The notes beneath the pieces were generated by a model. The model worked only from the letters and a program-made list of their open reading frames with translations, was not told the origin of the DNA and ran no database searches. A stretch of DNA of 45,909 bases, from NCBI GenBank assembly GCA_964426815.1, contig CAYRRZ010000001.1, positions 6,152 through 52,060 on the forward strand, read 5' to 3'. The position numbers and the translations under genes are program-made. This stretch comes from an uncultured Gammaproteobacteria bacterium (GTDB taxonomy: Bacteria; Patescibacteriota; Patescibacteriia; 2-12-FULL-60-25). Shown piece after piece: positions 1-45,909 of the stretch. The number at the start of each line of letters is the position of its first letter. Within the stretch, counting starts at the first letter, position 1.

Positions 1-675
1 TGGCAAACCGGCTCTGAGAGAACGAAGCTTTATCGAGGGGTCATGCGGCCCGAGAGCTTCTGACTGAACATGGGGCGTCTGGTATCTAATCGGACGCCTT
101 ATTTCTTTCGTTAACGCCCGTTTTAGGCGTTGAAGTTGTGGTCTCTTTCCTTTTCACCACTGACTTCACCAGCTTCAGGCTGGGACCGGCTAGTGTTCAG
201 GCCGGCCTTTTCCGCAGAAGTTGAGAGACCTGCTCGTCGCGGCGCCAGACGCGCCCTAACCCGAACGGACGAGGAGGTTTCAGACTTCTTGACCTAAAGT
301 GACTCCCTTCTTGAGTCCTGATTTCGCGGCGGATTCGACTCTAGAAATCGCCACATGGTATCCATCCCTGCTCTTGTGGGTTCTCAGGCCGAGGAGGACC
401 TCGTTTGCCGGAGGGGTTTTACCGAGGCCATATATAGACCAATCGGTAGCCGTTAGGCATCCACGCCAACAGTCCATGCAGACCGCACAGAAGGAGGTAT
501 CGCGGGATAGCGCGATGACCCGTTTTTTGTGCAGATTCGCCACTTCTTTTTACCGCCAGAGAACGACTCTGTCGGCTGAACCCACTCGAATTAATTCGAG
601 CGAGAACGTTGGCAAACCGCGGACGAGGGCCTTCGTACTGACAGGCATGTCTCGACCGATGCTTACCTTGATACC
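1..675. ncRNA. Unclassified GC-rich, hairpin-dense non-coding region; candidate structured RNA, family and strand not assignable by eye
   Basis: No credible ORF: only two mutually overlapping Arg/Pro/Ser-rich ORFs, 280..543- and 299..778+. Spot GC counts are 58% (1..60 and 241..300) versus 48% and 33% in two lines of the adjacent CDS (781..840, 1561..1620). Perfect local hairpins at 74..98, 113..131, 169..183, 241..255, 301..317, 390..403, 499..516 and 585..600. Bounded 3' by the terminator at 676..712. May continue upstream of the window edge. Confidence 0.3.
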
Positions 676-712
676 AAAAAACCCCAAACCTGTCAATAGT
701 CTGGGGTTTTGG
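676..712 (-). terminator. Rho-independent terminator hairpin with bidirectional geometry (A-tract / stem / T-tract)
   Basis: AAAACCCCA (678..686) pairs perfectly with TGGGGTTTT (702..710) around a 15-nt loop. On the minus strand the GC core is followed by a T6 run and lies about 20 nt after the stop of CDS 730..1746. On the plus strand it is followed by TTTTGGCTTATTTT, so it could also end a plus-strand RNA from 1..675. Confidence 0.7.
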
Positions 713-729
713 CTTATTTTGGTCCCGAA

Positions 730-1746
730 TTACGTTCCGAATTTGAAGCCCAACAGGCTCTTGTGTGCAATTGTATAGTCGATTGTGCGCTTAAGACCTT
801 CGTCGAGGCGAACGAGCGGTAACCACCCTAATTTATCTTTTGCCTTGGTGATATCTGGAAGACCAAGCTGGGACATGAAAAGCAATGGTGGTTCAAAGGT
901 GATACGCGAAGTTGAGCCGGTCATCTCGATAATGCGCTGCGCAACTTCGACCAGAGGCAAATCTAAATCGCTCCCAAAATTAACTGGGCCGATATCGGCT
1001 GGCGCCGCCATGAGCTTGGTCATGCCATCAACGACATCGGAAACATAGATGAGCGAGGTACGAAATGTTTCGTCGCCATAAATAGCGAGCTCCTTTGCAT
1101 CGAGTGCATTGGTAATAAAATCCGGGATCATTTGGCCATCAAATAATGGCATCCGTGGTCCATAGGTGCGAAAGATGCGAGCGATCTTTACCTCGATGCC
1201 ATAGACCTGAGCGTAAGTTTCGCACATGGTCTCCGCATAGCGTTTACCTTCGTCATAACACGCACGTGGCGAAAGATTGTTTACCATGCCGATATACTCT
1301 TCTTTATACGGCTGATTGTCGGCTGGACGTGGCCCATAGACAACCGAGGCGGAGGCGAACAAAAACTTTGAGCGATACTTCACGGCGACATCGAGCGCAT
1401 TCTTGGTTGCTTGTGAATTTGCTAGCAAGGTTTGAATTTTGTATTGGTCAAATTTCTTTGGACTGGTTGGGCAGGCCAAATGATAGACCTCGTGCAAGCC
1501 ATCAAATTTGACGCGAAAACGCGCCAGCTCAGGATAGGCTTCTGGATCAAAAGGCGTATTAAAATCGTGACGAATGAATTCAAAATCTGAATTCTTGAGA
1601 AGATGGTCAATATTCGACTCTTGCGAAGTCACAAAATTATCGACACAAATCACACGATACTTTTCGAGCAAGCGTTCACACAGAAATGAGCCAATGAAGC
1701 CTGCGCCACCGGTCACGAGTACATTTTTCTTTTGGCCATTTTCCAT
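730..1746 (-). CDS. UDP-glucuronate decarboxylase (UXS/ArnA-type)-like extended SDR, paralog 1, non-canonical active-site block
   Basis: 338-aa ORF. Rossmann motif [19 protein letters not shown] (YxxxK) and IARIFRTYGPRM blocks are typical of the UXS family. However, ASASVVYG replaces the canonical STSEVYG, and there is an extra segment between HD and VYHLACP. Confidence 0.75.
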   Translation of the reverse strand: MENGQKKNVLVTGGAGFIGSFLCERLLEKYRVICVDNFVTSQESNIDHLLKNSDFEFIRHDFNTPFDPEAYPELARFRVKFDGLHEVYHLACPTSPKKFDQYKIQTLLANSQATKNALDVAVKYRSKFLFASASVVYGPRPADNQPYKEEYIGMVNNLSPRACYDEGKRYAETMCETYAQVYGIEVKIARIFRTYGPRMPLFDGQMIPDFITNALDAKELAIYGDETFRTSLIYVSDVVDGMTKLMAAPADIGPVNFGSDLDLPLVEVAQRIIEMTGSTSRITFEPPLLFMSQLGLPDITKAKDKLGWLPLVRLDEGLKRTIDYTIAHKSLLGFKFGT

Positions 1747-1756
1747 AGTGTTTGGG

Positions 1757-2770
1757 TTAGAATGAAATCAAGTGTCGATGTGACTGCGTATAATCAATCA
1801 TTTTTTTCAAACCATCTTCAAGACGCACCAATGGGACCCAGCCAAGAATCTCTCGAGCACGAGTGGTGTCTGGCAAACCGGCTTCCGTCACATGATTATA
1901 TGGCGCTTCAAAACGAACCCGTGAGGATGAACCGGTTAATTCAAGAATGCGCTGTGCAACCGTAACTAATCGAATCTCCGCGTCTGAGCCAAGATTCAAC
2001 AAGGTGATATCGATTGGCGTTGTCATGAGACGAACCAGGCCGTCTACGATATCGGTCACATAGCTAAGCGAGGTACGTGTTTCTTCATCACCCGCAATCG
2101 TAATATCGCGACCATCGAGGGCAGACAACACCATGTCTGGAATTAAATTTCCATCAAAAATTTTCATGCGCGAACCATAGGTGCGAAAAATACGCGCGAT
2201 CTTTACATCTAAATTGTAGACATCGGCATAGGTCTGCAAAATAGCTTCAGAAAAACGCTTGCCTTCATCATATGCCCCACGCGAGGTCAGATGATCGATA
2301 TGACATTCATCCATTTCGGAATAATAGAGCTTGCCTGGTTGGCGTGGCCCATACAGCACACTGGATGAAGCGTATAAAATCTTCGACTTGTGCTTGACGG
2401 CAATATCTAAAACATTTTTAACCCCAACTGAATTGGTTAAAACCGTCGCGATTTTATAATCATCAAAATGTCGCTTCGAAATCGGACAGGCGAGGTGATA
2501 AATTTCTTGAATGCCTTGAAAACGAATTTTAAAACGCTCGAGTTCAGAATGAGCATCCAAATTTAATGGATTGATAATGTCGTGATTAATGAACTCAAAA
2601 TTTGGATCTTGTAAAAGATGATCAATATTCGAAACCGAACTTGTCAAAAAATTATCCACGCAGATCACATGCGCATCTCGCACTAAGCGCTCGCACAGAT
2701 GAGACCCGATAAAGCCGGCGCCGCCGGTAACGAGCACATTACGTCTTTCAAAAATAGGACGGTCTTGCAT
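1757..2770 (-). CDS. UDP-glucuronate decarboxylase (UXS/ArnA-type)-like extended SDR, paralog 2
   Basis: 337-aa ORF, roughly half identical by eye to the neighbouring paralog. Motifs: [31 protein letters not shown]. Has ASSSVLYG instead of STSEVYG and the same inserted segment. Confidence 0.75.
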   Translation of the reverse strand: MQDRPIFERRNVLVTGGAGFIGSHLCERLVRDAHVICVDNFLTSSVSNIDHLLQDPNFEFINHDIINPLNLDAHSELERFKIRFQGIQEIYHLACPISKRHFDDYKIATVLTNSVGVKNVLDIAVKHKSKILYASSSVLYGPRQPGKLYYSEMDECHIDHLTSRGAYDEGKRFSEAILQTYADVYNLDVKIARIFRTYGSRMKIFDGNLIPDMVLSALDGRDITIAGDEETRTSLSYVTDIVDGLVRLMTTPIDITLLNLGSDAEIRLVTVAQRILELTGSSSRVRFEAPYNHVTEAGLPDTTRAREILGWVPLVRLEDGLKKMIDYTQSHRHLISF

Positions 2771-2801
2771 AGGACTAGTGTAGCACGGAAACCATTCATT
2801 C

Positions 2802-3281
2802 TCAGCTCAAGGTTTGGTCTGGAAGTTCTGGTTTTTTCTTTTTTACAAAACGCCAAGGTTCGTGATGAAAGGTAAAAAGTCGATGCGAGGTAAAGGTAAA
2901 CATCGCGACCAAACCCGTATTCAAGAGAATAACCGCCAGGTCGAATAAATGAAGAATATCGTGCCCAATCCAAAAAAATACATTATTTAAACCGGTCGCG
3001 ATCACGGCTACGGTCGCAAAACGACCAATAGCACCCTGCGCTCCCCTTCCCTGGGCTTGGAAGGTAAGTTTTTTATTGAGGAGAAAATTTATCCAGGTCA
3101 CGATAATAACCACTCCTGCATAGGCAAGCGTTCGATTGGCGTGAGGCCACAGTGTACGCGTCGCTAAGGCATATAAACCCATGGTTAAAGCCAAAGACAA
3201 GATACCCACGCAGATAAATCGAAGTAAACGTGGGAGTTCGGGCTTTAGCCGATTCCAGATTCTAGCGAGGCCAGGATTCAT
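2802..3281 (-). CDS. GtrA-family small membrane protein (polyprenyl-phosphate-sugar handling)
   Basis: 159 aa with about four hydrophobic helices and an N-terminal LLRFICVGILSLALTMGLYAL segment typical of GtrA-like proteins. Basic KKKK C-terminus. Overlaps the protease stop by 20 nt. Confidence 0.6.
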   Translation of the reverse strand: MNPGLARIWNRLKPELPRLLRFICVGILSLALTMGLYALATRTLWPHANRTLAYAGVVIIVTWINFLLNKKLTFQAQGRGAQGAIGRFATVAVIATGLNNVFFWIGHDILHLFDLAVILLNTGLVAMFTFTSHRLFTFHHEPWRFVKKKKPELPDQTLS

Positions 3282-5151
3282 AGTAGAGCCAACCCGAGTT
3301 TAATTGCTGACCTTCGGGCACTTGAGTCCAACGCGTAACAGGGATACCGACCGTGCTTGGCGTCAGACCAGAACCATCATTTACCAGAATAAGTTTTCCA
3401 TCTTTTGCTCGTAATTCATAGACCGAACCATTTCCCTTTCGAGCGGCACGACGCAAGCTCCAACCGCCTTGCTTACCCATGGCACTAACTGGACCCTGCG
3501 CCAAAATGCTTCCGCCGCGGCCGATAATGGTCACCTGTCGGTCGGAGCCGCGTGAGGCAATAAGAAATCCAGCACGTGGTCGCGTGACCGACAAAGCTGA
3601 ACTCCCCTGTTGTGCGCGACTGGCAAAAGGCTGAATTTCGAGTGGCTTTGGTTCATTTGCGGAGACGAGCCACATCCGTGGTCCTTTTGCTTCAAGTAAA
3701 AGTAATTCATCTTTTCCATCTGCATCCAAGTCCTGCGAGGCCATGATCAAACCACCTCGAATATCTGAAGCGCCGACGGAGCCCGCCGCGAGTAATACGC
3801 CATCCCAACGATAGACTTTCCATGAACCAGAAGCGTCATCCGCCATGGTCACGGCAATATCTGGCAATTGAGACAGTTGCCAATGCAAAAAGCCGGCGCG
3901 AACTTGGCTCCGGGACTCTGACCCAAGGTCTAGATATTGAATTGCATCCCCGGTATTCGATAAAACTCGAACCATGGCACGCTTGCCGCCGGCAGATCCT
4001 TCAAGAAAAAAGGGACCACGCACGGCTTTTTCAGCATCCGAAGTCGCAACCGCTGCCTTTGCATTAATAAGACCGGTTCCCATTTTTCCATTAAAGGCTG
4101 GATTCGTTTCATTGACCGTGGTTGCGGTTTGGCGGATATGCTGTGCGATGTCTTCTGCCGTCCAATCTGGATGCAGCGACTTTATCAATGCAGCCAAGCC
4201 AGCCACGAGCGGAGCAGCGACCGATGTACCCGATAAACCGCCGCGATACCCCGCAGCCGCGAGTTGACGATCCGTATGCGCATAAGTCGGACGTGCTGCA
4301 AATAAATTTTCTCCAGGCGCAGAAACATCAACGCATGACCCATAGTTTGCATATTCTGCTTTTTTCCCAGCTTGATTGACCGAGGTTACGCTAATCGAGC
4401 CTCTTCCACCCGCGCCTTTATTGCAGGCAGGAAAACCAGCTGTTTTATCCAAGTCTTCTCCCAGGATCGTGTCGCCATTACCGGCTGCACTCACGATAAG
4501 CACTCCTTGTGAGGTTGCATCATCGATTGCGGCTGATAATACCTGGTCTTTTTCGTAGCCAACAAAACTCAAATTAATGATGTCTGCGCCTTGAGCTACC
4601 GCATAGCGAATAGCCTGAGCAATATCGATATCACTCCCCTCGCCCTGAGCATTCAACACCACCAGCGGCATTATTCGTACATTCCACGCTACACCCGAGA
4701 TCCCAATATCATTATTGCCGCGAGCGCCGATCAATGAAGCGACCACGGTTCCATGAATAAAGGCCTCGTCAATCCCGTCTTTAGAAACAATGGGTCGAAC
4801 ATCCGCACTCTGTTCAACAAAGTTCCAGCCATGCACATCGTCGATGAGCCCATTCTCATCATCGTCTTTTTGATTATTTGGAATTTCAAGTGGATTTGTC
4901 CAAATATTTTGTCGCAAATCCGGGTGATCAATATCAACGCCAGAATCAATGACGGCTACAACGACGTCCGTCGTGCCCGTGGTCTGAGTCCAGGCCTCAG
5001 GCGCGTGAATAGCGTCGAGATGCCATTCCTTATCAAAAAAAGTGTCATTTACTGACACTTGTTCAGCAGACACGGCAGATACGCCAAGCGAGACTTGGAG
5101 AAGAAGCGCGATGCATCCGGCAATCAGGCGCTTGTTTGCCTTTTTTTCCAT
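3262..5151 (-). CDS. Secreted subtilisin-like serine protease (peptidase S8) with C-terminal FG-GAP/VCBS-like region
   Basis: Catalytic triad blocks VAVIDSGVDIDHPDL (Asp), HGTVVASLIG (His) and GTSVAAPLVAGLAAL (Ser). Signal-peptide-like KKANKRLIAGCIALLLQVSLGVSAVSA. DLDADGKDELLLL repeat-like motif in the C-terminal ~250 aa. Start placed at Met17 (5151) of ORF 3262..5199. Confidence 0.85.
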   Translation of the reverse strand: MEKKANKRLIAGCIALLLQVSLGVSAVSAEQVSVNDTFFDKEWHLDAIHAPEAWTQTTGTTDVVVAVIDSGVDIDHPDLRQNIWTNPLEIPNNQKDDDENGLIDDVHGWNFVEQSADVRPIVSKDGIDEAFIHGTVVASLIGARGNNDIGISGVAWNVRIMPLVVLNAQGEGSDIDIAQAIRYAVAQGADIINLSFVGYEKDQVLSAAIDDATSQGVLIVSAAGNGDTILGEDLDKTAGFPACNKGAGGRGSISVTSVNQAGKKAEYANYGSCVDVSAPGENLFAARPTYAHTDRQLAAAGYRGGLSGTSVAAPLVAGLAALIKSLHPDWTAEDIAQHIRQTATTVNETNPAFNGKMGTGLINAKAAVATSDAEKAVRGPFFLEGSAGGKRAMVRVLSNTGDAIQYLDLGSESRSQVRAGFLHWQLSQLPDIAVTMADDASGSWKVYRWDGVLLAAGSVGASDIRGGLIMASQDLDADGKDELLLLEAKGPRMWLVSANEPKPLEIQPFASRAQQGSSALSVTRPRAGFLIASRGSDRQVTIIGRGGSILAQGPVSAMGKQGGWSLRRAARKGNGSVYELRAKDGKLILVNDGSGLTPSTVGIPVTRWTQVPEGQQLNSGWLYYESWPR

Positions 5152-5219
5152 TGATTTATTGTACCCGACTAGGGCATGGATTGCGACAAATCGCTGCATC
5201 TGGCAAGCTTTATGTCAAT
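5152..5219. promoter_or_regulatory. Divergent intergenic region between the protease operon (-) and the glycosylphosphotransferase gene (+); promoters presumed
   Basis: 68-nt gap left after trimming both ORFs to the Met where recognisable protein sequence begins. No convincing -35/-10 pair identified by eye. Confidence 0.25.
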
Positions 5220-6611
5220 ATGATTCACTTCGGCCTTCGCTTTAAGCGGCTCACCTTGCTCGTGGGCGATTATGCGGTCCTTCAAATCGCTCTGCTCCTG
5301 ACCCTGTGGATTCGCTATGGCGCAATTCACACCTCGGATATAAACCGGCACTTGCTTCCATTTAGCCTGCTCGGACTACTCTGGATTGGTTCTTTTTACG
5401 TGAATGGCTTGTACGACACGTTATTTGCCCGTGATCAGTTTTTGCAGTTTCGTAAATATGTCGAAGCGATGCTCATCAATTTGCTGATTGGGCTCGCCTT
5501 TTTCTACATCATTCCATTCGGTATCGCTCCTCGTACCAATTTGTTTTTGTATGTCGCGATTGCGCTCATGCTGGGATATGCTTGGCGCTTGATACATGCG
5601 CAAAAAGTTGCCCCTTCTCTTTTTCGAAATGCCGTTTTGTATATTGGACATGCGGATGATGCTCGGCGCTTGAAAGACCTTCTTGAGCAAAGTGGCCAAG
5701 GCTATGAGTTAAAGGCGGTCATCGAGACCGCTCCTGGTAGCCGCATCGCTGATGGTTCGGTATTTTGGCATGTGGATGTGATGCAAATCGAACGCATCAT
5801 TCAAGAACAAGCCATTCAAACCATTGTCCTTGGCCATAAACCAGACGACATTCCTGGCTTACGCGATGCCTTGTACAAAACACTTTTCATGTCGGTCAGT
5901 ATCATTGATCGCGCAACGCTTGAAGAGGCGGTGACCGGACGCGTGCCTCTCGAATTTGTGTCTCAGACTTGGTTTTTAGAAAATCTACGTGAAGTTGATA
6001 AGGCTTGGTATGAAGGTGCGAAGCGCGTGTTTGATCTTTTTCTTGCTATTCCATTCGGCTTGATCACCTTGGTGGTTTTTCCATTTGTAGCTCTGGCCAT
6101 TCGCCTATCTTCCCCGGGCCCAATCTTGATTCGACAGACGCGCATCGGGAAAATTGGCCACCCATTCACCCTGTACAAATTTCGTAGCATGCATGCCCTA
6201 TCTGCAGACGGAAGTGCTGAAACAGCTGGTGCCCAATTTACAACCAATGCCAAGACCGACCCACGCCTTTTTCCGATCGGTCGACTCATGCGCCAATTGC
6301 GCATTGATGAATTACCCCAGATTTGGAATGTCTTACGCGGCGATGTTTCTTTTATTGGTCCAAGACCTGAAAGACCAGAGTTTGTGACTCCGCTTATTGA
6401 ACGCATGCCGTTTTATGCCCTGCGTCATTTAACGCGTCCTGGATTAACCGGATGGGCTCAGACGCGCTTCTTAACCCCAACCTCAAGTCTTGAAGACAAT
6501 CTCAAAAAGCTTCAGTACGACTTGTACTATATTCGTCATCGCTCCCTGTTTTTGGATGCGGCCATCTTGCTCAAAACGATTGGTATTGTCCTACGGAGAC
6601 AAGGAACCTAG
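5220..6611 (+). CDS. Polyprenyl-phosphate glycosylphosphotransferase (WbaP/EpsB-like bacterial sugar transferase), initiating enzyme
   Basis: N-terminal TM helices. C-terminal bacterial sugar transferase block: KRVFDLFLAIPFGLITLVVFPFVALAIRLSSPGPILIRQTRIGK...FTLYKFRSM...DPRLFPIGRLMRQLRIDELPQIWNVLRGDVSFIGPRPERPEF...RPGLTGWAQ. Start placed at the ATG at 5220. Confidence 0.85.
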   Translation: MIHFGLRFKRLTLLVGDYAVLQIALLLTLWIRYGAIHTSDINRHLLPFSLLGLLWIGSFYVNGLYDTLFARDQFLQFRKYVEAMLINLLIGLAFFYIIPFGIAPRTNLFLYVAIALMLGYAWRLIHAQKVAPSLFRNAVLYIGHADDARRLKDLLEQSGQGYELKAVIETAPGSRIADGSVFWHVDVMQIERIIQEQAIQTIVLGHKPDDIPGLRDALYKTLFMSVSIIDRATLEEAVTGRVPLEFVSQTWFLENLREVDKAWYEGAKRVFDLFLAIPFGLITLVVFPFVALAIRLSSPGPILIRQTRIGKIGHPFTLYKFRSMHALSADGSAETAGAQFTTNAKTDPRLFPIGRLMRQLRIDELPQIWNVLRGDVSFIGPRPERPEFVTPLIERMPFYALRHLTRPGLTGWAQTRFLTPTSSLEDNLKKLQYDLYYIRHRSLFLDAAILLKTIGIVLRRQGT

Positions 6612-6617
6612 GTCTTA

Positions 6618-7541
6618 TTACTCCTCTTCAACCATGGTGATCCCATGGTTTTTGAGTACCTCACGCAATCCATCTTTAAATGCGACTTTTGGCTCGTAGC
6701 CAATCAATTTTGTCGTCAGACTTAAATCCGCTTGAGAGCGCGGCACGTCCCCTTCGCGGAATGGGAGATGCTGAACCGGACCGCCAAAAAACTTCACTAC
6801 TTGATTAAGCGTGATATTTCCGCCTGCTCCTGCATTGAGCACTTCGCCATGCCCCACATGTGACGATTGCATAGCGAGAACATTTGCTCGCACGACATCT
6901 GACACATGGGTAAAATCGCGCGATGTTTCGCCATCACCAAAAACGGTCAGTGGTTGATTGGCTAATTTTTGTCGAATAAAAAAGGTGAAGACGGGAACAT
7001 AGGCACCAGTATCATTCATGCGCGGACCGTATACATTAAAATATCGTAATGAGACTGTTTCAACGCCAAAATGTTTTGCATATTGCTGACAGAATTTTTC
7101 GCCTGTCAGTTTTTGCAAAGCGTATGGACTGAGCGGATCCGTCGGCATGTCTGGACGCTGCGGTAATTCAGGCTGAATGCCATAGGCTGAAGAAGACGCG
7201 GAATAGACCAATCGCTTTACCTTTGCCAGGCGACACGCTTCTAATACATTCACGGTTCCCATCACATTAATCTTAGTCGATTCGATCGGTTGCTCGATGG
7301 AAAAAGGAACACTTGGACGAGCACCCATATGAAACACGCCATCAACCCCATCAAAAGCCGGACGAATCGCATCCAAATCCGTAAAATCTGCTTCGAACAC
7401 GGTTGCTTGCGGGTTTACATGCTCACGCTTGCCGGTTGTAAAATTATCAATAATAACAACGTGATGACCGAGGCGAATCAACTCATCTGCTAAGTTTGAA
7501 CCAATGAAACCCGCACCGCCGGTGATGAGATAGGTGGACAT
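6618..7541 (-). CDS. NAD-dependent NDP-sugar epimerase/dehydratase (GalE/WbpP-like extended SDR)
   Basis: 307 aa. Motifs: ITGGAGFIGSNL, ASSSSAYG, SPYALQK (YxxxK). Confidence 0.8.
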   Translation of the reverse strand: MSTYLITGGAGFIGSNLADELIRLGHHVVIIDNFTTGKREHVNPQATVFEADFTDLDAIRPAFDGVDGVFHMGARPSVPFSIEQPIESTKINVMGTVNVLEACRLAKVKRLVYSASSSAYGIQPELPQRPDMPTDPLSPYALQKLTGEKFCQQYAKHFGVETVSLRYFNVYGPRMNDTGAYVPVFTFFIRQKLANQPLTVFGDGETSRDFTHVSDVVRANVLAMQSSHVGHGEVLNAGAGGNITLNQVVKFFGGPVQHLPFREGDVPRSQADLSLTTKLIGYEPKVAFKDGLREVLKNHGITMVEEE

Positions 7542-7554
7542 AGCGTAAAATCAG

Positions 7555-8307
7555 TTAAGAAGGCTTGCGCCAGATATAGACACGGTAAGACCAGAACGCT
7601 TTTGGCACAAGTCTTTGGCTTAGCCATTCCCAAAAACGTAAGGCGCTCTCAATCGGCTTCCGATGCTTCATACGGAGCAAGGGCGAAAAATAATGTAGCC
7701 AGATGCGCCAAGCAGATGATGCGGCGACACACTGCACTTCGCCACCAGAAAATAGCTTCCGCATACGCCACTCGGGAATAGAAAAAAGCCCACGCTCTGC
7801 ACTCACGAGTAGTGCAAGTCCACACATGGACGGATTAACGGGATTTGGCTCAATGGCGAACACCGTTCCGCCAGGAGCGGTCACGCGCCACATTTCAGCA
7901 AAAAAGTTTTTTTGCTGTTCGGTATTTTCAAGATGATGAAAAACGTCACGACAATAGACCACATCGAATGAGGCGTCGGCAAGAGAAAGTTTGCATCCAT
8001 CCCCTAGTTTTGCGTCGAACCCTTGCTTCTGTGCAAAGGCGATGGCCTCAGGTGTGATATCAATCCCGGACCAGGCAAATCGATCAGCAGCAATATGCTG
8101 ACGTACATGCATGACATTTAATCCATCGCCACAACCGCTTTCAAGCACACGCACCGGCCCTAGCTGACAACGCCGCTCTAATTCAGCAAACAGGGGCCGT
8201 AAAGGCTCCTGTTCGCGTTCGGCGATGAATGGATCTTTTTGCCAATCCCATCTGCGCTTTCGATCAAAAGCAGCAAAATAAGCTAGCTGATGCGAGAGAT
8301 GTCCCAT
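7555..8307 (-). CDS. Class I SAM-dependent methyltransferase
   Basis: 250 aa. Motif I VLESGCGDGLN. Also VVYCRDVFHHL and APGGTVFAIEPN blocks. Its start codon abuts the upstream stop (TAA-ATG). Confidence 0.75.
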   Translation of the reverse strand: MGHLSHQLAYFAAFDRKRRWDWQKDPFIAEREQEPLRPLFAELERRCQLGPVRVLESGCGDGLNVMHVRQHIAADRFAWSGIDITPEAIAFAQKQGFDAKLGDGCKLSLADASFDVVYCRDVFHHLENTEQQKNFFAEMWRVTAPGGTVFAIEPNPVNPSMCGLALLVSAERGLFSIPEWRMRKLFSGGEVQCVAASSAWRIWLHYFSPLLRMKHRKPIESALRFWEWLSQRLVPKAFWSYRVYIWRKPS

Positions 8308-9729
8308 TTAGAGAAAAAACATTTTCTTGGCAGCAAACCAACACATACGGAAGAGTAACATCCCATCGCGAAACCGATTAATTTGCGTCTCGCCATAGAC
8401 ACGGCTCTTATAGTGAACCGGGACTTCTTGAATCTTTAGGCCAAGCTTTGCTGAGCCGAAAATCAAATCGAAATCTCCAAATGGATCAAAGTCGCCAAAG
8501 AAGACACGACCAGCGGCTAAGCGCTCATAGTCCTTACGCCACATGCACTTGGTGCCGCACAAACTGTCGGACATGGTTTGACCAAGCAAGAGACTAAAAA
8601 TAGCTGCAAAGGTCTTGTTCCCGATCCAATTCAGTGGACGCATCGCTTCTTGTTCCATCGGATAGATCAAGCGCGTACCTTGCACATATTCACCACGACG
8701 ATCAGCGAGCAATTGATAGAAGCGAGGCAATTCTTCAGGCATCACGGTAAGGTCCGCATCCAAAATCATGAGGATGTCGTTTTTTGCTTCACGAAAGCCA
8801 ACACGCACTGCATCCCCTTTTCCTTTGCCTGTTTGTTGAAATGCTCTAACTTCAAATGGCCACGATTCTTTCATGACTTGCTGAATCTCACTCCAGGTTT
8901 CATCTTTTGAATGACCTTCGACGAAAATAACTTCGAGCTTACCTGGAAAGCGCGGCATGCGCTGGAGCGCTGCGCGGACATTTCCTTTTTCATTACGCGC
9001 CGGAATAATCACGCTGACAGACGGAGCTTCGGTATAGGTAACCGGTGGCGCTTTGCGGCAAATAAAATATTCAACCATCGCCAAGCGATTTAAGAGCGGC
9101 AAATGCGACAAGACGCGATTGAAGACAAATGCCACACCCGGAATTCCAATCGGACACAACATGAATTTCCCCTGCTGCACCACTTCGAGCCCGGCCAAAC
9201 CTAAGACCATTTCAGTCTGTTGGCGGGTTAACCAATTTGAATAGCGGCGTGGCTGAGCTAAACCAAAAACCGAAGCCAGACGAAAAATCGGACCCCAAAA
9301 TGGATTTGTCTTTGTTAAGATGACGCGCGTTTCTGGCTGACACAATTTTTCAGCTACTTGTTCCATGGTGCCCTGGATGTCCTGAAGATACCCGAGTAAA
9401 TCCGTAGCGACCACATAATCAAAATTTGAAGCGATCGGAGGCAGGGGCTGGCTCAAATCATGCAATACCCAACGCCCATCCGGATGACGATCTTGAGCCA
9501 TCTTTAACATGCGTGGGCTAAAATCAATACCAACGGCATGAGAAGGCTTAAGACTCATGATCTGCTCACCTCCAGCAGAACCAAGCTCAATAATGCTTTT
9601 TCCAGACGGGATAAGATAAGACAACCAACGCTGAATGTACGCGTAGTAATAGGCCTGCTTTTTGCGCTGACGATCATAGATCGGCGCAATATCTTCAAAG
9701 TGTTCGAGATGGCTTTTTATCATAGTCAT
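8308..9729 (-). CDS. Bifunctional fusion: N-terminal class I SAM methyltransferase plus C-terminal GT2 glycosyltransferase
   Basis: N-terminal half has SIIELGSAGGEQ and DYVVATDLLGYL. C-terminal half has VSVIIPARNEKGNV ... ILMILDADLTV (DxD) ... CGTKCMWRKDY. Start placed at Met64 (9729) of ORF 8308..9918, 1 nt after the upstream TAG. Confidence 0.75.
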   Translation of the reverse strand: MTMIKSHLEHFEDIAPIYDRQRKKQAYYYAYIQRWLSYLIPSGKSIIELGSAGGEQIMSLKPSHAVGIDFSPRMLKMAQDRHPDGRWVLHDLSQPLPPIASNFDYVVATDLLGYLQDIQGTMEQVAEKLCQPETRVILTKTNPFWGPIFRLASVFGLAQPRRYSNWLTRQQTEMVLGLAGLEVVQQGKFMLCPIGIPGVAFVFNRVLSHLPLLNRLAMVEYFICRKAPPVTYTEAPSVSVIIPARNEKGNVRAALQRMPRFPGKLEVIFVEGHSKDETWSEIQQVMKESWPFEVRAFQQTGKGKGDAVRVGFREAKNDILMILDADLTVMPEELPRFYQLLADRRGEYVQGTRLIYPMEQEAMRPLNWIGNKTFAAIFSLLLGQTMSDSLCGTKCMWRKDYERLAAGRVFFGDFDPFGDFDLIFGSAKLGLKIQEVPVHYKSRVYGETQINRFRDGMLLFRMCWFAAKKMFFL

Positions 9730-9730
9730 C

Positions 9731-10663
9731 CTAGGTTTGTTGTTGAATATACCAATCAATCGTTTCACGAAGTCCCTGCTCAAATGGAACCTCTGCCGTA
9801 AAACCAAATTCTTTTTTGGCACGCGATACATCGAGGCAACGACGAGGCTGTCCGTCTGGTTTTGATGCATCCCATTTGATTTCACCGGTATACCCCGCCA
9901 AGCGCTTGATGGTTTCAATCAATTCTTTAATCGTGATTTCCATTCCGCTGCCAAGATTTACTGGCTCAGCGCCATCGTATAATTCTGTGGCTAAAACAAT
10001 GCCACGCGCGGTGTCTTTTGCATAACAAAATTCGCGACTTGCTGATCCCGTTCCCCAAACCTCAACAAAAGCATCACCTCGTTGCTTTGCATCGATGACT
10101 TTTTTAATCAGAGCTGGAATTACATGGCTCGAAGCTGGATCAAAGTCATCTCGAGGTCCATACAAATTGACCGGCAAGACATAAATCGCATTCATTCCAT
10201 ACTGCTTGCGATAGGCCTGCGCTTGCACCAGGATCATTTTTTTTGCCAAGCCATATGGCGCATTGGTTTCTTCTGGATATCCAAGCCAGATATCATCCTC
10301 TTTAAACGGAACAGGAAGAATCTTTGGATATGCGCATACCGTTCCAACCACGACGACTTTTTTTACATTTGCCTTGCGTGCGGCTTCAAGCAATTGAATG
10401 CCCATGATGGCATTGTCATAAAACAGGGTCCCTGGGTATTGCTGATTGAAACCGATTCCCCCGACACGAGCAGCCAGATGAATAACAGTATCGACATTGG
10501 ATACCAAGCGCTCACATGTCGCCATGTCACGCAAATCATCTTGCGGACGTTCCGGAATAATGATTTCAATATCTTGACCCCAACGATTACGCAAAGCTTC
10601 AACCACATAAGAGCCCAAAAAGCCCGCTCCGCCTGTTACTAAGATTCTTTTCGGTTGATGCAT
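9731..10663 (-). CDS. fcl: GDP-L-fucose synthase (GDP-4-keto-6-deoxy-D-mannose 3,5-epimerase/4-reductase)
   Basis: Motifs: [73 protein letters not shown]. This is the Fcl/WcaG block pattern. Start placed at Met20 (10663). Confidence 0.8.
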
Positions 10664-10673
10664 AGGGAAGTGA

Positions 10674-11378
10674 TTATGAACGTCTAAAACGATAGCGCAG
10701 ACCGAGCAAAAAGGCCTCAATCATCGTATGAAAGCTCATCTTACTCTGTCCTTTTGAACGGTCAATAAAGGTAATTGGAATTTCGTGCATTCGTCCATTT
10801 GCCTTTTGGATGAGCTGTTTCATCTCAATTTGAAAAGCATACCCATTTGAAGCGATCTGGGCAAAGGGAATTTTCTCTAAAATGTCACGCTTGTATGCTA
10901 CGAAGCCAGCGGTAATATCTTTTGCCTGAATCTTGGTAGCCCAGCGCAAATAGAGATTTGCGGCGGAAGAGAGCAGGAGGCGATCGCGTGAAAATCCAGC
11001 AATGTCTCCACCCGGTATGTAGCGCGAACCAATAGCGATATCCGCTTGATGTAAAGCCTCAACCAGGTCAGGAATACGTTGCACGGGATGAGATCCATCC
11101 GCATCACACTCAATCACCGCATGACAACTTGGCTCCGCCAAAGCAGCCATGAAGCCTTGTATATAGGATCCTGCAAAACTGCGTGGAGATGCACGATGAA
11201 TCACACGCACCCGCGCATTGTGTTTCTTTTCAAGCTCGGCTAATACCTCTTTCGTTCCGTCTGTTGAGGCATCATCAACCACGATTACGCCACATTCTAT
11301 CGGCAAACCCAAAATCGCATCAACAGTTTGAGCGATGTTTTCGCGTTCTTGATAGGTTGGAATGACGACGGTGACCAT
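10674..11378 (-). CDS. Polyprenol-phosphate mannose synthase-like GT2 (Dpm1/Ppm1 type)
   Basis: 234 aa, soluble. Motifs: [36 protein letters not shown]. Confidence 0.75.
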
Positions 11379-11381
11379 AGC

Positions 11382-13649
11382 TTAATCCCGACGGTAGGCG
11401 ATGAGCGCGATATTATCACGCATGGGTAATGGGAGCGATATATCGGCTTTTGGATGCTTTTTTAGCCAAAGCTCACCATGTGACAATGCCTTGCTATTTA
11501 ACCAGCGCGCTGCGGTAGCAAAAACATATGACAATCGAAAAACCTTTGGAATTCGGCCAACCCAGGTAACGACATTCCCCTCTTGTTCAACCAATTGAAT
11601 AAGAGCCTTCTTTGAAAACAGGACGACATGCTCGGGCGGGCAAACAGCATGCCAATATTGACGCAACACGCGCCCCAGAACACTCCCCGCATCTGGCGTA
11701 TTTATGAGCATAGCTCCTCCAGGAGCAAGGCTTTTTAGAGCCTTTCGTAAAAATAAACGTGGCTCATCCACATGCTCGATTACGTCCAGTAAGCAGATGG
11801 CAGTGTATGTTGAAACTGGAAGCTGCTCGAGTGAAATATTCTCGACGATAACATTATTTGCTTTGGCCATTTCTGTAGCGGCTGGTGATATGTCTTGACC
11901 AGTAGCCTCCCAACCTCGCTCACTCGCCCATTTTACAAACATACCTGAAGCGGCGCCGATATCCAGCAATTTTGCCTGAGGCTTTCGATGTGGCTCAAGC
12001 AAATCAAGCATTTTTTCATATGTCGGGCGCGTGGCGATTTTATCCGCATTGTAACTTGCATAACCACCACCGGCGGCATTCCCTGAAAAATATGAATCCG
12101 CATAAAATGCCTTACGCTCAGCTTCACTCGGCATCGGATCGACGGTTAAAGATCCACATGAATGACATTTCCAGACGGAAAACTGTTTTCTCTTTCCAAG
12201 AAGGCGTGTCCAGAATAAAGCCCCACAGGCTTGGCACAATATCTTCTTTTCACCCTTGCTCCTCTGTCGTTCAACTATGGTTACTGCGCTTAGTACTGCG
12301 AGTGGAATCTCGATAAAGATAAACTGCGAACGATATCGACCATCAGCTTGAGCGGCTGCATTTAAAGAAAGAGCGACAATGCCGAGCATGTAGAACCAGG
12401 AAAAGAAAAGAACGTGACGATGTCCAGTAGACTTTTTCCAGAGTACGATGGGAGAAATAAGGGCGAGTACAAAAGCGAGCAACCACACAAATCGCATACA
12501 CATAGCATACCCCCAAGGCGTAGCTACAAGACCAAACATTTTTTCCAAAAAAACCATCGGACCCTGTTGCAGCAGGGTGACGATTGGCGAAAAAGAAGGA
12601 TAGCCAACGTTAACCCATCCGAGCTCACGCAAAACGAGAATTGTATTATCTTGAGAAATGACCGTGATCGCAGCACTGATCTGTGAAATGAGAAATTCTC
12701 TTGGATACTTTTTTACAGCGACAACCGTTTCTTTTTGAAAGATTTCTTTATACGCATATCCATGCACATCCTGTTCTTGCACCGGAGATGCTTCAACGTA
12801 GCCCTTGTCGTGTAAACGCTGAAGATACTCAATACGCATCGAATCATATGACCGACCCGTTGAATATGCCTCAGCAGTTGCGGCGACGCGGGTGTAGAAA
12901 TTAAACCACCCGACATTTGAATAATCCCAAGATCCGAATAAAGAAGCGTTGCGATAAAGCCAAGGCAACACGATGATGATATATGCCGATACAAAGGCCG
13001 TAGCCACCTTTACTCCAGTGATACGAGCCTGTTTTTCGCGCACAAAGGCAGCTAGGGTAATCAAGGTAAATAATAGCGGAACGAACTGCACAATTGGGCG
13101 TGCAAGTGCCGCCGCACCAACCAATGCTCCAGCAACAAGCGACCATTTCCATGAGCGTTTTTCAAGCGCTTGAATGCTCGCCGCAATGCCTGATGCGATC
13201 AATGGTAAAAACACGGCCTCTGAACCAAGGATGCAGCTGTAATACCACAAGTTCAAATCAATGGATAAAATCAATCCAGCGACTAGCCATTTCCTTTTAT
13301 CAGCCGTATAGACGCGCATCAACTGCATTCCCACCAGCGGGATACCTGTTGCCAGGATGACAGACGGGATCAAGCTCGCATACGGCGTTCCAAATACTTT
13401 CATCGAAGCCCATAAAAACCAGGGATATACCGGTGTACGAATTGTGTCGGCTATAAACGGGGCTTCCAGGCGCAAGCTAAAGCCATTGCCTCGTAACAAG
13501 TTTGTCGCGATCGCAATGTACTGACTTCCATCGGTTGCATGCGTCAAAACATACCCCTGGATCCATAAAACAATAAAAAAAATACTATGAATCAAGAGCG
13601 TCCAAATCCAAAGACTGAGAAATGGCCGCCGCAAGATTCGGTCGAGCAT
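11382..13649 (-). CDS. Fusion: GT-C-like (ArnT/PMT_2-type) membrane glycosyltransferase + CxxC..CxxC zinc ribbon + class I SAM methyltransferase
   Basis: About 480 aa of multi-TM sequence carries the loop motif HATDGSQYIAIATNLLRGNGF. This is followed by CQACGALF...KCHSCGSLTVDP, then LLDIGAASGMFVKW, ICLLDVIEHV and LAPGGAMLINTPD. Start placed at Met12 (13649), 2 nt after the gmd stop. Confidence 0.7.
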   Translation of the reverse strand: MLDRILRRPFLSLWIWTLLIHSIFFIVLWIQGYVLTHATDGSQYIAIATNLLRGNGFSLRLEAPFIADTIRTPVYPWFLWASMKVFGTPYASLIPSVILATGIPLVGMQLMRVYTADKRKWLVAGLILSIDLNLWYYSCILGSEAVFLPLIASGIAASIQALEKRSWKWSLVAGALVGAAALARPIVQFVPLLFTLITLAAFVREKQARITGVKVATAFVSAYIIIVLPWLYRNASLFGSWDYSNVGWFNFYTRVAATAEAYSTGRSYDSMRIEYLQRLHDKGYVEASPVQEQDVHGYAYKEIFQKETVVAVKKYPREFLISQISAAITVISQDNTILVLRELGWVNVGYPSFSPIVTLLQQGPMVFLEKMFGLVATPWGYAMCMRFVWLLAFVLALISPIVLWKKSTGHRHVLFFSWFYMLGIVALSLNAAAQADGRYRSQFIFIEIPLAVLSAVTIVERQRSKGEKKILCQACGALFWTRLLGKRKQFSVWKCHSCGSLTVDPMPSEAERKAFYADSYFSGNAAGGGYASYNADKIATRPTYEKMLDLLEPHRKPQAKLLDIGAASGMFVKWASERGWEATGQDISPAATEMAKANNVIVENISLEQLPVSTYTAICLLDVIEHVDEPRLFLRKALKSLAPGGAMLINTPDAGSVLGRVLRQYWHAVCPPEHVVLFSKKALIQLVEQEGNVVTWVGRIPKVFRLSYVFATAARWLNSKALSHGELWLKKHPKADISLPLPMRDNIALIAYRRD

Positions 13650-13651
13650 AC

Positions 13652-14692
13652 TTATGGCTGATGACGATATTGAGCACGCCAATCGAGCAAGTCTTCAGGA
13701 ACTTCAAAGTTCGGCTGAATGCCTTCGCGACGCAAATCAGCAGCGAGCATTATTTTAATTAAATCGTGAAACGTTACTTTCGGCTCCCAATTTAATTCTG
13801 TCTTTGCTTTCGTAAACTCCCCTTTCAGAACGTCGACTTCGGTTGGACGGTAATACAGTGGATCGATTCGCACGATATCATCGGTTTTTAATCCGACAAG
13901 AGATGTAGCTAGATCAACCATTTCGCGAATTGTATGTGTCTCATTTGTTGCGACAACATAATCCCCCGGCTTTGTCTGCTGGACCATGCGCCACATCGCT
14001 TCGACATATTCAGGCGCATATCCCCAGTCGCGTTTTGCATCTAAATTTCCGAGGAATAATTCTTTTTCTTTTCCGGCGACGATCTTAGCAACGGTACTCG
14101 TAACTTTACGCGTCACGAATGTATCGCCACGGCGAGGACTTTCATGATTAAACAAAATACCATTACTTACATGCAGACCATATGCCTCGCGGTAATTTAC
14201 GGCATACCAATATGCAGCCACTTTTGCTACTCCGTATGGACTGCGTGGATAGAACGGCGTCTTTTCATCTTGTGGAGCTGGTGCGGCACCGAACATCTCA
14301 CTTGATGAAGCCTGATAAAAACGACATGGCACTTGAGACTCTCGAATCGCTTCAAGCAAACGAAGCGTACCGAGCCCCGTAACATCACCCGTATACAGAG
14401 GCGCATCAAAACTGACACGCACATGGCTTTGTGCGCCAAGCGCATAGACCTCGTCAGGCACAATACGCGCCAAAAGACGCGATAACATACTCGCATCGCT
14501 TAAATCTCCATAATGAAGAAACAAGCGCGTTCCTTCTTTATGCGGGTCTTGATACAAGTGCTCAATACGCGAGGTATTAAAACTACTGGAGCGTCGCATG
14601 AGACCATGCACTTCATAGCCTTTGGCTAAAAGCAATTCAGCCAAATAACTCCCGTCTTGTCCCGTAATGCCGGTAATGAAGGCCTTTTTCAT
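13652..14692 (-). CDS. gmd: GDP-mannose 4,6-dehydratase
   Basis: 346 aa. Motifs: [60 protein letters not shown]. Canonical Gmd pattern. Confidence 0.92.
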
Positions 14693-14714
14693 GTGTCAAA
14701 GCTTACGGAAAAAG

Positions 14715-15815
14715 TCAAAAATGGGCAATAGCATCCACTAATACCTTATCAATCTCAATCGATTCTTTTAGAAGAAGGATAAATTTATGAGCTTCAGCCT
14801 CATAGATCGCTTGTTTTTCTTCATTCGGAAGCTGCTTCAAAGCGTATTGTAATTTTCTCAAAAGTTCATCAAACAAAAAGAAGGGTAATAAATTGATTTC
14901 CGAGCGCAATTTCGGGTTCTCAGAAAAATATCCTTTCAGGAAAATCCCCAAGCCTTTACCAAGGGTTTGCTGCCAGGGTTTCTCTTGAAAAATCACATAC
15001 TGCCTCACAAAGCGATGACAGGCGCTCGCCACCTCTCTCATTAATTGACTCACGCCAATTTCTTCAAAGTCTATTATTGCTTGACACTTTTCATTTTTAA
15101 AAAGAGTGTCATGTGGATGGAGACTGTTCCGCACAATGCCTTGCTGCGCAAATCCGAGTTCATTTTTTTTACTTTTGGCCTTGCGAACGCACAGGTCTAT
15201 CATCGCGAATTCAGATGAATACCGTTCAAACAATTTCGGCACATGCTCTTCGACATACTTCCACTGCTTCGTAAAACTCTCTTCATCCCACGCCACAGAT
15301 CCCTTGTCATTCTTTTTGATTTCTTCGGCAAAAGGCGATCGGTTCAATGCCACATGTAAGCGCGCAATGCACTTCGCAATCTCTTCAAGTTCATATTCCG
15401 TCCCCCTAAAATAATCACCCGGCACATATTCAAACATCTCCCATAAAAATCCGCCCCATTCTACCGGAGCATGTGTCTTGTGTGGATGAAAAATTTTTGG
15501 GACTGGAACGTCAGACTCTGCCATTTGTTCTATTACCTGGTTTATCATGCGAATTCTTTCCACGCGATGTATCGCAAGATTTTTTTTGAGAACAATTTCA
15601 CGCGCATCATTCGTACCAAAAAGAACGACAGTTTTAAAATTATTACTTCTCACTTCCCAAGCCCCGGACTGGAACATGTCGCCCTGAACCTGTAAACCAA
15701 ATCCCTCTTGAATTGCTCGAATAATCTCGTCACGCGTATCTACACCTACAGCGTTCCACTCAACCTGCCACTGACTATGATTATTCGGCAAAAAAAGATC
15801 AGTAGCAGACATCAT
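14715..15815 (-). CDS. ChoK/APH-fold small-molecule kinase (phosphotransferase enzyme family), substrate unknown
   Basis: 366 aa. Brenner-like catalytic loop LHPHDTLFKN followed by the IIDFEEIG metal-binding motif. ATGA overlap with the transketolase stop. Confidence 0.6.
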   Translation of the reverse strand: MMSATDLFLPNNHSQWQVEWNAVGVDTRDEIIRAIQEGFGLQVQGDMFQSGAWEVRSNNFKTVVLFGTNDAREIVLKKNLAIHRVERIRMINQVIEQMAESDVPVPKIFHPHKTHAPVEWGGFLWEMFEYVPGDYFRGTEYELEEIAKCIARLHVALNRSPFAEEIKKNDKGSVAWDEESFTKQWKYVEEHVPKLFERYSSEFAMIDLCVRKAKSKKNELGFAQQGIVRNSLHPHDTLFKNEKCQAIIDFEEIGVSQLMREVASACHRFVRQYVIFQEKPWQQTLGKGLGIFLKGYFSENPKLRSEINLLPFFLFDELLRKLQYALKQLPNEEKQAIYEAEAHKFILLLKESIEIDKVLVDAIAHF

Positions 15816-17719
15816 AGCTGAGCTCGCTGGACAGCTTGAGCAATTGCATCTGCATCAAGTCCATGATGTGCAAGAATCTCTTTTGCATTACCACAAGCTG
15901 GAATACCCGTTACGCCCAATGACACGATCTTTACCTTGATGCCGAACTGCTGCAGCTTGGATTGAATAAACATTCCTTGTCCATTTTCAAGATAATGATC
16001 GTCTACTGTCACAATCGTTTGAACGTTAGATAACGTGGCTTTTGCCCAAGCCTCGTCAATGCGATTAAGCCAAGGAAAATTCAGAACACCGACAGACACC
16101 CCTTGCTGCTCCAATTGCTGCGCTGCTTTTACAGCTTCAATTAAAAGAACTGGACCGTATGTGATAATCACATGCTCTTTTGCTTGACGCACCCATCTGC
16201 CCTTACCCAATTCAAGCTCGCTTGACGCATCGAGTACAAAATTATGCTCTTTTTTTACACTGCTCACACGTAAATAGGTACTTTCTTGATTCACGTTTAG
16301 CGCCCAATTCAGCGACTGTCTCATCTCCAGCTCATTTGCTGGTTCAAGTAAAATCAATCCAGGGATTGCACCTACGGATGAGATTGCGCGGACCTCTTGA
16401 TGCGAATGCCCTGGACCGGCAGGCAACAAGCCAGCGCCTGAACCAAAATATATCACCTTCTTTCTCCCTGGTGCCGACTGTTCAGTAGCCGCATTATAGA
16501 TCTGTTCATTCGGACGCGTACTAAGAAAACACCCCAATGAATGCATGATCGGGATTATCCCTCCCATTGCTAAGCCAGAGCCGATCGAAACCATGTCTTG
16601 TTCCGCAATTCCACATTCCAGAAAACGATCAGGAAATGCTTTTGAAAAAGGAATGAGGCCACAAGAACGAATGAGGTCGCCGTCCAAAACCATGAAGTCC
16701 GGATTATTTTTTCCCTGCTCCACGAGCTCCTGACTATATGCACGCACAAGCTCCTGCTGCTCTTTTGCCGCTTGCGTAAATTCAAACTCTTCCTCAGATA
16801 AAATCAAAGGATCGATCCCAAGCGATACGCACTGTCTTTGCAATTTAGGAATATACTCATCTTTTGCCTGGGTATACTGCGACTCTGTCAGCGTTCCTGC
16901 ATGAAACTTATAAAAACCATCATCCGCCATTTTTTCCATGAAAGATATCCCTTTGCCTTTTATCGTATCGGCGATGATAACAAGTGGCTTGCGTAGACCT
17001 TGATCCGTACGCATTGCGGCATCAATTGCCCGTACATCGTGACCATCACATGAACGAACCTCCCATCCGCAGGCTTGAAATTTAGCCGACAGATCCCCCA
17101 ATGAATGCACATCTTCAACAAATGAATCTGACTGGATTTTATTCCGATCAACGATAACCGTAATTTGCGCCAAGCCTTGATTTGCAATTGACTGTACCGC
17201 TTCCCAATTTTGCCCCTCCTGCAGCTCGCCATCGCCTGTAACAACAAATATCCTCCCGTTTAGACCGTTTTTTTGACGCGCAATCGCAATTCCATGCGCT
17301 TTAGATATTCCCATTCCTAAGGAACCTGTATTACAAATCATGTATGGCGATCGCGCATCTGGATGACCATCAAAACCTCCCAAACGTCGAAATGCATGAA
17401 TTTTTTCAAACGGTAATAGGCCAAGACCGGTCAGCAGGGCATAAAATGAAGGCGTATCATGTCCCTTTGATGAAAAGTATATATCCCCTTCATCCCGTGC
17501 CGTTGGTGCCACCTTGTGCATGATGGACAAAAATAACCAAGTAACAATATCAATCACACTCAAACTGGTGCCGATATGACCTGAGCCCGCCTTAACAATG
17601 GCATATATCGCGTTCCACCGACTCATGTCAGCTATCAAATGCGCTTGGGCATATCTATCGACTTGTGCCTGACGAATACGTGTAAACTCCATCTGTGGGA
17701 TATAAGTCAATTTTGACAT
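15812..17719 (-). CDS. Transketolase-family ThDP-dependent enzyme (fused N-terminal, pyrimidine-binding and C-terminal domains)
   Basis: 635 aa. Motifs: AGSGHIGTSLSVIDI, VVTGDGELQEGQNWEA (ThDP/Mg motif), ECGIAEQDMVSIGSGLA. Confidence 0.8.
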   Translation of the reverse strand: MSKLTYIPQMEFTRIRQAQVDRYAQAHLIADMSRWNAIYAIVKAGSGHIGTSLSVIDIVTWLFLSIMHKVAPTARDEGDIYFSSKGHDTPSFYALLTGLGLLPFEKIHAFRRLGGFDGHPDARSPYMICNTGSLGMGISKAHGIAIARQKNGLNGRIFVVTGDGELQEGQNWEAVQSIANQGLAQITVIVDRNKIQSDSFVEDVHSLGDLSAKFQACGWEVRSCDGHDVRAIDAAMRTDQGLRKPLVIIADTIKGKGISFMEKMADDGFYKFHAGTLTESQYTQAKDEYIPKLQRQCVSLGIDPLILSEEEFEFTQAAKEQQELVRAYSQELVEQGKNNPDFMVLDGDLIRSCGLIPFSKAFPDRFLECGIAEQDMVSIGSGLAMGGIIPIMHSLGCFLSTRPNEQIYNAATEQSAPGRKKVIYFGSGAGLLPAGPGHSHQEVRAISSVGAIPGLILLEPANELEMRQSLNWALNVNQESTYLRVSSVKKEHNFVLDASSELELGKGRWVRQAKEHVIITYGPVLLIEAVKAAQQLEQQGVSVGVLNFPWLNRIDEAWAKATLSNVQTIVTVDDHYLENGQGMFIQSKLQQFGIKVKIVSLGVTGIPACGNAKEILAHHGLDADAIAQAVQRAQL

Positions 17720-17744
17720 ATAACATGAGTCATTGTAACCGAAC

Positions 17745-19220
17745 TTATTCGGTCATTGGGTTATGCGTTATCGTTACCGTTTTCCACTGGGTATAGTTCT
17801 CTAGAGCCTCGGTGCCCGCTTCTCTGGTTCCATTTCCGGAATTTCGACCGCCTCCAAATGGCATATGCGGCTCGCTTCCATATGAATTCCCATTCACATG
17901 AACAACACCGACTTGTAGCCCTCGAATACATTGTTCTGCGCGATGTAAGCTGTCGGTGTAAACCGATGCCGTCAATCCAAACGAGCTATCGTTCAGCTGT
18001 GCAATCGCATCTTGTACGTCCCGAGCGCGGTGAAGGGTCGCCACCGGACCAAAAATTTCCTCCCTCGAAATTGGATACCGCATCGAATCCACCTCAAACA
18101 GAGTCGGTTCAAAAAAGTTACCCAATTCATACCCTTCGCCCGTTATACGCTTCCCTCCACACAATGGATGTATCCCTTGTGCAGCCGTATCGCGCATCAT
18201 CTCCTCAATCCGTTCAATCTGACGCATGCTCAACAAAGGGCCAAGATCATCCGTATCCTGTAAGCCGATCTTGAGCAATGGAATTTTTTCGAGCAATTTT
18301 TTTCGCACTTTTTCATACACCCTATCCATCACAATAATGCGACTTGCCGCCGAACAGCGCTGGCCAGCAAATGAATATGCTGATGAAAGAGCGCTTTTTA
18401 CCGCCAAATCAATATTTGCATCGTCTAAAATAAGGAAGCCGTTCTTTCCTCCAAGCTCCAGAGTTACTTTCACAAATTGGCTAGCTCGCTGAGCAACTGA
18501 TTTTTCTAAATCTTTTCCAACGGTGGCTGATCCGGTAAAGCTAATTGCCTGCACGCGCTCATCTTGTACAAGCGATGCGCCAATCTCTTTTCCAAAACCA
18601 TGCACTACTGAGAATACTCCTTTTGGAAGACCCGCTTCTCGCAATGCATATGCTAATTCCATCCCAGCCGATGGCGTGTCTTCAGATGGCTTCATGATAA
18701 CCGTATTCCCACATAGCAGAGCAGGCATGATAGATCTTCCACCAAATGGCGAATTTCCAGGGACAATCGAAACCACTACTCCCAATGGCTCACGTACGGT
18801 ATACACCAGTCGATGTTCGACCTTGCTGCTCATGGTTTTTCCATACAGGCGGCGGCCTTCACTAGCCCAAAAAAAGATGTGTTCACAAAGGCTATCGACC
18901 TCACCCATTGACTGCTTTCGTGACAATCCGCCATCTAATGCGATTCTTTCCGCGATGACGCTTTTTCTCTCCTGGAGAATCTGCGCCGCTTTACGCAAAA
19001 TATTCCCTCGCGCAATCGGCGTTAGAGCGGCCCACGCTGCGAATGCTTGACATGCGGCTTGAATCGCCATTTCCGCATCCGCTTTTGTTCCACGAGCAAC
19101 CATACAAAGTGGTGCCCCATTTGCCGGACTCCGTTTTTCAAAATACTTCTTTTCAACCGGCTCTACATCTTCATCCTGTATCCAATGCTGGATATGTCTG
19201 ACTTCATTCGTCATACTCAT
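17745..19220 (-). CDS. NAD(P)+-dependent aldehyde dehydrogenase
   Basis: 491 aa. Motifs: VTLELGGKN (catalytic Glu), FAGQRCSAASR (catalytic Cys), EEIFGPV. Confidence 0.88.
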   Translation of the reverse strand: MSMTNEVRHIQHWIQDEDVEPVEKKYFEKRSPANGAPLCMVARGTKADAEMAIQAACQAFAAWAALTPIARGNILRKAAQILQERKSVIAERIALDGGLSRKQSMGEVDSLCEHIFFWASEGRRLYGKTMSSKVEHRLVYTVREPLGVVVSIVPGNSPFGGRSIMPALLCGNTVIMKPSEDTPSAGMELAYALREAGLPKGVFSVVHGFGKEIGASLVQDERVQAISFTGSATVGKDLEKSVAQRASQFVKVTLELGGKNGFLILDDANIDLAVKSALSSAYSFAGQRCSAASRIIVMDRVYEKVRKKLLEKIPLLKIGLQDTDDLGPLLSMRQIERIEEMMRDTAAQGIHPLCGGKRITGEGYELGNFFEPTLFEVDSMRYPISREEIFGPVATLHRARDVQDAIAQLNDSSFGLTASVYTDSLHRAEQCIRGLQVGVVHVNGNSYGSEPHMPFGGGRNSGNGTREAGTEALENYTQWKTVTITHNPMTE

Positions 19221-19921
19221 ATTGTTATCTCTTCGATATCTGCATCTTGAATCTCACAAATGCTTTTGACAATAGGAAAGGTCTGCGGTGAATTAGCCCA
19301 TGCATTACGATCCGATAGGATCCCGATAAATTTACCGCCATACACCCTTGCTGACTCTGCATCCTCTACCCCATCACCAATAACAATAACCTCTGAAGGT
19401 GGCGCCTGCTCGCAGGCAGATATTCTCAAAATGTTTTTCAACTTGGCGTTCTGAGCATCTTCAGATCCGTCCGGATTTGTTCCATAGATTCCCAAAAAAA
19501 ATTGCTCTAAATTCAAACGCTTTACCAAGGCTCGCAATGTATTCTCAGGCGTTCCAGAACTTAGGTATAATCGATTGTTTTTCGAAAGATGCTCCAGCAC
19601 CTCCTTCACACCGGGAAACATGCCCCGTTGCACGATACGATCTTCGACGAGAATGTCGTATCTATGCACATATTCCAAGACGTCTTGTTCAAGCTCTTCG
19701 GTTCCTTTTTGCGGATACGCCTCCTTCAAAACAGCGCGTATAATCTCACTTCGAAGCTTGCCTTTTAGACAAGGAATTACTCGCTCAGCAATGCTCTGAA
19801 CCTCGCTCGGCTCTTCAGCAAAAACCTCAAAACGCGCACGATACTTCAGTTCAAGTGAATCAACCAAGGTTCCATCAAAATCGAAAATAAAAACCTTTCC
19901 ACGTGATTCAAGAAGTTGCAT
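19217..19921 (-). CDS. HAD-superfamily phosphatase (PGP/beta-PGM-like, capped)
   Basis: 234 aa. Motif I FIFDFDGTLVDS. Late motif VIGDGVEDAESA. ATGA overlap with the ALDH start. Confidence 0.75.
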   Translation of the reverse strand: MQLLESRGKVFIFDFDGTLVDSLELKYRARFEVFAEEPSEVQSIAERVIPCLKGKLRSEIIRAVLKEAYPQKGTEELEQDVLEYVHRYDILVEDRIVQRGMFPGVKEVLEHLSKNNRLYLSSGTPENTLRALVKRLNLEQFFLGIYGTNPDGSEDAQNAKLKNILRISACEQAPPSEVIVIGDGVEDAESARVYGGKFIGILSDRNAWANSPQTFPIVKSICEIQDADIEEITI

Positions 19922-19924
19922 ACG

Positions 19925-20755
19925 CTACCAAGCCGTATACCCTCCATCGATCAACAAGTTGCTCCCCGTGCTATATGTATCCGTGACTAAAAACAATAAG
20001 GCGCGGTTGTATTCATTTTCATTCGCCATGCGCCGCATAGGAGTACGTTGTATATATTTCTCAGTGAATTCTGCATCTCCTGATGGGCTAAGAACCCCAC
20101 CTGGTGACAAGGCCACAACGCGAATTCCTTTTGGTGCCCACTGTGTAGCCAAATCACGCGTCAGCGCAAGCATCGCCGCCTTGGAAGCACCATAGGATGC
20201 ATCTTTTACAAAGACCTTTCCCGTCGTACGTTCACGGTGTTCATAAATACGCTGATCAGGTGAAACCAAAGCGTAGTGCGATGCGATATTTACAATAGTC
20301 CCCGGTGTTTGGGCAGCAATCAATTTCTGCGCCATGATTTTTGAACAAATGACCGAACTCGTCAGATTCATTCGAAAAACCTCTTCCCAGGTGTCAATCG
20401 GATATGTTTCAAATGGAACGCTTGCACGACTTGCTTGATTTGGCGAAGCCTTCCATCCCGCATTATTAATTAAAATTGTTGGCACGGACCACTGACGAAT
20501 AACCTCATCAAAGGCCGCCTGAACTTCCGCTTCATGCGTCACATCCACCTTCAAGCAAAGCAATGGATACGTCTCAGCTAATGCAGATAGTCTTTCATTT
20601 GGCTTTTCTGAGATATCAAAAATAGCCACTCGCGCATTTGCACGTAACAAGACCTCGGCATAATTCGTCCCCAACTTTCCCAATCCACCCGTCAAAACAA
20701 CAACTTGCTGCTTAAGATCAAAAAGAGATTGCAAATAATCAAGATCGATTGCCAT
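19925..20755 (-). CDS. Classical short-chain dehydrogenase/reductase
   Basis: 276 aa. Motifs: VVVLTGGLGKLG, NNAG, YGASKAA (YxxxK). Confidence 0.8.
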   Translation of the reverse strand: MAIDLDYLQSLFDLKQQVVVLTGGLGKLGTNYAEVLLRANARVAIFDISEKPNERLSALAETYPLLCLKVDVTHEAEVQAAFDEVIRQWSVPTILINNAGWKASPNQASRASVPFETYPIDTWEEVFRMNLTSSVICSKIMAQKLIAAQTPGTIVNIASHYALVSPDQRIYEHRERTTGKVFVKDASYGASKAAMLALTRDLATQWAPKGIRVVALSPGGVLSPSGDAEFTEKYIQRTPMRRMANENEYNRALLFLVTDTYSTGSNLLIDGGYTAW

Positions 20756-20767
20756 ATAGGGATATGT

Positions 20768-21655
20768 TTATTCATTTTGCAAACAGGCACACAAAGCATC
20801 AAACAGCGTTTTATTTGTGGCGGCTATGACCATCTGTGCCCGATGTGTCTGCGCCTCATACCCTTTTACAAATAGCTCAGCACCAGCGCCTTTAGCTAGA
20901 TATAGGATCGCCAAGGTATCCTCCATATCGGCCACATCTTTAACAACAACCGCAGCAAGCCGACCATCCAATAATCCTGATGGAACCGCATCCCATTCGG
21001 GATCCATGCGACCATAGGCATCGTATGCATCATGCGCAATGATCGAATCAGGCTCTATATTTTGAATATCTTTCAAGCGATGGCGCAATGACCGGCTGAC
21101 ATAGACTGTCTTTTTCCCTTGTGAGGGAATCTTGTAGTCTTGCCAAACCAAATCCGTACTAGTCTCGTCACCGACTTCTGCTCGGACGACATGGCTTTCA
21201 TTTCCTTTATATATCACCCCCAATCTTGGCAAATACACAACCGTCAATCGTTGCTTTTGATGCGTCTCGCGATCACACAATGTAAAGATTGTTTCAAAAC
21301 ATTTTTTTCCATCTTGAAAATACGCTGTCCCGTTTATCGGATCCAAGAAGAGCGCGAATGGTTGATTTTTCTCAAAATATCGACTTATCGCATCACCCTG
21401 CGCTTCTTCTGACTGGAGAGTTACGTCGCTCAAATTAAGCGCGGATAAACCAATGGCATTCCCAATAGCGATATCCGCATCGGTTACCGCTTGTTTGGAC
21501 CAGTGATTATCCGCACTTTCTTTTACCGACCTAGTTCCATCAACCCCTTTTTGAAGACCATCTTGAATACGACATGCGCCTTTTCCCGCCTGAATCACGA
21601 CCGGTATCAGATACTGAGCCGCTTTATCCAGACCGAGACGCATGACACTTTGCAT
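20768..21655 (-). CDS. Inositol monophosphatase / FBPase / CysQ-superfamily phosphatase-like protein, divergent motifs
   Basis: 295 aa. Has an SEEA acidic pair. FLDPINGTAYF resembles the DPxDGT motif but with Asn for the second Asp. EDTLAILYLAKGAGAEL resembles the WDxAAGxLIxxEAGG motif. Confidence 0.5.
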   Translation of the reverse strand: MQSVMRLGLDKAAQYLIPVVIQAGKGACRIQDGLQKGVDGTRSVKESADNHWSKQAVTDADIAIGNAIGLSALNLSDVTLQSEEAQGDAISRYFEKNQPFALFLDPINGTAYFQDGKKCFETIFTLCDRETHQKQRLTVVYLPRLGVIYKGNESHVVRAEVGDETSTDLVWQDYKIPSQGKKTVYVSRSLRHRLKDIQNIEPDSIIAHDAYDAYGRMDPEWDAVPSGLLDGRLAAVVVKDVADMEDTLAILYLAKGAGAELFVKGYEAQTHRAQMVIAATNKTLFDALCACLQNE

Positions 21656-21658
21656 ACT

Positions 21659-22099
21659 TTAGCGCGTTTCTACTTCCTCAATCGTGGTCGAAGGCAAACC
21701 CTCCGGTTCAACTAAACCATATGCCGTTTCCATGCGAACACGGTCATTAAAGTGTGGCGTTGACGCTTCAAAAATAATGCAATCTGTAATGGCTTTCACT
21801 CGGTGAATGCAGCCTGGCGGAAAACGAACACTCTCACCAGCAACTAATTTTTTCTCAACAAGAACGCCATCACCTGGATCATACGTCAACATCGCTTCAC
21901 CAGAATAGATGTAGGATGTTTCGTCTTTTAAATGATGTCGCTGCAAACCACCCATCGCCCCAGCATTCATACATATCAACTTCCCTGTGTATTTTCCTGG
22001 TGAATGCGCAATGAGAATTTCGCGACCCCAATTACGCGGACCAACATCATGGACTTTGAAAAAATCTACGGGTACATGTGTTTCTGGCATGAGTGACAT
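21659..22099 (-). CDS. Cupin-domain protein resembling the C-terminal mannose-6-phosphate isomerase domain of type II PMI/ManC
   Basis: 146 aa. Motifs: NWGREILIA, GLQRHHLKDETSYIYSGEA, VRFPPGCIHRVKA, FNDRVRMETAYG. Confidence 0.6.
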   Translation of the reverse strand: MSLMPETHVPVDFFKVHDVGPRNWGREILIAHSPGKYTGKLICMNAGAMGGLQRHHLKDETSYIYSGEAMLTYDPGDGVLVEKKLVAGESVRFPPGCIHRVKAITDCIIFEASTPHFNDRVRMETAYGLVEPEGLPSTTIEEVETR

Positions 22100-22124
22100 A
22101 TTAGTTATCGTTAAACTAATCTTT

Positions 22125-23216
22125 TTACCATTCGAGGGCTTTTGTTGGAATCAAGGTGTCACCCTCAATATCTTCTTTTGCGGCTTTGCCGATGATTTTA
22201 TGCACCAAGTTTGGTTTCAAACCAGAACCCGGGCTTTTGATCGTCATCATATCTGCGGTGATCTTTGTTCCTGCTGGAATACGGACAGCCGCAACCAAAC
22301 TCTTTGAGTGTTTCGAACGTGTCTTGTACTCATCTGCATCAACATCCTTCGTTCCCTCACCAACCATTAATTCGACGCGACGAATTTCTTTCATGCACTG
22401 GGTCATTTCTTCGGGCGTCAAACTTAATTTGTGATCTGGACCCTTCATGTCTTTCGCCATCGTAAAGTGGCGCTCGATAACATGTGCTCCTTTTGAAACG
22501 GCGACCAAGGTAGGCAAGAAGTCTGTTTCGTGGCCAGAATACCCAATTGGAAGTGGGCGATAGCGGCGCTTCATCACATCGATCACGGACAAATCCAACT
22601 TATCATCTGGTGTTGGATAAATCGAAACACAATGCAGAATAACGAGACGATTATTATATTTCAAAATCGTCTCAACGGCTTCGTCAACTTCTTCCATGGT
22701 CGACATGCCGGTGGATAAGATAATCGGCTTATTGCGCTTTGCCACATCCTCAATCAATGGAAGATTAGTGACATCAAAAGAAGCGATCTTGTAGGCATCT
22801 ACACCGATATCTTCCAAGAATTTGACACTTGTATGATCAAAAGGTGTCGCAAAGAAAACAAGATCGAGTTTTTTGGCCAGGGTTCGTAATTCCAAAAATC
22901 CATCGCGATCTATTTCAAGCTTTGCTCGATGTTCGCCATATGTCGCACCAAGCGAGGTCGGCGTGTTGTATGGTGCATCGAGCGCTTCTTTCGTAAAGAC
23001 CTGGTCAAGCGTGCGGCGTTGAAATTTAACTGCTTGGCAACCAGCTTCCTTTGCTTTAACGATCAGTTGTTTTGCGATTTCTAAATCTCCATTATGATTA
23101 TTGCCAATTTCAGCAATCATGTAGGTCGGGCAGCCCGTTCCCACATACTGCGTTCCAATCTTCACTTTATCCGGTAACTGTTGAAGAATGCGTTTAACTG
23201 CGAGTTGTATAGCCAT
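22125..23216 (-). CDS. NeuB-family PEP-dependent (non)ulosonic acid synthase with C-terminal SAF domain
   Basis: 363 aa. Motifs: TYMIAEIGNNHNGDLEIAKQLIVKAKEAGCQAVKFQ, GYSGHE, ERHFT. SAF-like tail RIPAGTKITADMMTIKSPGSGL. Confidence 0.88.
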   Translation of the reverse strand: MAIQLAVKRILQQLPDKVKIGTQYVGTGCPTYMIAEIGNNHNGDLEIAKQLIVKAKEAGCQAVKFQRRTLDQVFTKEALDAPYNTPTSLGATYGEHRAKLEIDRDGFLELRTLAKKLDLVFFATPFDHTSVKFLEDIGVDAYKIASFDVTNLPLIEDVAKRNKPIILSTGMSTMEEVDEAVETILKYNNRLVILHCVSIYPTPDDKLDLSVIDVMKRRYRPLPIGYSGHETDFLPTLVAVSKGAHVIERHFTMAKDMKGPDHKLSLTPEEMTQCMKEIRRVELMVGEGTKDVDADEYKTRSKHSKSLVAAVRIPAGTKITADMMTIKSPGSGLKPNLVHKIIGKAAKEDIEGDTLIPTKALEW

Positions 23217-23289
23217 ATTTTTAGTTCATTTCCACGTTTCTGGTGGACCTATACCGTACGGCGACGGAAGAGCTTCGTCAAACCGTGGC

Positions 23290-24681
23290 TTATTTGAGCC
23301 ATTGCAAAACCCTTGCCCCGATCTGTTTGCCAGCTGACCCAATCGGACCCACTAGAGCGTCGACCAAGGCCTTACGGCCCTCGGCGTGTTTTTGTGGGTT
23401 TTTTAGATATTCCCTCGACGCGTCTATTAGTTCCTGCTCTGTATTTACCCGCCAAACACCACCTAGCTTCTGAACAATACGATAATGCGTTACGTCAAGT
23501 CCCTGCAAAACACTTTGATAGTATGGACGATTTGTATAGCCATCGAAACCAATAATAATAACCGGTCTATTGAATATCGCGCTCTCGATGGTCATGGTTG
23601 AGCCTGTATTGTATTCGACATCCGCATACCGAAGCATATTCAACATTAAACGAATATCTTCTGCATCCAATTCCCACTCCCCTATGAGATCACTTACCTT
23701 TTTTCCAGGCTGCTGAAAAACAACATGTTTGAATTGATCCAGTTTAAGTACACGAACATCGTACTTTGGATGCGCGCGAAGCACGATGGTTGCCGGAGGA
23801 AGTCGCCCATCTTCAATCGCACGATCAAGCATCAGCAAGTGCTCGGATGGATCATCCTGATTCATGACACCGCCCATGCAATACAATAGAAAGGGCTTTG
23901 TTGGATCAATCCCTAATGCCGCGCATGTCTCTTCACGAGTAAGCTCATCAACCGAGTTGTGATATGTATCATACTGGGGACAGCCTCCATCAAAAACTTG
24001 ATTGGGAGGCATATCGCCCAAGCTCAATGCATCGGCATGAACGACACGATTTGGAACAATTAACACATCCGGTTTTACTAAAAGTAAACCCTTTGAAGAA
24101 AGATTGTCCCAGGTTTTCACCATACCTATCAGCGGTATGCCTTGGCGCCGAGCATATTTCATCAGCGCAATATTGGTTCCATGAATAACATTGGTAGCGA
24201 ATGCTAGGCTTGGACGGTATTTCTCGAAGAGCGGCTTCCAAGCATCAACATCCTCCTTAAAGACAGTAAATTCGACCATGCGGACAAATTCACGCCATGG
24301 TCGAATGCATCCCAAAAACCAAGTCAGCTTCTTCCAGAGGAGGGCAAAAAACTGTCCTACGCTTTTGTGTTCCGTAAAAACCTTGATCGAACGAATCCAG
24401 ACCGTGCGCGTTGGGACGCTATTGTACGAAAGTGAACGCCAGAATGCTCGTGAACGTGACATTCCATATTCTAAGTCTGCGACGGCTTCAAAAACCACTC
24501 TATCGGAACCGAATTCTTTTTGATAAAAGGCCTGTTTTTTTTCAGGTACGGCGCAAACAATACGGAGCTCAGGATCAGACAATAAAGTCGGAAGCACATC
24601 GGTTCGTAACAGATTTTTTACCTCTGCCGATGTAGACAATGTCATGATCAGGGTTTTTGGCATATGAGGTATTTTTCTCAT
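23290..24681 (-). CDS. Uncharacterised GT-B-like protein with HP motif (candidate CMP/CDP-donor glycosyl or glycerophospho-transferase)
   Basis: 463-aa ORF with no TM segments. Motifs: KPFLLYCMGG, ATIVLRAHPKYD, NTGSTMTIESAIFNRPVIII. First gene of the long minus-strand operon. Confidence 0.45.
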   Translation of the reverse strand: MRKIPHMPKTLIMTLSTSAEVKNLLRTDVLPTLLSDPELRIVCAVPEKKQAFYQKEFGSDRVVFEAVADLEYGMSRSRAFWRSLSYNSVPTRTVWIRSIKVFTEHKSVGQFFALLWKKLTWFLGCIRPWREFVRMVEFTVFKEDVDAWKPLFEKYRPSLAFATNVIHGTNIALMKYARRQGIPLIGMVKTWDNLSSKGLLLVKPDVLIVPNRVVHADALSLGDMPPNQVFDGGCPQYDTYHNSVDELTREETCAALGIDPTKPFLLYCMGGVMNQDDPSEHLLMLDRAIEDGRLPPATIVLRAHPKYDVRVLKLDQFKHVVFQQPGKKVSDLIGEWELDAEDIRLMLNMLRYADVEYNTGSTMTIESAIFNRPVIIIGFDGYTNRPYYQSVLQGLDVTHYRIVQKLGGVWRVNTEQELIDASREYLKNPQKHAEGRKALVDALVGPIGSAGKQIGARVLQWLK

Positions 24682-24784
24682 TTTTTTTGATTTATTGCAA
24701 ATAGATGCCTTGACTTTTTTAGCTTTTTATTGTACTCAAACCCTACACGTCCTTTTTAAAAACCATTCGACCACGGAGAGCTTC
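24682..24784. promoter_or_regulatory. AT-rich divergent intergenic region; presumed promoters for the 24681-> minus operon and the 24785-> plus operon
   Basis: 103 nt. On the minus strand a TACAAT -10-like hexamer (plus coordinates 24729..24734) lies about 48 nt upstream of the ATG at 24681. GGAGAG Shine-Dalgarno at 24775..24780, 4 nt before the ATG at 24785. No good -35 found. Confidence 0.3.
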
Positions 24785-26077
24785 ATGCCTCATGTCATTC
24801 TAGCGGTGACTAAGGATGTGGGAGCGGCGCAAGCCCTTATCCCAATTGCTGAAATGCTTCGCCAGCACGATTGCCGCATCTTCGTCGCATGCGAAGGCCT
24901 GTCGATCGACCTCTGGCGTAAGTCAGAATTCCCCATCACCCTGTCCGGATCCGTAGACTTCACCAACAAGCCCTACTCCATCCCAACCGATTTGGTGAGC
25001 GATCTACAGCCAGACTTGGTTCTGACTGGGCTCAGTCGACCTATTTACCTTGAGGAGAAGATCGGTCTTCAAGCAAACCACTGCAAAATCCCCTTGATCT
25101 GGGTAGAAGATCTATGGGAATGCCATGTCAGGAGTACGGCGATTCCTCAGGGGATCATCACCCTGGATCCGCTTGGTGAACAGCTCATCCGACAAAAAAC
25201 GCATCTGAAACAAGTGCCGCCGCGGGTGTGTGAAGCTGGAAACTCAGGCATCCTATCCGCAATCAGATCGCCAGTGCCTGATGCAACGCAGCAAGCGGTT
25301 GACGATCTGCGCCGACGCTACGATTCGCCTGTCGTGTTGATCGCCGGGCAAGGCAGCTTCACCGGCGACATCCTTCGCGTTGGAATCGCTTCGGTGGCCA
25401 TGTCGCATCCATCTGCAATGGTCATCGTTCGTCTGCATCCCAAATACCTACCCAAGTATGCAGCAGAGTGGGAAGGTATTATCGAGGAAGCGAAACAGCG
25501 GTTCCCTCGCCTGGTATTTATAGAGCTGGACGGGAGCCATAGCACAAACGACCTCGCGCGCTTGGCCGATGTCACGATCTCGACATCCAGCACAACCCTG
25601 CTCATATCAGCTGCTTCTGGAAAAATCCCTGTAAGCATCCTGACAGAAGCAACCACAGCTGGTCTGACCGAGATTATCCCGAGCCTGACACGCTATCCAC
25701 TGGTGACCTTTGGTGCAGCGCTTCAGATTAGGGAGCCTGACGTTCTCCCACTTGGTCCCGTGAAAGCTATCAGACAGTGCCAAGAAAGCTACTTCAAGCA
25801 CTGGTCGACGGCATCGGCTTGCGCCTTTGTCCGCTCCTTTCTACCAACGCCCACGAGTGCAGCATTAACCGTATCGTTACCTCACGATACGGTTTTTTTG
25901 TTTGATGCTCCTGTTCAAAAGACCAAAAAATCTATATGTCCAATCAATAAAAATTCTCCTCTTTTGTCGAGCGGTGCAAGCGTATGCTATACCTGTCTCC
26001 AGAAAATCTATGTCTACAATACTCGTAACCGGTGCTGCAGGTTTCATTGGTTCACATGTTGCTCAAGCCCTGATTGA
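24785..26077 (+). CDS. Uncharacterised GT-B-like protein with HP motif, GC-rich; 3' end doubtful
   Basis: Start placed at the ATG at 24785 behind a GGAGAG RBS. Motifs: AMVIVRLHPKYL and ISTSSTTLLISAASGKIPVSIL, paralleling the divergent neighbour. The reading frame continues through the terminator hairpin at 25867..25900 and overlaps the next gene by 68 nt. Confidence 0.4.
   Translation: MPHVILAVTKDVGAAQALIPIAEMLRQHDCRIFVACEGLSIDLWRKSEFPITLSGSVDFTNKPYSIPTDLVSDLQPDLVLTGLSRPIYLEEKIGLQANHCKIPLIWVEDLWECHVRSTAIPQGIITLDPLGEQLIRQKTHLKQVPPRVCEAGNSGILSAIRSPVPDATQQAVDDLRRRYDSPVVLIAGQGSFTGDILRVGIASVAMSHPSAMVIVRLHPKYLPKYAAEWEGIIEEAKQRFPRLVFIELDGSHSTNDLARLADVTISTSSTTLLISAASGKIPVSILTEATTAGLTEIIPSLTRYPLVTFGAALQIREPDVLPLGPVKAIRQCQESYFKHWSTASACAFVRSFLPTPTSAALTVSLPHDTVFLFDAPVQKTKKSICPINKNSPLLSSGASVCYTCLQKIYVYNTRNRCCRFHWFTCCSSPD
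25867..25900 (+). terminator. Strong rho-independent terminator located inside the 3' part of ORF 24785..26077
   Basis: AACCGTATCG (25867..25876) pairs perfectly with CGATACGGTT (25885..25894) around an 8-nt loop, running into a T7 tract (25893..25899). Confidence 0.7.
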
Positions 26078-26975
26078 ACGAGGCGACCGCGTGATCGGAC
26101 TAGATAATTTTCACCCATACTACCCACGACTTTTAAAACAACAAAATCTTGATTCGATACTTGGTACAGCCTCGGACCGTTTTGTCTTTGTTGAAGGTGA
26201 CATTTGTCATCAGGAGGACCTTGATCACGTGTTTAAAACGCATCGTCCAGACTCTATTATCCATCTCGCAGCTCGTGCGGGTGTGCGACCAAGTATCGCT
26301 GATCCGGTTGGATATCTCGAAACTAATGTCATTGGAACCCAACGTATCCTTTCTTGCGCTCAGGCCTATGGCGCTCAACGTTGCATTATCGCCTCATCAA
26401 GCTCAGTCTATGGCAATCATCCATCCGTTCCATTCCATGAAGAACTCGATGTGAACCAGCCTATTTCACCCTATGCTGCCTCAAAACGTGCATGTGAGTT
26501 TCTTGCCTACACCCATCATCATCTTACAAAGATGCCCACGGCTTGCTTGCGTTTTTTTACCGTTTTTGGACCACGTCAAAGACCAGACTTAGCCATTCAT
26601 TCATTTTTGAAACTCGCTTCTGCCTCGCAGCCCATTCCGATGTTTGGAGATGGAACAACGAGCCGTGATTACACGTATATCGATGACATCGTTCAAGGGA
26701 TTCTCGCTGCCCATGATCGTATTCCGGACTTTAAATACCGCATCTGGAACCTGGGTGGTAACTCACCCCACTCACTTAAAGAACTTATCGAGATTATTGC
26801 GCACACCGTCGGCAAACCCATCCTGATTGACGCAAAGCCTAAACAACCCGGCGATGTTGAACAAACCTATGCCGACATTCGTCGCGCCATGAAAGAACTC
26901 GATTTTTATCCAAAGACTAGCCTTGCGGACGGGATTGCAAAACAATGGGCCTGGATGCAGCAAACCCTTATTTGA
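26010..26975 (+). CDS. NAD-dependent NDP-sugar epimerase, UDP-glucuronate 4-epimerase-like
   Basis: Motifs: ILVTGAAGFIGSHVAQALIERGDRVIGLDNFHPYY, ASSSSVYG, SPYAASKRA, LRFFTVFGPRQRPD. Start placed at the ATG at 26010 within ORF 25902..26975. Confidence 0.7.
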   Translation: MSTILVTGAAGFIGSHVAQALIERGDRVIGLDNFHPYYPRLLKQQNLDSILGTASDRFVFVEGDICHQEDLDHVFKTHRPDSIIHLAARAGVRPSIADPVGYLETNVIGTQRILSCAQAYGAQRCIIASSSSVYGNHPSVPFHEELDVNQPISPYAASKRACEFLAYTHHHLTKMPTACLRFFTVFGPRQRPDLAIHSFLKLASASQPIPMFGDGTTSRDYTYIDDIVQGILAAHDRIPDFKYRIWNLGGNSPHSLKELIEIIAHTVGKPILIDAKPKQPGDVEQTYADIRRAMKELDFYPKTSLADGIAKQWAWMQQTLI

Positions 26976-27008
26976 CGGTCAAACAGCGACCTGCGACACT
27001 AGCCATCT

Positions 27009-27740
27009 ATGCAGCCCACTCTTCGCGTTCTAGGCGTTGTCGGTGCTCGATCAGGTTCAAAGAGCATTCCGGACAAAAATATTAAACCACTCCATGGAAA
27101 ACCTCTCATGGGCTGGATTATTGAAGCCGCCAAGGCCTCCAAGTACATCACTAAGCTCGTCCTGTCGACGGATAGCGAGGCTTATGCGGAGATCGGTCGC
27201 CAATACGGTGCTGAGACGCCTTTTCTTCGTCCGACGGAAATCGCCACCGACAAGGCGATCGATATTGAATATTTATCACATGCCGTGCGCTGGGTTGAAG
27301 AACATGAAGGCTGGAAGCCGGATATTATCCTTCGATTACCAGCAACATCCCCGCTTTGTAAAACAGAATTCATTGATCGATGCATTGAACTTCTCTTAGA
27401 AAATCCAGAAGCAAGCTCAGCGAGAACGGTTACCGAAGCCTCTAAGCATCCCTACAAACTTTGGCGCATTGATCCAAGTGGTTTGTACCTTGAGCCCTTT
27501 TGCCCCAAAGAAATGACCGGTTATGATGAACCGTTTGGTATGCCACGCCAGCTATTTCCTCCGAGCGTTTCGCATACGGATTGCATCGCCGTTCGTTATT
27601 CGACCATGATGGAACAGCACTCACTATCTGGTCCACGTGTCGCCTTTCATCAAATTAAGAAAACCGATGCCTGCGATATCGACACCATAACCGATTTTTT
27701 TGTGGCCGAAGCTTTGCTCAAAGCAAGACTCGATGGATAA
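27009..27740 (+). CDS. Acylneuraminate (CMP-nonulosonate/ulosonate) cytidylyltransferase family
   Basis: 243 aa. Motifs: VVGARSGSKSIPDKNIKPLHGKPLMGWIIEAA, LSTDSE, FLRPTEIATD. Confidence 0.85.
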   Translation: MQPTLRVLGVVGARSGSKSIPDKNIKPLHGKPLMGWIIEAAKASKYITKLVLSTDSEAYAEIGRQYGAETPFLRPTEIATDKAIDIEYLSHAVRWVEEHEGWKPDIILRLPATSPLCKTEFIDRCIELLLENPEASSARTVTEASKHPYKLWRIDPSGLYLEPFCPKEMTGYDEPFGMPRQLFPPSVSHTDCIAVRYSTMMEQHSLSGPRVAFHQIKKTDACDIDTITDFFVAEALLKARLDG

Positions 27741-28446
27741 CTATTCACTTTTCACACACATGAAGCTCCAAGGACCCGGATATGAGACGGCGGAATCTAT
27801 CCGTCAACAACATGAAACGATGAAGCAGTACTATCAAGAAACGCCGGCTTGGGTTGTTACTGAAAAACATGCGGAAAAGTACATTTGTGAACAGATATCC
27901 CAACTTGATGCGCCGATTTCTGATATTGGTGCATCGGGAGGCATTTTTTTACGCGGATTACAATCACATGGATATACCAATTTAACTGCAATTGACATTG
28001 ATAATTATCTTCAAGATGATGTAAAGAATTCATTCGCATTTGTTGCAGCTAATTTAAACTTTGAATCTATTCCATTAGCGGATAAGTCCCAGGAGGTTGT
28101 CACCTGTTTATCTGTAATGGAGCATCTGGAAAACCCTTTTCACCTCGCTCGTGAAATTCACCGTATCTTAAAACCAGGCGGACTGTGCATCATGTCAATT
28201 CCAAATGCCTTCCATATTTGGTCAAAGATCTCGTTCTTGCTGCATGGAAATTTGACTGATTGGAATGAGAAAAATGCGCACATCACATTTTTACCAAAAG
28301 CTGTTTTCAATAAGATTTATCTTAAGCTCTTCCGAATCGAACATGTCGTGTATCAACACGGTTTTCTCCCCTATTTTCCAGGCATTAAAATGCCTCGAAC
28401 GGAATTCTTTGGACGCCGCACCTGTTATTTTTTGCGGAAGAAATAG
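27733..28446 (+). CDS. Class I SAM-dependent methyltransferase
   Basis: Motifs: DIGASGGIFLRGL, VTCLSVMEHL, LKPGGLCIMSIPN. The start ATG at 27733 overlaps the upstream stop (ATGGATAA). Confidence 0.75.
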   Translation: MDNYSLFTHMKLQGPGYETAESIRQQHETMKQYYQETPAWVVTEKHAEKYICEQISQLDAPISDIGASGGIFLRGLQSHGYTNLTAIDIDNYLQDDVKNSFAFVAANLNFESIPLADKSQEVVTCLSVMEHLENPFHLAREIHRILKPGGLCIMSIPNAFHIWSKISFLLHGNLTDWNEKNAHITFLPKAVFNKIYLKLFRIEHVVYQHGFLPYFPGIKMPRTEFFGRRTCYFLRKK

Positions 28447-29777
28447 TGCAACCGCTTAAAAAAAGCTCGATCCGTATCGTCAATGGTAAAAAAAGCTTTA
28501 CTCGTTGTTTGTAGTTCTGGAAATGTCGCGAGCAATGTTTTCAACCGTAACATATTATAGACGGATACTGAGATCACAAATTCAATCGCAACTCCCATCG
28601 GACCAAAAAAGGCGCAGCTTATCGGCAAGATAATGGCCATAAGGCACAAGCGAAAAGCAACCAACCAAAAAGCACGACGCTGTTCTTGATGCGAAACGTA
28701 GTACGAAGTCAAAATATATGCAACGCCGATAAAAGGAATATAGGCGCAGATCACATAGACAGACGGAATTGCCTGAAGATATTGCGGAAAAGCAATCTGC
28801 GCAATCGGTTTTGCACATACCGCAACCAGCACACTCGCTGCGGTATAAAATGGGACTGTATATCGAATGCCTCGGTATAAAATTTCGCGCAAACGGGTAC
28901 GATCACTTCGATCACTAGCCACCATTGGCATCAATACATCATCTATCGGGAAGACCGAGGCGACATAGGTATACACCTTCTCTACAAAGCTCCAGATCGC
29001 AACAGCCTCGCGCCCAAGCACCGATTGAATAATGAATGGTCTTAGATTTTTCTCTCCCTGCCTCATTAGCTTTTGCGCAATCACCCATGGGCCCATTTTT
29101 TTGATAAATGACCATGCAATCGAAATATCATGCGCCGCACGCCAATATACTGCCAACACTCTCGGTGCAAAAATGATATTTACGGCAAGCATTGAACCTA
29201 GCAGACTTAAAATGAGTGTAAAAGCGGATAACTGGCTCTTGAAAAACAGGCTAAACACAATCAAGACACGAACCCCCTCTTGCACGAGTTGATACAGTGC
29301 CTGCTTCCGAAACTTTTTTTGCGTTGCATTATCGTACCCAATCAAACGTTCAAATGGCATTAATAGGAATATCCAACCGTACACAGACAATAAGTGCAAA
29401 ATGTCCTTTGAATAGACACTGCCAAATACATACTCCGCGCTTTGCGATACGGCGAATACACCCAATCCCAACAGACACCGTAAAATAAAATATGACTTTC
29501 CTAGATTCTTCGCTCGTTCATCTTCACCCATCCCACGCAAATGCGACCCTTCCGCAATAAACACTTCGTCGATACCGATAAGCATCAATAATCCTAATAA
29601 GCTTCCAAAGGAAAGAACGAGTTGATACGTACCGTATTCATGCAATGAAAAACGACTAAAAACAATAATCGTCGTACTAAATCCGAGGATCTTTACCAGG
29701 AATGATCCAGCTGAAACCCAAGCAATCCCAGTTAAGAGCTTTTTAAGAAAAACCGATCGGACTTGAGTAATAGACAT
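28425..29777 (-). CDS. Wzx-like polysaccharide/oligosaccharide flippase (MOP superfamily)
   Basis: About 450 aa with roughly 12-14 hydrophobic helices and an N-terminal KKLLTGIAWVSAGSFLVKILGF pattern. Start placed at Met8 (29777). Confidence 0.65.
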   Translation of the reverse strand: MSITQVRSVFLKKLLTGIAWVSAGSFLVKILGFSTTIIVFSRFSLHEYGTYQLVLSFGSLLGLLMLIGIDEVFIAEGSHLRGMGEDERAKNLGKSYFILRCLLGLGVFAVSQSAEYVFGSVYSKDILHLLSVYGWIFLLMPFERLIGYDNATQKKFRKQALYQLVQEGVRVLIVFSLFFKSQLSAFTLILSLLGSMLAVNIIFAPRVLAVYWRAAHDISIAWSFIKKMGPWVIAQKLMRQGEKNLRPFIIQSVLGREAVAIWSFVEKVYTYVASVFPIDDVLMPMVASDRSDRTRLREILYRGIRYTVPFYTAASVLVAVCAKPIAQIAFPQYLQAIPSVYVICAYIPFIGVAYILTSYYVSHQEQRRAFWLVAFRLCLMAIILPISCAFFGPMGVAIEFVISVSVYNMLRLKTLLATFPELQTTSKAFFTIDDTDRAFFKRLHYFFRKK

Positions 29778-29781
29778 ATTA

Positions 29782-30933
29782 CTAGGGCAGTTTGGCAAAG
29801 AACTGACGTAATGCCAATGCTCTCTGTTCAGGACTCAAAATCCACGCAGCGCCTTGTGCGGCACGCTGTATCTTTTTCCATTCAGGCATGTCCCGAGAAA
29901 GAGAAAAGAAATCCGTGATCGCTTTTCCCCAGGCCTGCGGATCATCTGCCGGCGCAAACAGCACCGCCTCAGATCCATACACGCTTTCTTTAATAGAAGG
30001 GAGATCACTTGCCAGGACCGGAACCTCAGCCGCAGCCGCCTCCTGTAGTTTCATTGGATTTGTATCTCTCCGAGAAATATCGAACTTTCCAGAATTTGGA
30101 ATAGCAATTAAATCAGCAGAGCGAAGCCATTGAGGAATCGCTTGCGCCAGCTGCTGCCCATGAAAAAAAATGCTCGCTCCTGTATGCGGAATCGCTGCGG
30201 CAATTTTTTTTGCCCGATCCAAATCCGCACCCGTGCCGCCAATGATATGAATACAAACATTCTGCGGGGCAAATTCAGCGGAACGAATAAGCGTATCCAC
30301 GCCCTTCCAATCAAACAATTGCCCGGCATAGACGATTATCTTCTCATCCTTCCCAATCCCCACCGATTTCCTTGCAGATTCACGGCTAATGCTGCGATAT
30401 GTTTCCATTGGAAATGCTGGCGGATTGGGTAAAATTGTAATCGGAGGCAGGATGCCAAATTGATCTTTAAGCGCATCTATTTTTAACTGATTCGTACTCA
30501 CGATTCCAGATGCGCGCTTCAAAATAATTTTTACCAAAAAACGATGCGACCACTTTGCAAGGTTTGGGATGTCATGCAAATCCCAAATGATCTTCGCCTT
30601 ACTGTTCAAAGAATGAACCGCTGCCTGTAGCGGGTCATTAATGATAACAATATCTGGCTTCCAAGTAGAAACCACCCGCAGGGACTGTAATGCCCCGAGC
30701 AACCGCAAACATTGAAACATCCCCGGAATAGCTAATGAGATTTGCCAACCAAAAGAAATAAGCTCAACCCCATCAATTTTTTTTGTTAGAACTTTTTGCC
30801 GTTTCGGAAAGGCGATGGCGGTTGCATCTCGCTCTTCATGAAGCTGAGCGAATCCCCGCCCCATTGCTTCGATCTGGATTCCATAGGCTTTTTCTGTCGG
30901 AAAACGAGCATTTACTAAAAACAGAATTCTCAT
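29782..30933 (-). CDS. GT4-family (GT-B) glycosyltransferase
   Basis: Motifs: MRILFLVNARFPTEKAYG, IVYAGQL..WKG, NPMKLQEAAAAEVPVLASDLPS (E-x7-E-like). Start placed at Met25 (30933). Confidence 0.8.
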   Translation of the reverse strand: MRILFLVNARFPTEKAYGIQIEAMGRGFAQLHEERDATAIAFPKRQKVLTKKIDGVELISFGWQISLAIPGMFQCLRLLGALQSLRVVSTWKPDIVIINDPLQAAVHSLNSKAKIIWDLHDIPNLAKWSHRFLVKIILKRASGIVSTNQLKIDALKDQFGILPPITILPNPPAFPMETYRSISRESARKSVGIGKDEKIIVYAGQLFDWKGVDTLIRSAEFAPQNVCIHIIGGTGADLDRAKKIAAAIPHTGASIFFHGQQLAQAIPQWLRSADLIAIPNSGKFDISRRDTNPMKLQEAAAAEVPVLASDLPSIKESVYGSEAVLFAPADDPQAWGKAITDFFSLSRDMPEWKKIQRAAQGAAWILSPEQRALALRQFFAKLP

Positions 30934-30934
30934 A

Positions 30935-32395
30935 TTACTCTTTAGAAAGGATAACAAAAGAACCGATCTCACGTCTTTGTGTATAGCTTGAACGAATACG
31001 CTCAAGATACCTCTCTACATCTTCAGGAAGATTCCGGCTGATACCATAGACGATTGTAGGTGGCCACTCATTTTCGCTCTTCGTAAATACATTTACTCCA
31101 TCCGTGCGCCCAAATGCGCTATTGCGGATAAACTGAAACTGTCGATTCGCCGGAATAATCGCCCCTGCCGCCGGTGCATTAATCACACCGATTAGACCGG
31201 GTTTGGGCAAAATCTGTTGTTGCAAAAATCGCTCTAGCTCAGGCGGTCCAGAATTTGGGTACACGTCCGACATGTAGGCATACTGAAAACACTGCACAGC
31301 TACAAGAAGTGCACATACAGGCAAGATCATCTTGTTTATTTTTGGCGAGTAGCGAGAACTGATATCCATCAATGCCACAGGAAACAACACGAGCAACCCA
31401 AACTGAAGTGGAAAAAAATACCGATTTGTCCCTGGGCTCTTTAAAAAATAGCCCATTGAAAGTAAGCTAAACAAAATAAACCAGCGCATACGCCAATCGG
31501 CTCGCACCGCTTTACCCACGGTCAAAAGCCACAAACCAACGACTCCCGCAAGTATTTCTAGGTGCCAAAAAGTCGTTTGCGACACCATGCTCCAGAGATT
31601 GCGCTGTATATCACAACGAATACAGGGAGAATTATAATTATTCGAATAATAGACTGCCGTTTTTTGAATATTCTCAATCGTGAGTGGGTGGATGCTCCCA
31701 ATATAAACCGTAGGGAGCACCGCTATGACTATCGCCGTCAAAAAAGCTCCTACCTGTTTAAGACTCATTCTTTTTTTCAGGTACTCAAATCCGATAACGA
31801 TAAGAAGTGGCGGACCTCCGATAAGTAAAAAAGCTGGCTTTGTTGCAAGAAATAATCCAAAGCCTAACCCTCCTCCGAAATATGCCCACCACCGCTCCTT
31901 GGTAAACTGCAATGCCCACAAGCCACACAGTAACCAGCATATTCCTGGAATTTCACCCAAAACAGATTTGCCGTATCCGATAAATGAAGCAAAGCTTGCA
32001 ATAAGCAAAGCTGACGCTGATGCGATTTTCCAATCACGAGAACGTCTGACCAAGACATATACAAGCATCACCGTAGCGAGCATGTATATTGCCATCACAC
32101 TTCGAGCGACAAAAAAACTCGCTCCGCCTAATTTTATCCCTGCCGCAACCGAAGCGAGCATCACCCATCCAGAAGACGATGTGTAATAGTGGAGATGTGA
32201 TGATAGAACATCTGGAGCCAATGGTATCCCGATGCGCCCCATGTCAGCCAAGGTTCGAGCCATCTGAATATTTAAAGACTCGTCAGACCAAATAAATGGT
32301 TTGGTTAAAAAATCTGAAAAAATCCAATAGGCTGCAAAAGCCGCAACCGCGATTCCTGCAAGAATTTCTCGCCATTTCCAATCGCGGATTTTCAT
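30935..32395 (-). CDS. GT-C-like (ArnT/PMT_2-type) integral membrane glycosyltransferase, putative
   Basis: About 486 aa, multi-TM. First-loop motif IWSDESLNIQMARTLADMGRIG, with a soluble C-terminal tail. Start placed at Met12 (32395). Confidence 0.55.
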   Translation of the reverse strand: MKIRDWKWREILAGIAVAAFAAYWIFSDFLTKPFIWSDESLNIQMARTLADMGRIGIPLAPDVLSSHLHYYTSSSGWVMLASVAAGIKLGGASFFVARSVMAIYMLATVMLVYVLVRRSRDWKIASASALLIASFASFIGYGKSVLGEIPGICWLLCGLWALQFTKERWWAYFGGGLGFGLFLATKPAFLLIGGPPLLIVIGFEYLKKRMSLKQVGAFLTAIVIAVLPTVYIGSIHPLTIENIQKTAVYYSNNYNSPCIRCDIQRNLWSMVSQTTFWHLEILAGVVGLWLLTVGKAVRADWRMRWFILFSLLSMGYFLKSPGTNRYFFPLQFGLLVLFPVALMDISSRYSPKINKMILPVCALLVAVQCFQYAYMSDVYPNSGPPELERFLQQQILPKPGLIGVINAPAAGAIIPANRQFQFIRNSAFGRTDGVNVFTKSENEWPPTIVYGISRNLPEDVERYLERIRSSYTQRREIGSFVILSKE

Positions 32396-32400
32396 ATGTT

Positions 32401-33162
32401 TTATTTTTTCTTCCCGATGACGGTCCAAGACAATCCATTCACAGGATACACCGAGATATCAGACAATCCCTTACCCTCAAACAATGCAAGCGCTTCTTCA
32501 CGTTTCCAATAGTTTGCGACTTTAGGTAACAGTTGATCAAAGACAATGCTCCGAATATGCCAAAAACGAAAACCGGACAACTGCTTATAGTATGGTTGGG
32601 TTTGCGGAAAAATTTTGACAAAAAGGTAAATTGGCAAAGCGAGCACATACGATGCCACATCGCTCACCCATGGAGGCAACCGAACCAGTACATGTCGAAG
32701 CGGATTTACATAGCGCACAATCCATTCATTTCCTTCATATCCATATACCCATATTAAAATTGTTCCACCTGGTTTTAATGCGCGAACCATTTTTTCGATG
32801 GCCTCATGTGGCTTTTCTAGATGATGAATCACCCCGATCGAAAAAGCGATATCATATAGACCCTCATCCTCAAGGGTATACACGGAACAATGTCTCACTT
32901 CAGCCTGTGAAAATTCTTTTAGATTTTTTACACAAGAGGCCAATGTTCGCGGATCCGCATCTATACCCGTCGCGCGCGCAGCACCGTAGCGCAATGGCCA
33001 ATACATATTTCTGCCGATGCCACAGCCAACATCTAAAACCGTTTTATCTTTAAAATCCTGCTTCGTTAATGGTGCCACCCATTTCAAAAACTGCCCTTCG
33101 TATTCAGGAATGATTTCATGATACTTTTCCCACTCATATCCGAATCGTTCGGTTGATGCCAT
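32401..33162 (-). CDS. Class I SAM-dependent methyltransferase
   Basis: 253 aa. Motifs: VLDVGCGIGRN, IAFSIGVIHHL, LKPGGTILIWVYG. Confidence 0.8.
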   Translation of the reverse strand: MASTERFGYEWEKYHEIIPEYEGQFLKWVAPLTKQDFKDKTVLDVGCGIGRNMYWPLRYGAARATGIDADPRTLASCVKNLKEFSQAEVRHCSVYTLEDEGLYDIAFSIGVIHHLEKPHEAIEKMVRALKPGGTILIWVYGYEGNEWIVRYVNPLRHVLVRLPPWVSDVASYVLALPIYLFVKIFPQTQPYYKQLSGFRFWHIRSIVFDQLLPKVANYWKREEALALFEGKGLSDISVYPVNGLSWTVIGKKK

Positions 33163-33164
33163 AC

Positions 33165-34112
33165 CTATTTGGTTGAGATTACCTCCTTGATTGAATAGGG
33201 TTTTCGATGCTGCGCCTCAAAGTATGTACGCATCAAAACCTCTGCCATCAGGCCAAAAAGAACAAATTGAACCCCGACAATAACAAGCATCGCGCCAACA
33301 ACCGGGAGTGGCGTTGCTACAAAATCACGTACATGCCCCAGTTTTAACAGTATTGCCACTACTTCTGCACCCAATCCACAGGCAAGCGATGCAAACCCGA
33401 TAACCCCAAAAAAATGCATCGGCCGACTAAAGTACTTTGTCAGAAAACGTACCACAACCAAATCTAGCAGGACTTTGAAGACTCGAAAAAGCCCGTACTT
33501 TGAAACTCCTGCAACCCGAGGCCGATGATTTACCACAATTTCTGTGACTCCGGCACCAATACCTGCTGCATACACCGGAATAAACCGATGCATCTCTCCA
33601 TACAAATCAATATCTTGAATAATCTCCCGTCGATAGGCCTTCAAGCTACAACCATAATCATGAATATGTACCCCGGTTGCCCAAGAAATCAATCTATTTG
33701 CCATCCATGATGGAATCTTGCGAAGAACTAACCCATCTTTTCTGTCCTTGCGCCAGCCTGAGACGCACCCAAATCCTTGATTGATTTTTTCTAGAAGTTT
33801 TGGAATATCCGCTGGGTCGTTTTGACGATCGGCATCCATCGGAATGATCACATCGCCAGTTGCCATTTTTATGCCACATGACATTGCAGCCGTCTGCCCA
33901 AAATTTCTCGCAAATGAAACCACTATACACCGAGCATCTTTTGCCTGAATTTTTTTTAAAACCTCGAGGCTCTTGTCCTTTGAACCATCATCTACAAAGA
34001 TATACTCCCAAGAATCTGCAGACATTCGCGTTGCAATCGCAACGAGCTCGTCATGCAATGGCGCCAGGTTTTCTTCTTCATTGTAGACTGGAATAACGAT
34101 ACTCAATTTCAT
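33165..34112 (-). CDS. GT2 polyprenyl-phosphate glycosyltransferase (ArnC/GtrB-like, two C-terminal TM helices)
   Basis: 315 aa. Motifs: LSIVIPVYNEEENL, FVDDGSKDKS, PMDADRQNDP. Hydrophobic C-terminal helices. Confidence 0.8.
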   Translation of the reverse strand: MKLSIVIPVYNEEENLAPLHDELVAIATRMSADSWEYIFVDDGSKDKSLEVLKKIQAKDARCIVVSFARNFGQTAAMSCGIKMATGDVIIPMDADRQNDPADIPKLLEKINQGFGCVSGWRKDRKDGLVLRKIPSWMANRLISWATGVHIHDYGCSLKAYRREIIQDIDLYGEMHRFIPVYAAGIGAGVTEIVVNHRPRVAGVSKYGLFRVFKVLLDLVVVRFLTKYFSRPMHFFGVIGFASLACGLGAEVVAILLKLGHVRDFVATPLPVVGAMLVIVGVQFVLFGLMAEVLMRTYFEAQHRKPYSIKEVISTK

Positions 34113-34119
34113 AGTGTTT

Positions 34120-35994
34120 TTAGTTCATCCATTGGCGGTACCATAGCTGAAAAACCAAATAAGTCCAAATCTCTTTACGCCGATCTGGACGCCCTTTTAC
34201 CTGCTGTTTCCACCATGCCTGGATCGTTGGTGCGTGAAAGATTCCTTGTTGTTGTATAAAAGATTCGTCCATTAGTTCTCGCATCAGCGGCTCCAATGGT
34301 CCACGCAGCCACGAAGCGATTGGCACGCCAAATCCATGCTTCGGCCGGTCTAAAACGGAAGACGGTATTCTCCCCTCAAGTAACCGCTTAAAGAGCTGTT
34401 TATGCGAAAAAGAACCGCTTTTCCAGGCGGAGTCCATGGACAAGATATATCGCACAACTTCGGTATCGAGGATTGGTGAACGCGCCTCGATTCCATGCCA
34501 CATGGTAGCTCGATCTACCTTCACCAAAACCGTATCCAGCAAATAGCTGCGCATATAGCCCCATGACCACTGTTGCCGCCAATCCCCTTTTGCCTCATCA
34601 GCGAGTAATGCAAGATGTTTTTCAGGCTCAAATGGATCTAGTTTGGCTCGAATCTCAGGTTGAAAGATATCCAGAGCCTCTTGACGCGTCGTTGATCCGC
34701 GCCATGCCACATCTCGACCCCACATATTCGACTCCGTCAAACCACGAGCCAAACGCTGCAACTTAAATCCACGACTAAAATATCCGTCCGTCGATGGATA
34801 CCGCCCTAGTACATCAGCGCACAGCCTCCATGCCGACATGGGCAAGACTTTGTCCATCCGCCTGTGCCATTCATGTGCACGGAGATGCGGGTACCCCAAC
34901 AAGAGCTCATCACCGCCATCCCCCGTTAAAGCAACGGTAACCTGCTGTTTTGCAAACTTTGACAATTGTAATTGCGGAATAATTGCCGGGTCAGATAATG
35001 GCTCATCGGCCACACGAGACATTTCTTCAATCATCGCCAAGCCATCTTCCGCACGAACTAGCTGCTCATGAAGCTCAATACCAAGCGCTCGCGCCACCTG
35101 ACGCGCACTGTCCCGCTCATCATATGTCGCATCTTCAAATCCAAGCGTGAAGGCTCGCAGACGGTGACCTGCTTGTCTCGCAGCACTTTCTGCAATGACG
35201 CTCGAATCTATCCCACCGGAAAGAAACAAGCCCAAAGGAACATCCGCAACTAAACGCCGTGCAACAGCGGCATCAATACGCTGTCTCAAGCCTTGCATCA
35301 AGTCTGCCTCATCAATATCTCTCCCGAGTGAAACAGGTGGACAGGTCCAAAAAGTCCATTGTTTTTCAATCCGTCCCTGTTTCCAGGCCATAGCCGTTGC
35401 CGGCTTTAGTTTTTCAATATCTTGAAAAATCGAAGATGGCGTCGGAACACTATCTGTCCGAAACAAATCATATACAGATTGCATTCGTATTTTTTTTGGA
35501 ATTCCAGCCGCGCTAAGAGCCTTTAGCTCAGAGGCGAATACACAGGTATTTTGATACTGTGTCCAATACACTGGTTTTTTTCCGATCCGATCTCGCGCTA
35601 AAATCAATCTTTCTAATTTTGTATCCCAGATTGAAATTGCGAACATGCCGTCGAGATGAGTAAACACCTCATCCCCCCACATCTCATACCCATGCACGAT
35701 GACTTCGGTGTCACTTTTTGTTTTAAAAACATGTCCCTTTTTTTCCAATTGATCTCGCAAATCAACAAAATTATATATCTCCCCATTGAGCATAACCCAA
35801 ACTGTTCCATCTTCATTCGAAAGAGGTTGATGACCTCCTTCAATATCAATTATTGATAATCGACGAAAAGCAAAACCGACTCCATCTGCTTCATAAAAAC
35901 CTGCATCATCCGGGCCGCGACGTTCAATAGCCCGACCCATGCGTTCAAGCATGTCTCGATTACCCCGTCCTGCGAATCCGCCAATGCCACACAT
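34120..35994 (-). CDS. Asparagine synthase (glutamine-hydrolysing) family amidotransferase (AsnB/WbpS-like)
   Basis: 624 aa. N-terminal nucleophile MCGIGG. Glutaminase domain NGEIYNF. PP-loop LFLSGGIDSS. Confidence 0.9.
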   Translation of the reverse strand: MCGIGGFAGRGNRDMLERMGRAIERRGPDDAGFYEADGVGFAFRRLSIIDIEGGHQPLSNEDGTVWVMLNGEIYNFVDLRDQLEKKGHVFKTKSDTEVIVHGYEMWGDEVFTHLDGMFAISIWDTKLERLILARDRIGKKPVYWTQYQNTCVFASELKALSAAGIPKKIRMQSVYDLFRTDSVPTPSSIFQDIEKLKPATAMAWKQGRIEKQWTFWTCPPVSLGRDIDEADLMQGLRQRIDAAVARRLVADVPLGLFLSGGIDSSVIAESAARQAGHRLRAFTLGFEDATYDERDSARQVARALGIELHEQLVRAEDGLAMIEEMSRVADEPLSDPAIIPQLQLSKFAKQQVTVALTGDGGDELLLGYPHLRAHEWHRRMDKVLPMSAWRLCADVLGRYPSTDGYFSRGFKLQRLARGLTESNMWGRDVAWRGSTTRQEALDIFQPEIRAKLDPFEPEKHLALLADEAKGDWRQQWSWGYMRSYLLDTVLVKVDRATMWHGIEARSPILDTEVVRYILSMDSAWKSGSFSHKQLFKRLLEGRIPSSVLDRPKHGFGVPIASWLRGPLEPLMRELMDESFIQQQGIFHAPTIQAWWKQQVKGRPDRRKEIWTYLVFQLWYRQWMN

Positions 35995-36001
35995 ACATCG
36001 G

Positions 36002-37399
36002 TTATTTGATTGTTATATTTCGAATACGCTCCATCACCTTTGGCAGACTACTCCAGAGATCTGACACCGTACAAACGCTCACAATCAGGACAGCGACCGC
36101 ACCTGATCGCATTCGTCCCTTCCAACTCCCCGTCATTGCGAGCCAATATCCCATAACCAATACAGCAAATGGCAACATTGGAATACGGTAGCGATTTACT
36201 ACGACCGTTAGTGTCGGCGCCACGGCCAACAATATGATAGCCAAAATCGAAAAAACAATTATCGGCGGCACTCGCTTTTTACGCCACACTATTTCGACCA
36301 AACCAGCAAAAGCCGATACCCAAATAATCGCATTAAAGACGATTGATCCGATGAGCGTGAATAGCTGATCTATCGATGAATGATAATGAAACCAAAAAGC
36401 GGATGTTTTTGTAAGCGCAAAAAGCTTCAATGCTTTATGTGCCGTACGTCCAATGGCAAAAAGCGGTTTTTCACGAATAATCTTTTTCGTCTCTTCGATA
36501 CTCACGCGATCGATCTGATCAGGTTCGAGTCCTTGAATCTTACTCGTGATATGCGGTAAAGCGTCCATGTTAAAAACACCTGGGCTATATGGGTCCAAAC
36601 CCACCCAAAAATCCAGACCACCAACGACAGAGTTTAAGATAAAGTGATTGTACAAACGCTCATTTCGAATTGCCCACGGTGTTTGAATAGCAATAACACT
36701 CACGATCACAATCAAACTTATTCTCCACTTTTTTCTCCAAAGTAAAAAAAGAACCAATGCGCAAACAAAAGGGAGACCCGTCGGACGCACCATCATCAAT
36801 ACGCCGCCCAGCAAACCGATCACAACCCATTCCCATCTCGGCTTGTCCCCTTTTTTCTCAATTGTTTTGAGAAAAAGTCCAGCCAGTCCAACCAGTAAAA
36901 AAACAAATACATTTTCAGACATGATCATCGCTGTACTTTGGATGACGTCCGGATGAAGGGCATACAAACCGACTGGAAAAGCTACGTGCCATTCTGGCCC
37001 TGATGTATCGATATTTTTTCGGAGCAAGCCATACAGCCACCAGCATACGGCTGCATGCATAAGCGCCTGTATGAACCAGACAATCCAGATATGGATACCG
37101 AATGTTTTGTAGATTCCAGCTAAGAAAAATTGATAACCTGGACCAATGTCCCGAATTGCCCAATCCTTTTGCAAAGGAACATCACAGGTAAAGCAAAAGG
37201 TGTTTTTTGTCGCCAAGTTCATGGCGATGGTATTAAATTTTCTTGCGTCCACCGAAGGCGTTATTTGATAGCTCAATGCATATCCAAATGAAACGACACA
37301 GGCTATAAGAGCGATCCAGGTGCGCCAGGGCGAAACACGATGAATCTCCCGCATGCTTGCCCCCAGTCTTTTGCCCGCTTCGATGCATATTCGGATCAT
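36002..37399 (-). CDS. GT-C-like (ArnT/PMT_2-type) integral membrane glycosyltransferase, putative
   Basis: 465 aa, multi-TM. First-loop motif SVDARKFNTIAMNLATKNTF. An alternative start at Met16 is possible. Confidence 0.55.
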   Translation of the reverse strand: MIRICIEAGKRLGASMREIHRVSPWRTWIALIACVVSFGYALSYQITPSVDARKFNTIAMNLATKNTFCFTCDVPLQKDWAIRDIGPGYQFFLAGIYKTFGIHIWIVWFIQALMHAAVCWWLYGLLRKNIDTSGPEWHVAFPVGLYALHPDVIQSTAMIMSENVFVFLLVGLAGLFLKTIEKKGDKPRWEWVVIGLLGGVLMMVRPTGLPFVCALVLFLLWRKKWRISLIVIVSVIAIQTPWAIRNERLYNHFILNSVVGGLDFWVGLDPYSPGVFNMDALPHITSKIQGLEPDQIDRVSIEETKKIIREKPLFAIGRTAHKALKLFALTKTSAFWFHYHSSIDQLFTLIGSIVFNAIIWVSAFAGLVEIVWRKKRVPPIIVFSILAIILLAVAPTLTVVVNRYRIPMLPFAVLVMGYWLAMTGSWKGRMRSGAVAVLIVSVCTVSDLWSSLPKVMERIRNITIK

Positions 37400-37411
37400 A
37401 CACTTTTGTTA

Positions 37412-38008
37412 TTAGCGCTTCCGTATCAAGAAAAAATGGTGGTATGGCATCCACGGCGAAACCCAATCACGTTCCAAGGCACCATGCTTCGACAAGATGT
37501 CCGTAATTCGTGTGCGTGGATATGAGGTGCGCCCAATTTCCCACTCATGCACTCCGCCTGATGGGATCGGTTTTTTGATTGGCAGTTTCCATGCCCAGCG
37601 AATTTCGGGCAGGCCTGGCAGATCAACAATGAATCGCAAGGTATACCCCCAATGCGGCAAAGATAAGACCACTCCTTTTTTTGATACACGAAGCAATTCT
37701 TTGATTGCACTCTCAAATGAAGTAAATGGGAGATGCTCCAGAACCTCAGCGCATAACGCGACATCTACTGTGTTGTCAGGCAGCGGAATTTTTTCGACCG
37801 ATGCAATAATATCTGGCTGCAATGCAGCATCAATATCGAGTGTTGTTACTCGTAGCCCTTGGCGCTTAAGCGTATCTGTCACAATCGCATTTCCAACACC
37901 AATCTCTAATACGGTCTCAGGAGCGAATCCAAGAACGCAATCGACTTGTCGAAAATAGCTCGTCCAACGACCTTCAAACTCATAGCGCTTCCAGGATTCG
38001 TAAGGCAT
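37412..38008 (-). CDS. Class I SAM-dependent methyltransferase (small)
   Basis: 198 aa. Motifs: VLEIGVGNAIVTDTL, VALCAEVLEHL. Confidence 0.7.
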   Translation of the reverse strand: MPYESWKRYEFEGRWTSYFRQVDCVLGFAPETVLEIGVGNAIVTDTLKRQGLRVTTLDIDAALQPDIIASVEKIPLPDNTVDVALCAEVLEHLPFTSFESAIKELLRVSKKGVVLSLPHWGYTLRFIVDLPGLPEIRWAWKLPIKKPIPSGGVHEWEIGRTSYPRTRITDILSKHGALERDWVSPWMPYHHFFLIRKR

Positions 38009-38011
38009 AGG

Positions 38012-41000
38012 TTAATTCATTTCTTGTATGACTCGTGAGAGTGTCTCATGCCTGCGGTGATGTTTACAGACAATGTCACGCAGCATATGAGGCGATGATA
38101 ATTCCCCATTCTCAAAAGCTTGTATTGCTTTGGCGAACAGCTCCGGCTTTGATGCTGAAATGAAATACGCTCCAGGCAAAATATCTCGCAGAGCGATATT
38201 CGAACTGAATGATGGGCATTCGCAAGCCATTGCCTCAAGCACCGCTTTGTCCAAACTTCCGGTTTCACTCGCATTTACAAAGTATGAGGCGGATTGATAT
38301 GCCGTACGAACATCGACCAATGACTTACCCCCGACAAAGTGAACACGATCCTGTACGCCAAGTTCGAGACTTTTCTTCTTTAAATCTGCAACATATTGCT
38401 GATCGCTTGGTAATACCGCTTCTCCAACAATATCGAGGGTATACGTTGGACCCAATTGCTTAATCAAATCGATGAAAAGATCGATTTGCTTGGTTGGCGT
38501 CAAGCGGCCTGTGCTCACGATTCGACCTGGAATGCGCATTTTTGTCGATACAGGTGGGACAAAAAAATCTGTATCGATTGCATGACCCATAAATCGAACT
38601 TTTGTCGTTTTCAGACGAAAACTCTCTGCATTGGCACTGAATATTTTTTTCACCAAACGTTCTGCCAAGCGCAAAACTCCCGTTACTTGCTTGTGTGTAT
38701 ACCAAAGATACATTGGGACACGGAAACAAAAACTAAGTGGCCAAGCGAACACGACATACAAAGGAACCATGAGTACTAATATTCGATCTGAACGCGGAAT
38801 CGTTACGCTCATTAGGTACACAAGCCGCGCGAACTGCTTTATTTTCGATACTCCTTTTTCTTTTCCGAGTGAATGCACGGTCACATTTTCAGGGAGATGA
38901 AACTCCCCGACGGACTGGGCGATAACCTCCACCGACTCGACCAAGGTTGAGAATTCCTGCAACCATCCAACATGCACGGCTAAATTTCGATCATTTGCAT
39001 CAACTCTTTGGGTAATGACAAGCAATTTCTTTTTCTTCATCGGACCTGGTGATGGACGTAACTTTGTCCAAGCATAAGCGACAAATAAAAACTCTATCGG
39101 CATGAGCATGAACCGAAGTCTGGCCTCAATACCCAAACCGTCGACCCAAATCGTTGCTGTGAGATATGCGCACAGGGAGGCAATTAAGGTAAGTTCGAGA
39201 CGCCGCCCAGGAAGCCCCATCCACGCCAAAATATATCCCTGAATAAATAGGATGGTTAAGACAAGCCAAATAAGGCGGCCAAGAAAACCAATAATATAGA
39301 ATGGCTGCGAAAAAATCTCTCCAAGTGATTTGAATAGATCAAGATATCGTCCTTGGGCGAGATAATGACTTGGCGGCAAGGTCGAGTGCGTTAGTCGCGG
39401 CGTGAGATGATAGTAATTCAGGAAAGAATTGTAATTACTCGACGTCCACAGAGTGAAGGTATTGATAGCAAAAATACGCGCAACGATCACTGGATTTTCT
39501 TGCATGTATCTCAATGCTTCTTTTGCATAGAGCTGATTTTTTTGTACTTCGCCTCCGCCCTCACCATACTTTTTTGTAAATTCAGCCGTCACTCGAGCCT
39601 CCGCTTCTGGATACGAAACGTGATCGCGAACAGACACGATCGAGGTACCTAGGTAGAACAAAGCCGCAACAGATCCTTGATTACTTAGTGCGGCGGAATC
39701 ATGAACGCGTTTATTGTGAATGATCCATGGCGCAAGAATGATCGCCATCGTACTCGCTATCAGAAGTCCATGTGTACACAACTTCTTCCAATCAAAGCGC
39801 TTCAGCCACGGCGCATAGAATAGTCCGAGAAATAACGGAAAAAACTGAAGCAGAGGCTTGATAAGAATACCTAAACTGCAACATATCCCGACATAGACGG
39901 CATAGCGTTTTTCCTTTGTTTGAAAGGCGTAAAAAGCCGCCAAAAGACCGAGCAAGAACAAAAAAGTGTAGACCGTCTCCGTTAAAACGGTGACGCTAAA
40001 AAAAATGAGATGTGGTTCAATGGCTGTAATCCAAGCCGCAAGGCGCGAACTTCGTTCTTCAAAACCGAGCGCGCGTCCAAGCCGAAGTACGAGGAGCGGC
40101 AAACAAGAAGCGAGCAGAAGCTGAAAAAAAATAACCATCGGCAAGGACTTGAAAAGACTCAAACCGATTGCCAATAGACCAGGGTAGCCAATCGTGCGAA
40201 AAAAGAATGGCTTCCCATCTAACATAAACCCGTTTCCATCAGCTAAAGATTGGGCGAGGCCAAGATATTGCTTACTATCTCCTAGCATCAAACCCGATTC
40301 ACCAACAAAAAAAAGAATAATCGTGAATAGAGCCAAACGCAGTACGAATGCCGTCACCCAGATTTTCCAAGCAGATCGACTCACTCGCTTTCCCGTCTGT
40401 GTGAGCGAAGCGCGAATATTGTTTTTCAGTTGCTCAAAACCTGGAAGGACTTGTGCTGCCTTTCTCGCCTCAATTCCAAAAGCTGCCGCCTGTTTTGGAT
40501 TTTGCAAAAGCTGAATCATCGCTTGTGCTAATTGGGCTATATCTTGCGGCGGCACAATCAACCCAGACTTTTGATGCACGATCACTTCGCCAGCGCAGCC
40601 AACATCAGTCATGACGATTGGTACTCCAGCTGCTGCGGCCTCGATAACGGCTATCCCCCACCCCTCATAGCGCGATGGCTGAACATAGACCGAAGCTGTT
40701 TGCAAAAAAGGACGAACATCTTCCTGACTCCCCAAAAACTCAACAGCGGATTCAATTCCAAGTCGTTTTACCTTTTCTTTTAACAAAACTTCTTCTGGTC
40801 CAGAACCAATCAGTTGCACCTTCGCATTCGGCACACTCTTCAATACCTCGGGCAAAGCATTCATCAAAACGTCCATTCCCTTTTCCCAATTGAGTCGACC
40901 AATGGAGACGATCACTGGCTGGTGAGATGGTTTGCGCTCAAGAGCCTCAAAGCGAGAAATATCGGTCGCTACCGGTACAACATCCACCTTTTCTTTCTCA

Positions 41001-41473
41001 ATCCCTTTTGCAATTAATCCTCTTTTTCCGCGCTGACTCACGGTCCGGACTCGATCAGCTCGATTCAATACAAATGTAGAAAGGAGTTGCAGTATTCGAT
41101 CTTTTAACCCAATCGCCGGTCGTGCATACACGCCACTGTGATCCTGCACATGCAAACCTGTCGTTTTTGCAAATTGAGCAATTAACCCCAGCCAACCAGA
41201 AAAAAACGGATCCTGGACGGTTATCGCATCAAAGTCATTATTTCGCGACAGCTTGAATATCGTAGTTATAGCCCGAAGATATGCTTGAACTCGATGAGAA
41301 CCGCCAATAAGGTGCGCGGTTATCCCTGGTGAAATCTCAACTGTCGCCGATTTGCCAGGAGCGACAATCGCAATGTCGACGTTCCAACCGGCATAATACT
41401 CCGCCTGCCTTTTTGCTGAAGGCGAATCAGGCCGTGCCACGGTCGCGTCCATTCCTATCACGAGCAAGCGCAT
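38012..41473 (-). CDS. Tri-domain fusion: GT4 (aa 1-~360) + GT-C-like membrane domain (aa ~368-805) + second GT4-like domain (aa ~812-1153)
   Basis: 1153-aa uninterrupted ORF. The N-terminal domain has SIGRLNWEKG and SRYEGWGIAVIEAAAAGVPIVMTD. The middle has about 10-12 TM helices with MLGDSKQYLGLAQSLADGNGF. The C-terminal domain has STGRLTPTKQ and SETGSLDKAVLEAMACECP. Confidence 0.75.
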   Translation of the reverse strand: MRLLVIGMDATVARPDSPSAKRQAEYYAGWNVDIAIVAPGKSATVEISPGITAHLIGGSHRVQAYLRAITTIFKLSRNNDFDAITVQDPFFSGWLGLIAQFAKTTGLHVQDHSGVYARPAIGLKDRILQLLSTFVLNRADRVRTVSQRGKRGLIAKGIEKEKVDVVPVATDISRFEALERKPSHQPVIVSIGRLNWEKGMDVLMNALPEVLKSVPNAKVQLIGSGPEEVLLKEKVKRLGIESAVEFLGSQEDVRPFLQTASVYVQPSRYEGWGIAVIEAAAAGVPIVMTDVGCAGEVIVHQKSGLIVPPQDIAQLAQAMIQLLQNPKQAAAFGIEARKAAQVLPGFEQLKNNIRASLTQTGKRVSRSAWKIWVTAFVLRLALFTIILFFVGESGLMLGDSKQYLGLAQSLADGNGFMLDGKPFFFRTIGYPGLLAIGLSLFKSLPMVIFFQLLLASCLPLLVLRLGRALGFEERSSRLAAWITAIEPHLIFFSVTVLTETVYTFLFLLGLLAAFYAFQTKEKRYAVYVGICCSLGILIKPLLQFFPLFLGLFYAPWLKRFDWKKLCTHGLLIASTMAIILAPWIIHNKRVHDSAALSNQGSVAALFYLGTSIVSVRDHVSYPEAEARVTAEFTKKYGEGGGEVQKNQLYAKEALRYMQENPVIVARIFAINTFTLWTSSNYNSFLNYYHLTPRLTHSTLPPSHYLAQGRYLDLFKSLGEIFSQPFYIIGFLGRLIWLVLTILFIQGYILAWMGLPGRRLELTLIASLCAYLTATIWVDGLGIEARLRFMLMPIEFLFVAYAWTKLRPSPGPMKKKKLLVITQRVDANDRNLAVHVGWLQEFSTLVESVEVIAQSVGEFHLPENVTVHSLGKEKGVSKIKQFARLVYLMSVTIPRSDRILVLMVPLYVVFAWPLSFCFRVPMYLWYTHKQVTGVLRLAERLVKKIFSANAESFRLKTTKVRFMGHAIDTDFFVPPVSTKMRIPGRIVSTGRLTPTKQIDLFIDLIKQLGPTYTLDIVGEAVLPSDQQYVADLKKKSLELGVQDRVHFVGGKSLVDVRTAYQSASYFVNASETGSLDKAVLEAMACECPSFSSNIALRDILPGAYFISASKPELFAKAIQAFENGELSSPHMLRDIVCKHHRRHETLSRVIQEMN

Positions 41474-41529
41474 AGATAGTGGAAGCTTGCCATATCGTCA
41501 AAAAACAATAAAGCCGCTAGACTTGGGCT
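41474..41529. promoter_or_regulatory. Divergent intergenic region between the 41473-> minus operon and the 41530-> plus gene pair; promoters presumed
   Basis: 56-nt gap between two divergent start codons. No convincing hexamers identified by eye. Confidence 0.2.
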
Positions 41530-42471
41530 ATGCTTATCCTGCTCTACCACGGCGTTCGCCCTCCGGAGGACCATATTTCACCAGATATTCGGCAAAAGCA
41601 TGTCTCAGCCCACAGTTTTGAACGCCAACTTCGTTTTTTAGGTAAAACACATCGTTTCTACTCACTTTCTGAAGTGCTCGGTTTTTTTGAACGTGGTAAG
41701 CCCCTTCCTCGATTCGGCGCCTGCATCACATTTGATGATGGCTATCAAAACAATGCCACCATCGCAGCTCCCATTTTGAAACAGCTTGGTATTCCGGCAA
41801 CATTTTTTGTTACCACTGGCTTCGTCGACCATCAGTGCACGCTTTGGGTTGATCGATTTGAATCTGCTTTTTCACAACTTTCATCTCCACAGCCACATTT
41901 TCAGATCCAGAACGAATCCATCGCCCTCAATCTCACTTCGCCAGCTCAGCGCAAAACATCAGATAGCTTGTTGCGTGAACGGCTAAAAAAATGCCCACCT
42001 GAAGAGCGTGAACGCGTTTTAACCGAACTTGAAAACCGAGCTCATTCAAACAAGATCTTCCCTCTTCATGAACCAATGACCTGGGATCAGATACGCCAAT
42101 TACGCGCAGATGGTTTTGAAATCGGTCCGCACACGGTAACCCATCCGATTCTTTCACGCTGTACTCCGGAACAGGTCGAACAAGAGATTTTTGAAAGTAA
42201 GCGACGAGTTGAGCAAGAACTCGGTGAATCGGTTGTGCATTTTGCACATCCAAACGGTCAACCGTCGGATTGGAATCCTGCCGTCATGGATACGATTCGT
42301 CGTGCCGGATTCAAAACCTGTTCAACGACCATTAGTCATAGAACGCAAAAGAAACAAGATCCTTTTTTCCTCCCTCGATTGACGGTTGATATGGGTGATG
42401 ATTTTTTTCGCTTTGTCTTGACCAGTAGCGGAATCCGTTCCATGCTATCGTCGATAAAACGCCTGCTCTAA
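41530..42471 (+). CDS. Polysaccharide deacetylase (NodB homology domain, CE4)
   Basis: 313 aa. Motifs: ITFDDGYQNN (TFDD motif), HTVTHPIL (HxxxH), HPNG. Confidence 0.8.
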   Translation: MLILLYHGVRPPEDHISPDIRQKHVSAHSFERQLRFLGKTHRFYSLSEVLGFFERGKPLPRFGACITFDDGYQNNATIAAPILKQLGIPATFFVTTGFVDHQCTLWVDRFESAFSQLSSPQPHFQIQNESIALNLTSPAQRKTSDSLLRERLKKCPPEERERVLTELENRAHSNKIFPLHEPMTWDQIRQLRADGFEIGPHTVTHPILSRCTPEQVEQEIFESKRRVEQELGESVVHFAHPNGQPSDWNPAVMDTIRRAGFKTCSTTISHRTQKKQDPFFLPRLTVDMGDDFFRFVLTSSGIRSMLSSIKRLL

Positions 42472-42479
42472 CCACCTCT

Positions 42480-43265
42480 ATGACTGAATTTCAAGCGCAA
42501 GAACGAGTCACTACCCACTTTGATACGGCCGCCCCTGTTTATTTCAGTTGGTATGAAGCCATGAATCCAGATGGGCATTCTTTTCGTGCGCGTCGTATTC
42601 GCTGCATGGAATTATTGAAAAAGCATGTTGAAAAAGGCTCAAAAGTAGCTGATATCGCCTGCGGTCCAGCGACCATGTTTAAGGAAATTCTTGATGCGGG
42701 CTTCAAACTGTATGCAACCGATATTGCTCCGCACATGATTGAGGAATGCCGCAAACAATATGGAACCGATCCACGGGTTGAGCTCGCCGTTTGTCCAGCT
42801 GATGCGATTCCGGTTGCTGATGGCTCGATTCAGGCCGTGAGCGCCATGGGTTTATTAGAGTATTTGAATAATGAAGACCAGGTCTTACGTGAATTTCACC
42901 GCATCTTAGCTCCACAGGGAGTTGCTATTTTGACCTATCCGCATTATTACAGCCCAACTCGTATCTGGAATCGTTTTACACATGCTATCGCAAAACCATT
43001 TTTGTCCGTCGCACGAAAAGGACAAGTTCCAAAAGGCGTAAAGCATCGTGAATATCACCTAAAAGAAACTGTGCAGCAAGTTGAGCGCGCGGGCTATAAA
43101 GTTGAAGATGTCATTTTCTACAATTTTAAATTAGCCCTTCGTCCATTTGATTCCTTGTTTCCTGTTTTCAGCGTAAAAATCTCAGAGAAACTGGAACGCT
43201 TTGCGCGTACCCCTTTTCTTCATCGCATTGGTACCGGATTTATTCTGCTTGCGCGAAAGAAATAA
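42480..43265 (+). CDS. Class I SAM-dependent methyltransferase
   Basis: 261 aa. Motifs: KVADIACGPATMF, AVSAMGLLEYL, LAPQGVAILTYP. Confidence 0.8.
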   Translation: MTEFQAQERVTTHFDTAAPVYFSWYEAMNPDGHSFRARRIRCMELLKKHVEKGSKVADIACGPATMFKEILDAGFKLYATDIAPHMIEECRKQYGTDPRVELAVCPADAIPVADGSIQAVSAMGLLEYLNNEDQVLREFHRILAPQGVAILTYPHYYSPTRIWNRFTHAIAKPFLSVARKGQVPKGVKHREYHLKETVQQVERAGYKVEDVIFYNFKLALRPFDSLFPVFSVKISEKLERFARTPFLHRIGTGFILLARKK

Positions 43266-44343
43266 GCCGCTCAGCAAGACTTGGTGAGGAAGGCGTTTTT
43301 TGAGATTGGATTTGTGCAGCTAAAGACCGTATCTCTGCTGGATTTTCTATCCATTTTTTCAGCATGTCTTTCCAGGCTTGCTCATCCTCTGGGTCAAGTT
43401 CGACCGTGCCTGCGAGCGGCTTATGCAGACCATGTTCGCTCGTGATGAGGCAAGGAAGACCATTCGCTAATGCTTCTAAGACCGCGTTCGGACAAATATC
43501 AGACAAAGAAGGCAATACGAATACATCATGCTCAGCAAAAGCCTGAGCCACACCCGCACGATCAACCGGAGGCAGAAGCGTGATTGAACGAGAACCGGTC
43601 AGTATCTGTTTTATTTCGGAGAAGTCTGGACCGTCGCCAATAAGTGTCGCTTGAAAGGAGAACCCCTGCACTTCGCAATCACGCAGAATCTTGGCCAGAA
43701 AAGCAACATTTTTTACAGGCGCAAATCTGCCGATATACAAAAACCTGAGCGGTTTACTTGGATCCATCACCCGTTTCTGTGCTCCAAAACTAGCTTGATT
43801 CTCAGCGAGCTGAATTTTACTCTTTGGGATATCAATGTATTGAGACAGGATGTCGCCCAAGAAAGACGAGGTGACAAAAACTATTTGGGCACGTTTTGTG
43901 ATCCACTGATACTTTTTCTTCTCCGTCCAGGCTCGGATACCAAAACGTTGCTTCCAAAAGTTTCGCAGAGTTCCAACAAATCTTCCCTTGGTGATCGCGT
44001 CTTCCCAGGCCCATTCACCACCGAGACGCAAGAGAAAGCAATTCTTTTTTCCGATCAATGCGAGGCGTGCTGGAATTCCAACAGAAAATACATCGGTTGC
44101 AACCAGGACGGTTTCTGATGTTAGCTGCATGCGTATCGCTTTAGCCAAGCGCAGATAACGCATCAAGCTGCTTCCTGATCTTGAAACCCGCATAATCTGC
44201 GAGCGCGAATCCGTACCTTCACCATAGGTGATGACGGTAACCGTATGAGACTCAGCTCGCAGGCCTTCAGCCGTATCAAACATCACCCGAGCTGGACCGC
44301 CGATTTCGGGAGGATAAATACCGCTGACGAAGAGGAATTGCAT
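43240..44343 (-). CDS. GT4-family (GT-B) glycosyltransferase
   Basis: 367 aa. Motifs: FLFVSGIYPPEIGGPA, YIGRFAPVKN, VLPSLSDICPNAVLEALANGLPCLIT. The 3' end overlaps the convergent methyltransferase by 26 nt. Confidence 0.75.
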   Translation of the reverse strand: MQFLFVSGIYPPEIGGPARVMFDTAEGLRAESHTVTVITYGEGTDSRSQIMRVSRSGSSLMRYLRLAKAIRMQLTSETVLVATDVFSVGIPARLALIGKKNCFLLRLGGEWAWEDAITKGRFVGTLRNFWKQRFGIRAWTEKKKYQWITKRAQIVFVTSSFLGDILSQYIDIPKSKIQLAENQASFGAQKRVMDPSKPLRFLYIGRFAPVKNVAFLAKILRDCEVQGFSFQATLIGDGPDFSEIKQILTGSRSITLLPPVDRAGVAQAFAEHDVFVLPSLSDICPNAVLEALANGLPCLITSEHGLHKPLAGTVELDPEDEQAWKDMLKKWIENPAEIRSLAAQIQSQKTPSSPSLAERLISFAQAE

Positions 44344-44386
44344 AGGTTGACAGTAGCCAAAAATGCTCGTTTAGGCAAACAAAAAC

Positions 44387-45520
44387 CTATATCTTTTCAA
44401 GAAGCTGTTGCACGCTGCGTGCAATCTCATCCCAATTGTATCCATGGCGAACACAGACTTCGCCTTGAGCAATTATTTTTTTTCTTAGATCCGGCTGATC
44501 GATAATGCGAGTTGCAGCTGCAGCAATCGATTGTGGATTTCGAGGCTCGCAAAATACACCTGTTTCTCCGTCTTTTAAGAAGTCCGGAATACCTCCCACC
44601 GGGGTACCAATAATCGGCAAGCCGACCGCCATCGCTTCTAAAAATGAAATGCCCAAACCTTCGGACAAAGATGGTCGGCAAAAAATATCGGCGCTCTGTA
44701 AAATCGCCGGCAATTCCTCGTGTCCACGTAGTCCTAAAAAGACACAGCGCGATGATACATTAAGTTCAGCAACCAGAGCATCCAGCATCTTTTTGTCCTC
44801 CCCTTCTCCTACGATGAGTAATTTATAATTCGACGGAAGATAAGGTAAAGCTCGGATCAAATCATCAGTCGCATTTTTCAATGTTAAGCGTGAAGCCGTA
44901 ATAATCACAATATCATCTTCCTGGAACCCATACTCTGCCCTCAGGCGATTGCGCTCATCAATCGAAATACGCTGCATAAAGCGTGACATGTCTACCCCAT
45001 TTGGAATGATGTGCGGTGTACCTATAAAACCCATCTGCTTTGCCCACTCACCCAAAAAATTACTTATTGCATGAACTTCATTTGCACGCGCAAAAATTGC
45101 TCGATGGAGAAACTGAAGAACGCCCGTCCGTTTATTGTAGTGCTCCAAAGGATCTCCCTCTTGCAAGGTGAGTAAGAGACGAGATTGTGGACGAATCCAG
45201 GTATAGGCCAAAGCAGCAAAACCACCATAGCTGGCCAAAAGCGACCAGATAATTGGCTTGGATTTTCGATATCGCCAGGCAGCTTGAGGAGCGGCAATAA
45301 AAGGCAAAAGATACTTATCAAGTGAATGACCGAAGCCACAGCGGTAGATGCGGACATTCCCCCATTGCTCTGTTTTTTCTAGACCTGGGTGAATTTTTGC
45401 GCAGTACAAAGACAGCTCCCAATCAGGAAGTCGGTCGGTTATTTCTTTCATGGCAACCTCAGCCCCGCCAACCAGGGGAAAATAGGCGGTTGAAAAAATC
45501 ACTGCTTGTTTTTTATTCAT
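44387..45520 (-). CDS. GT4-family (GT-B) glycosyltransferase
   Basis: 377 aa. Motifs: FSTAYFPLVGGAEV, ASRLTLKNA, PSLSEGLGISFLEAMAVGLPIIGTPVGGIPDFL. Confidence 0.85.
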   Translation of the reverse strand: MNKKQAVIFSTAYFPLVGGAEVAMKEITDRLPDWELSLYCAKIHPGLEKTEQWGNVRIYRCGFGHSLDKYLLPFIAAPQAAWRYRKSKPIIWSLLASYGGFAALAYTWIRPQSRLLLTLQEGDPLEHYNKRTGVLQFLHRAIFARANEVHAISNFLGEWAKQMGFIGTPHIIPNGVDMSRFMQRISIDERNRLRAEYGFQEDDIVIITASRLTLKNATDDLIRALPYLPSNYKLLIVGEGEDKKMLDALVAELNVSSRCVFLGLRGHEELPAILQSADIFCRPSLSEGLGISFLEAMAVGLPIIGTPVGGIPDFLKDGETGVFCEPRNPQSIAAAATRIIDQPDLRKKIIAQGEVCVRHGYNWDEIARSVQQLLEKI

Positions 45521-45909
45521 ACATCTTCATTGAGCATCTTTTTCAATGTCATGTTGTAGAGAAAACGCACCTGGTTTGCAAAAGCATCTCCAGATTTATT
45601 TTGTGCGACACTCTGAATAGCTGGTCCAAGACGAGAAATTCCTTTTTCTTGATCTCCATTTGAGGCTGAAATCTGGTCGGCGTTTTTCAATATCAAGCGC
45701 AATAACCAGCGCAACCATGGACGAATCTGATCGATGCGGTGATCTGCCAATGTAATAAGGAGTGGAATATCTGAAGCACGACGAGCGAGTGCGGCCGACA
45801 TAGCGGCATAACTTGCCATAATCGCCCAGGTAAAAATATACCGATGCTGCGACATAAGCTCCTTTGCCTTTCTTGATCCTTCGAAGAGCAGCCTATACTT
45901 ATCCCAAGC
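45517..45909 (-). CDS. Partial CDS (5' end outside window); resembles only the N-terminal half of a GT4 glycosyltransferase
   Basis: The frame stays open from 45855 to the window edge (upstream residues AWDKYRLLFEGSRKAKEL). YIFTWAIMASYAAMSAALARRASDIPLLITLADHR resembles a GT4 N-domain strand-helix-strand. Ends with an ATGA overlap onto the next GT4. Confidence 0.4.
   Translation of the reverse strand, partial: AWDKYRLLFEGSRKAKELMSQHRYIFTWAIMASYAAMSAALARRASDIPLLITLADHRIDQIRPWLRWLLRLILKNADQISASNGDQEKGISRLGPAIQSVAQNKSGDAFANQVRFLYNMTLKKMLNEDV

Follow-up and report, generated by a model that had tools for sequence, protein, structure and literature searches.

The 45,909-nucleotide stretch of DNA analysed here, called the window below, very probably holds a conserved pathway by which a CMP-activated 3-deoxy-2-ulosonic acid is made and then installed on a surface glycan, with a dedicated module of a transketolase-family enzyme (TK), an aldehyde dehydrogenase (ALDH) and an SDR. 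The conserved core, as judged from sequence comparison, is a NeuB-family synthase, the SDR, the ALDH, the TK and a CMP-transferase, usually along with a TagF-like transferase. For the specific route, in which TK, ALDH, HAD and SDR prepare an acceptor that NeuB turns into a dicarboxylic acid, only a tentative case can be made; every chemical step is inferred, there is no assay and the product is not known.

Gene layout and conservation across loci

Eight tightly packed ORFs of the minus strand (14715-23216) were found at just the coordinates given in the original prediction, and their spacing and two ATGA overlaps were borne out as well. The gaps between successive genes, taken from NeuB to kinase, are 25, 3, 12, 3, -4, 25 and -4 nt, and the overlaps were read directly from the sequence as CTATGATG at 15812-15815 (TK and kinase genes) and ATATGAGTATG at 19217-19220 (HAD and ALDH genes). 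Pfam and NCBIfam profiles upheld the domains proposed for NeuB/SAF, SDR, HAD, ALDH, TK and APH kinase, while the cupin and IMPase-like calls came out weaker. The idea of a self-contained sub-operon did not survive, as the eight genes are not the natural unit: co-directional genes go on at both ends, upstream after 73 nt with the gene at 23290-24681 and downstream after 22 nt with a bona fide GDP-mannose 4,6-dehydratase. Inside the eight-gene block, signals for promoters or terminators did not rise above chance.

The usual partners of NulO and Kdo synthesis had been reported as absent from the window, and this is supported within the scope of the searches. Probing the 275 window ORFs of 60 aa or more with Epimerase_2, DegT aminotransferase and acetyltransferase proteins of related loci turned up no homologue of any of them. 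KdsA and KdsD were not among the probes, and neither was shown by Pfam scans of the larger ORFs of the window, which left out ORFs under 120 aa.

The comparison was done with eleven other independent loci (L001, L004/5, L006/13, L008/9, L010, L011, L012, L022, L023, L024 and L025). SDR, ALDH, TK and CMP-transferase occur together with a keto-deoxy-acid synthase in nine of the eleven; the synthase belongs to the same NeuB clade in L001, L004/5, L006, L011, L012, L022, L023 and L024, and a KDPG-type aldolase (PF01081) replaces it in L010. An SDR-kinase-ALDH-TK block is present in L008, fused or adjacent to a TagF-like transferase, with no NeuB and no CMP-transferase within 18 kb. The module spans divergent lineages, with TK identity falling to ~48% and kinase identity to ~33%. 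L025 has a NeuB of the same clade with HAD, CMP-transferase and cupin family B and without the SDR/ALDH/TK block, so the module is not strictly indispensable to this NeuB clade; of two loci picked blind by their NeuB, one had the module and the other lacked it.

The gene set had been called an orphan, which it is not: it is widespread, especially in Patescibacteria/CPR. It could still be asked whether housekeeping TK, ALDH, SDR, HAD and kinase genes merely stand by chance beside a standard NeuB, as each family is common by itself and the TK is ~49% identical to CPR proteins annotated plainly as 'transketolase'. This explanation can hardly be maintained, because the same neighbours are kept together in ten further independent loci across divergent lineages, the genes are coupled through the ATGA overlaps, and TK and NeuB bear clade-specific active-site changes; it was rejected on the neighbourhood data. 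A full-text literature search found no published description of the gene set, as had been claimed, and none of the described ulosonic acid or sialic-acid-type pathways that were compared or searched showed the TK/ALDH/SDR module present here. The cupin, HAD, NeuB and CMP-transferase set of L025 resembles a Kdn-type route, and the minimal set that the original prediction took as its baseline thus exists without the TK module and fits.

Synthase, CMP-transferase and TagF-like transferase

The NeuB-family PEP-condensing synthase with its SAF domain (22125-23216, minus strand; PF03102 2e-80, SAF 1e-8) scored 338 bits against TIGR03569, for which the cut-off is 400 bits. Its clade keeps the aligned E25, K53, Q55, K129, S132, S154, Y186, S213, H215, H236 and D247 (N. 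meningitidis numbering) and carries the swaps R314 to S, F288 to K, D214 to G and I248 to H in 113-119 of 119 clade members. Arg314 presumably binds the N-acetyl group in the N. meningitidis enzyme, where the role of F288 is likewise presumed. A second NeuB paralogue of the same CPR loci, which adjoins Epimerase_2, DegT and Hexapep genes, has retained R314. Because R314 is lost and Lys and His are gained at nearby aligned positions, an anionic, non-acetylated aldehyde is suggested as the substrate of the clade, and the pocket signature K288/H248/S314 is identical across all its variants.

The cytidylyltransferase proposed at 27009-27740 (plus strand) is real (PF02348 1e-21). It is a core CMP-ulosonic-acid synthetase of CTP_transf_3, the CMP-Kdo/CMP-NulO synthetase family, with PseF as best NCBIfam match (122 bits over full length, under cut-off); it is 58-93% identical in L001, L004, L006, L022 and L023 and present in 10 of the 11 other independent loci. 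The head of this divergent operon (24785-26077, plus strand) encodes a protein of unknown function without family match, whose first 246 aa share 30% identity (8e-25) with the N-terminal domain of a 501-aa CTP_transf_3 fusion of L006; AlphaFold, run on the single sequence, gave a poor model (pLDDT 40). The protein is a probable accessory. Directly upstream of the CMP-transferase lies an extended, GalE/dehydratase-like SDR (25902-26975, plus strand; PF01370 7e-59; best NCBIfam match GalE, under cut-off), and downstream a SAM methyltransferase (27700-28446, plus strand; Methyltransf_11 1e-15). The epimerase-CTP_transf_3-methyltransferase order is also seen in L001; in more distant loci the extended SDR is not kept, and its membership of the system is uncertain. 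The methyltransferase has counterparts in L001 (92% identity) and L004 (68%), adjoining CTP_transf_3 in both; it possibly O-methylates the sugar, its membership being uncertain too.

The TagF-like (Glyphos_transf-related) protein at 23290-24681 (minus strand) was missed earlier. It has no Pfam match at default threshold (Glyphos_transf only at E 0.17), and was classified by hhalign, where its family alignment A2 matched a 450-aa protein of L010 (E 7e-85, 36% identity, full length), the C-terminal half of a 925-aa protein of L008 (E 9e-44) which Pfam calls Glyphos_transf (1.9e-17), and an L025 protein (E 6e-33). The window, L001 and L006 all have the gene directly upstream of NeuB; in L004 it lies close by on the other strand. 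Conserved and usually found with the core, it belongs to the system, and its product is the likely transferase of the CMP-activated acid sugar; the partner transferases across loci are TagF-like or PF05159 KpsC/S-like, which fit a CMP-releasing donor.

The same transferase may also be read as part of a system with two separate products, in which NeuB and CMP-transferase give an ordinary Kdn-like acid, while kinase, TK, ALDH, SDR and HAD give a small phosphorylated acid or polyol, for example the phosphate of a tetronate or of glycerate, which the TagF-like enzyme links through a phosphodiester as a substituent like those of teichoic acids. Alditol phosphates are what the Glyphos_transf family classically transfers, TagD-like CTP_transf_like genes occur in L010 too, and the L008 block leads directly to its TagF-like fusion. 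We hold this quite unlikely, however, since the TagF-like protein goes along with NeuB and CTP_transf_3 also where the TK module is missing (L025), the kinase-less variants have no phosphate to link, Pfam and family scans found no IspD/TagD-family CDP-alcohol-type cytidylyltransferase in the window, and the module co-occurs with NeuB or aldolase in 9 of 10 independent loci.

Transketolase, kinase and associated enzymes

The core TK (15812-17719, minus strand) has Transketolase_N, pyr and C domains and human-TKT-like length, and represents a divergent subfamily (373 bits against NF004559, cut-off 488 bits; nearest PDB match human TKT, 3e-58). It retains the catalytic His37/77/110/258, D155, N185, E366 and R474, and shows the changes D424 to P, H416 to G and Q428 to H, with R318 absent. 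The ALDH (17745-19220, minus strand; PF00171 2e-139), also core and NAD(P)-dependent, has alpha-ketoglutaric semialdehyde DH and BADH as best NCBIfam matches, both under cut-offs, and its Cys (GQRCSA), Glu (LELGGKN) and Asn motifs are readable in the sequence. In every module locus its gene and the TK gene are next to each other or nearly so, and the two are co-located in all 10 other TK-carrying independent loci; the simplest explanation for an ALDH within a sugar pathway is a second carboxylate. The classical SDR (19925-20755, minus strand; adh_short_C2 1e-40; TGxxxGxG and YxxxK), a core member found in 10 of the 11 other loci, is nearest to GolD/DthD, gluconate 5-dehydrogenase and mannonate oxidoreductase (all under cut-offs), families that act on sugar acids or polyols.

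The APH-fold small-molecule kinase (14715-15815, minus strand; PF01636 3e-14) gave no match in a PDB sequence search, and its family is small, with 53 representatives at E<=1e-30 among 1.84e9. From the ATGA overlap its gene is predicted to be translationally coupled to the TK gene. Where the TK has Ser at the position of human residue 345 the kinase is present in 7/7 loci, and where it has Asp there, in 0/4; this is the canonical phosphate-binding position of TK, so that the Ser/Asp switch co-varies with the kinase, but the correlation is confounded by phylogeny, as the TKs with Ser345 all fall in one subclade. The HAD-IA phosphatase (19217-19921, minus strand; PF00702 8e-18, PF13419 5e-17, DxDGT motif) is found in the kinase-containing L001, L004, L006 and L022, HAD and kinase are fused in the kinase homologue P0264, and no phosphatase is encoded in the cluster by the kinase-less L011, L012 and L024. 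Kinase and HAD together mark a 'phospho' variant.

The cupin (21659-22099, minus strand), a possible sugar or sugar-acid isomerase, has Cupin_2 (9e-9) alone above threshold, MannoseP_isomer reaching 19.7 bits against a 23.6-bit cut-off. Besides the window, its family A occurs only in L001 and L002, and a domain in L010 shares 31% identity with it; the cupins of other loci are of the unrelated family B, and no cupin was seen in L011, L022, L023, L024 and L008. The divergent IMPase/CysQ-superfamily protein (20768-21655, minus strand; motif DPINGT) has no Pfam match at default threshold (Inositol_P E 0.014) and weak HisN/CysQ matches of about 1e-5; its AlphaFold model is moderate (pLDDT 62) with CysQ/IMPase as the top four Foldseek matches (3b8b, E 9e-6), and only 3 homologues were found among 5.8e9 proteins. 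By their distribution both are lineage-specific accessories, the role of the IMPase-like protein not being assigned.

These enzymes may also suggest chain extension to a C10-C11 ulosonic acid, analogous to heptose and lincosamide octose logic: the kinase would give an aldose phosphate, TK would add two carbons to form a ketose phosphate, the cupin would make the longer aldose phosphate, NeuB would add three carbons and HAD would dephosphorylate. GmhA/HldE/GmhB and LmbR/N/P/K follow such a logic of kinase, isomerase, HAD and C-C bond-forming enzyme, and the phosphate-site Ser in TK of kinase-containing loci agrees with it. The scheme is very unlikely, as it leaves the invariant ALDH and SDR without a role and depends on a cupin that is not universal and on phosphate handling that kinase-less variants lack.

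Proposed route and order of steps

The C-C bond former of the loci is NeuB (PEP plus aldehyde) or, in L010, the PF01081 pyruvate aldolase, and since both make 2-keto-3-deoxy acids the product is placed in this class. Aldolases of the Eda type, like that of L010, favour short aldehydes that bear an anionic group (G3P, glyoxylate). The two options offered in the original prediction, synthesis of an aldose acceptor and side-chain tailoring, are both still live, and the evidence leans to acceptor synthesis, in which the TK, ALDH and SDR trio would supply an unusual anionic aldehyde.

For the 'phospho' variant of the window, the APH kinase would phosphorylate a free ketose, TK would take off its C1-C2 ketol to leave an aldose phosphate two carbons shorter, ALDH would turn the aldehyde into an aldonate phosphate, and HAD would strip the phosphate. 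The SDR, perhaps with the cupin isomerase, would then make a new aldehyde from the freed terminal diol, giving a short uronate-type aldehyde-acid, to which NeuB would add PEP to form a dicarboxylic 3-deoxy-2-ulosonic ('ulosaric') acid; a hexulose at the start would lead to a Dha-like 3-deoxy-heptulosaric acid. CTP_transf_3 would make the CMP-sugar and the TagF-like protein would transfer the acid, and kinase-less variants may follow the same route on unphosphorylated sugars. The phosphate logic inferred to back this route consists of the Ser345/kinase pattern, the TK-kinase overlap, the pairing and fusion of HAD with kinase, and the missing phosphatase of the kinase-less loci. Against it, oxidation of a primary alcohol by a classical SDR is unusual, the alternative of a ketone followed by cupin isomerisation needs a cupin where five loci showed none, and L008 has neither NeuB nor CMP-transferase within 18 kb.

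The module may instead act after condensation, trimming the tail of a Kdn-like acid to the same end-product class in another step order. Cupin, NeuB and HAD would make a Kdn-like nonulosonic acid from hexose or hexose-6-P, the SDR would oxidise the C8 hydroxyl to a ketone (a terminal ketol), TK would remove C9-C8, and ALDH would oxidise the C7 aldehyde to give 3-deoxy-heptulosaric acid, possibly on the CMP-locked sugar. Such an oxidise-cleave-oxidise series is chemically natural, the families nearest to the SDR oxidise the penultimate hydroxyl of sugar acids (e.g. gluconate 5-dehydrogenase), and by our stereochemical reasoning Kdn has at C6/C7 the configuration that the D-threo rule asks of a TK donor. 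L025 fits a stand-alone Kdn-type route to which the module could be added, and the SDR::CTP_transf_3 fusion of L010 and the frequent adjacency of the two genes elsewhere hint at action at or after activation, not before NeuB. We nevertheless consider trimming unlikely. It leaves the phosphate-site switch and the TK-kinase coupling unexplained, a KDPG-type aldolase in place of NeuB (L010) is hard to square with a hexose acceptor, and L008 has the module without NeuB. In kinase-less loci without phosphatase NeuB would moreover have to work on free hexose, yet its pocket is the same in all variants.

As to the acceptor route, the kinase-TK-ALDH-HAD-SDR-...-NeuB gene order is common to the window, L004 and L006, and when read in reverse it matches the proposed order of steps.

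Distribution of the gene set across related loci

The eight minus-strand genes of the window are part of a pathway which is well supported as real and conserved and is apparently undescribed, with its product undetermined. All eight ORFs were present where the original prediction had placed them (14715-23216) and they are tightly packed, with gaps of 25, 3, 12, 3, -4, 25 and -4 nt and both ATGA overlaps read directly in the sequence. The domain labels were supported by Pfam/NCBIfam for six of them, namely NeuB with SAF, a classical SDR, a HAD-IA protein, an ALDH, a three-domain transketolase-like enzyme (TK) and an APH-fold kinase; those of the cupin and the IMPase-like protein are softer.

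The neighbourhood sample consisted of 12 independent loci, the window included, and gene presence and absence were summarised by a local phmmer matrix. A chance juxtaposition of genes, which the prediction had named as one possible refutation, was excluded, as the same genes recur across independent loci. The close relative L001 has all eight genes in the same order. The locus pairs L004/L005 and L006/L013 have the order [TagF-like]-NeuB-SDR-HAD-ALDH-TK-kinase-HAD2 with a cupin and a CTP_transf_3 gene nearby, and their TK is about 60% identical to that of the window. In L022 and L023 the NeuB, APH kinase(s), SDR, ALDH, TK (about 50-52% identical) and CTP_transf_3 genes occur together. The Niyogibacteria locus L008 shows SDR-kinase-ALDH-TK followed by a TagF-like fusion protein, and the Sungiibacteriota locus L010 carries a TagF-like gene, a methyltransferase, CTP_transf_3, a CTP_transf_3::SDR fusion, ALDH, an unknown gene, a KDPG-type aldolase and TK. 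In L011 and L012, which like L008 and L010 come from Patescibacteria/CPR MAGs, the arrangement NeuB-...-SDR-CTP_transf_3-(radical SAM)-ALDH-TK adjoins a separate canonical Leg/Pse-type NulO gene set.

A partly blind test was done with two NeuB homologues on long contigs, picked without knowledge of their neighbours. The first, in Buchananbacteria (L024), lies in the order NeuB-SDR-MTase-ALDH-CTP_transf_3-TK. The second (L025) lies in the order cupin...CTP_transf_3-HAD-NeuB, with no TK, ALDH or SDR within 10 kb. In every TK locus examined the ALDH and TK genes are neighbours or nearly so. The conserved core consists of SDR, ALDH, TK, CMP-transferase and a keto-deoxy-acid synthase, which is NeuB or, in L010, an aldolase; kinase and HAD are the marks of one variant, and the cupin and IMPase-like genes are accessories.

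The partner genes of the Neu5Ac, pseudaminic and legionaminic acid pathways had been described as missing, and this was borne out: Epimerase_2, DegT and acetyltransferase probes from related loci, and also KpsC/S and aldolase probes, found no related sequence in the 275 ORFs of 60 aa or more in the window, and Pfam scans of the window found none of the first three either. KdsA and KdsD, which the homology probes did not include, were not found in Pfam scans of the larger window ORFs. Pattern scans with the kinase alignment retrieved one related locus only from the GTDB species genomes (L007) and one only from the JGI metagenomes (L013, the same contig as L006), the rest being distant APH kinases. 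Full-text literature searches returned no paper in which a transketolase is joined in such a manner to NeuB or to an ulosonic acid pathway, and none of the papers found by them describes the gene set.

Synthase, CMP-transferase and class of product

The window NeuB (22125-23216) matches PF03102 at 2.1e-80 over model positions 1-241 of 241 and has a C-terminal SAF domain (1.1e-8), and it stays below the equivalog cut-offs for N-acetylneuraminate synthase (TIGR03569, 338.1 vs 399.65 bits) and pseudaminic acid synthase (TIGR03586, 258.8 vs 340.25 bits). The clade was aligned to N. meningitidis NeuB for comparison of residues. The metal and PEP residues E25, K53, K129, S132, S154, S213, H215 and H236 (N. 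meningitidis numbering) are kept in the window protein and in 119/119 clade members. The clade substitutions are R314 to S (113/119), F288 to K (119/119), D214 to G (119/119) and I248 to H (118/119), and the window protein itself has Ser at the Arg314 position in the SAF domain. In the N. meningitidis structure Arg314 is reported to contact the N-acetyl group. From its loss together with the gain of K288 and H248 we infer, by residue comparison and without assay data, an acceptor without an N-acyl group, which may be anionic.

Three loci carry a second NeuB gene beside that of the cluster. The first paralogue (L011 919-1923, L012 3347-4396, L024 4894-5964) keeps Arg314 and D214 and has Leg/Pse-type neighbours (Epimerase_2, DegT, Hexapep), and the second (L011 10001-11086, L012 10001-11083, L024 10001-11077) has Ser314 and lies with SDR, ALDH and TK. 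Two paralogues side by side, differing at position 314 and in their neighbours, imply that each of these islands makes two different ulosonic acids.

The cytidylyltransferase placed by the prediction at 27009-27740 (+) was confirmed (PF02348, 1e-21); it is PseF-like over its full length, with PseF as the nearest NCBIfam family, below cut-off. In the complete Sungiibacteriota genome (L010) a KDPG/KHG-type aldolase (PF01081, 9195-9890) stands in the place held elsewhere by NeuB. Since NeuB and the PF01081 pyruvate aldolase both make 2-keto-3-deoxy acids, the class of product is a 3-deoxy-2-ulosonic acid, although no product has been identified, and the locus belongs with the CMP-ulosonic-acid pathways in the broad sense.

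Transketolase-like enzyme and proposed order of steps

The window TK (15812-17719) has Pfam matches for the N, pyrimidine-binding and C domains and belongs to a subfamily of about 630 aa, closest to human TKT. It keeps H37, H77, H110, H258, D155, N185 and E366 (human numbering), that is, the ThDP motif GDG...N, the activating Glu and the catalytic His. At the substrate site S345 and R474 are kept, R318 is absent with an R one position later, H416 is replaced by G (G/Q/L across the subfamily) and D424 by P; the score against NF004559 is 372.7 vs a cut-off of 488 bits. On these residues the enzyme fails the test for a canonical transketolase substrate site. The TK homologues P0004-P0123, annotated 'transketolase' in many Patescibacteria/CPR MAGs, all have Pro at the position of human D424 and lack R318 and H416. 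The TKs of L010, L011, L012 and L024 always lie beside ALDH and CMP-transferase in glycan clusters.

Position 345, the canonical phosphate-binding Ser and Ser352 of the window TK, is Ser in 15 and Asp in 105 of 120 TK homologues. The APH kinase is present in all 7 independent Ser345 loci examined and absent from all 4 independent Asp loci examined, a correlation which is not phylogenetically independent. The TK stop codon lies in an overlap with the kinase gene. HAD phosphatases occur together with the APH kinase across loci, and a cluster-kinase homologue of 577 aa (P0264, 33% identity) has an N-terminal HAD_2 domain, a fusion which ties kinase and phosphatase to one process. The best NCBIfam matches of the window HAD are capped HAD-IA families (beta-PGM, phosphoglycolate phosphatase), and its match to HAD-IIIA is partial only (23.8 vs 44.6 bits). 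The families closest to the SDR have sugar acids and polyols as substrates; PDB searches returned one unnamed short-chain dehydrogenase only for the SDR, no match for the ALDH at a strict cut-off of 1e-90, and no useful sequence or profile match for the kinase. A kinase and ALDH working as a ProB/ProA-type carboxylate-reducing pair was rejected, since variants without the kinase still have the ALDH and hydroxyl groups are what APH kinases phosphorylate. Catabolism was likewise rejected as a role, as PEP condensation is biosynthetic and the setting is a 46-kb glycan island.

In a sugar pathway the ALDH would most simply provide a second carboxylate. The favoured route places TK, ALDH and SDR before NeuB, and every chemical step in it is inferred, with no assay data. 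A ketose, phosphorylated by the APH kinase in the window variant, would lose a C2 ketol unit to TK and give an aldose or aldose phosphate, which ALDH would oxidise to the aldonate or aldonate phosphate; HAD would release the free aldonate, and the SDR, with or without a cupin isomerase, would convert it to a uronate-type aldehyde-acid. NeuB would then condense this with PEP to a 3-deoxy-ulosaric acid, to be activated with CMP and transferred by the TagF-like protein. With a hexulose as start the product would be a Dha-like heptulosaric acid, and its stereochemistry cannot be inferred. The predicted neutral mass of free 3-deoxy-heptulosaric acid (C7H10O8) is 222.04, and that of free Kdn (C9H16O9) 268.08. 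This order of steps rests on the covariation of kinase and TK, the absence of a phosphatase where the kinase is lacking, the changes in NeuB that point to an anionic pocket, the replacement of NeuB by an aldolase in L010 and the gene order of the window. The main rival reaches the same end product in reversed order: a Kdn-like C9 acid would come first, and SDR, TK and ALDH would shorten it afterwards. It gains from L025, which lacks the TK/ALDH/SDR module yet has the NeuB set, and from the fusion of the SDR with a CTP_transf_3 domain (L010 4854-6449), but it is opposed by the same kinase-TK covariation and by the variants without phosphatase. Two further readings, in which a phosphodiester substituent is made separately or the chain is lengthened to a higher sugar, were considered less likely.

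A dicarboxylic ulosaric acid is a possible product, and the most economical one. A tentative proposal, which we consider less likely than not, is that a CMP-activated ulosaric acid (a dicarboxylic 3-deoxy-ulosonic acid of the Dha type) has in this module its first biosynthetic pathway. If it is true, both the known chemistry of ulosonic acids and the metabolic reconstructions of CPR would change, and the CPR 'transketolases' of about 630 aa would be dedicated glycan enzymes acting with ALDH. These proteins may not be pentose-phosphate enzymes, and the use of a CPR 'transketolase' as a marker of that pathway is a possible mis-assignment. Among Patescibacteria/CPR, whose envelopes have hardly been characterised, the pathway appears to be common, and it provides a concrete target for glycan chemistry. 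It is open to direct testing: the enzymes are all soluble, and the proposed substrates, namely ketoses, PEP, NAD(P)+ and CTP, are commercial except the tetruronate and the CMP-linked intermediates.

Known pathways, transfer and accessory genes

We know of only a few enzyme logics for sialic, legionaminic and pseudaminic acids, Kdo and Kdn, and of none with a ThDP-dependent transketolase or an aldehyde dehydrogenase; together with the conserved NeuB-TK-ALDH-SDR-CMP-transferase set this predicts an undescribed acid sugar or an undescribed route. The Neu5Ac, legionaminic and pseudaminic acid pathways share with the window the synthase fold and catalytic residues, a CMP-transferase closest to PseF and the end use in surface glycans, but the window is without epimerase, aminotransferase and acetyltransferase, its NeuB lacks Arg314 and the equivalog cut-offs are unmet. 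Human TKT (PDB 3ooy/4kxu) shares with the window TK the three-domain architecture, the ThDP/metal motif and the catalytic His, so that ketol cleavage or transfer is expected; it differs in the residues which bind the sugar phosphate and the acceptor C2-OH, and the window gene lies in a glycan operon beside ALDH. In Shewanella, Kdo8N is formed by KdnB, which oxidises the Kdo tail, and KdnA, which transaminates it. This is a precedent for redox remodelling of the tail of a 3-deoxy-ulosonic acid ahead of its CMP activation, but the enzymes are an iron alcohol dehydrogenase and an aminotransferase, and to our knowledge the route has no ThDP enzyme, no C-C cleavage and no second carboxylate. The heptose and lincosamide pathways served as further analogies for comparison.

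The CMP-Kdn pathway of Bacteroides thetaiotaomicron and Prymnesium parvum consists of the Kdn-9-P synthase BT1714, a Kdn-9-P phosphatase (UniProt Q8A712) and a CMP-Kdn synthetase (PMC6200933). What it shares with the window is limited to a HAD phosphatase, a CMP-transferase of the CTP_transf_3 type and a NeuB-family synthase whose acceptor is non-acetylated and probably anionic, which for the window is inferred from sequence; the minimal relative L025 (cupin, HAD, NeuB and CMP-transferase) resembles it. On whether the window synthase is specific for mannose 6-phosphate, the loss of R314 and the gain of K288/H248 give indirect hints only. The window adds the invariant TK, ALDH and SDR, a dedicated APH kinase and a TagF-like transferase. 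The Kdn-9-P phosphatase, BT1713, is of the KdsC-like cap-less HAD type, in contrast to the capped HAD-IA protein of the window.

Dha (3-deoxy-D-lyxo-hept-2-ulosaric acid), a component of plant rhamnogalacturonan-II and of some bacterial O-antigens, belongs to the product class predicted for the window and is the only well-known natural ulosaric acid of which we are aware. A 2025 review treats the enzymes that make it and its nucleotide form alike as unknown (PMC12168206). No result of the present analysis links the locus to Dha itself, and the stereochemistry of the window product is undetermined.

The putative transferase is a TagF-like protein of 463 aa (23290-24681, minus strand), located 73 nt upstream of NeuB, which the prediction had not included in the set. 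It has no Pfam match at default threshold, a direct match to Glyphos_transf (PF04464) only at E 0.17, and no useful match in PDB sequence or profile searches. By hhalign its family profile matches over the full length a 450-aa protein of L010 (E 7e-85), the C-terminal half of a 925-aa protein of L008 (E 9e-44), which is assigned by Pfam to Glyphos_transf of the TagF family (1.9e-17), and a protein of L025 (E 6e-33). Homologues are also present in L001, L004, L006, L022 and L023, and L011 and L024 have a PF05159 KpsC/S-like protein instead. The donors of TagF-like and KpsC/S-like enzymes release CMP, in keeping with a CMP-linked donor supplied by CTP_transf_3. A 435-aa protein upstream of NeuB in L024 was tried as a TagF-like candidate and rejected (not significant, probability 11%).

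The window cupin passes the generic Cupin_2 model and does not reach the ManC-type PF01050 (19.7 vs 23.6 bits). It belongs to a family (window 21659-22099, L001, L002) unrelated to a second one which occupies the same niche in other clusters (L003 1275-1706, L004 4017-4457, L006 13961-14404, L012 11094-11519, L025 6904-7341), and this looks like non-orthologous displacement. The IMPase-like protein (20768-21655) has only three homologues among 5.8 billion proteins, one of which, in L003, adjoins a cupin of the second family. It has no Pfam match at default threshold (Inositol_P, E 0.014, 15 vs 27 bits), weak CysQ/HisN matches and no useful PDB sequence or profile match; its top four Foldseek matches are CysQ/IMPase, but the TM is low (about 0.4) and the AlphaFold model used is of moderate quality (pLDDT 62). 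In the window protein and in all three known homologues DPINGT replaces the canonical DPIDGT (residues about 105-110), and with the second metal-binding Asp changed to Asn the protein may, as far as sequence can tell, not be a conventional phosphatase.

Domain scans describe the window as a 46-kb glycan-biosynthesis island with a Bac_transf initiating transferase, a flippase-like protein, an AsnB-like amidotransferase, GT2, GT4 and PMT_2 glycosyltransferases and a bona fide GDP-mannose 4,6-dehydratase (TIGR01472, 511 bits vs a 415-bit cut-off); no RNA genes were found in it with Rfam. In gene content it is similar to the CPR loci, which is no more than a hint at its affiliation. The four PMT_2/ArnT-like membrane glycosyltransferases (11382-13682, 30935-32428, 36002-37399 and 38012-41473), together with at least eight SAM methyltransferases, suggest a heavily methylated glycan assembled outside the membrane. 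One of the four is a methyltransferase fusion and another, of 1153 aa, is fused to two GT4 domains. In most loci a methyltransferase lies near the CMP-transferase or NeuB (window 27700-28446, L001 1-460, L004 985-1701, L010 3254-4105, L024 11879-12637), belonging to Methyltransf_11/23 in the window lineage and to the FkbM-like Methyltransf_21 in CPR, which hints that the acid sugar is O-methylated. A radical SAM protein of about 585 aa lies between CTP_transf_3 and ALDH on the opposite strand in L011 (12668-14422, minus) and L012 (15254-17014, minus) and is absent from the window.

The divergent operon is headed by an unknown ORF (24695-26077, plus strand). A comparison of the unknown 430-aa window protein with the unknown 432-aa protein of L001 gave no match, and a single-sequence structure model of the unknown protein at 24785-25864 was poor (pLDDT 40). 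Inside the ORF there is a strong terminator-like hairpin (25867-25894, an 11-bp stem and a T run), and its final 70 or so residues are Cys-rich and look unlike protein; a frameshift or an earlier end of the true gene is possible. The N-terminal 246 aa of the ORF match a domain which in L006 is fused to the CMP-transferase.

Follow-up and report, generated by a model that had tools for sequence, protein, structure and literature searches.

A tri-modular glycosyltransferase ORF joining GT4, GT-C and GT4-like parts in an Uhrbacteria-like Patescibacteria bacterium

Where a glycan is built at both sides of a membrane, as for PIM/LM/LAM, N-glycan precursors, GPI anchors and O-antigen decoration, separate proteins normally do the work, and pairing a cytoplasmic enzyme with an outward GT-C usually needs genetics. 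GT4 and GT-C enzymes are paired in the eukaryotic ER, where ALG2/ALG11 are followed by ALG3/9/12 on the N-glycan precursor and PIG-A by PIG-M on the GPI anchor; the GT4s are cytosolic, the GT-Cs lie on the far face and use dolichyl-phosphate-sugar donors, and both build one lipid-linked glycan. In the ArnC/ArnT and GtrA/GtrB/GtrC systems a GT2 makes a polyprenyl-phosphate-sugar, which is presumably flipped by a small GtrA-type protein and then serves a GT-C as donor on the outer side. Two GT4 domains are combined in E. coli O9a WbdA, an enzyme of the soluble or peripheral type. In the PIM pathway the cytoplasmic GT-B enzymes PimA and PimB are followed by PimE, a GT-C_A with both termini inside, a catalytic Asp at the tip of JM1 and a polyprenyl-phosphate-sugar donor (PMC12041525).

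Here we describe a protein in which enzymes of these kinds appear to be joined in a single chain. It is encoded in a window of 45,909 nt, the whole stretch of DNA analysed, whose host is an uncultured, Uhrbacteria-like Patescibacteria bacterium (Table 1). The order of steps that we propose below resembles the PIM pathway, where a membrane-anchored acceptor is first glycosylated from nucleotide sugar by two peripheral cytoplasmic GT4s and, once flipped, is extended by a GT-C from a polyprenyl-phosphate-sugar. PimB' and PimA are among the nearest solved sequences to module 1, together with SPS Tll1590 and a BshA-like protein, and PimE is a Foldseek match of module 2. The PIM enzymes differ in being three proteins encoded apart; PimE has 12 TM helices against the 10 proposed for module 2, with no detectable sequence similarity, and the PIM acceptor is phosphatidylinositol, whereas the acceptor here is more likely a polyprenyl-diphosphate glycan.

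ALG9, ALG3 and GPI mannosyltransferase I are likewise Foldseek matches of module 2, although the ER enzymes are all separate proteins and the likeness is one of fold and logic, without demonstrated orthology. All three kinds of ArnC/ArnT and GtrA/GtrB/GtrC component are encoded in the island, and ArnT (5f15, 5ezm) is matched by module 2; unlike it, GT-Cs of the ArnT/GtrC type stand alone, with additional helices or a soluble domain on the outer face, and carry no cytoplasmic GT-B domains. Relatives of 704-710 aa (P0013, P0015), in which module 1 is joined straight to module 3, resemble the GT4-GT4 enzymes, but in the window protein the GT-B parts are separated by a polytopic membrane module of 445 aa.

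Table 1. Features of the tri-modular protein and its genomic neighbourhood (nt positions in the window).
Feature	Position	Strand	Basis or remark
Tri-modular glycosyltransferase	38012..41473	-	single ORF, ATG start, 1153 aa + stop
Module 1, aa 1-362, putative cytoplasmic GT4 (GT-B fold)	40388..41473	-	Pfam, PDB sequence matches, Foldseek
EX7E motif of module 1 (E270 ... E278)	40640..40666	-	invariant columns, 24 homologues
Module 2, aa 363-807, putative GT-C membrane module (445 aa)	39053..40387	-	Pfam PMT, AlphaFold, Foldseek, loop charges
Asp399, candidate catalytic base of GT-C module	40277..40279	-	N-terminal tip of first juxtamembrane helix (aa 398-411)
Thr498-Glu499, short second outer loop	39977..39982	-	conservation; membrane side suggested by loop charges
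Fusion linker, aa 808-815 (PSPGPMKK)	39029..39052	-	holds Met812 ATG (nt 39038-39040)
Module 3, aa 816-1153, second putative cytoplasmic GT-B, GT4-like	38015..39028	-	Pfam, PDB profile, model
NodB-type polysaccharide deacetylase	41530..42471	+	Pfam
SAM methyltransferase	42480..43265	+	Pfam
Methyltransferase, downstream partner	37412..38008	-	Pfam
Second GT-C (PMT_2), downstream partner	36002..37399	-	Pfam; 23% identity to module 2, distant relation
ArnC/GtrB/PgfS-like GT2, candidate polyprenyl-phosphate-sugar synthase	33165..34112	-	ArnC model; Pfam Glycos_transf_2
Wzx-type flippase (Polysacc_synt_3)	28425..29798	-	Pfam
Initiating phosphoglycosyl transferase (Bac_transf)	5136..6611	+	Pfam, E 5.9e-55
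GtrA-like small membrane protein, candidate polyprenyl-phosphate-sugar flippase	2802..3281	-	Pfam GtrA_DPMS_TM

An uninterrupted reading frame with two GT-B modules

The protein is encoded by one uninterrupted ORF, as the sequence-only reading of this DNA had claimed and the ORF listing bears out. The three peptides quoted in that reading lie where it placed them (SRYEGWGIAVIEAAAAGVPIVMTD at aa 267-290, PSPGPMKKKK at aa 807-816 and SETGSLDKAVLEAMACECP at aa 1069-1087), its domain borders were right to within a few codons, and nt 39040, where it let the C-terminal part begin, coincides exactly with the Met812 ATG. At the base composition of the window, 1153 stop-free codons would arise at random with a chance of ~3e-26. 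A database search for the tri-domain architecture found it at full length in eight further protein clusters (1151-1207 aa, 41-74% identity, 97-100% coverage); it is rare and taxonomically narrow, with only four representatives at 50% identity among 1.84 billion proteins. A deposited protein of this type, MBP9869585.1, is unstudied and labelled 'glycosyltransferase [Patescibacteria group bacterium]'.

In relatives a stop stands where the linker lies, and the window is probably a metagenome assembly whose nearest relatives all come from metagenomes and MAGs, as might be seen if a stop had been lost or a frameshift introduced during sequencing or assembly, merging two or three genes. However, the same fused ORF recurs in the eight other clusters, from different samples; contigs of four unrelated, independent metagenome runs span both junctions with substitutions only, no indels, and neither stops nor frameshifts there; and strain variation is mainly synonymous in the tri-modular frame (29 of the 38 substitutions listed, none giving a stop). 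The likelihood of such a merger is negligible, and because of the eight clusters, the contigs of four metagenomes and the mostly synonymous variation we conclude that the ORF is a genuine gene and not an assembly artefact. Its sequence was not found in any RNA run searched.

Module 1 is the stronger sequence match to solved GT4s of the two GT-B parts. Scanned alone against Pfam it gives Glycos_transf_1 at 144.5 bits (cut-off 26.4), and its N-lobe gives Glyco_trans_4_4 and Glyco_transf_4 at 54.3 and 46.5 bits (cut-offs 29.7 and 28.5). Foldseek TM-scores to BshA, MshA, SPS and PglA are 0.68-0.76, normalised to target length and with the aligned GT-B half of the query unspecified. Beyond the EX7E span, R193 and K198 (GRLxxEKG) are also invariant in the 24 homologues. 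With Pfam matches above gathering scores, a GT-B fold of two Rossmann-like halves, EX7E and an Arg/Lys pair that would bind the donor phosphates, module 1 can be assigned to GT4 as a predicted member, which would transfer from a nucleotide sugar with retention.

For module 3, aa 813-1153 scanned alone give Glycos_transf_1 at 67 bits against the cut-off of 26.4. A profile built from 25 homologues matches the solved GT4 5i45 at 8e-21 and HepE/Alr3699 over profile positions 64-337, covering both halves, and the AlphaFold model has alternating strand-helix halves at 816-961 and 984-1090 followed by a C-terminal cross-over helix. These profile matches and this secondary-structure pattern refute the idea that the C-terminal part lacks a GT-B fold. 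GH(964)xID, R990, K995, D1075-K1076 and E1080 are conserved, while the canonical EX7E is not: its second Glu (E1080) alone is invariant, and the first position is a Gly in (S/T)GSxDK. On the Pfam score and the fold, module 3 is classed as a GT4-like GT-B, and its sequence suggests that it belongs to a divergent subfamily.

The Met812 ATG corresponds to the start codon of a separate GT-B gene in two relatives (L005, L006), and the linker of the tri-modular ORF still carries this old start codon. This linker, aa 808-815, is the only stretch with pLDDT below 50 in the full-length AlphaFold model (pLDDT 90.6, pTM 0.55), in which, at that pTM, the relative placement of the domains is unreliable; Foldseek matches the full-length model to BshA, MshA and PimB'. 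Pfam, confident AlphaFold models and Foldseek support the arrangement that had been read from the letters, GT4 - GT-C - GT4-like GT-B in a single chain. The PDB search gave no chain that matches beyond the GT4 part and the literature searched described no characterised GT4 - GT-C - GT4 protein, in agreement with the earlier remark that none was known to its author.

The GT-C membrane module and its topology

Scanned alone, aa 363-812 match Pfam PMT at 26.7 bits (cut-off 22.7), over profile positions 87-233 only, and PMT_2 at 24.4 bits, under its cut-off of 26.1. The AlphaFold model of module 2 alone reaches pLDDT 91.2 and pTM 0.90, and its first 31 Foldseek matches in the PDB are all GT-C enzymes, including STT3/PglB, ArnT, ALG3/9 and PimE (probability 0.96-1.00, query-normalised TM-score 0.31-0.50); the E-values are modest (no lower than 2.5e-4) and give no distinction between oligosaccharyltransferases and GT-Cs that transfer monosaccharides. 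A module 2 sequence profile matched no PDB chain at E up to 10, neither ArnT nor PimE, and module 2 defines a GT-C family without a sequence relative among the solved structures.

Module 2 was weighed against known families. GT39 protein O-mannosyltransferases carry an Asp-Glu motif in loop 1 and a MIR domain in a large outer loop; aa 363-812 have neither a DE motif nor a MIR match, and this assignment was rejected. GT66 enzymes (STT3/PglB/AglB) bear a WWDYG motif in a C-terminal domain on the outer side, as well as acidic DxD/ExD motifs; here the last TM helix leads into the cytoplasmic linker with no C-terminal outer domain, WWD-type and DxD motifs are absent, and the likeness is of fold only. 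ArnT (GT83) has 13 TM helices and an outer C-terminal domain, against ten proposed helices, no such domain and no PDB ArnT found by profile.

By definition a GT-C_A fold is polytopic, is built on a conserved core of seven helices and places two juxtamembrane helices within its first outer loop (PMC12041525). In the model, TM1 is separated from TM2 by helices 398-411 and 429-441, which fits this fold, and the acidic residue of the JM1 tip has its counterpart in D399, which opens helix 398-411 in the AlphaFold model and is invariant in fused and stand-alone orthologues alike. We equate it with PimE D58 by position rather than by superposition; the equivalent position has been described for PimE, ALG6, ArnT and PglB (PMC12041525). 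Further conserved motifs predicted to face outward are R426, E486-P-H488, K539-P540, LPPxHYLxQGR (aa 699-709) and GLGxExRLR (aa 779-787), and D399, R426, E486-P-H488, E499 and K539 are conserved alike in fused and stand-alone GT-C forms.

We propose 10 TM helices for module 2, the first outer loop containing the two juxtamembrane helices and another outer loop, aa 588-723, spanning 136 aa. Across 22 homologues, the four loops proposed as inner and the tail carry a net charge (K+R minus D+E) of +2.5 to +3.0, against -0.7 to -1.05 for EL1, EL2 and EL5 on the outer side, which fits 10 helices with both termini inside and agrees with the two-faced topology of the sequence-only reading. If both ends of module 2 are inside, as these charges suggest, both GT-B modules would therefore be cytoplasmic and Asp399 would face outward. 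The aa 429-441 helix is hydrophobic and would alter the parity if it spanned the bilayer; it was assigned as juxtamembrane from the loop charges and by analogy with GT-C_A structures. In the 704-710 aa forms the membrane part is precisely missing, and the direct joining of modules 1 and 3 therefore argues that both lie on the same side of the membrane, as had been proposed.

GT-Bs acting on lipid-linked acceptors require membrane association, and with PMT_2 under its cut-off module 2 might be read as a catalytically dead anchor or scaffold for the two GT-B enzymes. We think this highly improbable, however, as the residues at canonical GT-C catalytic positions and the long outer loop are invariant, and equally conserved in stand-alone orthologues, which anchor nothing. 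A different role is brought to mind by the top Foldseek matches, STT3, PglB and AglB, by the protein-O-mannosyltransferase family as best Pfam match, and by stand-alone orthologues directly upstream of a Wzx-type flippase able to deliver lipid-linked glycan (L001, L009): module 2 might be an oligosaccharyltransferase or ligase that takes a complete glycan, assembled on the cytoplasmic side by the fused GT-B modules, from polyprenyl-diphosphate and moves it en bloc to a protein (S-layer, pilin) or wall polymer. This is fairly unlikely given the missing outer domain and WWDYG, DxD or DE motifs, ArnT and ALG9 matches that score nearly as high, and Wzy_C-type proteins in clusters L001, L006 and L007 that could ligate instead. 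Two GT2s of the island resemble polyprenyl-phosphate-sugar synthases (ArnC-like and AglJ/PpgS-like, the matches lying under curated cut-offs), and with GtrA they fit monosaccharide donors.

Gene arrangements and neighbourhood

The modular recombination of the three parts is the new point of the present analysis. In L005, L006 and L011 a GT4-GTC protein is followed by a separate GT-B gene that overlaps the upstream stop as ATGA, whereas L001 has a GT4-GTB protein and an orthologous GT-C (54% identity) 6 kb off in the same cluster, beside the flippase. Counting the fusion, syntenic Uhrbacteria clusters show at least three interchangeable gene arrangements. Function does not depend on the fusion, since sister lineages operate with the modules spread over two or three proteins; the window protein represents a rare joining of genes rather than a new kind of enzyme.

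Other fusions are present in the window, one of a GT-C with a methyltransferase and one of a methyltransferase with a GT2, suggesting a general tendency to join neighbours. Together with modules that are unfused or otherwise fused in sister lineages, they would suit a fortuitous fusion, in which the modules serve different steps or glycans with no gain from joining. That is unlikely: wherever all three modules could be located they are co-clustered (L001, L005, L006, L007, L011, L012), they recombine only with each other, and in a representative search many other proteins of ~700 aa are GT4-GTB fused pairs. From this modularity it follows, in our view, that the fusion ties together three steps of a single surface-glycan pathway. 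In compact genomes, fused neighbours need not act at successive steps of a pathway.

The divergent deacetylase/methyltransferase pair (41530..43265) lies immediately upstream of the modules in all five loci inspected (L001, L003, L005, L006, L007), which share flanking deacetylase, methyltransferases, GT-C genes and GT2; the order of the downstream methyltransferase and second GT-C is kept in L003 and L007. The GT2 of Table 1 matches the undecaprenyl-phosphate 4-deoxy-4-formamido-L-arabinose transferase (ArnC) model over its full length at E 3e-62, under the curated cut-off, and is a candidate for making the lipid-linked donor of the GT-C enzymes.

Proposed pathway and significance

Taken as a whole, the protein is probably a fused chain of three modules serving one cell-surface glycan pathway in Uhrbacteria-like Patescibacteria. 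Neighbouring genes of a conserved cell-surface glycan cluster would have fused into a single polypeptide. Modules 1 and 3, in the cytoplasm and using nucleotide sugars, would glycosylate a membrane-anchored acceptor at the inner face, most likely a polyprenyl-diphosphate glycan begun by the phosphoglycosyl transferase of the island or, alternatively, a glycolipid. The Wzx-type flippase would then flip the intermediate, and module 2, a putative GT-C_A with an outward active site of Asp399 (JM1 tip), R426, E499 and K539, would attach one more sugar on the outer side; its donor would be a polyprenyl-phosphate-sugar that the ArnC/GtrB-like GT2 synthesises and the GtrA-like protein translocates. 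Fusion may fix the stoichiometry and proximity of the three steps. We infer the 'assembly line' of the sequence-only reading from fusion, synteny and topology taken together. It is very unlikely that the chain is a coupled trans-bilayer machine, in which the intermediate passes through or along the GT-C module to the outer site without diffusing freely to a separate flippase; were it so, synthesis, translocation and outer-face glycosylation would be linked in one polypeptide.

The tri-modular protein offers neither a new fold nor new chemistry, being a rare fusion within an ordinary surface-sugar pathway. The single chain and the two alternative arrangements in sister lineages form a clean Rosetta-stone link that places three otherwise anonymous glycosyltransferases in one pathway of this uncultured, reduced-genome lineage, and a stable GT-B/GT-C/GT-B chain could suit cryo-EM, showing how inner-face and outer-face steps are organised around the membrane.

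One reading frame, three modules

The ORF listing gives a single ATG-started frame of 1153 aa at 38012..41473 (-), and from the base composition of the window the chance of 1153 stop-free codons is ~3e-26. A Pfam scan splits this tri-domain protein into three parts. Scanned separately, aa 1-362 (module 1, GT4) match Glycos_transf_1 at 144.5 bits and also Glyco_trans_4_4 and Glyco_transf_4; aa 363-812, which cover the membrane part (module 2), match PMT at 26.7 bits against a cut-off of 22.7 and PMT_2 at 24.4 bits, below its cut-off of 26.1; and aa 813-1153 (module 3, a GT4-like GT-B) match Glycos_transf_1 at 67 bits. The sequence-only reading had proposed one uninterrupted ORF of three parts, and it was right in the frame, in the three peptides and in the domain borders, the third part starting at nt 39040 with the ATG of Met812. 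A Pfam match to 'GT4-conflict' (PF20706) was taken as a generic GT4 cross-match, the neighbours being genes of glycan biosynthesis and not of defence.

We considered that so long an ORF might be an artefact, an explanation ruled out by same-length homologues, independent indel-free contigs and mainly synonymous strain variation. Among 5.8 billion proteins searched there were eight further homologous clusters (P0002-P0009) of 1151-1207 aa, with 41-74% identity and 97-100% query coverage, one of which is represented in NCBI nr by MBP9869585.1, titled 'glycosyltransferase [Patescibacteria group bacterium]'. Four independent metagenome runs (from wastewater, bioreactor sludge, freshwater and an unspecified metagenome) contain contigs with 95-100% identity to the gene, and these align to nt 37900-41600 without any insertion, deletion or joint. 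The GT-C/GT-B junction lies inside one such contig covering 37900-40019 and the GT4/GT-C junction inside another covering 40244-40597, so that the stops or frameshifts which the earlier reading had named as refuting it do not appear at either junction. Strain substitutions in the ORF are mostly synonymous (29 of the 38 listed), the other 9 being conservative-looking replacements and none a stop, a pattern that marks a translated frame. No RNA runs carrying the gene were found.

Arrangement and distribution of the gene units

The main new finding concerns the three modules, which are interchangeable gene units. In every syntenic cluster (related loci carry L numbers) they lie downstream of a divergent deacetylase-methyltransferase pair. 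In arrangement A all three are fused, as in the window, P0002-P0009 and L007. Arrangement B, seen in L005, L006 and L011, has a GT4-GTC protein of 816-846 aa and then a separate GT-B gene, 46-53% identical to module 3; in L005 and L006 the start of this 341-342 aa gene overlaps the preceding stop as ATGA, and L011 has two overlapping stop-to-stop frames. Arrangement C, in L001, joins GT4 to GT-B in 704-710 aa with the GT-C elsewhere: the orthologue (54% identity over 438 aa) stands alone, 6 kb further downstream within the cluster and immediately ahead of a Wzx-type flippase. Another stand-alone GT-C orthologue, in L009, likewise adjoins a Wzx-type flippase.

The linker between modules 2 and 3 of the window protein reads PSPGP-M812-KKKKLLVITQRVD, and the ATG of Met812 is the start of the separate GT-B gene in arrangement B (M-R/K-LL-ITQR-D). 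As the linker retains the ATG of a separate gene, the junction is a fossil of gene fusion. More distant Uhrbacteria proteins, P0025 (1190 aa) and P0067 (1159 aa), are 29-35% identical and ordered GT4 - GT4 - GT-C, so GT-B and GT-C parts have been fused in at least two orders. An apparent fourth arrangement, GT-C with GT-B and no GT4 (P0065, 813 aa), was rejected as a contig-end truncation of the tri-domain protein: its 2.7-kb contig begins partway through the ORF, whose frame stays open as far as base 1 and includes the tail of a GT4 domain. Elsewhere in L005 (911-3172), two GT4 genes that in other clusters stand singly before the deacetylase pair are fused into one 753-aa protein, one more case of neighbours joined in this cluster. 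That the fusion in the tri-domain protein is fortuitous was also considered.

When one genome per GTDB species was scanned, a close module 2 orthologue turned up at only seven loci, with the triple fusion in one, GT4-GTC in two and a stand-alone GT-C in four. Five of the seven are labelled Candidatus Uhrbacteria or Patescibacteria group bacterium and two are MAGs labelled 'uncultured Gammaproteobacteria'. Just four other members of a representative library of 1.84 billion proteins align over the full length; many of ~700 aa are two-domain GT4-GTB proteins and many of ~340-360 aa are single modules. With so few orthologous loci and end-to-end representatives, the triple fusion is rare and narrow. 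Its widespread relative is the two-domain GT4-GTB, perhaps an older form that later took in a membrane module with an even number of helices. The MAGs of L014 (CAZKEE010000001.1) and L015 (CAYSAI010000005.1), titled 'uncultured Gammaproteobacteria bacterium', carry the cluster as in Candidatus Uhrbacteria MAGs, with GT-C orthologues 54-55% identical to module 2; their label is probably wrong.

Folds, topology and conserved residues

The AlphaFold model of the full-length protein has a mean pLDDT of 90.6, with the linker (aa 808-813) as the sole stretch below 50, and a pTM of 0.55, at which the relative placement of the domains is unreliable. Against the PDB, the 50 Foldseek matches listed for this model are GT-B structures only (BshA, MshA, sucrose-phosphate synthase, PimB', PglA and similar; target-normalised TM-scores 0.68-0.76). 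For this reason module 2 was modelled alone (pLDDT 91.2, pTM 0.90). Its first 31 matches are GT-C enzymes (STT3, PglB, AglB, ArnT, ALG9, ALG3, ALG6, Pmt4, Pmt1/2, GPI mannosyltransferase I and PimE), save two GPI transamidase complex chains at ranks 24 and 26; a subunit of that complex, PIGU, has a GT-C-like fold (PMC12041525). DPY19, Emb and AftA rank lower. E-values reach 2.5e-4 at best, with query-normalised TM-scores of ~0.4-0.5; the sequence profile of module 2 matched none of the PDB chains at E up to 10, and NCBIfam has no model matching it. Judged from its model, module 2 is thus a GT-C by fold that lacks a characterised close relative.

The earlier reading also depended on a GT-B fold at the C-terminus, and this is supported. 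A module 3 profile built from 25 homologues matches solved GT4 structures (5i45 at 8e-21), its match to HepE/Alr3699 spans both halves (4.7e-13), and the AlphaFold model has two strand-helix halves with a C-terminal cross-over helix. The most hydrophobic stretch outside module 2, ILVLMVPLYVVFAWPLSFC, lies in the module 3 N-lobe, forms a strand and helix of the Rossmann fold in the model and is kept in stand-alone homologues; rather than forming a transmembrane helix, it may provide a surface for membrane contact.

Raw hydropathy suggests ~11 hydrophobic stretches. An 11-helix reading, with module 3 outside, was rejected: it puts four strongly basic loops outside and conflicts with P0013 and P0015 (704-710 aa), relatives that cleanly lack the membrane part and run from module 1 straight into module 3. 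As such a join requires modules 1 and 3 to lie on the same side, these relatives independently support the reading that follows. Reading the topology from AlphaFold helices and from loop charges averaged over 22 homologues, we infer 10 membrane-spanning helices, consistent with mean net charges of +2.9, +0.95, +2.95, +2.45 and +2.7 for the proposed inner loops and tail and of -1.05 (EL1), -1.0 (EL2) and -0.7 (EL5) for outer loops. Both termini of module 2 would then lie inside, as they do in PimE (PMC12041525).

In module 1 the alignment of homologues shows E270 and E278 (EX7E), R193, K198 and QDHS at 110-113 to be invariant. Module 3 retains GH964xID, R990, K995, D1075-K1076 and E1080 and has not kept the first Glu of EX7E; by sequence it is a divergent GT4-like subfamily. 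Invariant or nearly so in module 2 are D399, R426, E486-P-H488, T498-E499, K539-P540, LPPxHYLxQGR (699-709) and GLGxExRLR (779-787). That these motifs are equally conserved in stand-alone GT-C orthologues contradicts another explanation that we considered, namely that the module is an inert anchor. TM1 and TM2 are separated by two short helices, and D399 occupies the second position of the first one (398-411). In GT-C_A enzymes, whose conserved core is seven TM helices with JM1 and JM2, the catalytic Asp sits at the JM1 tip, in the equivalent of the TM1-TM2 loop (PMC12041525). Neither a WWD-type, DxD or DE motif nor an outer C-terminal domain occurs in the GT-C module, and we do not group it with STT3/PglB, PMT or ArnT. 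An en-bloc transferase, which the STT3/PglB structures at the top of the fold matches would favour, is opposed by the absence of the STT3/PglB motifs and outer domain.

Proposed mechanism and the surrounding glycan island

In the most likely mechanism, modules 1 and 3 would use nucleotide-donor sugars to extend a membrane-anchored acceptor on the inner face. Once the intermediate is flipped across the membrane, module 2 would attach a sugar on the outside, taken from a polyprenyl-phosphate-sugar, and D399 would act as the base. The same inner-then-outer logic is known from ALG2/ALG11 followed by ALG3/9/12 and from PIG-A followed by PIG-M. PimA/PimB followed by PimE works by the same logic (PMC12041525). 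That GlcNAc is added and then de-N-acetylated is speculation, hinted at by the NodB-type deacetylase, adjacent to the modules without exception, and by BshA and MshA among the best structural matches of the full-length model.

All 46 kb of the window form a glycan-biosynthesis island. Besides the features in the table it holds several GT4 genes, a GDP-mannose dehydratase and an AsnB-like amidotransferase. Lipid-phosphate-sugar synthases and a candidate flippase supply the needs of the GT-C, and the phosphoglycosyl transferase provides the GT-Bs with a primed, lipid-linked acceptor. Wzy_C proteins of roughly 790-840 aa are carried by the clusters of L001, L006 and L007; none like them was found in the window.

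Positions of features in the window (nt) and in the tri-domain protein (aa)
Feature	Position	Strand	Remark
GtrA-like protein	2802-3281
Initiating phosphoglycosyl transferase	5136-6611
Methyltransferases (examples)	7555-8307, 27700-28446, 32401-33162, 37412-38008, 42480-43265
Methyltransferase-GT2 ORF	8308-9918	-	536 aa; domains aa 92-249, 302-444
AglJ/PpgS/DPM-like GT2	10674-11378
Three further GT-C proteins	36002-37399, 30935-32428, 11382-13682
GT-C-methyltransferase ORF (one of these three)	11382-13682	-	766 aa; PMT_2 aa 83-242, methyltransferase aa 558-702
Block between GDP-mannose dehydratase and NeuB	14715-20755	-
ORF with weak matches only	20768-21655	-	295 aa
NeuB-family synthase	22125-23216	-
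ORFs of ~460 aa	23290-24681; 24695-26077	-; +	no Pfam family
CMP-sugar-type cytidylyltransferase	27009-27740	+
Wzx-type flippase	28425-29798
ArnC/GtrB/PgfS-like GT2	33165-34112		full-length match E 3e-62, below curated cut-off
Hydrophobic stretch of module 3	aa 899-917 (nt 38723-38779)
Proposed TM helices 1-5	aa 369-389, 444-466, 477-494, 500-519, 523-538
Proposed TM helices 6-10	aa 545-558, 565-587, 724-752, 757-778, 785-805
Proposed juxtamembrane helices	aa 398-411, 429-441		first outer loop

Other fusions lie nearby. One ORF has an N-terminal GT-C, 23% identical to module 2, and a C-terminal SAM-dependent methyltransferase, and its product would combine a membrane transferase that faces outward with a cofactor-dependent enzyme in the cytoplasm. 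Another joins a methyltransferase to a GT2; as listed it begins with TTG and overlaps the next ORF (9731-10720), so that the true start is probably further in. In this genome, glycan genes that lie side by side seem to be fused often. The block before NeuB encodes an aminoglycoside-phosphotransferase-type kinase, a full-length transketolase-like protein, an aldehyde dehydrogenase, a HAD hydrolase and a short-chain dehydrogenase (SDR). This unusual gene set resembles a pathway for an uncommon sugar, modified or chain-extended, or for a substituent of a sugar. The NeuB-family synthase and the cytidylyltransferase suggest a nonulosonic or related acid sugar in the island glycan. One of the two ~460 aa ORFs has a faint match to a BFO_1060-type glycosyltransferase domain, and the 295-aa ORF has weak inositol-monophosphatase/CysQ-like matches only. 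At least nine methyltransferase genes or domains lie in the window, and SAM-dependent methyltransferases so unusually dense among glycosyltransferases suggest a heavily methylated surface glycan.

Every fold and step has precedent, and sister genomes carry unfused versions; what is unusual is to have GT-B sites at the inner face and a GT-C site at the outer face in one chain. Solved structures include no GT-B/GT-C/GT-B chain, and full-text literature searches gave no account of the tri-domain architecture or of glycan biosynthesis in this lineage. The protein is a possible object for structural biology and a natural Rosetta stone for an envelope pathway in Patescibacteria.
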